A DNA stretch of 60,736 nucleotides, the filler included, from Globobulimina sp. (lineage: Eukaryota), in the NCBI GenBank assembly GCA_003354225.1. It is 10 parts of 10 records of this genome, joined end to end, with 100 filler letters (N's around TTAATTAATTAA, not from the genome) between each part and the next. Parts side by side here need not be neighbours in the genome. Positions count along the whole stretch, not along the records: positions 54,771 to 60,736 come from PIVH01000390.1; 9 more parts are not named here. One strand, 5' to 3'. The notes beneath the pieces were generated by a model. It searched no databases. It was given only the letters and a program-made list of their open reading frames with translations, and was not told the origin of the DNA. Shown here one piece after another: positions 1-60,736 of the stretch (position 1 is its first letter; every line of letters starts with the position of its first letter). Both the position numbers and the translations under genes were made by a program.

Positions 1-30
1 CCAATGACTTTGTTGATGGATTAGACTTAT

Positions 31-193
31 TGAGCCTACACAAGTTAATTAGTCACTATGTGACTATTTGTGACTTTTTAGTGACAAAAACGAAATTGAG
101 CGACTATTTAGTAACTATAGAAAAACGGAAAATGGTAACTATTTAGGAAACCTAGGCAACTATTTAGGCGACTATTTAACTTGTGTAGGCTCA
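31..193. mobile_element. MITE (163 bp) with 26-bp terminal inverted repeats, inserted in the LINE endonuclease region
   Basis: 31-56 TGAGCCTACACAAGTTAATTAGTCAC matches the reverse complement of 168-193 at 24/26 positions, with the first 18 perfect. Internal repeats of (G/A)ACTATTTAG. No clean TSD seen. Confidence 0.85.
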
Positions 194-298
194 CTACCTC
201 GGAATGCAAATCCTTAATGTAAACAATCCATCATATACACACATACATAAGTCCTACCAAACTAAATCATCCATTGATCTGACATTAATTTCTGAGAA

Positions 299-412
299 GA
301 GCATCCGGTTTTATTGGGGTAAGGTGTAAGCAAACCGTTTCTGGTGACTGATAAAGGTAAAAATAATATAGGTTTGCCTTCGTTTCTCAGAAACAATAAA
401 AATCTGATGCTC
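299..412. mobile_element. Spy-like (PHIS group) MITE, 114 bp, no target-site duplication
   Basis: Termini GAGCATCCGGTTTTATT ... AATAAAAATCTGATGCTC are imperfect inverted repeats. Flanks are GAA|TTT. Exact removal restores the APE reading frame IDLTLISENLKHTKWCILHSLFDPLCSDH. Confidence 0.8.
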
Positions 413-3400
413 TTTAAAACATACCAAATGGTGTATCCTCCATTCACTATTTGATCCACTGTGCTCCGATCACGTTCCCATTATAACAACCTTTGAAGTT
501 GAAAACGTTTTTGGTTTTAGCGAGACAAAAAAAACCTGGAACCTCTCAAACCAAAGAAAATGGACAAAATACGCAGAAACATTAGAAATAAATATAAATG
601 ACACATCATTTGACGTAAATCCGAATATACACACTCAGCAATTAACATACATGTATCTTATTTTATACACTGCTGAACAGACAATTGGATATAAACACTA
701 TTATAGAGGCCACAAACCGTGGTGGAATAATAAAATAAAGAAACTCAAAAAGCAGTGCAAAAGATTACGAAGAAGAATTCAAAGAATTAAGAGAAACGCA
801 AAACGGAGATTCACGGATTTCCACATATTCCCAAGATATATCAAATTGAAATGTAAATTAAATAAAACCCAATCCAATAAATGCAAAGCAATAATAACTG
901 CGAAAAATGACTATAATTCCCGAATAAATAAATATATACAATCTTGTAAAGACTATGGAAGGCGCTTTTGGCGCACGATAAATAATAATAAATCGAATGG
1001 AATCAATACAAACAATATTCCGCCATTAAATTTTAAAAATGAACTGAATATAACGGATCCATATAAACAGGCAAAGGCTCTTCAAGAGGCTATGATGAGA
1101 CCTCCGAAACCTAAATCATGAATATTGGCATAATTATATAAACAAATTTGTCCCTGAATACTTGAATAAACACAGAAAAAACCCAATAAATAATGACATA
1201 AATAATATAATGCGTAATAAAACAGATAATAATTCACATTCACGAATAAAAACTCCCTCACAAATTGACACAAATATCCCAATAAAAAGTAATAAATACC
1301 AGATCCTGAATGATCCAATTCTTGATTATGAAATCCGGTCTGTAATAAGGAACCTAGATACACACAAAGCATATGGTCCTGACAGAATCCATAATCAGAT
1401 GATAAAACATGGAGGAGAGGCATTAATCGATTGCCTTCTTCCTCTGTTCAATAAATGTTTAACTAAAGGTGTGTTCCCAGGATATTGGAACTTCTCGCAC
1501 CTACTACCAATTCCAAAGCCACACAAAGACCATAGTAACCCGAAGAACTACCGGCCCATTGCCATATCATCCTGCCTTGGTAGGGTTTTTGAGAAAGTAC
1601 TGGCAAACAGACTACAACATTTTTGTGTGGAGAATAAAATTTTTGATAATTATCAGTGCGGATTTCAAATAAATCGATGCTGAGATGATGTCCTCACAAC
1701 CTTTATTACTGACATACAAACTTCGTTTGATATGGTCAGTGACACAGATGTTGTTTTTACGGACTTTTCTAAAGCTTATGATAGTGTTTGGCATAATGGA
1801 TTAATCTATAAATTAATTAAAAATAATATTAAAGGAAATATGTTGAATGTATTAGCATCTTTTATCCAATCTAGATTTACGAAAGTCATTGCCAAAAAAG
1901 CAGAGTCTAATTGGGTTGCTCAACCAATTGGCGTGCCCCAAGGATCTGCTCTCTCTCCTATCCTATACATAATTTTCACCAATGATTTTAAAATAAGTTT
2001 AGTTACTGGCGTTTATATTTTACTGTCAAATCTGGCATTAAATTAACGCCGTTATCCATTGCTATCCTTTATAAATCATTGGCGAGATCACGTATTGAAT
2101 ATGGATTAACTCATTATTTCCCATATGACTCCAATAATTTACTAAGTCTCCAAAATAAATTCCTCCGATTAGCGATTCCATGCAGATTAGATTCGCCTGT
2201 TGATATTCTACAGTTTATATTGAAAATTGAGCCAATTGAAAAAAGGGCACATTACCTAACCATGAGACAACTCGCCAGAGCATATTATAATAATTCCTAT
2301 CATCCATTACATAAAACGTATAGCGCGCTGTCAAAATACCGTCAAACTATACAAAATCACAAATATCGAAGAAAGTACAAGAACAAACCAAATAAATTCG
2401 TAAACTTAAATAAAAATCCTTTAATAATCGCGTCAAATTATTGCCAAACTAATTCACAAATTAAAGCCCTCACTCAGAATTTCGAAGAAATGAATAAAAC
2501 CCAAATAACTTCCTCTCCAACCTATAATTTAAGAAATCTCCCAACAAACTATTCAGTAAATCTATCCCCTGCTTCCCCGACGACACCGACAGATAATTCA
2601 ATCACAATTGCTTTTACAGACGGTTCTTGTGACCCTAATCCAGGAAAAGGAGGCTCTGCGATCTATATTCCCCCCCAACCATCGCATGAAACCCCTTTTA
2701 AACAACAATATTTCTTCAAAATACCTGTTACAATCACAACTGCGGAAATTGAGGCAATTCACATGATATTAAATTACATAATTCAATGTCCAAATAATTT
2801 GCATATTCATTATGAAATATATGTTGATAATTTGCCTGTGTTACAGTTTATAAATGGATTAAATTTCCAGAGATATAATGAAACAAAATTGATAATCGAG
2901 AATATATTCATCAAACTATTACAAATTCAACATAACAAACCGAATATATTTATAACTCTCATTAAAATTAAATCACATAATAATAATGAATTTAATGATG
3001 AGGTAGATAGATTAGCAAACTTTGGCCAAACACACGAGATTTGACCCGAATTTATATACAGAAATATCGTACAACACTACGATCACACAATAACATAAAC
3101 AAATTCGTTTCCAATGGAGTGACATATGGGCGCATAGAAATACACGATCCACTCAAGACAGCTATAAAATGTATCGTGCGAACCCATCCCTCCATAATAA
3201 ACTAAATAAAATAATTAAGCATTTAAATAAAGATGAATCAGCATTGATAAATAGAATCATTTCTGGCCATATCGAATTAAATCATTTTCTATTCAAACAT
3301 AAATTTACCGATACAGACAAATCCATAATTGACTCCCCAGATTGTGTTAATTGCGATTTACACGAAAGAGAAACAATTGATCATTACTTTTGTAAATGTC

Positions 3401-3638
3401 CCAGATATTCAAATCAACGCAACCGTCTAATCAATTCGATTCAAATAATATGGAGTGACTTTGGTAATGGAGGCGCATCTATTTAGATGAGCTATTCTAT
3501 CCATATACCATTCGTCGACCTCCTGACATTGAAAAAGAACTAGAAATAATGACTCAAGTTGGAATCTGGAAAAAACTTCTTCAATATGTAAAAGAAACAA
3601 AACGATTCAATTACCTGTACCAATTAATTGATTGGCTG

Positions 3639-5378
3639 AGCAAATATCGGAACTATGCATTTTCGATGAATGGAGAAACGGAACATGCAAAGTCAGATAG
3701 TTTCGTAATACTAGGCATGGAACTGGACAATCAGTGGACGTTTAACTTGCATGCAAATAAAATCCTAACTAATATGCGATTGATTAGACGCAAATGTTAT
3801 AAATTAATGGATGATAAACACAAGAATGTCAGAGCCGGAGTTATGAAGTATTTAATTGATGCAACAGCGATAGTATTATTAAACTACGCCGGCTCGACGT
3901 ATATTAATTTAATTAATAATAACAAAATAAGAGTGGAATATAATAAATTAATACGTGTATTCAACCATAAATTATACACATTATCGGACTTTGAACGAGC
4001 GAATTTTAATGGATTTAATACATTTGATACGTATGTAAAGAAATTAAATGCAAAATCATTTTCAAAATTGCTGAGATACAATGAAAATAATGCATTATTT
4101 CAAAAGAAAGAAAGATTTATAAAGCAAATAAAGCCATATTATAATAAAATAAGTAACGAACCGGATATCAAAGGAAAACTGAGGCAGATCCCAATGGACA
4201 AAAAAAAGGATAACATATTATGGCGTTGGTATATCAGTGCAATTGAATTAGGAACAATGGACTCAAAAACGTTTATATCCGGAGATTTTGTATATAGATT
4301 TCCGTATAATTTTGTACCGGAAACGTTGCCGAAATCGATAAAGTTCATTGAATATACCAATATGTGGAAGGATGAAATGTTGAAAAAGAACAATTTATAC
4401 TTCGTACCGGATGGCTCGGTATATTTCTATGACACAAATCCGAAAAATAGAATCTTTGGCACCGGTGGTTGTGCGCTAGTGGTATATTACGGAAATGTGA
4501 TAATTGATACAATCACTTTGCCGCTAAGCGTGCGAACCCATATTAATATCATGGAGTTTTATGTGTTATTGGAAGCATTAAAGTGGATAAACAACGAAGA
4601 AAACAAGGCAAAATATGTGAAAATAGCAGAAGGAATATCCATAATAACAGACAGCCAAAATTGTTTGAATATATTGGCGCAAAATAATACACCAAAAGAC
4701 GACGTAATCATAGCGCTATACATCAAAGCAAATGAGGAAATAAAAAAAATCGCAAAGTCCGATTATATCATAGATTTTATCAAATTTTATTGGGTGCATA
4801 GTCACTCAGAATCCACAATGAATGATATTGTGGATGAATTAGCAAAATGCGCGGCGGGAATGGTAAAGTTGTGTTTTACCGAAAAAATTGAGGATAAATA
4901 TGATAATGACAACCAATTAAACACCAATAATAAATCTGAGGATGACAATTGTATGGATAGTAACGTTCAAAATGATTTATTCCGTGACAAAAATCAACAT
5001 ATTATCAGTGGTGAATACAAAACATGGCTGAATCCAAACAGTCTCATCGCGTACAAAACAGTAAAATCGGAGATCAAATACCTCGCAAATGATTATGATG
5101 AGAAACAATGGAATGAAAACAAGCGAGTATTATATTATAATCGAGATCCATATGGATGGGGTAGACATTACTACCAAATGGACGTTAAATGGGACCCAAA
5201 GAAGTATGCACAAATAATTCCATATATAACATCCATGGAAAATGATATAAGGGTCATGTGTATGGCTGATCAGCTGCCCTTAAATGCGTACATGTCAATA
5301 AAAGCAAATAATTCAAATTATCAACCATGGTGTATACAGCACTACGAATGCATTAATCAGCAGTATGATGAAATGTAA
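3639..5378 (+). mobile_element. Fragment of a second RNase H-bearing LINE (family B): RT thumb, connector and RNase H
   Basis: VILGMELDNQWTFNLH thumb motif. RNase H motifs FVPDGS, IMEFYVL, ITDSQN, WVHSH and NDIVDELAK. Ends at the start of the Cys knuckle. Fused in frame to the end of family A. Confidence 0.85.
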
Positions 5379-5997
5379 AATGAAAAATAATTAATATTTT
5401 CTCTTCATTGGGAATTGATTGGCTGTGAATTTCATTCACGTAAAATCGTAAAACGGTCGTATTAATTAATATTTTCAACGACAATGAGTATGATTTGTAA
5501 ATATTTATAATAATATGATATTAATCATTGATTTATTATTGTTTGTTGTATAAATCACGAGTTTTCTGCTACAATTAATCAAAAATTAAATATCTCCATC
5601 AATCAATAAAATTATTTTTACTTTTACCCATTTTACCAATATACCATTTTACCCACAAAATAATGTATTAAAGTATTAACTTATTTTTATTAACAATTAA
5701 TAATATGTTTATTATTACATTTAATTATATCAAATTTATGGAGCGAGAATATCATATTTAAAGCAAGTAGAATGAAAATGAAATGATTTGAGATATCCAT
5801 ACAAAGTGCGGCTGTAATCAATAGTTTAATAATAATGCAACAATTATGTGCTATTATATGTGTATGTTACCATGCAGATATTTAATAATTCCCTTGTGTG
5901 AAAAGTAGTAGCCACAACAAATTATATTAAGTTAATTCTTTCAAAAAATGATGAAAATCTGGAAATTGATTCGTTGATAAAACATGTTGCATTGGGT

Positions 5998-6097
5998 NNN
6001 NNNNNNNNNNNNNNNNNNNNNNNNNNNNNNNNNNNNNNNNNTTAATTAATTAANNNNNNNNNNNNNNNNNNNNNNNNNNNNNNNNNNNNNNNNNNNN
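5998..6097. other. Artificial contig spacer 1
   Basis: 44 N + TTAATTAATTAA (stops in all six frames) + 44 N. Confidence 0.99.
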
Positions 6098-6108
6098 CTT
6101 GAATTAAA

Positions 6109-6723
6109 ATGGCAACAGTATTTCTCCACTTATTTGCTCTGTTGACTCATTCCTTATATTGCACTCCAATCGCACCTGATTATTATCAAAAATATCACCA
6201 AATTCAAATTTCAAACTGTTTAAGTGAATCATTAGTCTGTCCGCCAGGATTTATTGGAACACAGATTGCCTCTCAAGTTTATTATTATTACCCAAACCTA
6301 TCGGATTCCAGCACTGCAAAGGCCATTGCTCAGGACACATATGATTTATTGTCGGCAAATAATTCATTGAAATATAGTATGGATTACACATTTATTTATC
6401 AATACCCTAAGAATTACAATTATTTGCAAACCAAACTGTATTATATCGTTCCAAATGGGACATTCCAATCACAAATGCAGTGCTTTTATACATTGTTACC
6501 GAAGCAACAGTTACCTCCGCCAGATTGGTTAAGGAGCACTGCCGTATTCGCAGGAAATGCAACATATGCAACCATACCTTGCTATGCTTGGTATATTCAC
6601 AATGTTAACCAACAATTGTCACAATATCAATATACTGCAATTAACACAGACATGCAAACGTTTATTGGTGGCAAAGCTGGAGACATTTCTGCACCGACCT
6701 TCATCACCACATGGACATTTTGA
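6109..6723 (+). CDS. Secreted protein, possibly ependymin-related/LolA fold; C-terminus may be truncated
   Basis: Hydrophobic signal peptide MATVFLHLFALLTHSLYC and N-glycosylation sequons. The QCF..PPPDWL..A.F.G......CYAW pattern recalls EPDR-like families. The stop codon overlaps the piggyBac fragment. Confidence 0.55.
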   Translation: MATVFLHLFALLTHSLYCTPIAPDYYQKYHQIQISNCLSESLVCPPGFIGTQIASQVYYYYPNLSDSSTAKAIAQDTYDLLSANNSLKYSMDYTFIYQYPKNYNYLQTKLYYIVPNGTFQSQMQCFYTLLPKQQLPPPDWLRSTAVFAGNATYATIPCYAWYIHNVNQQLSQYQYTAINTDMQTFIGGKAGDISAPTFITTWTF

Positions 6724-7744
6724 TGGGACCCATAACTTCCTTGTATTCTCCATCAATTCTTCAACAAAGGAGAATAATTCGGGTCATCTCTATCTGTCGG
6801 ACACGCACTCAATGCCACAAACCTAAAATGTTTATGGAGTCTGGTAAAATCGTTCCGGCTCAAACAATCCTTCACTTCCGACAATTGTAAAAACTCAATA
6901 TCCGACCAAGCCTCTTCTATGGATCGATTGGAATGATTCAAATGATACACACAAACCAAATATGCCATTATCATACCTCTCCCATATTCTGTTTCGGGGA
7001 TATCGGTCCAATGCGCATCTCCCTTTATATGTGCATGCTCATTAGTTGCACGGATATTTTTATCTATCATTTCATCCGTGTAGGCCAATCTTGCTATGTC
7101 ATAACATGTGGTACCTTGTGGGAAACGCCTCTTTGGATATCCATAATCTTGTATTCCATGCCCACAACCAATATAATCATCTGCAGATTCCACACACACT
7201 TTATCAAAAATACCAGAAAATCGCTTGTAACTGCTCTGTCACTGTCATCATATTTTATAAATTTGCAACAGCGGCCTTTGTCGTAATAAATTGTATCATT
7301 ATTATTGTGATTGTTTTGCTGTCTTTGGGCTGCTTGATCGCTCCAAATAGCTTTCCAAGACACAAGTGTTTCCTCAAAAGTTGGTTCATTTGTTGGCGGC
7401 ATAACACTCGGAGGAAGAGGAGGAAGATCCGCTAAGGATTGGAGAGGTATATTTATCTCCGGAAAGGAGTGGAGATCAAACGTATTATTGTTATGATTTG
7501 AGGTGTTGGAATTTGAGGGAGGGGTGTTGGGATTTGATGTGTTGGAATCTGCGCGTGATGATATGCTCATCGCCTGAATTGATTGCTCAAGTTCATCAAT
7601 TTCAGGTTGTTTATAATCACACAAATCATCGTAATCTGCATCGGATGTGTGATAACCACCAATTGATACATCTGAAAAATCATCATACGGATCATATGAT
7701 GAATCTGAGCCACTATCTGAATATTCAGATATACTTTGAGACAT
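6718..7744 (-). mobile_element. piggyBac-like transposase, N-terminal fragment (pseudogene)
   Basis: Acidic Ser/Asp-rich N-terminus. WTDI..E...IMAYL...SIEEAWS...CLSRNDFTRLHKHFRF matches the DDE_Tnp_1_7 pattern. Continues after a frameshift as FVEELMENTRKLWVPSK and breaks before the catalytic D. Confidence 0.8.
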
Positions 7745-8491
7745 TAATTAAATGTCATGAACCACACAGCAAAACTCTGAACTCAAAACTTTGAACATTG
7801 TCATGGCTCAACACTCAAAAGGAAAAGATGAAACTTGTTGTGCAAGCTGCAAAACAAATGGAAATGAGATAAAAAAAGAAGATTACATCGCAGTACATGT
7901 GGCATTTTATGTAATATCGCATGCACAATATACATTCAGGGGAAAATCCGTCCACGGCGTGGTATATTACCGAAAAATGCGCGACGTCATATCAATGAAG
8001 GTGCATGCCATCAATTAGCCGGCATCGGCTATCCGCAATTCAAAAGTGGTAAATTCCATCCAATGTGTCCAGGCATTGTAGCATTGGCAAGGAAAGCTTT
8101 TCCTGACAACGCACCGATTGTACCGATATGCCCTTTTGATGAAGCGAGGATGTCTGGGAAAAAGAAAGATGATAAAAGGAAGGATGTCTGAATATGAAGT
8201 AATAAAAGAAAATAATATTATTACACAAAAAAAAACAATTAATGACCTCGTGGTGGTCATATCTAAAAAAAACCTTTTGTTTTATTCGTGAAACAATGGT
8301 TTCTATTATGTAATCAATCTCTTTCCTATCATCTTATGTTTATTGTTTGGTTGTTAATTATTTAAAGTTTTCTTTATAAGTTTTTAAGTTTTTAGTTTCT
8401 GTTTTTAAGTAATCAGTCTTGACACAGAAACAAGTGCGAAGTACTATTATTATTATTAATCGTCATTATATTGACTATCTTATTATAAACT

Positions 8492-11209
8492 ATGTCATTA
8501 CAAGCTATTGATTATGCTGCACAAGCGTTTGACAATGATGCTACGCGGCTTGTTATTCGCCAAATTATCAATGAAACGCGACCACCGGTCACTACTCAGA
8601 ATGCTCCATATTTACAACAAGTCATGCATGTGGCGGATAATATCAATCTTGGATTTAAAATGGAAAAATATGTTCGGACATTTCAAACTCCGATCGCAAA
8701 TTCAAATAATTTCACAGAAAAACAAGTATTTATATACAAAGCAGAACGCGATTTTACGCGGGATGGTGTTATCAGAAATTCAATCATCCGACAAGCAGTG
8801 GAAGGCACTGTCGATATTAAAAAGAATAAGAATCTATTAAAGGATATCACAATCCATGTCAGTGAAGATGACCAAGTATTGGTTGATCAAGGTGATATTT
8901 TGGCTGCTATGGTAATTAGAAAATATAGAGAGAGCATATTAGATATTTGCGCTGGCCATCTCTTTACCTTTCTATTAAAGCAAGATGTGCAATTTTTAAA
9001 TATTTTTCTTAATTTAATAATTGTTATTAAATCGTTTTTACAAAAAGGCGTCACCCAATCTGACGTTGACAAATATAATGCATACAAAGCGGATATTAAC
9101 ATTATAATTTCCAATCTATGGAATCCTGCGATTTCAAGATGGAATGAATGGAATGCAAGCACCAAGGCACCAAAAATCACAAATACAAATTCAGATAAGG
9201 TGCATCAAGAAACGTTTGGTTTATCAGACATTCGAATTGTTTATAAAAACACCAATTCATTAAATATGAAATCCACACAAACCAATCAATGGAACACATT
9301 TGTCACTCAATTAATAACTGAATTTAATAAAAACAATCGCATAAAACAATTATCCACAACAAAAAAACAAACACAAATACCTGCAACACCAAATACACAC
9401 ATTACAAATACAAATACGAATTCAGGTAAATCTATGCCGTCTGGTGGTTTTTCGTTGGATTGGCTGACAAATGGAAATACTCAAAATGTGAATGAGAATG
9501 AATCAGAAAACAAAGAAAATAATATGTTATCGAGATTAAATAAGAAAAATAAAACCCGCAATGCACGGATTCAATTACAGAGTGATAAAGAAAATAATAC
9601 AGATATCGCCGAAAATATTTATAATAAACAGCTTATAAATGGTGTCAAAATGATGGAGAATGAATTACGCCATAAATTACCGAAAGAAAATCCGAGTGCA
9701 TTGGTAACGAAATTAGATCATTTTCATCATGGCGTAGAAACAAAAGATGACAATGAGAGTACGGCGGAATTATTTAGAAAATACAGCGGTGGCAAAGTAA
9801 ATTTGCAAGATGTACAACAATCAATTATGAGTAGTTAAGTTATCTCGATATTGTTTGTATTTTGTTTTGTATTTTGTATAACTATTTTGTATTTCGTTTC
9901 TAATTTGTATAATTTGTATGATGTGGTTTCATAATAATTATAATTATCAGCAATGTGGGCAGTCAATGAAATTTCAAAAGAAAAAGCAAATCTTAAAATA
10001 GAGACTGCCGGCAAACTAAACACAAAAAATAGAGCGATGGCAAAAATATCATGGTATAACTTTGTATCTTATGGTGGCTGTGAAGTTTGGGGGTTATTAC
10101 GATATCTATCGTGCTCAAATCATATTGATTGGTCACTAAACCACTTTAGTATTGATTCGTGTATCAAGGAATACATCAACAAAGAGTCAGCCCTTACGGA
10201 CTTATTAAGTTTAATTAGCAATGCATTAAATGATTTAGCTGATACCCATAGGCATATAAATGGTGATGGCACTGAGATTATGACATCATTATTGTTATCA
10301 AAACAGGCATTACAATGGCAAAAGTTCACATCATGGGTCAAAAAAGAATTAAAACCCTGGATTGGTGGCAAAAAGGGTATCATTGCTCTAAATCATATCT
10401 TATCACAACGAAAGTATATTTGTGAGACGAGAGGAAAGAAATTTGTCAAAGCATTGGATGATGAAAATTATTTATTATCATGGAAATTAAAATTGATTGG
10501 TGGAGGATATGAAAAAAATGCGGAAACACGTGCCTTTGAAGTGGTACTAAACAAGGTTTCCTGCGATGTAATATCAACAAAGCTGGATAAAAAAGACAAA
10601 GACAGAGATTTTAAACAAGACAAACCACATAGACCGTGGCGTGGTGGTAATTATAGAGGTAAAGGAAGAGGTGGTGGTCGTTATAGAGAGCGGTATTTCG
10701 ATCGGAGAAGGGATCGCTTCTATGATCGTAAAAAAGATTACAAACAAAGAGATAGACATCAACGTGATTCGTATGATGACAGTCGTACAAAATCAAGAAG
10801 TCCGACAAGAAGACGAAGAGACAGATCACCACCAAAAAGACCTCGTGATGATAGAGATCAAATAAAATCAGAACCACCAATCAAAAAACAGAAATGGTCG
10901 GATAACTATGATTATATACATCAACCACAAACACAATCTGACACACAAACACAAGTAATGAAATACAAAAGATATCAAAAAAGAAAGATGGAATCGTATG
11001 AAACAGATCGAAATGGTAATATGTATGGAAGATCTGAAGATGTGCGATTTATTTGCAGACAATATGAAAGAGGCAAATGTTGGTTTATTGATCAACATCA
11101 ATTTTGCAGAGAACACCATATTTGTCGATGGTGCTATATGGTCAACAACCATATTGGTGATAAATGTGGCAAAAAAGACAAAGGAAGTGTCTATGGAGGA
11201 AGAAGATAA
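8492..11209 (+). CDS. Gag-like protein of a DIRS/Ngaro-type element, two exons (predicted intron 9831-9950), ~865 aa
   Basis: A GTAGTT...TATCAG AT-rich intron joins the two ORFs in frame (IM-T-MWAV). RG/RD/RS-rich region. C-terminal ICRQYERGKC..C..HHICRWC...H....C double finger, as in YR-retrotransposon Gags. Confidence 0.6.
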
Positions 11210-11801
11210 ATTTTGTATATTGTAAAAATTATTATTTTCAAATTGGTTGAATAATAATTAAATTCGCATTATTCTTTGTAATTTGCATATTACAAACTGA
11301 ATATTATGCAGTCATCTTAGGTGTCATTAACTACTTTGCAGTGGAGGTTATTGGTGATGATTTGTGATGAAATGTGATGAATAGTTTGCGTATTTCATGC
11401 ATGTAATCTTAAACTTCGTAGGTCTCTCTCAGTCAGATGCAGGTTTTAATGGTGTGGTAATTTCGAATACTCACAACCTGTTCTGAACGGTTTGACAAAT
11501 AAATTAGTTATTTATTAAGGGGGAGATTTACACTCATTTGAAATAATAGTTTGTGCCATCTTCGTTTGCAGACCATTAAGGATTATAAATGTATGACACC
11601 AATTATAAGTTGTTTATATAAACATTTTATGTGCAAAGTAGTTAATTAGTGTAGATGTTAATACTTCAACTGAATATTAACATTCATTGACATTTTTGCT
11701 GATGGTACATACTTAATACTTCTGCTGAAATTTCACATTTGCTGAAAATTATAATTATAAATGTTTAGGTATGAAAATAAAACTTATTTTATATTGTTAA
11801 G

Positions 11802-12090
11802 GACTTTTTCGATTTCCATCCCAATGGAATCTATTTTTATGGGATATTGTTCAAAAACGAATATTATTGGCATGTAAAACATTTAAATATGTACCACCGA
11901 AGATGCAAAAAGAAGTATTCCAACGTTTTTTATTACAAAGCATCAAAGAATTGTACAAAAGAAATGATTCGACATTGAATGAAAAAATTGATTTTATGAT
12001 AAACAATATTAAATATGGTTGGTCCTTGGATATCGATGAGAGATTCAAAAATGAAATGAATCAAAGAGTCAGAGAAACAAAGGTTTTTTT
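11802..12090 (+). mobile_element. Possible N-terminus of a DIRS/Ngaro RT ORF, cut by the contig end
   Basis: Open frame LFRFPSQWNLFLW...IDFMINNIKYGWSLDI resembles the W...L...FL..GI..GF.I segment preceding DIRS-type RT. It follows the gag-like gene on the same strand. Confidence 0.4.
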
Positions 12091-12190
12091 NNNNNNNNNN
12101 NNNNNNNNNNNNNNNNNNNNNNNNNNNNNNNNNNTTAATTAATTAANNNNNNNNNNNNNNNNNNNNNNNNNNNNNNNNNNNNNNNNNNNN
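12091..12190. other. Artificial contig spacer 2
   Basis: Same 100-nt N/TTAATTAATTAA linker. Confidence 0.99.
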
Positions 12191-12679
12191 GAACATGTAA
12201 TAAAGATTTACGGCTTTTATTTTTAATGTGTCGAATGTAACACGATCGATATAGATAAAGTAAAAGTTTTTGATTCAATAAATATTAAATACCAAATAAC
12301 AAAAGAAAAATATTTAAATGAGAAAGGTATTGATATCCAAAAAAAATTGAAACAAAATATGGATTTAATTGATATTTGTAATCAGTATTATGATGGTTGT
12401 GATTGTTGGCTATTTTATGCTGAAAGAATGCAATTATATTTACATTCAAAATTAAAACAATACCAATCGTCGTACGACTGTGTTATTGACGCTGTTAAAT
12501 ATTATGTTATTTATCATGGTATTATTGAAAATATACAGTTTGGCGCTTATCTTTCAAATACAGATTTACATGAAATGATTAAACGAAATCAAGACAGTTT
12601 TCCTGTAAATTATCAACAAAAAATAACTAAATTTTTATTAAAACAAATTTCTTATGTTATTTTATTTGACACTGTGTAA
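12191..12679 (+). pseudogene. 3' fragment of a hypothetical protein gene
   Basis: 110-aa ORF whose frame extends to the contig start across one TAA. No recognisable motif. Confidence 0.3.
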
Positions 12680-12720
12680 AAATATAAAGTGTTTTTCGTT
12701 TATCTGAATTGTCGGATATT

Positions 12721-13658
12721 ATGTTTCTATTTTTGTTGCTAGTTGTAAAAACATTCATTATAATGCAGCTGTATTCTGTGTATTCGATTATGATCTCTAA
12801 TTTTATACTTTGAACTATATATAAGTCCGACATTTTTGAATTTATTAATTCCGAATATTTGGTGAACATTATCACAGCAGAAATAGTAGAAATAAAAAAA
12901 TTTCCTTTAAAAGCGATGCAAATCAATTTCCATCGCGCGGGAACAGCCTCAACAGCGAGAGCTCTAAATATGTTGGGTATTGGCCCGACGTGGCATCTTT
13001 GTTTAACAGTCGACGTCGACGCAAAGAATAAATATATTGGGTTTAACAGTCTGCAATATTGGGTTAAGCATAAAATGGATTTAAGAATAATGCAAAATGA
13101 ACTTGGCTGAATATTATCCAATGCCCAATAATTATGGATGTGCCAGTTTCGTTACATTGGGAAACTTTATTTAAATGGTACCCAAATTGTAAAATTATTC
13201 TTTGTGTGAGAGATTTTGATAAATAGCATCAAAGCGTATCAAAGAATATTGATGGCATTTTTTTTAGTGGTTGGTATACATTTTTTGCTTCATTTTTACC
13301 GATAAATGGTTGGATGCAGTGGTATTTAACTCAACTAACAAACGAATGGGATATTCATCACAAAGAAAATTGTAAAAAAATATTTAATGAATACATTCAA
13401 AATGTTAAAGAAATTGTACCATCAAATCAGTTGTTGATATATGATGTAAAAGATGGATGGGAGCCATTAATTAAATTCTTTCATGTTACAAAGCCTTCAG
13501 ACGTCGCATTTCCACATATCAATGATGGACAAACATTAAAAAGACAGGCTCAAATTGCAATTATTGGTGAATTGATATTAATTTTATATCCTTATGCTGC
13601 TATTCTAATGAGTGCTGTCGTTCTCATTATTTTCATCGATCACATGAATATGTTTTAA
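12721..13658 (+). pseudogene. Sulfotransfer_4-family (P-loop sulfotransferase-like) pseudogene with membrane anchors
   Basis: FHRAGTASTARALNMLG.GPTWH; DVPVSLHWETLFKWYPNCKIILCVRD; VKEIVPSNQLLIYDVKDGWEPL..F....P...FPHIN. In-frame TGA (12811), TAG (~13224) at a conserved Trp position, and a frameshift near 13100. Confidence 0.85.
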
Positions 13659-13740
13659 AATGTAGTTTTTTTTTTATTATTAAATTTAGTGAAATTATAA
13701 AATTCTTGATAAAAAAACTTCCGAGGTGTATAACATAATC

Positions 13741-16419
13741 ATGTCGGTTTTGTCTGCAGCAGAGTTATTGACCATACTTTCTACAAAGCTCACACAAGTG
13801 ACAGAACATGAAAAACCAGCAACAGCCAAAAAAAATCAACAAGTACCAACCAACAAACAAACGCAATCGCAGCAATTACATAAAATTGTACAAAATATCC
13901 CTGCACCAAATGGTAAAAAAGAAAATGAATTTGATTCAAAAGCCGCTGCATTATTATTCTGGAATCAATTAAAAAATGTACCAAAAAATACAAATATTGC
14001 ACGTATTTGGTATGAATCAAACAATTGCAACCCAATGACACTAAGAATATGGACAATTGTTGAAGCATATGGTCGTCCAAAAGATAAACATATTATTAAA
14101 AAATATCTCCATGAAAAATATTCGACCGAATTCTTCCAACTTAAAAAAGAAAAAACAAAAAACAATGATGATGCACTCAAAATACATCAGATATCTGAAC
14201 CAAATAAACCTAATATTGCTTTAACGCATTTTTCAGCACAAGAAAAATTAATATTCCCTCATCGCGAAAATGGAAAAACATTCGAAGGAATGAATAAAAT
14301 TATTGCCAAATATTACCAATATATGCAAGATAACACATATTATAAACAAGATGCCAGAGGCAAATTTTTAGCATTTTGCCAAGATAACAATTTAAAAGAA
14401 AATAACTTTTGGTGCCAGTTATTTGAAGTACTTATTGAAAAATGCATTTATTTGAAATTTGACAAACAGTTTCCATTATTTTATCGAAAAAAGAAGAAGC
14501 CAACGCGACGATATTCGTCAGACATTGAAGGGATTGATAAAGCATTTGCTGATTATTATATTTCATTGGATTGCGGCGAGCAGTATTTTGATGAGAATGG
14601 CGATGGTTTATTTGAGGTTTATTGCGAAGAAAACGATTTAGATTTTGATACTTTAATTGATGAGATAGAGACTGATGATGCCGACGAATGCAGTTTAATT
14701 GAAATGGACTATGAGTTCCCATTGGAACAGTTAAATAACAATATATATGAATATGATGTCGATATGGATCGCGAGCAAAGAATTTTTGAGGTTGTGAAAT
14801 ATATTTTTGTTTGGGGCTGTTCTCCAACTGATTATTATGTCAATTTAGCACATAATCAATATAAATTGCGAGATTTTCTACAATATTGTTATGAAAATGG
14901 ACAACCGTTAAAACCATTGATGACAATTTTGGATTATGATTTAGATATTGATAATGCAGAAACTTTGCAGATTGCAAAAGATATTATTGAGAAACAGACA
15001 AATTGTGTGTTTTATGAAAATATTAAAAATGACGTGCATTATCGGAAAATATTTTCAATTGGATATAATCATAGAAACTACAATTTTTTATTGTATTTAA
15101 TGGATTCGTATGAAAGAGAAAAGTTATATGAATATGGCCAACATAGCAAAGAGTTTAAATTTGATATTAAAGCATGGATTGATAATAATTGGGTATTAAA
15201 TAATATATTGAAAGATACAAATATTACAACTGATTACTTACGCTCTGCGCTCAGGTTTGTGTATGACTGTATATAATGAGTGTTGGTGCTGAGTCGAATT
15301 TTATTTATATACATAACTTACAGCGGCAACATTCGTCATTTTCGCAAGACATTAATATTAAATCCACACATAAAGATATATGACGATATTGAGACAATAT
15401 CTCGATATATTATATCATTTACGGAGTTTATTAAATTATACCTATTGCAGTATAAACATATAATTGTACCATTCCAAATTGATGCAATGATCGCAATCAA
15501 TAAATGCAAACAATATGCAATAAATATTGAGCCATATATGTTTGGCCGCGGCACCGGTTTGGATGAATTGGAAGAGGTTGAACAGAAACAATTTGATGTT
15601 GCTGATTGTATCGGTGATGTTATTGATAAATTGACAAATGAGAAATGTTTATATGTTAACAGGGAAATAAAAGATATTGAAAATATAAATAACATATTAG
15701 CGGAATGTTTTGATGAATTTAAAGATAACTTATTTAAAACTTATAACTGTGATGGAATGTATCCATCGCATCGACGGTTTTGTATATTTATCGATCGAAG
15801 AAGTATTCGCGATGCACATAAGAATGAATTAATTATATTTTCGCCACCAAATAATTGTAATATAATCCAAAAGGACCATATTCCACAAGCAATGAGTGTA
15901 ATGTCTAGCGAATGTTTAATACCACAAAGAGGATATAATTTGGGTGAAAATAAATCACCGCGGCAGATGATTCAAGCAAATAAAGAGAAAATTACAATTA
16001 ATAGCCATTGCAAAGGACAACTGATGACATTTAGTTTTCATATTGAACAAATGAATGAGATTCGATGTTATATGCATTGGTTTGGACAGTCGATAAGATT
16101 TTATCCCCAGGATATTGTGCAAGTATTACCGATTATATTTGATAGCAAATATTCAACAAAAAATAGAGATTTCAAGGAAAGCGAATTAGCAAAAAGAATG
16201 ACAAATGGTGCATTATTAAAAGATATTTATTTTGAACATTTTTATAATCATTTGACAAGGAAAGAAAATAATATATTCCCAACACATAAATATGATGAAT
16301 GGACATGGCCAAAGAATACACAAAATTTAGTATTTGGATATTTAAGATTATGTAAAGAATATAGTCAATTTATTGATGATATTAATAATATTGTTTTGCG
16401 ATATTTCTGTTATTATTAA
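13741..16419 (+). CDS. Hypothetical ~870-aa protein with an internally duplicated ~70-aa domain; intron 15255-15323
   Basis: A GTTTGT...TTACAG 69-nt intron joins the two long ORFs in frame (ALS-GNIRH). Two copies of EG..K..A.YY.......Y...D..G.F..FC..N.L......C.....D..FPL. C-terminal LVFGYLR...DI.NIVLRYF motif. Confidence 0.75.
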
Positions 16420-16489
16420 AGGTGTTTTGTCCCTATTAAACCCTTACAACATTAGTCATTTTTATAAAACAACTCTCCGGAAATTTCGC

Positions 16490-18178
16490 TTATAACAATA
16501 AAGCAACAACAATAACGAAAATTATACAACATGCAATTTTATAACACACAACACCATCAATGTCTTGTTGTTGAGTCGGTGGCAAAGTGGTTGTTGGTTC
16601 ACTTGTTGGTGATGGTGTATATAGAAACGCTGCTTGATACTCCATTTCCTGGCAACCGATAAAATGAATGGTTAACAGCGTGGATTGTGAACCATTCTCC
16701 TTTTCAATATCAATTGGACTGTCAAACCACGGATAAAATATTGCTCGTCCTTCTCTATTATTATCACATTCATCCAATATTTTATCATTTATTTGCGATG
16801 GTGAATACATATCATTTTGTGGTCCATTCCAATTGAAGTTAAAATAAATATCATTATCAGAATCAACAACGACATTAAATGTATTATTCCAAATATTATT
16901 ATAATGGACACCGACTGGTGGCTCACTGGTATACGTATCATAATAGACTCCGATATTATTTCCAGATATGTTACACCACGAAATATTAATATGACCGGCA
17001 TGTCGCACATAAACTGCTCTGTATAAATTGGAGAAAACACAATGTGTCACATTTACATATTCGCCACGTAACCAAATACCAGCGTCATCGTAGGGTATTT
17101 CATATGAATCATTATATTCGCTCCATGAACCTGTGATTATCACATTTGATACAGATGACAAACTATCAAATCCGTCCAAAACCAGAGCGGGAGGGCTGAA
17201 ATCCTCAAAAATGCAGTTATCGATTATTGTTTGTTCTGCGCGGACACATTCGCTGCAATTATAAAACACTGAATCGAATAGAAAATGTGTTCTATCTTCA
17301 AAATTAACAATGCGCTCAAAATAAACACCAGCTGATACATTATAAAATGCACAGTGATTCACAACGTTTTCGTAAGCACTTCCTTGGGAATTACTGCGAA
17401 TCCCACAACTCAAATCTCTAAATTCTACATTACAAAATTGTCCATTTCCGTCTTCTTGTAATTGAATACATCCATTTCTTTCGCCATTGTGACTGTGAAT
17501 GGATATTTTTGTTTGCTCGTCATATATTCCTGCAATTCCACCCGCATATTGCGTAGTATCTACATCATGACATCCAACACTAATGGAACCGTATACATTT
17601 ATATCGAAATCATCCATAAAAATAATCTCCACATCATTGTCAATAAAAAGAGTGAAGCCCTCTTTAATATAAACATCTGTTGTTACATAGTAAGTGCTAC
17701 TATTTCCAGCATCTAATATCGAATCAGTATATGCATAGACTGCGCCTAATCTATTTTCCGTTATTTGAGGGAATGTATCAGGTCCATAACATGTAAACGT
17801 AGCAGGAACGTGCTCTGTTGGTAAATTTGTTTTGTCATTAAAATCAATTTGGGCCACATAATATGGCCAAAACTCAATTAAATTTGCAGTATATCCACTG
17901 CAAATATCATTTATTGTTTTACCAACAGCAATATCATCAACAATATCAATACCATAATAATTATATTCGCAATTTAAATGATCTCCTGGATTATCAGAAC
18001 TTGCTTGCAAAGTGATGTCATTGTTAATAAAATTGTTATAATTTATTCTCATATAATTATGCACGTCAATGCTAATGTTATTATTTTGGAACAAGTTATA
18101 TCGGATAGTACTGTTACTTTGCTTTTTTGTAGCAGAGCGAATGCCATAATAACCTCCATTGATCTCATTGTCTTCAAA
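16490..18178 (-). CDS. Right-handed beta-helix cell-surface protein with P/T stalk and C-terminal TM, 5' partial
   Basis: Frame is open to the contig end. Repeated N/C-x-F turns and GI-x-x beta-helix repeats, two YNN...N.(W/Y)G...I.D.C...F.P(W/Y) modules, a TPSPTSEPTTTLPPT stalk and a terminal hydrophobic helix. Confidence 0.8.
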   Translation of the reverse strand, partial: FEDNEINGGYYGIRSATKKQSNSTIRYNLFQNNNISIDVHNYMRINYNNFINNDITLQASSDNPGDHLNCEYNYYGIDIVDDIAVGKTINDICSGYTANLIEFWPYYVAQIDFNDKTNLPTEHVPATFTCYGPDTFPQITENRLGAVYAYTDSILDAGNSSTYYVTTDVYIKEGFTLFIDNDVEIIFMDDFDINVYGSISVGCHDVDTTQYAGGIAGIYDEQTKISIHSHNGERNGCIQLQEDGNGQFCNVEFRDLSCGIRSNSQGSAYENVVNHCAFYNVSAGVYFERIVNFEDRTHFLFDSVFYNCSECVRAEQTIIDNCIFEDFSPPALVLDGFDSLSSVSNVIITGSWSEYNDSYEIPYDDAGIWLRGEYVNVTHCVFSNLYRAVYVRHAGHINISWCNISGNNIGVYYDTYTSEPPVGVHYNNIWNNTFNVVVDSDNDIYFNFNWNGPQNDMYSPSQINDKILDECDNNREGRAIFYPWFDSPIDIEKENGSQSTLLTIHFIGCQEMEYQAAFLYTPSPTSEPTTTLPPTQQQDIDGVVCYKIACCIIFVIVVALLL

Positions 18179-18278
18179 NNNNNNNNNNNNNNNNNNNNNN
18201 NNNNNNNNNNNNNNNNNNNNNNTTAATTAATTAANNNNNNNNNNNNNNNNNNNNNNNNNNNNNNNNNNNNNNNNNNNN
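18179..18278. other. Artificial contig spacer 3
   Basis: Same linker. Confidence 0.99.
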
Positions 18279-18417
18279 ACGCATTATCTTCTCCACTCAT
18301 TCCTGGAAATTGAGAGATTTTCTGGGATTGTGCTTGTGATTTGGACATACGAGGCCTTTTGGAGGGGCGCATATCCCCATCATTGCCTGTGTTTCGATTT
18401 CTTTTTCTAGAAGACAT
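18279..18417 (-). CDS. N-terminus of an unknown, probably nuclear protein (3' partial)
   Basis: MSSRKRNR...RPSKRPR bipartite NLS-like start; frame open to the contig end. Confidence 0.55.
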
Positions 18418-18483
18418 GGTTAGTGTTCTTGGTCTCAGGCTGAAGTTTTATTTAAGTTGTTTTTAAACAAAGCAACAAAAAGC

Positions 18484-21400
18484 ATGGATTTGAATAAGAT
18501 CCAATCAGAATGCTCAAAATGCACTATTCAAATGCAATCTGTACTCTCCGATGTCACTAATTACATTAATGAAAACTTACAAAGTGTACCAAAGGCACAA
18601 AATGAAATCAATGTGAAAATAGCACAATTAAAGGATATGATTTCCAAAATTGAGACACATTTACAAATAATGCCATCGAATGATGAAGAATTTAGTGAAT
18701 TATTAAATCAACTCAATGAAGAAAAAGAAGAAAAAGAAGAAAAAAAAAGCAATGTAACTTGTGATAATAATCATGCATTAAAACATATGACCAACAATGA
18801 CTTAAAAAAAGAGAATATTGCATATGCAAATGGTTATATTTGTGACGTTTGTCGTAAATCAAAAGATTCTTCCTTCGCTGTCTGGCATTGTTCCCAATGC
18901 GGTTATGATTTATGTCCACATTGTTCTGATAAAAAAAGCGGCCGCGGCTCTGACAACCAAATAAAATGCGCGCGAGGACATGAAATAAAATGGGCGCCAA
19001 CCGGATATAAAGGACGATTTTGTTGTGATATATGCAGACAATCTGTAGATGCTAAATCTGCGCATCGTTGTACTATTTGTGGCTATGATCTATGTCAAAA
19101 TTGTTTTGTCAAACAAGGTGGCGAAATAATTCCTGTTGTAAATGAGGAAAAGGCAAAATGTCAAAAAGGACATGAATTAGAATGGGCTCCCACTGGTTAT
19201 TCAGCTGGTTACCGATGTGATATATGTCGTATAGTAAACAGTGCAAAATCTGCCCATCGTTGCAAGATTTGTGGTTATGATTTATGCCAACAATGTTTTA
19301 GCGGAGCAAAATCACCAAATGCACCAACAAAAAGTGCTGCGACAACCTGTGCCAAAGGACATTTATTAAAATGGATGAAAACGGGTTATCGTGGAAATGT
19401 TTTTTATTGCGACATATGTCGTAAATCTGTAACATCCGAATTTGCGCATCGTTGTAGTAGTTGTGGCTATGATCTATGTCAAGAATGTTATGCCAAAAAA
19501 AATAATGCTCAATCTGACGCCTTTCATTTTGAATTAAAAGCCGATGATGATAACAGTGCTATTTCGTGCCATAATAAGCATACACTTTTATTAGTATCGC
19601 ATCCTGAATTAATATCGTTACATGGTTACAATTATGCGGCTGGTTATTTTTGTAATATTTGCAAAACAGAGTATGTAAATGTTGATACTTGGCATTGTAA
19701 AATATGCAGTTATGATATGTGTCTGTCGTGTTACGAACGAGAACATGCAAAGCAGAACGTTGACAATGTTAATAAAGTGCGGAGTGTAGATATCAATAAA
19801 TTGTTACAGGTCCAAATCCGCTGTGCCGAACATCATATTTGTAAATATGCGACAACCGCTGCTATGATCAAAATTAATGTTGGTTATTCAGGCGGTTTTG
19901 GCTGCGATACTTGTAAACAAAACTATAAATGGAACAGCGCAATAAGTGGGGCCTGGCAATGCTCCATTTGCTCATTTGATACTTGTACGAATTGTTTGCA
20001 ATCAGTGCAATGTCAATCTAATGATATAAACGACAAATTTGCATTTAAATTGATGGATTGCATTAAATATCAGCAATATTATACATTTAGTGATGTTATA
20101 AAAATATTGACGGATAAAGCAAACAAAACTAAATTTAATATCAATTATATTATTAATAAATATTGTGATAAAGATTCAAAATTAAATGTCTTGGTCTGTG
20201 CAGTGCGCCATTCTGCATTGTCTGAAATGAAAGTCGTGTTTGCAAAATGTGCGGGTGCTGATTTAAACGGTGCTGCATTGAATGGCACCACTCCGATTAT
20301 CCAAGCTGCAGAAAATGACAGTGTCGAAATGGTAGAATGGTTATTAAGTAACGGGGCATCGCCAAACTCCATTAACAATTATGATGAAACCGCAATGTGG
20401 CATGCCTGTGCTCAAGGAAACGTTGACATTATTAAATTATTAATAAAATATGCGTTCGATTGGAACAAATTTATTAACAAAGCAAGCAGCAATGCCATGG
20501 GTGCTACCCCATTGCTTATGTGTTGCTTAAATGGAAACGTGTCATGTTTACGATATTTATTTTCAATCCAAGGCAATTATAACACCGCCATTGATGTTCA
20601 TGCTAAAGCGGTGAAAAACCAAAATGCGTTGATTTTGTCGACACTCAGTAACTACACTCAAGTCGTACAGTTTTTATTTGCAAAGACAAGGTTTTTAACG
20701 GGAAAACCGAGCATAATTAATCAACAGCGGAGCTCTGACCATAATGCGCCAGTTCATTTAGCTGCGCGATGGAATAATGTGCAAATATTGCAATTGTTGA
20801 AAAACAATGGTGCTGACATGACATTGATTGGGGAAAACAATTTGAACGCATTGTTAATCGCGTCAGCTCTCAATAAAGCATTGGCAGTGAAATATTTGAT
20901 TGAGTCGAAAAGTATCGATCCCAATTTCCAGGAGAAAGCCAATGGCATCACGGCATTAAATGCTTCGTTGGATCATCCCAACGGATTTGCTGTGTGTAAG
21001 ATTTTATGCTCCTATGATAATATAAAAATATTGGAACACAAACGGCAGAAATTTGACGTGTTGGACGTTGCGTGCATGAAAGGACGGGTTAAATGTTTAC
21101 AATTATTGCTGACCACATTAATTAAAAAAAATAATATCTCCAATTGGGAAGAATTCATCACATCGAAAATATTGACATCGGATAAAACGCAGTCATTTGA
21201 TATTGATGGCGAAAATCACTAAACAGGCCGCAATGAAGCATTTCTTAGAGAATTTGACAAAGAATGCATTAGCAAACGAAAATTTTGGTCTATTGACTGC
21301 AATGTGTGACTATGACGCGGGCACTGCGGCAAAAAAGAAAATCGAAATTGGGGAATCGGTATTATCTAAAAACGAAACGATTGCACATGTTTTAGTCGAT

Positions 21401-22759
21401 TATTTATCAAATCAAAATGAATCTGCTTTCGACATTGTGCACACATTAAATAATTCTGTTAATGCAATGATTGAAAATAAAGAGCCCATCAACGACATGT
21501 TGCTGTTTTTTGCAAATATTATTGACCAACAAAGATTGATGAATAGTTTGAAAGGCTCAATCCGTCAAAGCTTAAATGGTAGCAATACGCGCGATTATTC
21601 CTGGTATAAAACGTGTTTGTTGTCCTCGCATATTTGGAGTGTGCGGAAAGAGGAGAAAGAGACAGAAAGTGGAATATTGTTATTTGATGATATGAAAGCA
21701 ACAGTAATCGATAAGGAATTATCCAAACAGCAAATATTTTTATCGCAGCAAATATTGAATGAAACACAAAATGAAGCTGAAGCATGGAACAATATCGTGA
21801 CATTCCCAGAAATAAATATTGCTTTATCCGGCGTTATGACTCAGCAGTCGCTGCAGGACAAAGTTACGGCGGTGCAATATATGCAAAATGGCTGCCAGGT
21901 GAAATATACACAAAATGAGTTGTTTACTGATTTGATTACGGGCTTCGATGGACAGAGTGCCTATGATTTAGATCAATATTTGAATGATTTGGTGATCACT
22001 GCGCATAAAATCAATGCAGAGTTTCAAAGACAATGTCGTAAGTTATTCAATAAACAGTCGTTGGGAGTTGACTGTGTATTTAAACCCGCACCGGTTAAGA
22101 CCAAGGACAGATCGCAAATCAAAGCCACTGTGGACTACTTCGACAAACCATGGCCGACAACCAGCTCTATTCTGGACTTTGTGCGCTGTGGCATATCGTT
22201 TAAAAGTGCCAAGGATATGATGCTGGCTTTGATCAAAGCAAAAAGTTTAATTGATATATCGAAGAGTGCTGGCTGTATTAAACGGATTGCACGAATTAAA
22301 AATATGTTTAAAGCTGTTCCTGAATGGGGCCAAGACCTCGCAAAGTACACTTATTGCGATATAAAGTTTAATGTGGTGATTGAATATAACAATGTTGCAA
22401 TGATTGGAGAAATACAATTTTTATTGGATTGGATGCAACAGGCCAAGGTTTTGGGACATTCGCTTTATGGATTTGTACGGAATGAGGAATTTGTTAAGGA
22501 ATTATCCAATGAATGGTATGAGAATGCGACGGAGAAGGATAGAATGGGCGAATTGTTGAATATTGTGGCAATAAAAAATTATAAAAGATTGGAAAAGCAG
22601 TTGTTGTATGGCGATTTAAAGCAAATATTTTCGATTAAATTTATTCAAAATAATAAACAGAACACCTTAAAAGATTTGTTAATTCAAAATAAATGGAAAA
22701 AAGGTTTAAAATTATATGAAGCCACTTTAAAAAGATTTAGTCAACTTAATGCAAACTGA
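18484..22759 (+). CDS. Coiled coil - 6x ZZ/DC1-like zinc finger - ~9 ankyrin repeats - RelA/SpoT-like nucleotidyltransferase protein (one frameshift at 21196-21198)
   Basis: Six C..GH.L...Y..G..CD.C.......C..C.YDLC..C repeats. Ankyrin repeats such as GTTPIIQAAENDSVEMVEWLL. C-terminal PVK..RS..K, ILDFVR, RIKN.F, YCDIKFNV and EIQ......H.LY motifs. Removing one T at TCA TTTG ATA joins the two ORFs. Confidence 0.85.
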
Positions 22760-22833
22760 TTTTATGCTTTGTAAATATGTCAATAGTTTTTAAATTCTGT
22801 GCAATGCTTTTTTGTTGATCGCACTTACATTTA

Positions 22834-24033
22834 TTATGAGTCGATAATATTATTTGCAAGACGTCTTCTTAAACCACTTTGATTAATCAACAAAGTATCA
22901 TTCTTTTTTGATTCTGTTGACGGTGAAGCAGTGGCTAAGAGTGAAGGGGAAATCGACAGTGAAGACGAGCGTGATGTTGATGACGAGGAAGAAGCAGATG
23001 ATGCTGCCGATAGCACATTGTTTATTTCAGTTTCCTTTGCATCCATAATATCATCATCAATGTCAGCAATTGGCTGTGGATTCTCTTGATTTGTATAACA
23101 ATCTCTCACTTTATTGACTTGATAGCAGCATAATAGCAATGCAGGACTGGTAGCACCGCAGCAAATAAACGCAAATATAGAAATACTAAACAATGACGAA
23201 GTTAACCACCAGTGATACAAAAAATATTTAACGCCTTGCAGTTGAATATCAAAATGAATCGATGCGTCATAAATATTAAACTGATTCGTGGATAATTGGA
23301 GGACAGAAACACATGTTGGACTATCAAATTTTTCTTCAAATGCATGCATTATAGGAATTGTTAGATATTTATCTTCATTCCATATGCCCAAACAATACGG
23401 AATTATGAATATAATTTTCTTAATGATACGGATTGGCCATGATTCATATTTTAATAAAATCGGCCGTACTGATTTACGTAATAAGTGCCAGCCATACTTT
23501 TTTTTATATTTATCATTTGATACATATTCATATTCATACTCTTGCTCGTTTTTGTAATTGTTATCGCATGAATATAATGATAATTTTAGCATAACATTAC
23601 CAATGTCGTGCAGTGACTGTTTATGTGGAATATGGAGATTTATGGTAACATCATACATTTCGTTTGCTTTTAATGAGGATTGATGTTGTTTGACGGATTC
23701 AAATGGCAAATCAAATAAATAATATTCATATTCCTGATCAATATTGATTATGGATACTGGCGATGCCAATGAATAGTCAAAGAATATGGGGCGTTCATAA
23801 TGCAGTGCTGGTATCAGTAACCAATATAAAAATACATAACTTGAAACAGCCAAAAATATTGATAATGTCATAAAAAATATAGTAATTAATATTCGAACAA
23901 TGATCCAAAACAAACCAGGAAAGCGCCTCATACATTGACAGCATACTGAACAGCATTTTATTGTCGCAAATTGTATTCCCTTCAAAGCCAGAATTAAACC
24001 ATTGCACAGAATGCTTGTTAGCATAGAAGACAT
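22834..24033 (-). CDS. BSCL2: Seipin (lipid-droplet biogenesis protein)
   Basis: TM helix, then ERPIFFDY, YDVTINLHIP...IGNVML, RPILLKYES...IPY.LG..E and IYDASIHF...L.GVKYFLYHW, a second TM and a GLRRR C-terminus. Confidence 0.93.
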   Translation of the reverse strand: MSSMLTSILCNGLILALKGIQFATIKCCSVCCQCMRRFPGLFWIIVRILITIFFMTLSIFLAVSSYVFLYWLLIPALHYERPIFFDYSLASPVSIINIDQEYEYYLFDLPFESVKQHQSSLKANEMYDVTINLHIPHKQSLHDIGNVMLKLSLYSCDNNYKNEQEYEYEYVSNDKYKKKYGWHLLRKSVRPILLKYESWPIRIIKKIIFIIPYCLGIWNEDKYLTIPIMHAFEEKFDSPTCVSVLQLSTNQFNIYDASIHFDIQLQGVKYFLYHWWLTSSLFSISIFAFICCGATSPALLLCCYQVNKVRDCYTNQENPQPIADIDDDIMDAKETEINNVLSAASSASSSSSTSRSSSLSISPSLLATASPSTESKKNDTLLINQSGLRRRLANNIIDS

Positions 24034-24266
24034 GGTTTGATGAGTTGTGAAAATATTTTTACTAAAAGTGTTCTAAATAATACAAGCAAACAACTTCACC
24101 ATTTTAAGAATTTTAAGAATTATCCAAAAAATAGAAGCACTTTGTAGACATGCTTTCTTTTACATGAAAAATAAATAATGCAGCCAAAGAACTCTTCACT
24201 TCACTCACCATCCTTTCCCAATTTTTGGATCCAAAACAAACAAAACCAAAAGGTCCCCAAACGAAG

Positions 24267-24366
24267 NNNNNNNNNNNNNNNNNNNNNNNNNNNNNNNNNN
24301 NNNNNNNNNNTTAATTAATTAANNNNNNNNNNNNNNNNNNNNNNNNNNNNNNNNNNNNNNNNNNNN
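24267..24366. other. Artificial contig spacer 4
   Basis: Same linker. Confidence 0.99.
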
Positions 24367-25937
24367 ATCCATGCGTAGTTACTGGCGATTATTTTTTACA
24401 TTGAAATCAGGCATCAAATTGACCCCAATGTTCATAGCAATCCTTTATAAATCACTGGCTCGATCCAGAATAGAATATGGTTTAACCCATTACTTCCCAT
24501 ACGATTCCAACAAAATACTAAAAACCATCCAAAATAAGTTCCTCCGCTTAGCAATCACATGCAGATTAGACTCACAATGATGAATACCATACGCTTAACA
24601 AAACGTACCAAGCACTACAAAAGTATAAACAAACAATACAGTCACACAAATATCGTAAACAAAATAAAAAGAAAGTAAACAAATTCTCAAACCTAAACAA
24701 AAATGCATTAATAATTGCTACTAAATTCTGCCAAAACGATGATGCCATAAAAGCCCTTACACAGAATTTTGATAAAATGAATAAAAACCAAATATCTTCA
24801 TCCCCTGCATATAACTTAAAAACTCTCCCATCCAATTTTGAGGTGTTATTATCACCGCAGGAACCTACAACCCCCACGAACCCAGCAATTACCATTGCAT
24901 TCACCGATGGATCATGCGACCCAAACCCAGGAAGAGGAGGAGCTGCAATATATATACCACCCCAACCATCGCATAATACACCCTATAAAGAAGTATATTA
25001 TTTTAAAATCCCTGTCACCATAACAACAGCTGAAATAGAGGCGGTGCACATGATAATTAATTACATACTGAATATCCCCAACAATCCACAAATCCATTTC
25101 AAAATATATATTGATAACCAACCTGCCCTCCAATTTATAAATGGACAGAACTATCCAAGATACAATGAGACCAAACTATTAATTGAAAATATATTTATTA
25201 AATTGACTCAAATCTTCGATTAAAATCCCCAAATATCTATATATCATTTATAAAAATAAAATCGCATAATAATAATAAATTTAATGACGAAGTCGATCGA
25301 TTAGCTAATTTTGCAGCAAAGCATGCAAAATATGACCAGAATCTGTCCAATCAAATCTCTTATAACACCACAATTACACAAATGCATAAACAAATAACAT
25401 ACCGTTGGAGCAAAAATTAGATGAATAGAAACACAAAAAGTCACCAAGATAGCTATAAAATGTTCCAAATCAATCCCAAACTCCACAATAAACTCAATAA
25501 AATAATTAAACTATTAAATAAAGATGAAGCATATCTCGGGACATATCGAATTAAATGCTTTCTTATTCAAACATAAATTTAAAAATACGGATGGCCAACT
25601 AATGGAATCTCCCAATTGTACGAATTGCCAATTAAATAAAGAAGAAACAATCTATCACTATTTCATAAAATGTCCAGCTTACTCCCATCAACGACATCGA
25701 ATGACACAGCAATTCCATAATATTTGGGATGGCTTTAATAATGGGAATAGATTCAGCATAAACGAACTATTCTATCCATATACTATCCGCAAACCTCCAG
25801 ACATTGAGAAGGAGTTGGACTTAGTGACTCAAACAAAAATTTGGAAAAACCTCCTTCAATACGTAAAAGAGACAAAAAGATTTAACTGCCTATACCAAGT
25901 AAACCTAATGAATTTATCTCCGATCATCTCGGATTAA
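24367..25937 (+). mobile_element. Second, diverged copy of LINE family A (3' part: connector, RNase H, Zn knuckle), degenerate
   Basis: Collinear with 2000-3620 (ARSRIEYGLTHYFPYDSN, FTDGSCDPNPG, KIPVTITTAEIEA, LLQYVKETKRFN). Has deletions near 24577 and 25530 and several stops. Confidence 0.92.
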
Positions 25938-25990
25938 GGGAACTATATACACTGTATTTAGTTCCAAATATTTTTCTTTACCTTTGTTCA

Positions 25991-27038
25991 TTGGTTTCGC
26001 CCCCAAATAAAAGGGCCTGTATCCTTGCTTTGAATTTTAACCAAGATCCGAATAAGTATTGTCCCGGCAATCACAAATTAACACAATTTACCATCATCGA
26101 CCTATTAGGCGACAGCTTCCAACATTTCATTCACAAATACCGCATTGGTTTCCGCTGCGCAGTGTGCCTCCGACATATTACTTTCGTTCCAGCGTCAAAC
26201 CCCAACGGCTCTCCTCCAAACAACCCGCTCATTTTCACGTGTTTTGGATGCAAACACGATGTCTGCTTCACGTGTTTCAAGCAAAATGAATCAAATCCAA
26301 CCTATTACCCTGAGCTCCTCCCAGACCACCCTTGTAACTCACAAAATCAATCTTTATTTGATCTCAGCAGCAGCCACATTCTTACCAATGACATTTTGCG
26401 GGATTTGGACAACAAGTCCAATGCCGCTGATGTAACAGTTTTAGATTTGCGCAAATATGACGATACTCCACCGGACCCTGCGCTCATTCCTTCCATTGAT
26501 CCGTTCCAATCCTACCAAGTATCCAACAATATATCCAACAATGATTCCAACCTCTCCGCCAACACAAGCATCACTGTTAGATCTTTCTTCCAACACTATG
26601 TTCCCACCAGCTATCCCTCCTCATTTCTCTGGTCGACAGACACGATCCTCAAAATGCCTCAAAGATGTCTGCATTTCTGATATCAAGCTGTCAGACCGTA
26701 ACATCCGCTCGAAACAAACCAGGTTGCCTAAGATTACCACCCCGCGACCATCAACCACCGTTTCTCGTCCTGCAGGTCGAGCCATCCCGACACCAAAAGT
26801 CAATGCCTCCCTCAGAATTAGCCAATTATCAGCAATGAAAAAGAGAAAACGCCGTGTGTTTAGAAAACCTGCGGCCTCGCAACCAGCTGGCACCCGTATA
26901 ACAAGAAATACCTCCAAGTTATCTCAACAGTCACTGAGTCAGATCATTGAAGCCAATGAGGCGGAAAAACTTCGGATCAAACAAGCCAACAAAGCCAAGA
27001 GGAACAACAAAAAGAAGCAGCGCATCTCAAGGAAGTAA
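25991..27038 (+). CDS. ZZ/DC1-like zinc-finger protein with a basic C-terminal tail (two overlapping frames, probably one frameshifted gene; start unclear)
   Basis: CPGNHKL...Y..GFRCAVC...FTCFGCKHDVCFTC finger. The overlapping ORF 26457-27038 is K/R-rich. No upstream ATG in frame. Confidence 0.55.
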
Positions 27039-27316
27039 TTTATTACGTTGCAGGATCTCTCCCTCCTCTTTGCCATTTATTCTATGTGTTTTCTTATTAT
27101 CATCCAATCTTTGTTACATATTTACTATATTTAGCTAATCCTATCCATTTCTTCCCTTCCCAGTCATTCTCAATTTATGACTGGCTAGGTGTCGTTTTTT
27201 GGTTTTATCATTTTATTTTTGTATTATAAATATAGATTGATTGGCTATTATTTCCTATTTTATATTTTAAGTGTGTGTTTACTACGAGTTTTTCAAGTGT
27301 TTATTTAAAACAGTTG

Positions 27317-27383
27317 CTAACTTTATTTCTTTTCTGATGAAGGCCTCCTTTATGAGGTCGAAACGTCAAACATTGTAAATTAG
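27317..27383 (+). ncRNA. Minimal type I hammerhead ribozyme (Penelope-like element type)
   Basis: CTGATGA (27334-40), an extra A, stem II GGCCTC/GAGGTC with loop CTTTAT, GAAA (27360-63), palindromic ACGT stem III and a GTC cleavage triplet (cut after 27367). Stem I is TTT/AAA, extended by TTTAT/GTAAA and CTAA/TTAG. Confidence 0.8.
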
Positions 27384-27697
27384 ATAGTTCAGATCAACTC
27401 CTTCAAGCTACTATCGCACAGTCCAGAATAAAATTCTATATTTATTCATTCTTTTTTCCAATATTATTAGTGTTTCTTGCTTGTGTATTAGGTGAAATCT
27501 TTAATTGATTTCTTAGTGTTTTGAAGAAAACAAAAAAAACAATTAAATATATTCCACATAGAATCAATACTAAAAAGGAAAGGATTGGGACAAACGCATA
27601 ATAACAAAATCAAAAAAATGAGTTTTTAACACACTTAAACACAACACAATAACTGTATGAATAGATGTAAAATGATCACTTCACTAATTTAAATTAA

Positions 27698-28256
27698 TTA
27701 ATTGTTTTTAAATAGATTTTCTTGATTATAGATTGAATAATGATGCAGAAGAGAGACTGCATTTGCTTTATTTAATCGGGTTGAAATATACTGGAAGCAA
27801 TATCCTGTTGAAACAGATATTTCTTCATTGATAGAAGCCGCACGTAGTTTCGCTACGCGTTTAATAAACTTAACGGCGTCTTTATGAAAGCCCTCGTAGT
27901 CCTCAATTATAAACGGGAGATATATCAAGCCGTTTAAATCCGGATTTATATTATTTAAATTTATTAATTTTGTGATCATAAAAATTCTTCGCAGCACTCA
28001 ATTTTTCTCGGGCAGCAAGTTCGTAACGACTGTCACAAACAACTGACGTAATACCAATGTCTAAGGTCAATGAATCACCGTTCGGCCTCCAATTATTGAT
28101 ATAAATATCAGCTGGTTTCATTTGGTTGTTGTTGAACATATGTCTCAATTCAATTGAATGTTTAATGTCAGCTGCATCTAATAAGTTAGATACTGCATTT
28201 ACAATCAAATCATGTTTATATATTATGCCGCATTGATTGATGTTTAATGGACTCAT
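27698..28256 (-). mobile_element. 5'-truncated CRE-like non-LTR retrotransposon fragment (restriction-like endonuclease domain)
   Basis: G.I.KHD, KPADIYI.NW...LTLDIGITS, AA.....K..K, YLPFIIEDY.G....A..FIKRVA and FQYISTRLNKANA. One frameshift near 27965. Confidence 0.85.
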
Positions 28257-28415
28257 TGTTAAATAATGGATCGTGATCTGCAGGACATGCGTTATAGTTT
28301 GATTTTGATGTCGAATTCAGCATCTTTTGATGCAAGTTACTTGTTTGAGGTAGAAAAACGATCGAAAAACAGCTTTTAAATTAACATAAAGTTTTGTTTA
28401 ACTTATTTTTAATCA

Positions 28416-30353
28416 ATGCAACCTCGTTACGCACCGTTCAAAGCAGGTTCCTCGTCAAATGATAATGACCACACAAAGACAGATTATTGGCAATATACAG
28501 GTATATAATCAACCGCTTATAATTAATTAATAGTTGATAACATATATAAAGGTGAAAAAATTAAATTAGATAAAGCTAAAACAACAGCAACCAAATCATC
28601 AAAGTATGGCTATAATTCAGCCTTTGGATCAATATCAGTTACAAATGGCAAACATATCTGGAAGATAGAAATTGTGCGTTTGGCAAAGAAAATGTGTGTT
28701 GGCATATCATCATCGATAAAAACAATGGATATAAACTTTCATAAACAAGAAACATATCCACATTACGGATATACTTCGAAAGCAACCAAAATATCACAAA
28801 AAACACAATATGAGCACTATGGAATTAATATTGAATGTGGACAAATAATTACAATCATTTTAGATTTAAATAATGGATTTATTTCCTTTATGAATAATAA
28901 TCGTGATTTGGGCATTGCATTTAAACAAATTGATGTTGGAAAGCATATTTATTATCGCTTAGCAGTCAGTATTTTGGATAAAAATGATTGTATAAAAATT
29001 ATTGGATATGGCCAATTATTTGATGATGACGACGATGAAAAGGAACGTGAACTCAACACAGAATTCGCAGGGAATGGAAAACTAAAATCATTATTATTTG
29101 TAACAGAGAAAATCAATAAATATAAAGAATATATATTTTCATTAAAAGAGGAAATAATATCAAAATCAAATGGATTTGCAGAGCATATGAATAATTTCAA
29201 TATTTCAGTTAAACGACAAATACTTGAACAAGAAAATGCAAATCAAGCAAAAATTAATAAATTTGCAATTGAAAACGAAAAGTTATTGACTCTGAAAAAT
29301 GAATGTAATGTAAAAATTGATTGGTTGAGAAAGGAAAATGAAGAAAATATAAAACTAAGCAATTTAAATCAAGAAAAGATAGCAAAACAAAGACAAGAAA
29401 TGACAGAAAATGAACAATTATTAAATAAATATGCAAAACAATTGAATGAATATGAAAGTAAACATAGCCGATTAACTGCGAAAATGGAGTGGTTAACAAA
29501 GCAAAATGAAGTATTGATTGCAGATAAAAATGAATTAAAAATTGAATCCAATCAAAAACAACAAAAATTAAATAAGTCATTAGAAAATGAGAAAGCACTC
29601 CAAAATGAATTAGAAAAACTGAAAAAAAACAAATTTAAACAAGAGAAAAATACTAAAATTATTAAATTATTAAATAAATACAATCAAATTAACAAAGATA
29701 AGAATGAATTGAATCAAAAATTAAATGAGACAGAATATTTGCTGCAATCCGTACAAAATGAAAATGAAATACAAAGAAAAGAAAATAAGCAATTATTTGA
29801 AAACAATAATCAATTAATTAAGCACAAAAATAAAATAAACGCAAAAATCAAGGAAATTAATGACGAATTAAATGATTTAAAGAAAGAAAACATTGAATTT
29901 CAATCAATTAACAATGAATTAAATGAGAATCAGATAATTATTGCTCAGCAATTGGAAGAATATAAAATGAAATTCAATAATTTTAAACAAAAAAATATTC
30001 GAAAAAATGCGATGAATATAGAAAATTTAATAGAATATAACACAAAAATTGAATTATTAACAACTGAAAACCAAAAATTAATTCAAACACAGATTGAAAA
30101 TCACGAATTAAATCGATATGATATGAAATGTCAACAATTTGAAGACGAAATAAAGAAAATACGGAAGAAAAATAAAAAATTGATTCAAGAAAATGAAAAT
30201 CTTAAATGTAAATGCATTGAAATAGAAAAAGAAAAAAAATTATTGATGGCAGAAAATGATGAATTAATTAATAAAAAATTAATCAATAAAATCCACGAAT
30301 TGCAATGTAAAATAAATGAAAAAAATAAATTATTTGATGAAATAACAAAAGAA
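28416..30353 (+). CDS. SPRY/B30.2 domain plus long coiled-coil protein, intron 28501-28551, 3' partial
   Basis: SAFGS.....GKHIWKIEI....MCVGI...YG.....GQIITIILDL..G.ISF..N..DLGIAF.....YRLAVSI. A GTATAT...AAG 51-nt intron links ATG 28416 in frame. E/K/N/Q heptad-rich tail. Confidence 0.85.
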
Positions 30354-30453
30354 NNNNNNNNNNNNNNNNNNNNNNNNNNNNNNNNNNNNNNNNNNNNTTA
30401 ATTAATTAANNNNNNNNNNNNNNNNNNNNNNNNNNNNNNNNNNNNNNNNNNNN
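30354..30453. other. Artificial contig spacer 5
   Basis: Same linker. Confidence 0.99.
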
Positions 30454-30561
30454 AACCTACTTTCATGTCACAGAAAAAACGGGGACTCAAAATTTTTAAC
30501 TTTTTAAGTTGTGCATAGTTATACTTGCCCATCCTCCAACTTTCCAAAGCAAATTAACACA

Positions 30562-33500
30562 ATGCCATCATTTGCAGGTTTAGAAGAATGTATTCAAGCA
30601 AATATATCATCGTCAAACAATGAAATTCGTAGGAAAGCCGAGAATCATTTAATTAATTTAAAACAAAAACATCCCCAGCAATTTTTTGAAGGCGTATCTT
30701 CATTAATAATGCAATCATCTGATACCAATGTACGCTCGTTTTCGGCGGTTTTATTAAAACAAAACTTACCACTATTTGACGAAACATTTTTTAAAATGCC
30801 CTCCAATGTACAAAATAACATCAAGCAATTATTACTTTCATGCATTTCGAGCGAAAAAAACGAAAATGTCCAAGTACAAATCGCCGAAGCAATTTCCCGT
30901 TTAATCTGCCTTATTCATAGCAGCAATAAAGAATGGACCGAATTAATACCGTTTTTGTTCTCGTTGTCATCCTCAAAAGATACACATAAAAGAATATCAT
31001 TTTATATTTGTATTGAGAAATTAGCTACAAATTGTATTGATATCTTACTCCAAAATGGTGATGAATCCGTTGCAAAACTAAGAGGTATTTTAATTATCGG
31101 TTTGCAGGACAATATTGATAAGGTTCGTGAATGTGCATTGTCATCAATCGTTTTGTTATTATGTTCCTTTCCAAATGAAACAAATGAGATATTTGCAAAT
31201 ACAAATATTGTCCCATTACTATTTAAAAATATTCACATTGATATTGGTGATATTATAATCTGTAAAACGTGCGAAAATCTGCAAATTTTAGCAGAAAATC
31301 AGCCAGATTTTTTTAAGTCGTCCATGAATCCCATTATTGAATGCTTAGTAAATGTGGTAAAATGTAACCATTTACAATGGGATACACGCAAGTTAGCTTT
31401 TAATTTATTACTTACATTATTAGATTTTCATTGCGATCAAATTGCAAATATACATTTATCAAATATTGCTCAGCAAATTATCCCGCTGCTTTTTGCGTTT
31501 TTATCTGATTTTAATCCAGATTTAGATTGGGATTCTCCGCGAGATGATGTGGAACAAACCAATTATATTTTTGCTGCGCAAACCTTACCGATTGTGGTGT
31601 CCATTTTTGGCGCAAACATTTTTTTAAATACGATACAAAAACCGGTGCTTGATATCGGCTTTTCCGATAATTCCGAGTGGAAACATAAATTAATTGCACT
31701 GAAAACTCTTGAAGTCACACTTGAAATCTGTGTGAACAGTATGAGGAGAAACTGCCACAAATTGTTGTTTCAATTATTAAATCTTTAGCTGACAACAATC
31801 CACATGTAAAATATGCCGCATTATCCGTCATAAAACAATTATCCGTCGTATTTGCTGAAGATATACAGATATTTTTAATCCCATTTCATGAGCAAATAAT
31901 GTCTGCCTTTTGTACTATGTTGAGTCTAAATAACATTCCGAATGAACATCGTTGTGTTTTAATTGCAATCTGTGAAGCAATTGCACATTTTGTATACACG
32001 GATGGCGAAGAAAATGAAATCATTGCCATATATTCATCCTCCATATTAAATGCTTTATGCAATTTATTGAAAACTAATGATAATGTAATACAATCCCATG
32101 CATTGAAAGCAATCTCTGTCATAATCTACGTCATCCAGGAAGCGTTTGGTCGCGACTTTTATAATATGTTAATGAAATATTGTGTCAGCTTATTACAAGA
32201 AATATTTAGTAATAAAAAAAAAGACGAATCTGGTGCATTACGCGGTCGTTGTATGGAGTGTATAAGTAATATGTTATTAGTGGTTGATATTGAGATTTGC
32301 AGAAACGATGCACACAATATCATGAAATATATGTTACCATTTCAGAAACAAGAACAAGAAAACGCCACATCAGAATCGTATACATTTATGCTCTCTTTAT
32401 TTGCTTCGTGTGCAGAAGCACTGACGAAAGAATTTTCGCCATATTTACAACATGTTATCCCGCCCTTATTACATTCTGCTCAAAAACAAACTATTTCTCT
32501 ATGCTCAAATACAACAAATTCTGATGCTACCAAACAAGGCGATGGTAAAATGGTTGTATCAGAATTTGGTGGGATTCAATTCCAAGTCAACACCGCAGAA
32601 TTTAATGAGAAATCCATTGCAGTGGAACAGTTCCCCCGTTATGCTGTGTGTATGGAAGGTGAATTATTGGCATTTGTAAAACCAATATCGACGGTGTTAA
32701 AACCAATACTAAAGACACGTTCGTTATCACTGGAAGCGAGAAGACATGCAATTGAGACATTTGTACCGTTAGTAAACTGTCTAAAATGTGGGCTAGTTTC
32801 TAAAAACTTCTCTAGTGAACAAGTAAATAAGTGGGTGACTGGCTTTGTTGAAGAGTTATTAACTCCGTTGGTCGAAGGGATGCATATAAGTGATGAAGTG
32901 GATGAATTTGTTTTGATTTGTAAAACTATACAAGATTTATTGCAGCATATTGATAATGCAGTATTTAAAAATGCGGAGATTGTGTCGGATATTACCGAGC
33001 AAATTCAAACAGCCATTTCAGAGAGAGTTTACCGGAGGAAATTAAATGCAGAAAAGTGTGAGGATTTAATTGATGAACAAGTAGAGGAAGATGTAGAGGC
33101 AGACTTAGCGGATAGTATTGCGGATTTGGTGGCGAGTTTGGTGTCTAAATTTGGGGATAAATATATAGAAATATTTGATAAACATTGTGGGAAACAATGT
33201 GTTGAGTTATTAAGTAACGAATATGGCCACGAAGCAGATGAGATATTATCGTTAAGTTTGTTGACTGAGATTATAAGATATGGCGGGCAGATATCAAATA
33301 AATATATGAGTTATGTATTGGATAAATCCCAAGCTGTGTTGAATGGCAATGAAAGTGTGGACGCATCGGCTGCATTGCTACAATCCATTGCCTATGCGAT
33401 TGGGACTATTGCTATGAAAAAAGGATTAAATCCAAACAATTTGGCGTTGTGGTTGAACTTATTACAAAATAACATTATTAATGTGCCGAATTCGAGGGAT

Positions 33501-33893
33501 GAAGTTAATATTTCTGCGACGGAAAATGCAATTTCTGCCATAGGCAAAATATACAAAGCATATGAATATGGAAGTAATAATAATAATAAATTTATTACTG
33601 ATTGGATGCAAATGTTACCGTTGCTTAATGATAATGAAGAAAGGCAATTTTGTAATAACTATTTATTGCAAATATTAAAACAAACTTCGTTGTTGAAAGG
33701 TATTGTGGAAGCAAAGAATGCGCAAATGATTAATACGTTGATCAATGTCATTGCAGTGGGTATTGTTAATGAGGATAAATCGGAAAACGAGTTTAAAAAA
33801 CTATTTGCACATTTAACTGCGAACTGTAATTCAAGTATGATACAGCAATCGATTGCAAGTTTATCAAATGATTTACAATCTGCGTTAAAATAA
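30562..33893 (+). CDS. IPO5: Importin-beta family karyopherin (importin-5/4-like), one frameshift near 31730
   Basis: SSNNEIRRKAE, VRSFSAVLL, WTELIPFL, D.NPHVKYAAL, LRGRCMECIS, FSPYL.HVIPPLL, VNT....EK..A, ATENAISAIGKI and W...LPL..D.EE. About 1110 aa of HEAT repeats. The IPO4 versus IPO5 assignment is tentative. Confidence 0.85.
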
Positions 33894-34113
33894 TACATCT
33901 TTATGTGTCAATGACTCTTATTTATATATTTATCTATTTAAGTACGTGTTTATCTCTTTTTGTTGTTGAATAGAAATCGTCGAAAGTGAGCGTGTATGTA
34001 TCTAGAACTGCCATTTGTTTTAACTCTTAACGGTTTGGTCGACATAATAACAGTAAATTGCCTTGGAATGTTTGTTGAAAACCGCAAAAGTTCTACGTAC
34101 TTTAGTGGACATA

Positions 34114-36439
34114 ATGTCTACTTTTGTTTCAAAGCAAAATGAAAAGTCACCATACGAATCACATCCCAATGTACCATCAACCATAGCCTTGACAGACTGG
34201 AAAGTGGAAGAAGATCCAGCTGAGGAAGAAAAATATAATCATCATATGCGCGAAGAAGAGAACGTTGCTATAAGTAGAGATAACATAGAGATATCATATG
34301 CGCGAAGAAGAGATAACATGGATATGGCGCACAAATATCATACAAAAATCAGTACGTTTTATAAATATATGCATGTTTTAGCACGGTTTGATATATATAT
34401 ATTTCACTGCAGGTTTTATAAAACCTCAAGTCGATGATTACACGAATTGCGGTGGATGTTGGACAAAATGTAATGCATTTAGCCGAATTATCCATTTACT
34501 GGAATATTATAAATACCATAATAAATCTGTTAAGTTTGCATACTTTGATTTGAATACAATATATAATTATAATATGCACTCATTGTAAACAGTATCATCA
34601 AAAGGAGATTACATTGCTTTATGAATACATTGCCTCGTTGTCAGGATACACAGTATCAATATTTATGGAGGATTGGTATCACTGTAAAACCATACATTTT
34701 AAAAATAAGAATGATTTCCAATGGTTTGCCAACAATAAAAATATAAATTGCGAGAATAATAAATCAAACAATTGCATTCATCTCAGTCGTCATCACAGAC
34801 AGCGAGAACGAGGAATATATGAAATCAACACACAGATTGATCATAAAAATATTATTTTGCGAGATCAGATAGATTCTATTCATGCATTCATATTTCATTC
34901 GTCAGCACGAAGGAATAATATGTTTACGTATCAAAGTATGCCATCATTATCCATATCAGAGGAGAAATTATTTACCGATAAAGACACAAAAATCGTAGAG
35001 TTAAATGAGCAATGGGTTTGCGATAAATGTAATTTTGTAAACAGTTACGTGTTTTGAATATATTAATTTTGAGTATACACTTAAAAACGTTAACGTTTTC
35101 AGATGTTTTGGATGGGAAACTCCAATGCAGTGAATGTAATGAAATGAGACAAACTGAGGATCATTTGACAGACACTGATATTAAATCCAATATTGCGCCA
35201 AGTTTACGACCAACAAGTTTACGACCAACAGATGACTTAGTAAAATCCAACAAATTTACGACCACAACAATGGAGAATAATGATAATAAAACAGAATCGT
35301 ATTATTTTTTTGGTACACAATATAAATACAGTGCACATTTCCAAAAGATGGGGCATCCTTTGTTTATCAGTCCAAAATATCATACCATGAAAGATGAGTT
35401 ATTTGCATATTTCAAACAATTAAATGAGAGCGATGATAAAAGGATTTTATTTGACTTTCAATCTGAAAAAATAAGAGTCATATTTATATATACAGTCAAT
35501 ATTTAAGCAACAAACTGATTTGAAGCAAGATATATGGTCAAATCATCCAAAATCATTAACCGACTGCAATTTATCACAAGTTCTATGCATTTTGGATGAT
35601 GAGGCTGTATTTAATAATTTGAAATCGAATGCATTATTAGAGCGTAAAGAAGATATTATTAATTATATAAAAGCCAATAATTGGGATGGTGCTAAACTGA
35701 GTCAATTGAAACGTAAACAATTTCTGACCCAATTATCTGACCATTTCAATGATAAAAAATTAAGAGGAAGGTTTTATAACAATATTATCAATTTTGATTT
35801 GACCAAATTTACTGAAAATGATGTTTCTTTCAATAATTTATTGCTTGATATTATTGGATTTGAAGAAGACGTTGAACAAAAAGGGCGAATCAATTTGATT
35901 AAACTTGAAGGCAAATACCGCGCAAACATAGTCAAGATAATCACTAAATTATTTCAATATTTGCCAAAAGATTTCAGAATTGTTATTCCACGCAGTTTTA
36001 TTCCAAGCATTTTTAACAATTTATTGGATACCAAGTACACAAATTTTACAATTGACATAAATAGTAAAATCAGAGTGAATTTACATAATTATTTGAAGCA
36101 AATGAGTGCTGAATACACAAAAGGCATTGAAACCCAATCAATAAAACGTGTGCTTGCCTTACTTCAGGCTGCAATTTTAAACGAAAAAACGATTAATTTC
36201 ATCGATAAACACAAATTCAAGTCAATCATGGAATTATTTCATAAAGAAATATTTGTTGATGAGTTGAAAAGGTATAAGTTTGAAAAAAATTACTTAATCA
36301 AAATTGAAAACACATTCCAATTAAAAGCGGGCTTCCAATTACAGCGACGTGGGAAAGATTTAGTAAATGGATTTATAAACAATATCATCAGTCGGATAGA
36401 TACGATAGATTTCAACAATTACAATTTAGAAATAAATTA
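34114..36439 (+). CDS. Multi-exon lineage-specific protein with a RanBP2-like zinc finger, 3' partial
   Basis: Predicted in-frame introns 34352-34412, 34529-34592 and 35044-35102. C...SRI..LL, EDWYH...H, C.H..RH.R, DSIH.FI.H, FG.QY.Y and PKY.TMKDE motifs. WVCDKC..VN....QCSEC spans the third intron. The junction near 35480 is ambiguous. Confidence 0.65.
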
Positions 36440-36539
36440 NNNNNNNNNNNNNNNNNNNNNNNNNNNNNNNNNNNNNNNNNNNNTTAATTAATTAANNNNN
36501 NNNNNNNNNNNNNNNNNNNNNNNNNNNNNNNNNNNNNNN
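36440..36539. other. Artificial contig spacer 6
   Basis: Same linker. Confidence 0.99.
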
Positions 36540-36728
36540 CACTACAAAGACCCGTATTTTGCAACAAACCACATTCAGTATACAATAAAAAATCAAGATT
36601 GGCACCGTGAGTATTGGTGTATTGCTTATGGAATTTGCCATTTGTTGCGAATATAAACAGTTATCAAAACGCAAAAAAAATGCATGATTTCTATAAAATA
36701 ATTTTCACCAAAAACTTTGCAACCAACC

Positions 36729-38728
36729 ATGATGAAGCATTCCCAAGTGATCACAGGAGGACCCTCATATTCCCGTGATCTGTGGGACGCGCACGGTGTG
36801 AAAATGATATCCGATCGCGTCGACAAAGCCAAAAAATCAATGAAGCACTTACGTGATTTCTTCCAAGACGCAGCCAATATGTCCTTCCGCAACGCTCAAA
36901 CCACGCACAAACTGCAAACTATGAACATCGGCGCCTCAGAATTCGGCACCTTGAAATTTGTGCAAGATAGATACTGTGAATTGATAGGTACACTACACCG
37001 CCCTCCATAGTCCATACCCTCTGCATTGCGAACCATCGCAAAATCGCAACCAAAAAAATAAAAACATCAGAAACCATATCGAAAAATGAAGAAATTTTAG
37101 GCTCTAAAATCCGCACTCAATGTTACCAAAAGCTGTCTGACCAAATCAACCGAATCCAACGCGTGAACACCAAATTATTGTCCGACTTAAGCCAATGGCA
37201 GAAATCGCTGGAACGCGAACAAAAAAAGCTACGCAAAGCCAAGCAGGCGTACGACGAGAAGAAGCGGCAATGTTTGGCAGTGATCAAGGCGCTCAAAATC
37301 GAAAAAGAGCACTTGAACTCCATCAAGCACAGCCAATCGCAGTTGAACAAAGCGCCGCAGATCGAGTCCAATATCATGTCATTGCAGCAAAAATGCAAAC
37401 ATATGCAAGCTCAAAGCAGGGAGCAGTTGGACAATTACATCCGCGCTGTGAGCATTTACCGCGGCTTCCGCCTCAAATACGACTCGTCTACGGGCGCTTT
37501 GTTGGATCAGTTGGAGCAAACCGAGTGCGATCGGGCCGCGATGTTGCACCGCATTTTGAAGCTCTACTTGGAAATCCAGCAGGTTATGGTCCAGCAGTCC
37601 TTGCGCAACATCGACACGATCAGCAAACACATCGCCAACATCGACGCGCATTCCGACAACATGGTCTTTGTCGAAAAGTGCCGCTCTGCGCAGAAAAAGC
37701 CTGCGTTGCCAGACCCGAAGTTCCATCCCGACGACGAAGATGACGGCACGGTGAGCTTTCGCAGCGATGAGGGCAACATTGAGGAGTCTGCAGAGGTGAA
37801 GTTTTGGTGCGAAAAATGGAGGTTGGTGGTGGGCAAAATCCTGCAGCGCGACATTGAATTGGTGAGTCCAAAGAGTCTGAACTCGAACAAGGATGGCCAT
37901 GAAAGCAAGGAGAAGGAGCAGGAGAATGAGAATGAGAATGGAGGCCATTCGGACGAAGCTTTTGCTTTCATTCAGCTGACGGACGAGGAATACGCGTCGT
38001 TGCGAGAGAAATGTCTGTCAAGTTTGGAGAGCTCGCACGGCCGCATCGCATTCAGTTTGATTATAAATCGGCAGCGGAACACCGAGTACGGCCTAGAACT
38101 GCAACGCCAGCAATTTATTGGCTTGGTGGAGTTAATCACTTTGTTTTTCGACGCCATTCAGAAGTCGGAGCCGTTGGACATTAAGCCGGCGAAGTTGGTG
38201 ATGATTATGTCGCAGAGTCTGTACATTCGGAAGGCGACGGTGTTGGACATGTTGACTGATTCGGAGAGCATTGAGATGAAGGAAGGCGGCAATGGCGGCT
38301 ACAATAAGTTGTTCATTCAGGATCGGATCAAGAATCACTGCATTTGGAAGAACGACAAGTTTTGGAAAGAGGCGTATTGCGACAGTGTGCAGCAAGAGAT
38401 ATTGAAGTATCCGGCCATCAAGAAATGGCACAGCGAGGAGGAACAGAGCGAGGCCGAACGGAGGGAGGAACAGATCATATTCAGTCAGTTGGCGGCGTGG
38501 ACTCACAATATGAAGGAATTTGGCACTGAGAATGAGAAAATTGTAAAGTTTTTGGATTCTCGAGGCTTGAAAGCGGAGCAAGTGGAGGTGTTGAAGGCGA
38601 CTTTGCAGTTAGATGAGGCGAAGGAGAACGAAAAGGAAAAGGAAAAGGACGGCAATAAGAATGACGAGAACAGGTTGGACAATGCGACTGCTTCAATGTC
38701 GCCTGAATCGTCCACTGGTCTGCCATGA
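36729..38728 (+). CDS. F-BAR (FCH) domain plus SBF2-like domain protein; intron 36988-37100
   Basis: YSRDLWD..G..MI..R......L.DFF, EFGTL and LDQLEQ.E.DR (F-BAR). GR..F...IN.QR, AKLVM.MSQS.Y, IKNH.IW.N..FW...Y..SV..E and IIFSQL....NM..FG (SBF2-like). A GTACAC...TTTTAG intron joins the exons in frame. Confidence 0.8.
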
Positions 38729-38821
38729 AATGAAATGCTTTTTGTTTGTTGTTGTGTATTGTTGTAATTTCTTTTTTTTTTCAAAAAAAACTTTTTAAAA
38801 CTTCATACTGTATATCTACAT

Positions 38822-39459
38822 ATGGGAAACAAAGCTTCTATCACTTCCAATCAAAATACATAATATATTGCTTTACTTGGATTTATAAACAGTGGGAAAT
38901 CGACTATTATCACTGTTTTAGATCATGGTATTCCCAAAACGCGTAAACAATTGGATTTCACATCAAAGAAATACAAGCCATCGACTAAGATGTCATTAAG
39001 TTTATATTATATACAGGACATGATAGCAATAAGAATAAGAATTGGACAACAGAATTACATTTGGCATATGCGAAAAATGAATTAATTTTAAAACAAATGG
39101 AATCAATTTATATTAACGATATGTGCAAATCAATAAAAATAAGTACTTTAGAATAGGACCTGTTTGAAACACCGAGTGTTTAAACAATTTAAAATCCTAT
39201 GGAGATTTACATACAGTGCTAGGATCCGATAATGTATACAATTTCAAAAGAAAAGTGTTCCAAACACGTCCTATTCTAACGTATTGACATAATACCAAAT
39301 GATATCGTATCAGTGATCAAAGAATATTTAAAAGAAACATTGGATGTGGATCAATATATTACATCGTTTCTAAAAACAAATTATAAAAACGGATATGTGA
39401 GAATAAAACCGGATGGAGCAATGGCGATTATTATACCAAACCGGCACTACTTATCTTAG
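38822..39459 (+). pseudogene. Degenerate Arf-like/P-loop gene remnant interrupted by a MITE
   Basis: MGNKAS (myristoylation-like start), then an in-frame TAA, then IALLGFINSGKSTII. A later frame reads IIPNDIVSVIKEYL once the MITE is removed. Confidence 0.5.
39146..39281. mobile_element. Tc1/mariner-type MITE, 136 bp, TA target-site duplication
   Basis: 27-bp TIRs (39146-39172 vs 39255-39281, 24/27 match) flanked by TA at 39144-45 and 39282-83. Removing the element plus one TA restores MCKSIKISIDIIPNDIV. Confidence 0.88.
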
Positions 39460-39646
39460 CAAATAAAACTGATTTACATAATACTTTGACTTTAAATCAA
39501 ATTGCAATGAAGTTGCAATTAAATACATTGCGTAATCTCCGTACCAATGTGTGGGATTCCATTAATTGGCTTGTAAATACCCTCCAACTCCAAGGAGTTT
39601 TGCACCAAACTTGAAACTTGTGTTCATCAAATAAGAATTTAATACA

Positions 39647-40339
39647 ATGCTCATCGCAGCTGTGATTGGAGGAGTGATGGCTGCAAAGGCCAGAAGACAT
39701 AATGCAACAATTGAGACAGCTGCGTCTTCGACACCTATAACTATGGACGATGACATTAAACATGATTCTGTTGAAGATGTAAACATAAACAAAGGAGATA
39801 TAGCAACAACACAGGGTATCGAAAGTGTTGCAGATAAAGATAATCATGAAAGATGCACAGAGCACAAATTAATAGAACAAAAAACAAGTGTACAAACATC
39901 AAACACAGCAGAAAATAAACTAAATGGAAGTGCTACATTGGATTTATGGGAATATAAAATAGAAAATAATGCTGTGATTAAAATTCAAACATGTGTCAGC
40001 TCACAATTTATTTGTTGCTATAAAAATGGATCAATTGACTGTATGGATACAAAAGAGGACGGAACATTGTTTCATTCCATACCTACAGGAAATGGCAAAG
40101 TTGCATTGAAATCAGATTATGGTTATTTATACATTGATAAACAAAATATTAAGTTGCAAGCACAGGAATATTGCTTTGGTATTAAACAATTTGGAGCTAA
40201 ATTCAGATTAAAATCACCCGATGGAGAGTATATGATGGGTTTTCACTCAAAATCGAATAATTTAACAGCAGTCACTGTAATGGATTCCGTCCACTATGAT
40301 GCTAAAATGTTTGTGTTTGTAATCGTTCAAAATAATTAA
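39647..40339 (+). CDS. Hypothetical protein with an N-terminal hydrophobic segment and a possible beta-trefoil/fascin-like C-terminal domain
   Basis: 230-aa ORF with repeated I.IQT..SQFI, VALKSDYGYL and FRLKS.DG.YM strand patterns. Confidence 0.45.
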   Translation: MLIAAVIGGVMAAKARRHNATIETAASSTPITMDDDIKHDSVEDVNINKGDIATTQGIESVADKDNHERCTEHKLIEQKTSVQTSNTAENKLNGSATLDLWEYKIENNAVIKIQTCVSSQFICCYKNGSIDCMDTKEDGTLFHSIPTGNGKVALKSDYGYLYIDKQNIKLQAQEYCFGIKQFGAKFRLKSPDGEYMMGFHSKSNNLTAVTVMDSVHYDAKMFVFVIVQNN

Positions 40340-40461
40340 TAATGTCTTTTTGTACACAAACTGGTTGAAATTAAATTAAATAATACGACTATACTAAAAG
40401 TTAAATTGCAAGCAATCAAAATATGTCACACAAAAAAAAAGCAGTTATTATTGATATTATT

Positions 40462-42521
40462 CTACCATTCATTTCCAGTGTCATTATAATTGAACTTAAC
40501 CTTTATCAAATAACGCATTTTAACTTGAGATGTATCATAAATAATAAACTCATTATACAACAATGATGATTTAATAGAATTATCTTTTTTGGGTTTTCCT
40601 AAAGGAACAATACAGCCATTTTCCAAACGAACATATTGAGAGAAATCAGGAGCCGTTTTCCCAACTCCTTTGGTGGAATGCTTTCCATTCAGAATATCTT
40701 TTGCATTGTAATCCGATTGAAATAACTCATTCATTTCACCCAAAGCCACCTCGCACAACAACAGTAAACCAACATTTTTATCCTTTGTAGTAAAGCAATA
40801 ATTTGCAGATTTACTGCACATATCGGCAAAATACACGCCTTTACCAAACATGTAGCCAGTTACCGGCGCTTCAGGCGGTGCGATACGGAGTCCTTTCGAT
40901 ATTATGCCGGCGTAATTCGTCAATCTCGAACCGTGCCATAATAACATTCTATTTTGACAATGCTCCCATTTTCTAAACCTCTCGTTTTCTGAATATTTAT
41001 TAATTCGAAATATTGTGTCAACACTCAATGAAAATCTATTATGGGTCTCAGCGTGTGTGTTGCTTACAAATTTGGTCAACATTTTAAACTCTTTTTCATT
41101 CTTTTCGACGTTTTGCATTTCAGTATCTAACAAATCAAAATGTGTATCAATCGGGTTTTGAATGATTTTGTTTTCCTTTTCTTTGGACAATAAACGCGAA
41201 GCCACTTCAATTTCACTCAATGCTTCAATTAATTTCATTTCTTTCTTTAATAAAATCTCGGAATTGATTGGTGGCGGCATTCGATAACCAAATTCGTGCG
41301 GTATTAACGTATAATAAGTTGACGATAATTGAGTGATCGCATAGCGGTTTACTTTGCGTGACGATTTAGTGCTGGTTCTCTTTCGTTTGCTGCGTCGCAA
41401 ATTTGTGTCGTTGTCATCTGAAGAAACAACATCATCGCAAATATCATCCTGTTGTCCTAATTCATATTCAATATCCTTCAAAACCTGGATATCAAATTAT
41501 TAGTACACTCAAAACAAAACAAAATAAAAACTGCACTATACCTCACCTGGTACGCGTCCTTAATAACTTTGTCGTTGATCTTTCCGAGGGGTAATTTATT
41601 GGCATCGTATCCAATTTCTTTCATGTGATCGCGCATCATTTTTTTATCAAAAATCAATTGTATCAAATCTTGTATCTTTGGGTGTAGTTTGGATGCAATT
41701 TCAGATTCTTGCTTTGTAGCTTGGTCGTTATCCCACGGATCTTTCCCATTTGCATTGGAATAATCCATTGGTAAATATGTATATTTCCGAGCAAACGATT
41801 CAAAGTTATCTCGATTTGGCCACTCATTCAAAGTTTTGGCGTAGAATTTATCTGTAAATTTCGCCACTAATTCCTGGGAAGTACCCGCAGTTAAACTGGT
41901 TTGTCCTTTGTACCCAACGCGACCCCATCTGAACCAGCTAAATATTTCACCATTTCCAGTCTGCAGAATCTGTATTTTGTAGAACTTGTTGTTGTTTTGG
42001 TGGATGTTGGTTTGATTCAACATCGCTGTGTAAAAAACACCATTTTCCTCAAAAACACGCGTTGTTGGATCGCCATCAAAATATTCATCCACCGGCGGCA
42101 GTGCCGCTGATGTGTCTTTTTCAACTTTTATCGTTTTTAATTGTTCCTTTTCTTCTCGTTCTTTTTCAAATTCTTCAGCAATGATAAAACCTTCGTTTAT
42201 TTTCGAAACTAATAATAATGCAACAGTGTCAAGCGTTGCTTTCGTTGATTTAAATTTTTTGTTTGTTTTTCGTCCTTTATTTCCGATTTTGCCTTTTCTC
42301 ATTGAATAACTTTTGCGGTCATTGTTTATGCTGACTCGAATGAATTGATTTTCTTCTTCGTTTTGCAATAAAACAAAAGATTCTTTTAACAGTGTTTTTA
42401 TTCTTTCAGTTTCTTCATTTTTTATTGTTTGGTTCGAATTCAAATGTTCATCATCATCATCATCGTCGGAATAATCACTTGTTCTGGAGCGGTTTTTTGC
42501 ATCATTCAAAAGTTGCAAACG
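40462..42521 (-). CDS. PARP: Poly(ADP-ribose) polymerase (WGR - regulatory - catalytic), intron 41485-41546, 5' partial
   Basis: LNQTN...NNNKFY.IQ, RWGRVG, KLPLGKI, YYTLIPH.FG, LWHGSR, GLRIAPPEAPVTGYMFGKGVYFAD..SKSANY and LLYNEFIIY (intact H-Y-E triad). GTGAGG...TCCAG intron. Confidence 0.96.
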
Positions 42522-42621
42522 NNNNNNNNNNNNNNNNNNNNNNNNNNNNNNNNNNNNNNNNNNNNTTAATTAATTAANNNNNNNNNNNNNNNNNNNNNNN
42601 NNNNNNNNNNNNNNNNNNNNN
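42522..42621. other. Artificial contig spacer 7
   Basis: Same linker. Confidence 0.99.
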
Positions 42622-42683
42622 TTTTTTTTGGGACGGCAATTTTACTTGGGTTAGCACTTATAAAATAAGTATAGCTAGGGGAC

Positions 42684-42763
42684 ATAATATAGTTATCACA
42701 GTATAATACAATATAATATAGTTATCACAATTTATTATCACATGTTATATCATGTTATATCAT
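42684..42763. repeat. Short direct repeats in the 3' UTR of LINE family C
   Basis: ATAATATAGTTATCACA at 42684 and 42713; CATGTTATAT tandem at 42741-42760. Confidence 0.7.
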
Positions 42764-42775
42764 TTTCTTTGTGAT

Positions 42776-45700
42776 TCAAGTAATTCCTTCTCTATTTTCA
42801 GGAACTTGTTGATTACGTCTGTCGATTTCTTCATCTTTATTTCGTATGTCGATAGTTGGTTGGGATTCTTCGCCATCATCATCATTGTGGTTGATTTGGT
42901 GTATCGTATTGTCATTTATAACTTGATTGATGATTTCGTCTATGTGAATTAGAATATCGTTATTATTATTGATTACTTCATATATTTTTATTTCTGGTCT
43001 ATTTTTATATAGGATTTTGATTATATTTCCTGTTGAGTTTATAATATGTCCATGTACATTATCGTTAAGTAACCATATAGTTGAATTTTCAATAAATTTA
43101 TTGGTTGATTTTGGTATTGAATTTGATTTCGTTTCACCATCTAAAACCTGTGGTAGCATACCCCATAAATTCTTTAGAGAATCTGAATTTTTCGGTAATT
43201 TGTAGTTATCGGGACATAGCCATAGTAGATGTTCTAGAGATTCGATTTCATTATTGTCACATCTTGAACATATTGTATTACTTCTTTCGTTGAGGAATAG
43301 GGATCCACATTTTGCTTTTAACCAATATTCGGCTCCGGCTTTTAGATTTAGCTTGTAGTTAGTTTTTGGTGTTGTTTTGTTTCTATAATATTTTAATGTT
43401 GTCGAATTTAGCACCATATTTCTATATTTTTCTAGCCATTTTTCGTAAACTATAGTTCTTACTGTAGTTGATAGAGGAATATTGAGATAGTTTATATCGT
43501 ATTTTTCGCAGCATTTTATTGCATGTTGAACCCATGTTATAGTATTTGGATTTTCTCGATATATTGCCAATTGCTCGATTATGACTAATTTGACTATATT
43601 ATTGTCTTCTAGTTTTTGGATATGATTAAAATAGTTTATAGTTCGTTTTTCAGCTTCCATTATCATTGGTATTAGTTCTGTTTCACCGTAAAGTGCTGCT
43701 TGTTGTGTGTGTCTGGGTAGTTTTGCAATCATTCTGATAAATTCTCGTTGTTGGATATCGATTCCAGTGAAAGTGTTGTCGCTAAATGGTATTGCAGCCA
43801 TTCCATGTAGTATTTTCGGGTTAACATAAGTACTCCATATTTTTGATCCATATGTTATAGGTCTTGCTGTTGATGTTGCTGGTCTGTAGCATCTTCCTGC
43901 TTCTTTTCTTGTTTTATCGGATAGGCTAATTTTGTGTTTAGATAAAATGTCCGTTCTGTGTTTACTGATTGTAATCCCTAAATATTTGGCTTCCTTTTCT
44001 TCTTTGATAAATATCGTAGTTTCTTCGTTTTCGGTAATAAACATTGTTCCTAACTTCCATTTTCTATCGTTATCGATTTCTCTTCTTATTGGGATTACTA
44101 GACTTTTTGGGCCGGAAAATTCAATTTTCCATTTTTGTGCGTAGTTACCGACAATTTTTAGTAATTTCGTCATATTGTAATCGGATGAACCAAATAGTAG
44201 CATATCGTCTGCAAAGAAAATTCCTGATATATTTTTATTGATATTGTTTGTTCCTATTGATATTCCAAGGTTTGAATTTTCGATTTCCTTTCCTAAGTCT
44301 GCTATATATAGGTTCCATAATATCGGGGACATCGTACACCCTTGTCGTAATCCTACATTCATTGATAATCGTTCTGTTTTTTGATCTTGAAATTGTAATA
44401 TCGCTCCTGGATTGTGGTAACTACTTTCTATTGCTCTTATTAGTTTATCGGGAAAGCCGTAATCTCGTAATTTCTTCCATAACCCTTCGCGCCAAACTCT
44501 ATCGTATGCTTTACAAATGTCTAATAGTGCTATTGCTGCTCCTGTTGATATTGATAATTGTTTGGCTATTTTTATGGCATGTTGTATTACTAGTATACAG
44601 TCTTCTATCCTTTTATTCGATCGGAATCCATGTTGTATGTAGCCTAATATGTTTTTCTTTTCAGTTATTGTTTCTAGTCTTTTCGTCAATATAGTTAAAT
44701 ATACTTTACAGAGATTACAACCTAGACACAATGTTCTGTAATTTTTGATATCGCTTTTTGATCCTTTTTTATGTAGTAATTTGACTTCTTGTGTTTTACC
44801 TATATCGGGAAAAAATCCTGTATTGTACCATCTATTGAATAAAGTTAATGCCATTTGTTTTGTTTCTTCTGGCCAATTTTTTATAAATTCACTCGGGATA
44901 TTGGTTGTTCCAGCTGATGTTCCATTTTTAAGTCTTTTTATAGATTCGTTTAGTTCTTTGATAGTTATATCGTTATCCATTTCAAGTCTGTCTGATCCTG
45001 TTATTATATTATCTAGTCCTACGCGTTTCATATTATCGTCTGCTTTTGGCCAGAATCCTAAAGTGAATATATTATCCCAAAAGTCGGTTAGATGTATATT
45101 GATATCGTCAGGATTGGTTATCGGTTCTTTATTATCGTTTATTAGTGTGACTGGTTCTTGTATTCCTCTATTGAGATTTTTCATTATGTCATATAGTTGA
45201 TGAAATTTTCGTTTAGGGTTTTTGAGCCATTTCTTGTGGGCTTTCTCAATTCTTGTCATTTCGTTTTTCATTCTAAGATCTCTTTGTTCTTGTATATGAG
45301 CGAATAATGTTTTTAGGTTATCTTGAATATCCCCTTCGTTATGTCGTATTTTCTTTCTTATAGCTGCAATATTGGATTGGATCTTTTTTGCTTTATTTGA
45401 CATTCGTTTTTTTCTGTTTGGTTTTCGGTATCCTATCGTATTTTCGCCAGCTGTTGTCATATTAGTTAACAATGTTTCTATATTTATATTAGTATTATCG
45501 GTTTCTTCAGTTATAGTTTTAAGTTTATCTCTGTAGGCCTTCCAATCAGTATCGTCGTTTATTTGCCATTTATTTTTCTGTTGATTTTGTATTTGGGATA
45601 TATTGCTGTTATGTTGATATATATCGAAAGTGGTATGAATAAAGCAGTGGTCACAACCTCCAGTACCTAATTCGCAGTTGTTTTCGTCAATGTACATTTT

Positions 45701-46477
45701 GTTAATTTTACTTAATTTCGAGTGGAAAAGTAGGTCAAGAATTTGGGGTTTATTGTTTAGTTTTCGTACTCCCCAAGTCCATTTTCCTATCGTGTTGTTA
45801 TCGTTATTGCCAAGATTAAGATCACATGTTTGGATAAATTCTCTGATTATAGTGCCATTATTGTTTATTGTGTCGTGGTTACCTTTAATTCCATAAATAT
45901 CGTTTCCTATATGGCCGTTAAAGTCTCCTACTATGATGATTTCGTAATTATTAAAGCGGCACCAGTTGATATGGGAGATTAGACGTTGATATAACTCTGT
46001 GTTTATCAAATTGGCATCTTCGAAACTTTGATTTTTGAAATATACAGCACATATCGCAGTTGGGCCATTATTTTGACATAATATCCAATTATATAAATTA
46101 CTTACCGAATCGGTTGCGCCATCTATATCTAGTTTGGTCGGTTTCATAGAATTTTTCCCCCATATGCTAATACCCCCCGCATAGTTATCAATTTGTAGTT
46201 TATGGAATCCAATATAGTTATCAAAGTTTTTGATATCTAGTGGACTTTTACATTTGGTTTCAACACAGCAAATAATGTCGGGAGAAAGACAAACAATATT
46301 ATTTAGCATGATATCAACTTTATTATTTATAGAGCATATATTATTATATAGTACAGATATCGACTTATATTTTATTTTGTTTCCGTTTGTACAATATCGT
46401 TTCTCATTGAATTTTATCGTTTTCTTTGGTATATCGGTACAAGTTAAATTATCGATGTCCCCCAATTTCTCCTTATG
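42776..46477 (-). mobile_element. LINE family C ORF2: uninterrupted APE-RT-CCHC frame (~1230 aa), no RNase H
   Basis: PDIICCVETK, GDFNGH, ILDL and CDH (APE). NYRTL, QHGFR, LDICKAYD, GLRQGCTMSP, FFADDM and KYLGI (RT). CSRC....ESLEHLLWLC knuckle. Confidence 0.95.
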
Positions 46478-48603
46478 TCATAATTTATCTTGAGCTATGT
46501 ATCCTCTATCCCACCTATCCCCTTTGCGCATTCCTCTACTACTATTTGCTGATCCACCAAAAGAAGTTATACCTATTGTAGGACCAGTTTGGTCATGATG
46601 TTGTGACCTTAGTGATGTATCTTGAGTTATATATCTTCTGTCCCATCTGTCCCCTTCATATGGTTTTGTTTGATTGCTTGGTATTTTAGCATTTAGCCCA
46701 TATAAACTTCTTACCCAATTAACTTTTTCATCCTCTGATAGGTCTTCATATCGTCGTTTGGCAAAGGTTTTTGGTTGATGTCGATTCATTCCTTCATATC
46801 GTGACTGTTGTTCATACGGTTTCCTCATTGAACTGGATATAGAAGTCGCTGGTGAATATGATGTTCTGATTGTTGATTTGGTCGTTTCAGTTATCGTACG
46901 TTTTTCTAAGGTCGTCATTCGTGCTTCTAGTTTTTCGATTTTTTCGTTCAATCGCTTAATAGTGTTGTGGGAATCTTGAGTGCTCCGGGGACCTATAGCT
47001 TCTGGTTGTTCATGTTGTTTGCCTGAGACAGTATCGTTTATTGACATATATCGTAATGTATTATCGTCTGTCACTTCCGTACTCTCATGTTTATCGTCAT
47101 GGTCAGAAAAACTCGAAATATCGTCAATTTTTATAGTATCTACTTTCTCAGTTGTAGTATCGTTATTTTTGGTTGTATCGGTTATAGTATCGTCAGATTT
47201 ATCAATATCGCTTGTATTTCGATTCTTGACTAATTCAGATATCGATTTCTTTCTTCCAGATTTTGGTGTTTTTTTCCTATCTTTCGGATATTTTACTGAC
47301 GCATTTATTATCGTAGTTGACTCTCTATATTTTCTAGTTTTTCGCTTAATCGACGCACTTTTCCGTTTATTTAATTTGCGCCTGAGTTTTCGTGATAATA
47401 AAAGCTGATTTAAATATAGATTCTCCCATTTTTTATTTCTTAAAATCAATCGCAAATATTGGCTATCATGGTTATCAATATTATCGGTTATTTTGTTTTG
47501 GTGATACTTATTCCCTTCTTGTTTATTGGCTATTTCGAAATCCTTGAAATTTTCCGGTTCCGTAGTTGACACAATCTCTTCGATGCGGTTATGTGAACAG
47601 CGCCCATTGATTACTGTATTGTTCGGAACAATATTGATATTGATTGAATTATTATCGGTTATATAGTTAGATAAATTGATTTTAATTTCGTTATTCGTAT
47701 TGTTACAAGGATCTGATTTATCGTTTTCAGTATTCGTACAAGCATCTAGTTTATCACAGAATTTTTCAGTATTCGTATAGGCATCGAATTTTTCACAAAT
47801 TATAGTATTCGTTGAAGATTCTATAATATCATATGTGGTAGTATTCAAGCTTGAATCTTTTAATTCGGGAGTTATAGTATTTGTAGCCATATCGTAATAT
47901 TCGTGCGATATCGTATTTGAGCTACAGTCAGTATATGTATTTACTAAAGTATTAGTAGCCGAGTTTTTGAGGGGATTTTTTTGTATAGTATTTGTACCGA
48001 CATCAAGTTTTTCGTAATATGGTGTATTCGTATCGGTATTTATCATTACGGCAGCAGGAATGTTAATTTGATTAATAGCACTAATCTGTATAGAGTTAGG
48101 TATATCGACCGTTATTACTGATTCGTTATTTAAAGTTGATAATTCTGATATATCGTCGTCGTTAATATCAATTTTGTCGTTGTCAAATTCTGGTGGTCTA
48201 ATATCATATAATATAGGTAATATTGGCTCATTGTTAGATGTAGTTGGCCCGTCTAGGATATCATATCGTTGTTAATCATATCGGTTTTATCGTCGTTTAA
48301 TAGTTCTGATATAAAATCTGGATCTAAATATTGAGGTGAATATGGTATATTTGATTCTAGGGGTTTTAGTTTTGCAATTTTATCGAATTTTTCCAAGGGT
48401 GATATTTTATCGTGTTTCATAATAACTTTAGTTTTCGATTTCAGATTCGATTTAGAATGTAGATCTGATTGAATGGAAAGGGTTGAATTTCCCTTAATTG
48501 GTTTCTTAATTTCGATTTTTTCCTCTAGTTTTGTTGGTTTTGATTTAAATTTGACACTTCGTTCGGCAATTCTTTGATTTCTAGCTTCAATATCCTTTTG
48601 TGC
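46478..48603 (-). mobile_element. LINE family C ORF1-like region, 5' partial, one frameshift near 48265
   Basis: Long low-complexity frame upstream of ORF2. Contains nine xxxTNT-like repeats, a basic patch, a coiled coil (IKRLNEKIEKLEARMTTLE) and a duplicated GDRWDR.YI.QD motif. Confidence 0.75.
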
Positions 48604-48703
48604 NNNNNNNNNNNNNNNNNNNNNNNNNNNNNNNNNNNNNNNNNNNNTTAATTAATTAANNNNNNNNNNNNNNNNNNNNNNNNNNNNNNNNNNNNNNNNN
48701 NNN
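48604..48703. other. Artificial contig spacer 8
   Basis: Same linker. Confidence 0.99.
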
Positions 48704-50757
48704 GTTATACATCATTCAAACGAGATGTTAAAAAGGAAGAAGGTCAGCAATATGCATCAAAACACAACGTGTTCCATTCCGAAGTATCAACCACTGATTA
48801 CTCCATACCTTCCTTATTCCAGAACATTGGCAAATTGTTCTTAGCCAAAACGAGTACAAACAACATAAAACCCGCAAACATCTCACCCAAAATCGCCAAA
48901 ATGATGAACATCGTCAGCATGCCCACAATGCCTCAATTTGTCAGCAATCCATTCCGTAAAAACAAAAACAGCAAAAACAGAAACGACATTGACATAAAAG
49001 ACGAAGAAGAGTCAGACATTGAGATATTACACGAAAAGATCAAAGATTACGAGAGCATCGTGTTTGCCTTGGAACACACCTTATCATTGCACGAAAATGA
49101 GAAAAAACAGCTATTAGACAAGAATTTTGAGTACGAAAACGAATCCATGCAATTGAAATTAGAAAACGAGTCCAAACAAAGACAAATAAATCGACAAATG
49201 GAAGAAGTGAAGCAGTTAATTGCCGATTTGCGGTATAAAAACAATGAAATTGAAGAGTTAAAAAATGTGAATAACAGCGCGCCGCGAAGCAGATCGATAC
49301 CAAAACCGCCACCTCGAAGGAGTTCAAATAGTGACTGTGACCAGCAACCATTGCAAGCCTTGTTAGTGAATGAAAAACCAATCACAACCAAAAACAGCCA
49401 ACGTTCTCAAACCACCAAAACTGACAATAATAGTAATATTTTTTCAGGCTTTTCAAAACTACAAAATATATTTTCCAGCAAACTCAGCAGCAATGAGGAC
49501 CTCATCGATATTACCGACGCAAAACAGGCGGAGTGGCTGGTGACTAAATGCGAGAGTTTTGAGAGAATGTGTGAGAGTTTGAAGAAAATCAATTGTGAGC
49601 AGAATGATGAAATGGAAGTGTTAAAACACTCAAACATTGACATTCTGCAACAAATCGGGGTGAAACAGAAGGAAATCAATCATTTACGGGAGTGTTTGGA
49701 GGATAATCAGATCGGATTTACGCGCTACAAAGAAGAGTCGGAGCAGAAATTAAGTAAATGGAAGAAGGAGAAAATTTATTGGTTTGATAAATATAAACAA
49801 CTTTGCAAAGAAAACCAGACATTGGTCCAAGAAAAACGAAAATTGCAACGGGACAATAAAAAGTTAGAACGGTCGAAAAATAAATACAAACAACGAGTGT
49901 TATTGTCAGCTGATGATACAAATGCAAATGCACAGAAAATGCATGTTCAGATTGCTGCGGATGTTGGTGATGACATTATTAAAATGGACAGGATTACAAT
50001 GGACTCATTTACGTTTGGCTGCGATAAATACGATGAGAGGTTATGGAGTGTTCCGCAGTTATTACGAAGTTTTAAAGCGTTGAAAACGAATTATTACAAT
50101 AATGTATGTTGTGTCACTTGTGTGGCTTTTTTTTTTGTAATTAATGTTGTGTGGTTTTGTTGTGTGTGCTGTACGTAGTTAATTGAAAAGATAATGGATT
50201 TTGAAGAGGAGAATGAGGATATTGATAATGATGAAGAGATGGTTATTTGTATGCTATTCGACACTGTGATTGAATGTTATTTGCTGATTGGGAATAAAAC
50301 AGATATTTTAAGCAGTACTGATATGTTTGATGAAATGGAGGAAAATAAGGAGAAAATATTTGAAACAATGCAGGATAAATTTGATGAGAAATTTGCGGTT
50401 TGGTTCGATGATCAGGAAGGGAGCGATTTGTGCGGTGATTTTAAAAATTATGTGCGGAATTGCTTGGAAATGTGTATATTGATCAAATATTTTGAATTGG
50501 AGTTGTTTCCAAAAGGGGATAGACAGTCATTGCAATTTGAGATTAATGATCTATTGGATTATGGAGATGTTATGGAACGAGATGATATGTTTGATGGTAC
50601 GCTGAATGATAATGGCTGGACTTGTTCGTTTCCAGCGATAATTAAAAATGAAAATGAATTGAATGAGCAGCAGACTTTGCAGCTTATTAATGAAAAATCA
50701 ACAGATAAATATAATATTTTTGAATCCAAGCTGTGGATGTATCGGGTTAAAGAATAG
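48704..50757 (+). CDS. Coiled-coil protein with an acidic C-terminal domain, intron 50104-50178, 5' partial
   Basis: Frame is open from the contig start. A GTATGT...CGTAG intron joins YYNN-LIEKIMDF in frame. Confidence 0.75.
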
Positions 50758-50950
50758 TATTCAATTTACATATTTTTTTATGAGTATAGTGTTGTACATA
50801 ACTAAATAATATTGTCATGCATAATTATTAATAAATTTTATATCATTTTATGTTCGATCGAGGACAAAAAAGTCATGCAGACTAACATCGGACAGCAAAA
50901 AATAATTAAGAAATCTGAATTTCCCTAAACAAATTTTATAGCAATGAACA

Positions 50951-52429
50951 TTAGTTACTAAGGCTAGTACTAGTAAACGGTGGCGGTGATTCAGAAACGC
51001 TATGTCCAATCTGCAGCGAGCCATTGCTATTCACACTCAGTGATTTGTTAGCATTCATTTTCGCATTATAACTTGATTTATTTGTCGCAACCACACAATT
51101 ATTATTTACTTCTGCAGCATACATCAACGATCTTTTATCCTCCTCGTCAACCTTTGCAATTTGTGATGACATAATATCATCAGAGTTCCAATATCTACAA
51201 CAAATACAACAGCCACAACTCAAAACCCAAAACACCCAAAACAAACCTTTTTCCATTCTCGAAAACAAAAATCCGTATAAATCATCACCGAATTTGAAAA
51301 GACACGCCATGCACAACGATGCAATCACGCCATCAAAACATAAGAAAAATCCAATTTGCCGCAATATATACGCACCGCCAATGGTATAGAATATGGTTGA
51401 AATCATACAAATCGTAGTTAAAAAAGTAGATTTCTTGATGACAACTGCCATATTCTCCATTTTTTTCATCAATCGCGTATGGCTCATTTCTTCACTTTTC
51501 TTCAAACTTTCATTTTTTATCACATCATCCTGATCATCCTCAATCACATTATGATATCTGTTGCTCTTTGGGCTTAATATGTGCTGTGTCAATGAAAAAC
51601 GAGCCGAGGGAGAATGGAGTAATCCCTTTTTAATTATTTGTTTTATATTATATTTATACATATATATAAAACGTACATGATAAACGTTTGCAGATTGAAA
51701 AGCTAAGTGGTATTTGATTGACTTTGACTGATTTTTGTGATTCTTTGTATTGGAAATTAACATAGAAACTTGATAACATTTTATAATGAATGCAATTAAG
51801 GCCGTTAAACTGTAAAAAACATCGGCTAAAACTACACCACCTCCCACTATATTTTTGGCAATGAAGGAATGAGGAAATGTTTCTGGAAAACAGTCCTGAT
51901 ATTTATTATTGGCTGTAACTGTGTCATGTGGTTTGGTGTCAGGGAAAGTGAAATATATCCATGCTATCCATAGCAATGTAGGTATGATAAGACAGGATAT
52001 GCGATATAGATTTAATAGCAGTGAGGAGATTTTTAATTTAATATTTGAGTCACAAAGTAATTGCAATCTGAAGGAAAATAACCAAAACAGCGATATTTTC
52101 GCAAAATTGTATGCTAATAATTGTGATGGATAGAATACTTCGCATGACAGTTTGGATATATTTACAAATGCGTTGTTTATTCCTGTTAATTGCAGGAAGG
52201 ACTGGAGAAAAAAGAAGAACATTGAGAGGAGACATGAATAACGCATTGGGTGCGAGGCTGTGAGTGTGTAATCGTGACGAAATGAGGTCATACTCCATAA
52301 CATTATAAGGAATATTGATAATGTGGATACTAACGATACACAGCCCTGAGCCAATATCATTTCATCTGTTGTTGGAATTGAAAATACTGTGTGCCATTTC
52401 GAATTCCAATCTGTCCAAATGAACGACAT
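50951..52429 (-). CDS. Divergent seven-transmembrane (GPCR-like) protein; probable in-frame intron 51626-51676
   Basis: Seven hydrophobic segments, Cys at the start of TM3 and in ECL2, F..RL at the end of TM3, a long third loop and a CGCCICC tail cluster. Confidence 0.8.
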   Translation of the reverse strand: MSFIWTDWNSKWHTVFSIPTTDEMILAQGCVSLVSTLSIFLIMLWSMTSFRHDYTLTASHPMRYSCLLSMFFFFLQSFLQLTGINNAFVNISKLSCEVFYPSQLLAYNFAKISLFWLFSFRLQLLCDSNIKLKISSLLLNLYRISCLIIPTLLWIAWIYFTFPDTKPHDTVTANNKYQDCFPETFPHSFIAKNIVGGGVVLADVFYSLTALIAFIIKCYQVSMLISNTKNHKNQSKSIKYHLAFQSANVYHVRFIYMYKYNIKQIIKKGLLHSPSARFSLTQHILSPKSNRYHNVIEDDQDDVIKNESLKKSEEMSHTRLMKKMENMAVVIKKSTFLTTICMISTIFYTIGGAYILRQIGFFLCFDGVIASLCMACLFKFGDDLYGFLFSRMEKGLFWVFWVLSCGCCICCRYWNSDDIMSSQIAKVDEEDKRSLMYAAEVNNNCVVATNKSSYNAKMNANKSLSVNSNGSLQIGHSVSESPPPFTSTSLSN

Positions 52430-52517
52430 GATGTGAAATAATCTTTTGTAAGAATGTGTGAAATAATCTATCCTAAAAAATATCCTTAGAGTTTTCAATT
52501 CCGATATCTGTGAAACA

Positions 52518-54545
52518 ATGCTTCGGAGTTATACGGTAAGACTACGACTAAATAAGCATTGGAAATTATGCACACAATTACGCTCACTGTCACAGCTACA
52601 ACGCCCGACACCCACCATACATCATAGCAATATACGTTTAATTCAATCAGCACTGCATACTCCGAGATCACCATCGCATAAATCATATTTTAATCCGTTA
52701 CAAATACTCAACAAACGTTCATTTTCACGTTAACTATAAATCTCTCATCCTCTCACATTATCGCATTATCCCACACACAAAAACAAACAATTAAGTGCCT
52801 GAACATGAGATCATCGGATTGCCAGCCTTATCGCCATCAGTCGAAGAGTCAAAAATTGTGGCATGGAAAGCCAAAGAAGGCGATTTTGTCGCTGCAGACA
52901 CCGCCATTGCCTCCGTGCAAACAGACAAAGCGGAACTAGACTGGATGCTGACTGATGATGTATATTTAGCTAAAATACTGTTGCAGCCAGGCGATCAAGT
53001 ACCAGTTGGTACGCCTGCCTGCATTTTTGTTGACAGTAAAAAGGATATTGACGCTTTTAAAAATTATTCGCCTGACACACCGTCTGATACTGCGCCACCA
53101 TCACCACCTACACCGCCACCACAGTCTTCTGCAACAGTGGACACATCCAACTGTTACGTACTTAGTACTTACATATACTCCGCGGAACATTCCATATATA
53201 TATATCCTTGCGCTCATTTTATTGCGTAGTGCTTTACTGTTTTTCAACTGTGTTGTTAACCATGTCACCTGTCACCCAAATGTCACGTGTAAACTTGTAC
53301 AGACCCAGAGCATAAAGTGGAAGGTATGCCAGCCTTATCACCAACGGCCGTGGATGGTGCAGTGGTTGAATGGTTGGTGAAAGAGGGCGATATGATAGAG
53401 GAAGGTACGGGTATTGCTGAAATACAAACGGATAAATCCGTTGTAACCTGGACCTCCACGGACGAAGCCTATGTCGCGAAATTATTAGTATCTGTTTCGC
53501 CGGAGACTAAATTGCTTGTAGGCACACCATTGGCTGTATTCGTCGACAACAAGAACGATGTTGCAGCATTTAAAGATTTTGTTGCCGGTACTGCACCATC
53601 TCAATCTGCTGCTGTTGCCACACCAAATGTAGCTGCAGACTCACCACAACCATCCATTCAATTTCGTCACGGCGTACGAGGTTATACTAATATGTTACAT
53701 CCATAGTCCAAACAACAATAAAATGTAATATTTCATACACAGAAACAGATACAGATACTGCAAAGCCAACAGCCAAAGCCGCTGCCACTGCGCCAAGTGG
53801 TGGACGTATATTTGCCTCGCCATATGCCAGGAAGTTGGCCGCTGAAATGGGCATTGCATTGGACAGCATTGCCACCGGCACCGGTGGTAAAGTTGGAATT
53901 GTTGCAGTTGATGTTATTAAAGCATCACAGCAGAAACTCGTAACTGTACCACAACCGGTTGCAATTTCAGGCGATCGCAGTTATGAAGATATTGCGGTGT
54001 CTGCCATGCGAGAGATTATTGGCAAACGGCTCAGTGAATCTAAGTTCAGCAGTCCTCATTTTTATGTGACAATGGAGTGTATGATGGATAGTTTAATACG
54101 AATGCGAGAGGAGATCAATGTGGGTGAAGATAGCAAAATATCTGTCAATGATTTTGTAATCAAAGCTTGTGCTGCGGCCTTGCGAGATACTCCGGATTGC
54201 AATGTCGGATGGATTGTGGATCAGAAAAGTAATAAAACTGTGTTGAGGAAGTATAATTATATCGATATCTCAGTGGCTGTGGCCACGCCCAATGGATTGA
54301 TTACGCCCATTATTAAAGATGCGGACAGGAAATCATTGTCTGAGATATCCGCGGAAATGAAGAGCTTGGCCAAGAAAGCAAAGGATAATAAATTACTGCC
54401 GGAGGAATTTCAAGGCGGCACATTTACAGTGTCGAATATGGGCATGTTTGGTGTGTCTAATTTTACTGCGATTATCAATCCACCGCAGTCGTGCATATTG
54501 GCGGTGGGCGGTACGAAAAAGAAATTAGCGCCGGATTTGAATGTT
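52518..54545 (+). CDS. DLAT: Mitochondrial pyruvate dehydrogenase E2 (two lipoyl domains); introns 52729-52795, 53153-53302 and 53681-53742; C-terminus missing
   Basis: R/S/L-rich presequence. PALSP...QTDK twice, RIFASPYARKLA, MREIIGKRLSESK..PHFY, DISVAVATPNGLITPI and QGGTFTVSNMGMFG..FTAIINPPQSCILAVG. The catalytic DHR motif is not reached. Confidence 0.96.
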
Positions 54546-54670
54546 TCATTGAGCAAATCAGCCATCTTGTTAAAGCTTGGCGTCCCTACGTGAGATTTAT
54601 ACCAAATATCAACCTGATAAAACCCCTCTCTCATATCGCTTGTGCCAAGGTCTGCAACAGCAACGCCTTT

Positions 54671-54770
54671 NNNNNNNNNNNNNNNNNNNNNNNNNNNNNN
54701 NNNNNNNNNNNNNNTTAATTAATTAANNNNNNNNNNNNNNNNNNNNNNNNNNNNNNNNNNNNNNNNNNNN
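54671..54770. other. Artificial contig spacer 9
   Basis: Same linker. Confidence 0.99.
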
Positions 54771-57700
54771 CAAATAATAACACACAATCACCGAGTTATA
54801 AGGAAAATCGTCAAGTTGGAAATCCGTCCGACCCCCCTGAACCATCTGAACCATCTGATGCGGGAAGCGATCAGCGAGCTTATCAGTCGGCGAGACCACA
54901 CAAAATTTAATGAGAATAGGCCGCGTAAACAAACACCATACCGTGAACCCATTATTACAGATAAAACCGTTTTTGTTAAAGAGTCGCGTACACGTTTCGA
55001 TAGTCGTTGTGTAAAACCTGATATGATATTTCATGGTTTGCAACACGAAAATCTAGAAGCGTGGATTGAGGGTGCTCGAATTGTATGTAAATTACAAGGT
55101 GATTATAAATATTTTGAAGATTATTTGTTTCTTTTTTTGGGAGGAGCACCGCGGCTATTATACCATCAATTAAATTCACAAATGGGTGACAGTTTTCGAC
55201 CCAGAATGGTTTTGCGCGAATTACGGAACAGATACGGTAATGCGTCTCGCGATCGCGGAGCTTTAGCGGATGCCTATGACAACTTACAACAAGGTAATCG
55301 GTCGCTTTTTGAATTTCTCAATGTGTTTCAAGTTTATTTTGACCGCGCTTACCCACCCGATGAATTTATGTACAATCGAGATGAACGTATGTGCCGCGAA
55401 TTTCAGCGAAAAATAAATCGGGAAGAAGTTAGGACAGTGCAAACATTTTTGTCCGGCATGAATCAACCCGAGTGGTCTTGTATGGCACGGCGCATTGTTA
55501 ATACTGTACAATCAAATCCAGAAGTAGAGGCAGTGGCACCGAGACATACAGTAGGACTTCATGCTATTGTTGAAGAAGACGCAGCGACAGGCGAAGCACA
55601 TACACTTTTTCCGACCAAAACATGTGCTAAACCGATAGTACAGACAAGCAGTGGATTTTTCGAACGAGATCACACAGTACCAAGTTTGGCTATTCGCACA
55701 GAAAAAGATTTTGATGTTATTGATTCGGAAGATGCCAAAAAGGTTGTCAAATTCATTTGGGACAATTCAAAAGCAGGACATCCGGTCACAGTTCAAGAAA
55801 TGACTGCCAAGTTGAAACCATTGAGTATTGGTGACATTCACATTATTATATCTTATTGTTTAGATGGCAGTTTAGGCAATGCGGCTCGACATATTGGTAT
55901 GCAAACAATGCCGAATTTTCCCAATGTTTTCAAACCGGAAATTTGTGAAGTCGAAAAAAATCGGGTTTTGAAAATCGCTTTGTCCATTGGCAATACTGTT
56001 CAACAAGCAGCCAACAACAATCGACGTTATCAGAATCAACGACCACCTTATGGAGGACAGCGACGCAATTTTGGTCAAAATCGACGAGCCGGTCCCCCAG
56101 GTCCTGGTTATATTTGTCATACATGTGGAAAGTCAGGCCATTGGAGACAAAATTGTCCAGACAAAGATAAGGCAGAACAAGGGCCATCAAATAGAATGTC
56201 AACATCTCATGTTTTGGTAAATTCACTCGTTGGGAGTGTTGAGGATTTAACACCTGTGGACATTGATAATATTGAATGGGAATACACAATTGGAAGTGAA
56301 GATTGTCCAGGTATGTTAGGTCCTATTGAATATCAAGATTATATTTACCAATTTGCAATGGCTACACATCAGTCATATCCATTACATGATTTTGACAAAT
56401 ACAAATTACCAGAGTTTCTGATACCAGGCGACAATCATCCCGACACGCGTTTCAAAGTCGAATATGACAGTTGGGTTCATTATTCTAATCGGAGAGAACC
56501 AGAAGAATATGACTGGTTAACACCCACACTTGAACGCACGCGCAGATTAAGTCAGGAGCGCATGTTAGCTAATCTTTCAAATGACAGTAATGTAGGGACT
56601 AGTACTGCCAATGAAGCAATCGAACCTATTGATAATTTTGGGGTTTGTTTTGCCAATATATCTGGCGAACCAATGGGTGCAACAGGTAGTGTACATACAG
56701 ATGTTATAAACGATGATAAGTTGAATCAATGTGTTGTTATTAATGATCATCCTGTATGGGTACCTAAACCAGTTGAACCCCTTCCAACTGCTGTAACCCC
56801 ACATCGATCTGAATCTACTGGTTTGATTGAAGCCGCCAATACCGAAAGGGCGACCAATGAATTAGTATCCCCTACATTAGAACCACCAATTTTACCGGCG
56901 AATCGATTAGATGCTGATAATGTGAACGCGACTGTGTTGACCGTTTTGCCAAAAGAGGAGGTAACAGACCCAAAATCAGTAATTTTGTTACAACCAATGG
57001 AATTGGCACTTTATTTGCTTTGTCAACGCATTAGGATATGTCAGCTCGCTGCATTGGCTGACACTGGGTCGGTGCTTAGTATTGCGCAAGTGTCTGTTTG
57101 TAAATTTGCTGGTATTAAAGTGACTAGATTGCGCAGCTGTCATCATCATACAATGTCTGGTTTCGGCGGTAACATTAAAATTCTGGGTAAAGTTATCATG
57201 TCTTTCGCCATTGGAGAATGCACGTTCGAACAAACAGTTCATGTGGTACCGGATGACAAAAGATTGCCATTAGTCATTTTTGGTCTCGATTGGTTAGAAC
57301 GCCATGATGTTCAAATTGATTTTGTGAATGCAAAGTTGAATTTCTGTGGACAAGAAGTACCATTGGGAAAGCCACGTCAAAAATGTACATCGCGCTGTCT
57401 CGCTGTAAGTAATGGAGCAATGGATGAATTGGACCAGGAATCCAGCGATGAAGAATCCGACTATTTGTCACCAAAAGATTTGAATAACATCAACCGGATT
57501 AAGAACGGCGCTAAGAATAGACATGTACGGAAGACTCGGGCTACATCAAGTACACAAACAGATGGCAACTTAGAAGCAGATTCTGCTTTGCGTCAACAAT
57601 TGAAAGAGACTGTGGCGTCAATAACTGCAATTGCACTGGCATTACCTGGGAAATGGCCTCAATTTACTCCAGAATCAAGAGAGTATTATCAACGAACACT

Positions 57701-59336
57701 GGGTACTATGTTGGAAGCATTATCAGTGGCAGAGATACCAATAGCCGGTAATCGAATCATCGATATTGGGGCATTGTTAAGACGTAATCGAAGACACATA
57801 GTACCAACAGTGGAGGTACCCGAAGAACAACAAAGGGGAAGAGCAGAAGCACGTCCAATCAGAAGACAGTTGCTGGCAGACATTGGGCATGAAGCTGGAG
57901 GACCATTGACCGGAGCAGCAGCTTGGACAAATGTGGCCGGAGAGACGGTAAGTGATACAATTGAAAATTATATTGCTGAAATTACATCAGAAGAACAAGG
58001 GTTTACACCACCACAAGCACAAGGTGGATTATTCGGCGAAATAGAACGAACAAGGAGCAGAAGAGAAGCTCAAATGCAACGTTATGTACAACGTCAAGCG
58101 GACCGTCAAGCCCGGGAAGCTCAATCAGTGACATCATTGGCAACAACAAAGGCACGAGATAATGTTGCTAGACGAAGGAGTCTTGGTCCTGATCGGCGTA
58201 ATTGTCATTTTACTCCGGGGCCAACTTATGTTTGTCATACCTGCAATATTCCAGGTCATTGGCGTGAAGACTGTCCAAAACTTCCAGTAGTGGAGTCAAG
58301 TGATGATGAAGTACCAGAATTACAAGAGGTACCAGAGATACCAGTTCCATCATACGAGACCATACGTGACATTCGTCGTGGAATAAATCGGAGAGAGCAT
58401 TTTGAAAGTCAGGGTTATCAAATTACCGACGAACAAGCATGGCCAGATGTTCCTATGTCCATAGTGCGAGAATTCCAAAGAAGAGCACTTTCAATGAAGA
58501 AGCCAAATCAACAAGTACAAGGTAGTGCACAATCAGCAGAAACAGATGGTACTGCAGCATCATGGCCAGCCATTGCATTCTGTCGTGATCCAAACGCATG
58601 GATATGTGATACATGCAATCAGTACAAACCATGCCCATTCAATACTAAATTTGGAAATGATGATGCATCAAGTCTATCACCATCAGAAGTTCAAGCAATT
58701 GGACCAGAAGGAAAAACTTTGGGCGAGATTGCAGATCAATTAACAGATCCAGTATTGGCTCAACGAGCACGACGATGTTTGGACTTGACACAACTATGTT
58801 GTGATCAATGTCGAAGTGGCGAACCATGTGAAGTGCAAAGACCAGTTGGAACACAGAACATAACACGTCAAGTTATGCGTGAACTCAATCGAGGTGCAAA
58901 TCAGAAACGGCATTACGAAAATATAGGAACACCATTGACTGATGCACAAGCTTGGCCGAGAATTCCAATGACATTGGTACAAGAATATTTCCGACGGCAC
59001 AACGGAAAAGATTTAGGTCGATACTATCAAATATATGGGAACATACAAGATGATGGAACCATTTCAATCGTAGACCCACCACAAGGTCCGGTTTCTACTG
59101 ACGTACATGGAAAAACAACATCAATTGCTACACTCCAATTTCGTGCCCAGTGTACAGATTATTCCCAACCTTGTTGTGATCAATGTAAAAGAGGTGAACC
59201 ATGCGTAGTTAGTCTAGGCAGTCAACAGTATGTCCAATGGAAACGATTTGAACAAGAACGACAACTGCGACGGGATTGTGAAGAAAACAAGAGCAATTCA
59301 CAAGTTCCCAATGGTCACCGACCAAATAATTATTGA
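54771..59336 (+). mobile_element. Ty3/gypsy-like Gag-aspartic protease polyprotein with atypical C-terminal repeats and no RT/IN; 5' partial
   Basis: Capsid-like L.G.P...Y, L..RYG and QGNRSL.EF...F.....RAYP motifs. CHTCGKSGHWRQNC knuckle. Retropepsin ALADTGS...IFGLDWL. Second knuckle CHTCNIPGHWREDC. Stop at 59336. Confidence 0.85.
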
Positions 59337-59676
59337 TTAGTATTACAAATTTTTATTTAGGTTACTAACTAGTTTTTATCAATTTGTGTTATATTGAATT
59401 AATGCATTAGCGTCTTTATTTTTGTTCAGTATTTTTTTCAAAATAATGCATTTGTGTTTCTATTTAGTATTTCGTTTTTAACACATAAAAAATTTTCTGT
59501 TGAAAATTTGTTTGAAATTTTTCTTGTATGAATGTGAATGAATCTGAATGAATGGCGTAGTGCTAAGTTGTGTCACACTGTCAATCAGTGCTATAGTGGA
59601 CATGTCATGATGCGTCACAAACTCCAATTCCATTGACCTACTCTGCAAATATTATACAAATAAACAAAATTAAGTC

Positions 59677-60736
59677 ATGAGTAGTCAGTACAGTCCAATG
59701 GAGTCAATAGCATGGGAATGGGGTCGACACCATTTTTATGTTCTTGGCACTGTGGACTGGGTTACTGATTTTGGGTTACAAATTAGATTTTTTTTTCATC
59801 AAGTTTTTACCAACAAATGCAAATTATGGTTGTTTTCAGAAATTTGGTGGTGGGAATCATTTCAAACCAGGTAAGCTGCACAGCAAGTAATCTAACTCTA
59901 TAATACTGTGTAAGAACCTGGATTACCCAGCGTACTTTGGAGATTTTTCCCCCGGCTGCCACCCACTAATTACATAATGTATTCCATATATAACACAACA
60001 GATTCCTTTACAAAATTCGATTCGGGTATCCCTAATTCAGACTCTCTTGTCTGCGGTAAAGTGTTGCATAGTGGAAGTGCTGATACTGGTACTTGTGTTA
60101 AATGTTCAGTGCAAGGTCATTTAGGTGATACATGTATGGCCACCATGGCTCAACGTTATTATTTGTTAAGTAATCGTAGTGCATTGTTACAAGGTATTGT
60201 GCCAAATAAACTTTTTATGCTTACATTGAATAAAGAACAAATTGATTGGGTAAATAAACATCCTAACGTTGTATCTATTGGCCAAATGAAGACCCCTCGT
60301 GCACCACCTATGAATTTGCCTACAAATCCTTTTGGCAAACCAGTTCGTACTGCAGCAATACAAGCACCAGTAGTGGCCAGGAAGAAAGTTGATAATATTC
60401 CGACATATAATCCGATTCAAACTCACGATCAACTTAAAGCAATCAAAGACAAGCAAGTAAGTAATAAACCTCGTCCACAAATAGACAAGAAAGTAATAAT
60501 TGAAGATCAAATGGAAACGGACGAAGTACAATCAGAAGTATCAGTGCAATCGATTGATGGTTCTACGTCAACAAGTAAACCTGATTCAAGTTCATATCAA
60601 GGAGCAAGAAAGATATTATTGCCATTACCGGTTGCAACATCAGAGCCAATAACGCAATTCCCAGGTTTACAACCAACAAATCCACGATATGACAGCCCAT
60701 TACATCATCCTGGTCGTTCTACATTTGTTGCTAAGC
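59677..60736 (+). CDS. Spliced CCHC zinc-knuckle protein, 3' partial (not in the ORF track)
   Basis: Frame is open from 59915 to 60736 and contains CVKCSVQGHLGDTC. Intron 59871-59914 (GTAAGC..CTAAC..TAAG). Joins ATG 59677 if the T9 run at 59788 is T8. Confidence 0.65.

Follow-up and report, generated by a model that had tools for sequence, protein, structure and literature searches.

A gag-protease reading frame without RT behind its protease, probably from an undescribed multicopy Ty3/gypsy-derived family in a foraminiferan

ORF1 is probably the gag-pro frame of a multicopy retroelement family that has not been described before, derives from Ty3/gypsy, and carries variable appended domains, with RT encoded elsewhere or provided in trans. 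In order, it contains a capsid (CA)-like domain, a second helical domain, an NC-type CCHC knuckle, a long linker, a retropepsin (PR), a conserved post-PR stretch, and a lineage-specific tail of ~490 aa (Table 1). The window, i.e., the whole 60,736-nt stretch that was analyzed, is made up of ten contigs of ~6 kb each, with N spacers between them. The ORF1-bearing contig is the last one (5,966 nt). It is cut at both ends and finishes at the window end, leaving 87 nt before the ORF1 ATG and 1.4 kb after its stop. Since the frame is open upstream of the ATG as far as the first base of the contig (54771/2), the N-terminus of ORF1 may be missing. The features listed in a preliminary description of this DNA (DTG, a second knuckle, two 43-aa repeats, three Cys modules, and no YxDD or integrase motifs) were all found where it had placed them.

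Table 1. Features of the ORF1-bearing contig and of the spacer before it
Feature	Position in the window	Strand	Basis or remark
Artificial contig spacer, N44-TTAATTAATTAA-N44	54671..54770	.	Element's contig begins at 54771
ORF1, 1,492 aa, first ATG to stop	54858..59336	+	GC1>GC2>GC3 periodicity
Capsid (CA)-like helical domain, aa ~45-194	54990..55439	+	AF2 model, VIA-align, sub-threshold Pfam
Second conserved helical domain, aa ~286-379	55713..55994	+	Alignment; tblastn with P0004; model pLDDT 71-85
Knuckle 1, CX2CX4HX4C, zf-CCHC_2 type, NC-like part	56100..56159	+	Pfam, PDB sequence matches, motif
Retropepsin-type protease, aa ~724-836	57027..57365	+	DTG, GFGG flap-like motif, LPLVIFGLDWL motif; HMMER; alignment
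Post-protease region common to P0001, aa ~840-1000	57375..57857	+	Alignment, tblastn
Knuckle 2	58218..58277	+	Pfam; copy of knuckle 1 plus its basic leader
Repeat A1, aa 1167-1209	58356..58484	+	Repeat comparison; AF2 pLDDT 75-84, small three-helix module
Cys module C1, aa 1242-1259	58581..58634	+	Repeat comparison, motif scan
Cys module C2, aa 1307-1326, CX6CC-X2-C-X5-C	58776..58835	+	Direct repeat D1, motif scan
Repeat A2, aa 1338-1380	58869..58997	+	Repeat comparison, AF2 model
Cys module C3, aa 1432-1451, CX6CC-X2-C-X5-C	59151..59210	+	Direct repeat D1, motif scan
AT-rich stretch, ORF1 stop to ORF2 ATG	59337..59976	.	Frame scan
ORF2, 253 aa to contig end, 3' open	59977..60735	+	CX2CX4HX4C motif at 60094-60135

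The CA-like domain was modeled using AF2 and compared with VIA-align. The dArc1 capsid was matched with Z 7.7 (122 aligned, rmsd 6.6) and the copia capsid with Z 6.7, and 13 of the 18 rows falling in this part were retroelement or retroviral capsids. Foldseek analysis of the gag model against PDB gave no match at E ≤ 0.001; among the weaker matches, the capsids of PNMA2, Arc, dArc2, and copia ranked highest. Pfam Retrotrans_gag matched the same part with E 0.005 and 17.5 bits, under the cut-off of 24.1. The predicted fold suggests a capsid-like domain; neither the CA-fold Z scores (5–7.7) nor the Pfam scores for gag and PR are high enough to stand alone. In tblastn, P0004 matched the second helical domain at 41.5% identity over 142 aa (E 1e-30), and the alignment indicated that this domain and the protease are the two best-conserved parts of the ORF1 family. 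Its fold search with VIA-align gave generic helical matches only.

A basic G/R/N/Q-rich stretch precedes knuckle 1. Pfam detected two zf-CCHC_2 knuckles in ORF1 (56.4 bits versus a cut-off of 27). Knuckle 1 matched those of Mpe1 (E 1.5e-5) and RBBP6 (E 1.2e-3), and it is also like retroviral NC. RBBP6 and Mpe1 combine DWNN, zf-CCHC_2, and RING, whereas ORF1 matches the knuckle only, with DWNN and RING absent.

ORF1 has a single DTG, at aa 735 (57060–57068). Pfam Asp_protease gave E 9e-4 and 19.8 bits, under the threshold of 26. HMMER matched the protease to the PR of P0001, P0002, P0003, and P0014, and also to the PR of the RT-bearing P0020 and P0093, which are Ty3-type Pol proteins carrying the domains RVT_1, RNase H, and rve. 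The protease was weakly similar to DDI1-type retropepsins (7d66_B, E 0.004; 3s8i, E 0.95). This similarity to DDI1/SASPase is limited to the RVP region; the context in ORF1 is gag plus knuckle instead, and Pfam found no UBL and no UBA. The capsid-like fold, the sub-threshold Retrotrans_gag match, the protease motifs, and the match to the PR of Ty3-like Pol together bore out the gag-knuckle-protease identity proposed earlier.

No RT was found behind this protease. YxDD, FxDD, and HHCC patterns were all absent from ORF1 in the motif scan, and Pfam detected neither RT nor integrase (rve). When the Pol proteins P0093 and P0020 were compared by tblastn with all frames of the contig, only the protease was matched. 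From the ORF1 stop to 59913, the longest frame was at most 66 aa, indicating that ORF1 does not continue by read-through or frameshift into a pol frame. A pol ORF was looked for downstream of ORF1, and neither the frame scan nor tblastn found one on the 5,966-nt contig. LTR, PBS, and PPT were not identified on the contig either; the longest direct repeat was 44 nt and lay inside the Cys modules. The preliminary description held that RT, RNase H, and integrase had been replaced. Both ends of the 6-kb contig are cut, and there may be a pol ORF past them; this wording goes too far, and the result is that RT does not follow PR.

ORF2 had no assignable family in Pfam, its ESM Atlas maximum of 0.82 was at chance level, and its best E in the PDB sequence search was 0.83. 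A BIR-like match was rejected as chance (E ~1). The ORF2 part at 60144–60342 is multicopy. On another contig, adjacent to this one in the window, a PDH E2 gene was 68–72% identical to proteins of Nonionella, Ammonia, and Elphidium, and judging by this gene the host is probably a foraminiferan.

The distant relative P0001 (1,599 aa) was collinear with ORF1 over ~915–975 aa, up to residue ~1000 (HMMER, E 1e-80). In tblastn, its aa 605–1519 matched nt 54918–57713 with E 6e-124. P0001 ends ~200 aa past PR, with no RT behind. P0014 (2,292 aa) has a knuckle and PR, followed by ~930 aa without Pfam RT; when the gag alignment was compared with P0014 by hhalign, PR alone was matched. P0004 contains CA, knuckle, and second helical domain only. 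Both P0001 and P0014 are extended at the N-terminus by long coiled coils, an unusual feature for Gag. Homologs with RT directly after PR had been named as the sign that this copy is a chimera. RT was not directly behind PR in ORF1, P0001, or P0014, and since these distant relatives also go without it, the arrangement characterizes the family and does not mark this copy as a chimera. Protein searches by word index, run with ORF1 and with an alignment of ORF1, P0001, and P0004, gave zero matches; they missed P0001 and P0004 too, probably through low-complexity crowding. A pattern search for related loci in metagenome contigs yielded one locus from 254 pattern matches (L001), a decayed PR fragment adjoining a LINE in another record. 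The same search gave none in viral contigs and none in prokaryote genome contigs.

Copies of ORF1 were surveyed in the Logan contigs of X1, the one public run containing the contig and probably the source sample. Altogether 144 contigs were placed: 19 at ≥99% identity, 10 at 95–99%, 23 at 90–95%, and 92 under 90%. The summed depth, which is not a copy number and comes from one run of one study, peaked at 35.8 in CA (55169–55367) and 37.7 in PR (56960–57158) and was 19.4 in the tail (58353–58551), with source-like contigs at 4.7–8. Two runs of the same sample, X2 and X3, had no matching contigs. Among 30 variant sites in ORF1, those with the best support in a far longer list, 18 were synonymous and 16 were at third positions (p = 0.019). 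Because 125 of the 144 contigs were <99% identical and 18 of the 30 listed sites were synonymous, ORF1 is marked as belonging to a diverged, constrained multicopy family, not as a single domesticated gene.

The excess of synonymous differences among copies would also suit a host gene family that arose from a gag-PR domesticated as PEG10/RTL1, PNMA, or Arc were, became immobile, expanded by duplication, and gained new N- and C-terminal domains. The long intact ORF1, its host-like GC3 (0.28, similar to that of neighboring AT-rich genes), the negative search for an LTR on the cut contig, and the three long family members with unlike appended N- and C-terminal regions and no RT behind PR point the same way. 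We nevertheless consider this origin unlikely. The share of contigs below 99% identity, together with the 36% of placed X1 sequence that continues into dissimilar sequence, is the usual picture for repeats that are dispersed and in part fragmentary; the decayed fragment adjoins a LINE in another record; and at each end the contig stops within or close to the unit, which is how assemblies behave at repeats. PEG10, RTL1, Arc, and PNMA share the capsid-like fold (dArc1, PNMA2, and Arc were among the best structural matches), and PEG10 and RTL1 are, like ORF1, gag-PR without RT. However, they are single- or low-copy orthologous host loci, whereas the ORF1 family is diverged and multicopy; they have no detectable sequence relationship to ORF1 and no such tail modules. 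X1 contains so many diverged copies that the PEG10-like domesticated gene suggested earlier is a poor fit.

The ~650 post-PR residues of ORF1 hold the second knuckle, two 43-aa repeats, three Cys modules, and a basic stretch. Knuckle 2 was 51% identical to knuckle 1 over 37 aa (aa 1104–1140 versus 400–434, E 4e-12). A1 and A2 shared 44% identity over 43 aa (E 2e-13), a score reached by 0 of 2000 shuffles, and C2 and C3 shared 54% over 28 aa. A weak, degenerate third A-like motif lies at aa ~1013–1024; its score was reached by 2 of 2000 shuffles against A2 and 229 of 2000 against A1. The P0001 tail had no significant similarity to the A repeats. For the last ~490 residues of ORF1, the protein search detected no relative among 1.84 billion representatives, ESM Atlas gave no usable match, and the best E in the PDB sequence search was 1.3. 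These searches and Pfam agree with the earlier observation that the tail repeats match no known family. The AF2 tail model had a mean pLDDT of 45.8, and VIA-align found nothing at Z ≥ 5 with it. The A1 model was weakly SANT/Myb/TetR-HTH-like in VIA-align, with all Z < 5, and serves as a lead only. Such weak leads suggest nucleic-acid binding as the function of the tail. The tail repeats had been called a cargo, a term that is unproven. Because knuckle 2 duplicates the element's own NC knuckle and the first ~190 post-PR residues are conserved in the family, some of the tail, at least, arose within the element and was not captured.

C2 and C3 read CX6CC, a motif known from gamma-type retroviral TM proteins. 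An in-frame env is described in Burro elements (PMC6431247). Both observations would fit a virus-like element of a different type that has integrated, for example one whose C-terminal part is Env-like or a pararetrovirus-like capsid-protease. This is highly improbable. The Env-like reading of CX6CC was rejected because ORF1 has no hydrophobic segment; the best 19-residue Kyte-Doolittle mean was 1.46, inside PR. The motif is triplicated in short modules, a heptad-repeat context was not identified, and viral contigs gave no match.

The tail is real coding sequence, as its codon-position GC indicated (GC1 0.587, GC2 0.478, GC3 0.232). This strong periodicity also argues against an artefact, in which repeat misassembly joined the tail to gag-PR or the frame of a rearranged dead copy stayed open by chance. 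The assembly is highly fragmented, none of the listed Logan contigs spans the whole stretch, and the protein search found no relative of the tail, all of which an artefact would explain. It is still quite improbable, given a 4.5-kb unbroken frame in a ~40% GC contig. Independent Logan contigs with 0–1 differences cover 57654–58268, 58279–58633, and 58875–59422, the added depth at 58353–58551 indicates further tail copies, and the element's own knuckle is reused in the tail.

For a retroelement gag-pro frame, the following route may be proposed. The polyprotein would assemble into a particle via its CA-like domain, the knuckle or knuckles would bind RNA, and a dimeric protease would cleave the polyprotein into pieces. 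The tail would then be freed as an accessory protein, probably nucleic-acid- or metal-binding. RT, RNase H, and IN would come from an ORF of their own in a larger element, past the end of the 6-kb contig, or be provided in trans by another element.

In ORF1 as in Ty3/gypsy elements (Metaviridae), a CA-like domain is followed by a CCHC knuckle and then by a DTG retropepsin that has an hhGxDWL-type motif, and both are multicopy. The nearest RT-bearing relatives of its protease are the PR-RT-RH-IN polyproteins P0093 and P0020. Unlike in these elements, PR is not followed by RT, RNase H, or IN in ORF1 and two distant relatives. ORF1 further differs in an additional conserved helical domain that separates CA from NC, a 260-aa NC–PR linker, a 650-aa post-PR region with a second knuckle and orphan repeats, and a knuckle of the zf-CCHC_2 (RBBP6/Mpe1) type. 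Non-autonomous LTR retrotransposons, with gag with or without PR and RT in trans, share the structural/protease-only coding and the multicopy status; ORF1 is far larger, has novel domains, and is not a deletion derivative.

Among giant gypsy-like elements, plant Ogre has a spliced region that separates gag-pro from RT. The planarian Burro/GYPSM1 elements are a precedent for extra domains within a retroelement polyprotein, with unrelated added domains, several CCHC knuckles, and coiled-coil segments (PMC6431247), in one giant ORF of Gag ... PR-RT-RH-IN plus BIR, MATH, ankyrin, and env-like domains. Burro/GYPSM1 and Ogre are enlarged by extra domains or accessory ORFs, as is the ORF1 family. Burro keeps PR-RT-RH-IN in its giant ORF, whereas ORF1 stops without RT. 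None of the Burro domains (BIR, MATH, ankyrin, env-like) was found by Pfam on the ORF1 contig, which had no sequence similarity to the named ones. The hosts of Burro and Ogre are planarian and plant, and that of ORF1 is a protist.

In the full-text literature, no description of the ORF1 family was found, nor one of foraminiferal LTR elements in the portions of texts seen, PMC13746701 among them. For foraminifera and the rest of Rhizaria, mobile elements seem to have gone essentially uncharacterized. A constrained gag-PR family with no RT behind PR and with variable added domains widens the range of retroelement polyprotein architectures past Burro and Ogre into protists, and its two small repeat modules without detectable relatives are candidate new folds. 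A bolder reading, which we hold only tentatively and think unlikely, is an RT-less, Ty3/gypsy-derived capsid-plus-protease lineage in Foraminifera and perhaps other protists. It would be a constrained multicopy lineage that swaps N- and C-terminal modules and either parasitizes the RT of other elements or is a host capsid/protease toolkit, with a tail built here from a duplicated NC knuckle, HTH-like three-helix repeats, and CX6CC-type Cys modules. These tail modules would represent new folds that bind nucleic acid or metal. Should the element truly have no RT, this would be a clear capsid/protease-only selfish or domesticated family outside animals.

ORF1, a gag-protease frame with an orphan tail, lies on the last of ten contigs, which measured 5,966-5,997 nt and were arranged by descending length. 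As the window is a concatenation of contigs, features on either side of a spacer are physically unlinked. Both ends of the ORF1 contig are cuts, so claims of missing element parts are confined to its 5,966 bases. The ORF1 frame stayed open upstream as far as the first base of the contig. Pfam identified two zf-CCHC_2 knuckles in ORF1 (56.4 bits, cut-off 27) and, below its cut-off, an aspartic protease (aa 724-821, E 9e-4); it returned neither RT nor RNase H nor integrase. Pattern checks found a single DTG and no YxDD, FxDD or HHCC in ORF1. Two Ty3-like Pol proteins bearing RVT_1, RNase H and rve (P0093 and P0020) were searched against the contig with tblastn, and in all frames only the protease matched. 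All three analyses agreed with the preliminary description that no RT or integrase follows the DTG protease, and every coordinate in it was correct, with the features present at their positions. Frameshifting or read-through into pol was absent, because the longest frame in 59337-59913 did not exceed 66 aa.

Coordinates of features in the window
Feature	Position	Strand	Description
Contig joints	5998-6097, 12091-12190, ... 54671-54770		N44-TTAATTAATTAA-N44 spacers
ORF1 contig	54771-60736		last of ten
ORF1	54858-59336	+	ATG 54858, stop 59334-59336; 1,492 aa
DTG	57060		aa 735 of ORF1
Downstream of ORF1	59337-59913		AT-rich; frames <= 66 aa
Loose contig ends	59706, 60115, 60274		run X1
ORF2	from 59977		ATG 59977, open to contig end
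ORF2, motif and repeated stretch	60094-60342	+	CX2CX4HX4C motif, then ~65-aa stretch
PDH E2 gene	52945-54593	+	preceding contig, towards its end; three exons: two lipoyl-domain exons and the catalytic domain
LINE-type ORF	42776-48271	-	by eye
LINE-type ORF	408-5378	+	by eye
LINE-type ORF	24570-25223	+	by eye; clearly related to 1992-3044
ORF	1992-3044		by eye; clearly related to 24570-25223
ORF of high GC3	36980-38728	+	overlapped by long frames 37141-37743 (+) and 37379-38017 (-)
932-aa ORF	18424-21222	+	~seven Cys/His-rich modules (ZZ-type-like by eye), then ankyrin-like repeats

Residues 40-400 were modeled using AlphaFold2 with a three-sequence alignment. The mean pLDDT was 58, with two confident regions at 71-89. 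Foldseek gave no match to this model at E<=0.001; the weak rows heading its list were capsids (PNMA2, Arc, dArc2 and copia). In an exhaustive VIA-align search, the first domain matched the dArc1 capsid (Z 7.7, 122 aligned, rmsd 6.6; a further dArc1 row, Z 6.7) and a copia capsid (Z 6.7, 71 aligned, rmsd 2.7). PNMA2, MLV CA-CTD, HERV-K Gag, Arc CTD, Ty3 CA-NTD, a Ty1 Gag CA-CTD and FIV CA followed at Z 5.0-5.8. These capsids made up 13 of the 18 rows falling on this domain; each Z lies in the range that VIA-align itself rates as unreliable on its own, and the agreement among rows carries the weight. Scanned alone, the capsid (CA)-like segment matched Retrotrans_gag at E 0.005 (17.5 bits, under the cut-off of 24.1). 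The protease contained DTG, a GFGG flap-like motif and LPLVIFGLDWL, and HMMER matched it to the protease (PR) of RT-bearing Ty3-type polyproteins. The knuckles were nearer to that of Mpe1/RBBP6 (E 1.5e-5 and 1.2e-3) than to retroviral nucleocapsid knuckles (E 0.08-0.4). The N-terminal two thirds of ORF1 can be soundly assigned as capsid, knuckle and retropepsin, bearing out the gag-protease reading: the knuckles are the strong line, and several weak lines point to the capsid fold and protease.

An exhaustive HMMER search with aa 293-1492 against 1.84 billion cluster representatives returned 101 hits at E<=0.001, mostly knuckle-only, and few real relatives. P0001 (1,599 aa; HMMER E 1e-80, tblastn E 6e-124) was collinear with ORF1 over the CA-like domain, domain 2 (a second conserved helical domain), knuckle, linker and PR, and stayed so for ~190 residues behind PR, where it terminated. 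Its N-terminal extension of 640 aa was low-complexity and coiled-coil. In P0004 (730 aa), which contained CA, domain 2 and a knuckle, the knuckle (aa 537-554) lay between the CA-like domain and domain 2 (aa ~600-700), whereas in ORF1 and P0001 it follows domain 2. The modules have changed order within the family. P0002, P0102 and P0003 were PR fragments, the last with the post-PR motif. P0014 (2,292 aa), tied to the family by hhalign through PR alone, had a coiled-coil N-terminus, knuckle and PR, followed by ~930 residues without a Pfam RT. Homologues with RT directly behind PR would have spoken against the preliminary description; P0001 and P0014 lacked it. Three long members therefore lack RT behind PR, and the pre-Gag and post-PR regions are variable.

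The internal repeats of ORF1 proved real by alignment. The knuckles with their basic leaders shared 51% identity over 37 aa (E 4e-12), and the two A repeats 44% over 43 aa (E 2e-13), a score reached in 0 of 2,000 shuffles. Cys modules C2 and C3 shared 54% over 28 aa; C1 was more distant. Codon-position GC (GC1 0.587, GC2 0.478, GC3 0.232) showed the tail to be genuine coding sequence. Residues ~840-1000 were conserved in the family, and ~1000-1492 were orphan; HMMER found no match beyond aa ~1160. The tail had been described as cargo. Knuckle 2, basic leader included, duplicates knuckle 1, so at least this piece arose within the element, not by capture. Pfam scans of separate pieces gave chance-level rows only (B-box E 0.065, Pam3_gp59 E 0.061), and PDB sequence and ESM Atlas searches gave no match; by these and HMMER, the repeats matched no known family. 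The single-sequence AF2 model of the tail was poor (mean pLDDT 45.8). A1 was predicted as a three-helix module (pLDDT 75-84), as was A2 (~60). The modeled A1 resembled SANT/Myb domains and TetR-type HTH heads (all Z 3.7-4.6), which may serve as a lead only. C2 and C3 follow CX6CC-X2-C-X5-C; since ORF1 lacks any hydrophobic segment, we rejected an Env-TM-like interpretation.

The ORF1 contig occurred in only one public run (X1; share 0.60), probably the source sample, and in no run recorded as RNA. Logan contigs aligned at >=80% identity numbered 144: 19 at >=99%, 10 at 95-99%, 23 at 90-95% and 92 below 90%; 36% of the aligned sequence ran on into unlike sequence. Summed depth was 35.8 for CA, 37.7 for PR, 34.6 for part of ORF2 (60144-60342) and 5.8-19.4 for the tail, against 4.7-8 for near-identical contigs, although this is one run and contig depth is not copy number. 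At least part of the tail is therefore present in further copies. Among the 40 best-supported variant sites (there are 512 more), a biased sample, 30 lay in ORF1; 18 of these were synonymous and 16 fell on the third base of a codon (binomial p 0.019). Depth, divergence and variants are the hallmarks of a diverged repeat family under coding constraint. The sole metagenome-collection relative, L001, was a decayed, stop-riddled PR fragment (L001 2-85) at a contig edge, directly followed by a LINE-like ORF (L001 190-3540, +; 1,116 aa). Elsewhere in the window, long ORFs read like non-LTR retrotransposons and include stretches resembling endonuclease/RT and RNase H.

ORF2 contained one CX2CX4HX4C motif followed by low-complexity sequence, and Pfam, PDB and Atlas gave no assignment. 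Loose contig ends suggest a separate repeat unit beginning near 59700. ORF2 may belong to another repeat, as its conserved part was more repeated in X1 than the ORF1 tail. The best matches of the PDH E2 gene were from Foraminifera: a cluster with an Ammonia sp. member (72% identity), followed by Nonionella stella (70%), Elphidium margaritaceum (68%) and Reticulomyxa filosa (58%). GC3 of ORF1 (0.28) was akin to that of other AT-rich window genes (0.24-0.35). From these matches and the similar GC3, we infer across contigs that the host of the element is probably a foraminiferan. One ORF was compositionally unlike its neighbours (GC3 0.67 vs 0.23-0.45 in all other window ORFs measured).

In Ogre, gag-pro is separated from RT by a spliced region. 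ORF1 resembles Ty3/gypsy in Gag-PR content and order, but on the available sequence RT and IN are absent and no LTR was identified, so it was not filed as a complete element. The literature describes planarian Burro/GYPSM1, whose enlarged polyproteins include domains of foreign origin, additional knuckles and coiled-coil segments, and Ogre with extra ORFs (PMC6431247). Burro keeps PR-RT-RH-IN in the same ORF, whereas ORF1 lacks RT. PEG10, RTL1, PNMA and Arc have the capsid fold and RT-less state in common with ORF1, but those are low-copy host loci, unlike the multicopy ORF1 family. The preliminary description, a capsid-forming element or domesticated gene, stood as observation and only partly as interpretation. 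We favor ORF1 as probably the gag-pro frame of a Ty3/gypsy-derived, multicopy family that is undescribed so far and has a foraminiferan host, with RT unfused behind PR and variable domains appended. Its terminal 490 residues form a set of orphan modules, derived in part from internal duplication. A domesticated gene family seems unlikely, an artefact very unlikely, and another virus-like origin most improbable. The main value of the finding lies in tail modules matching no family and in an unexplored host group.
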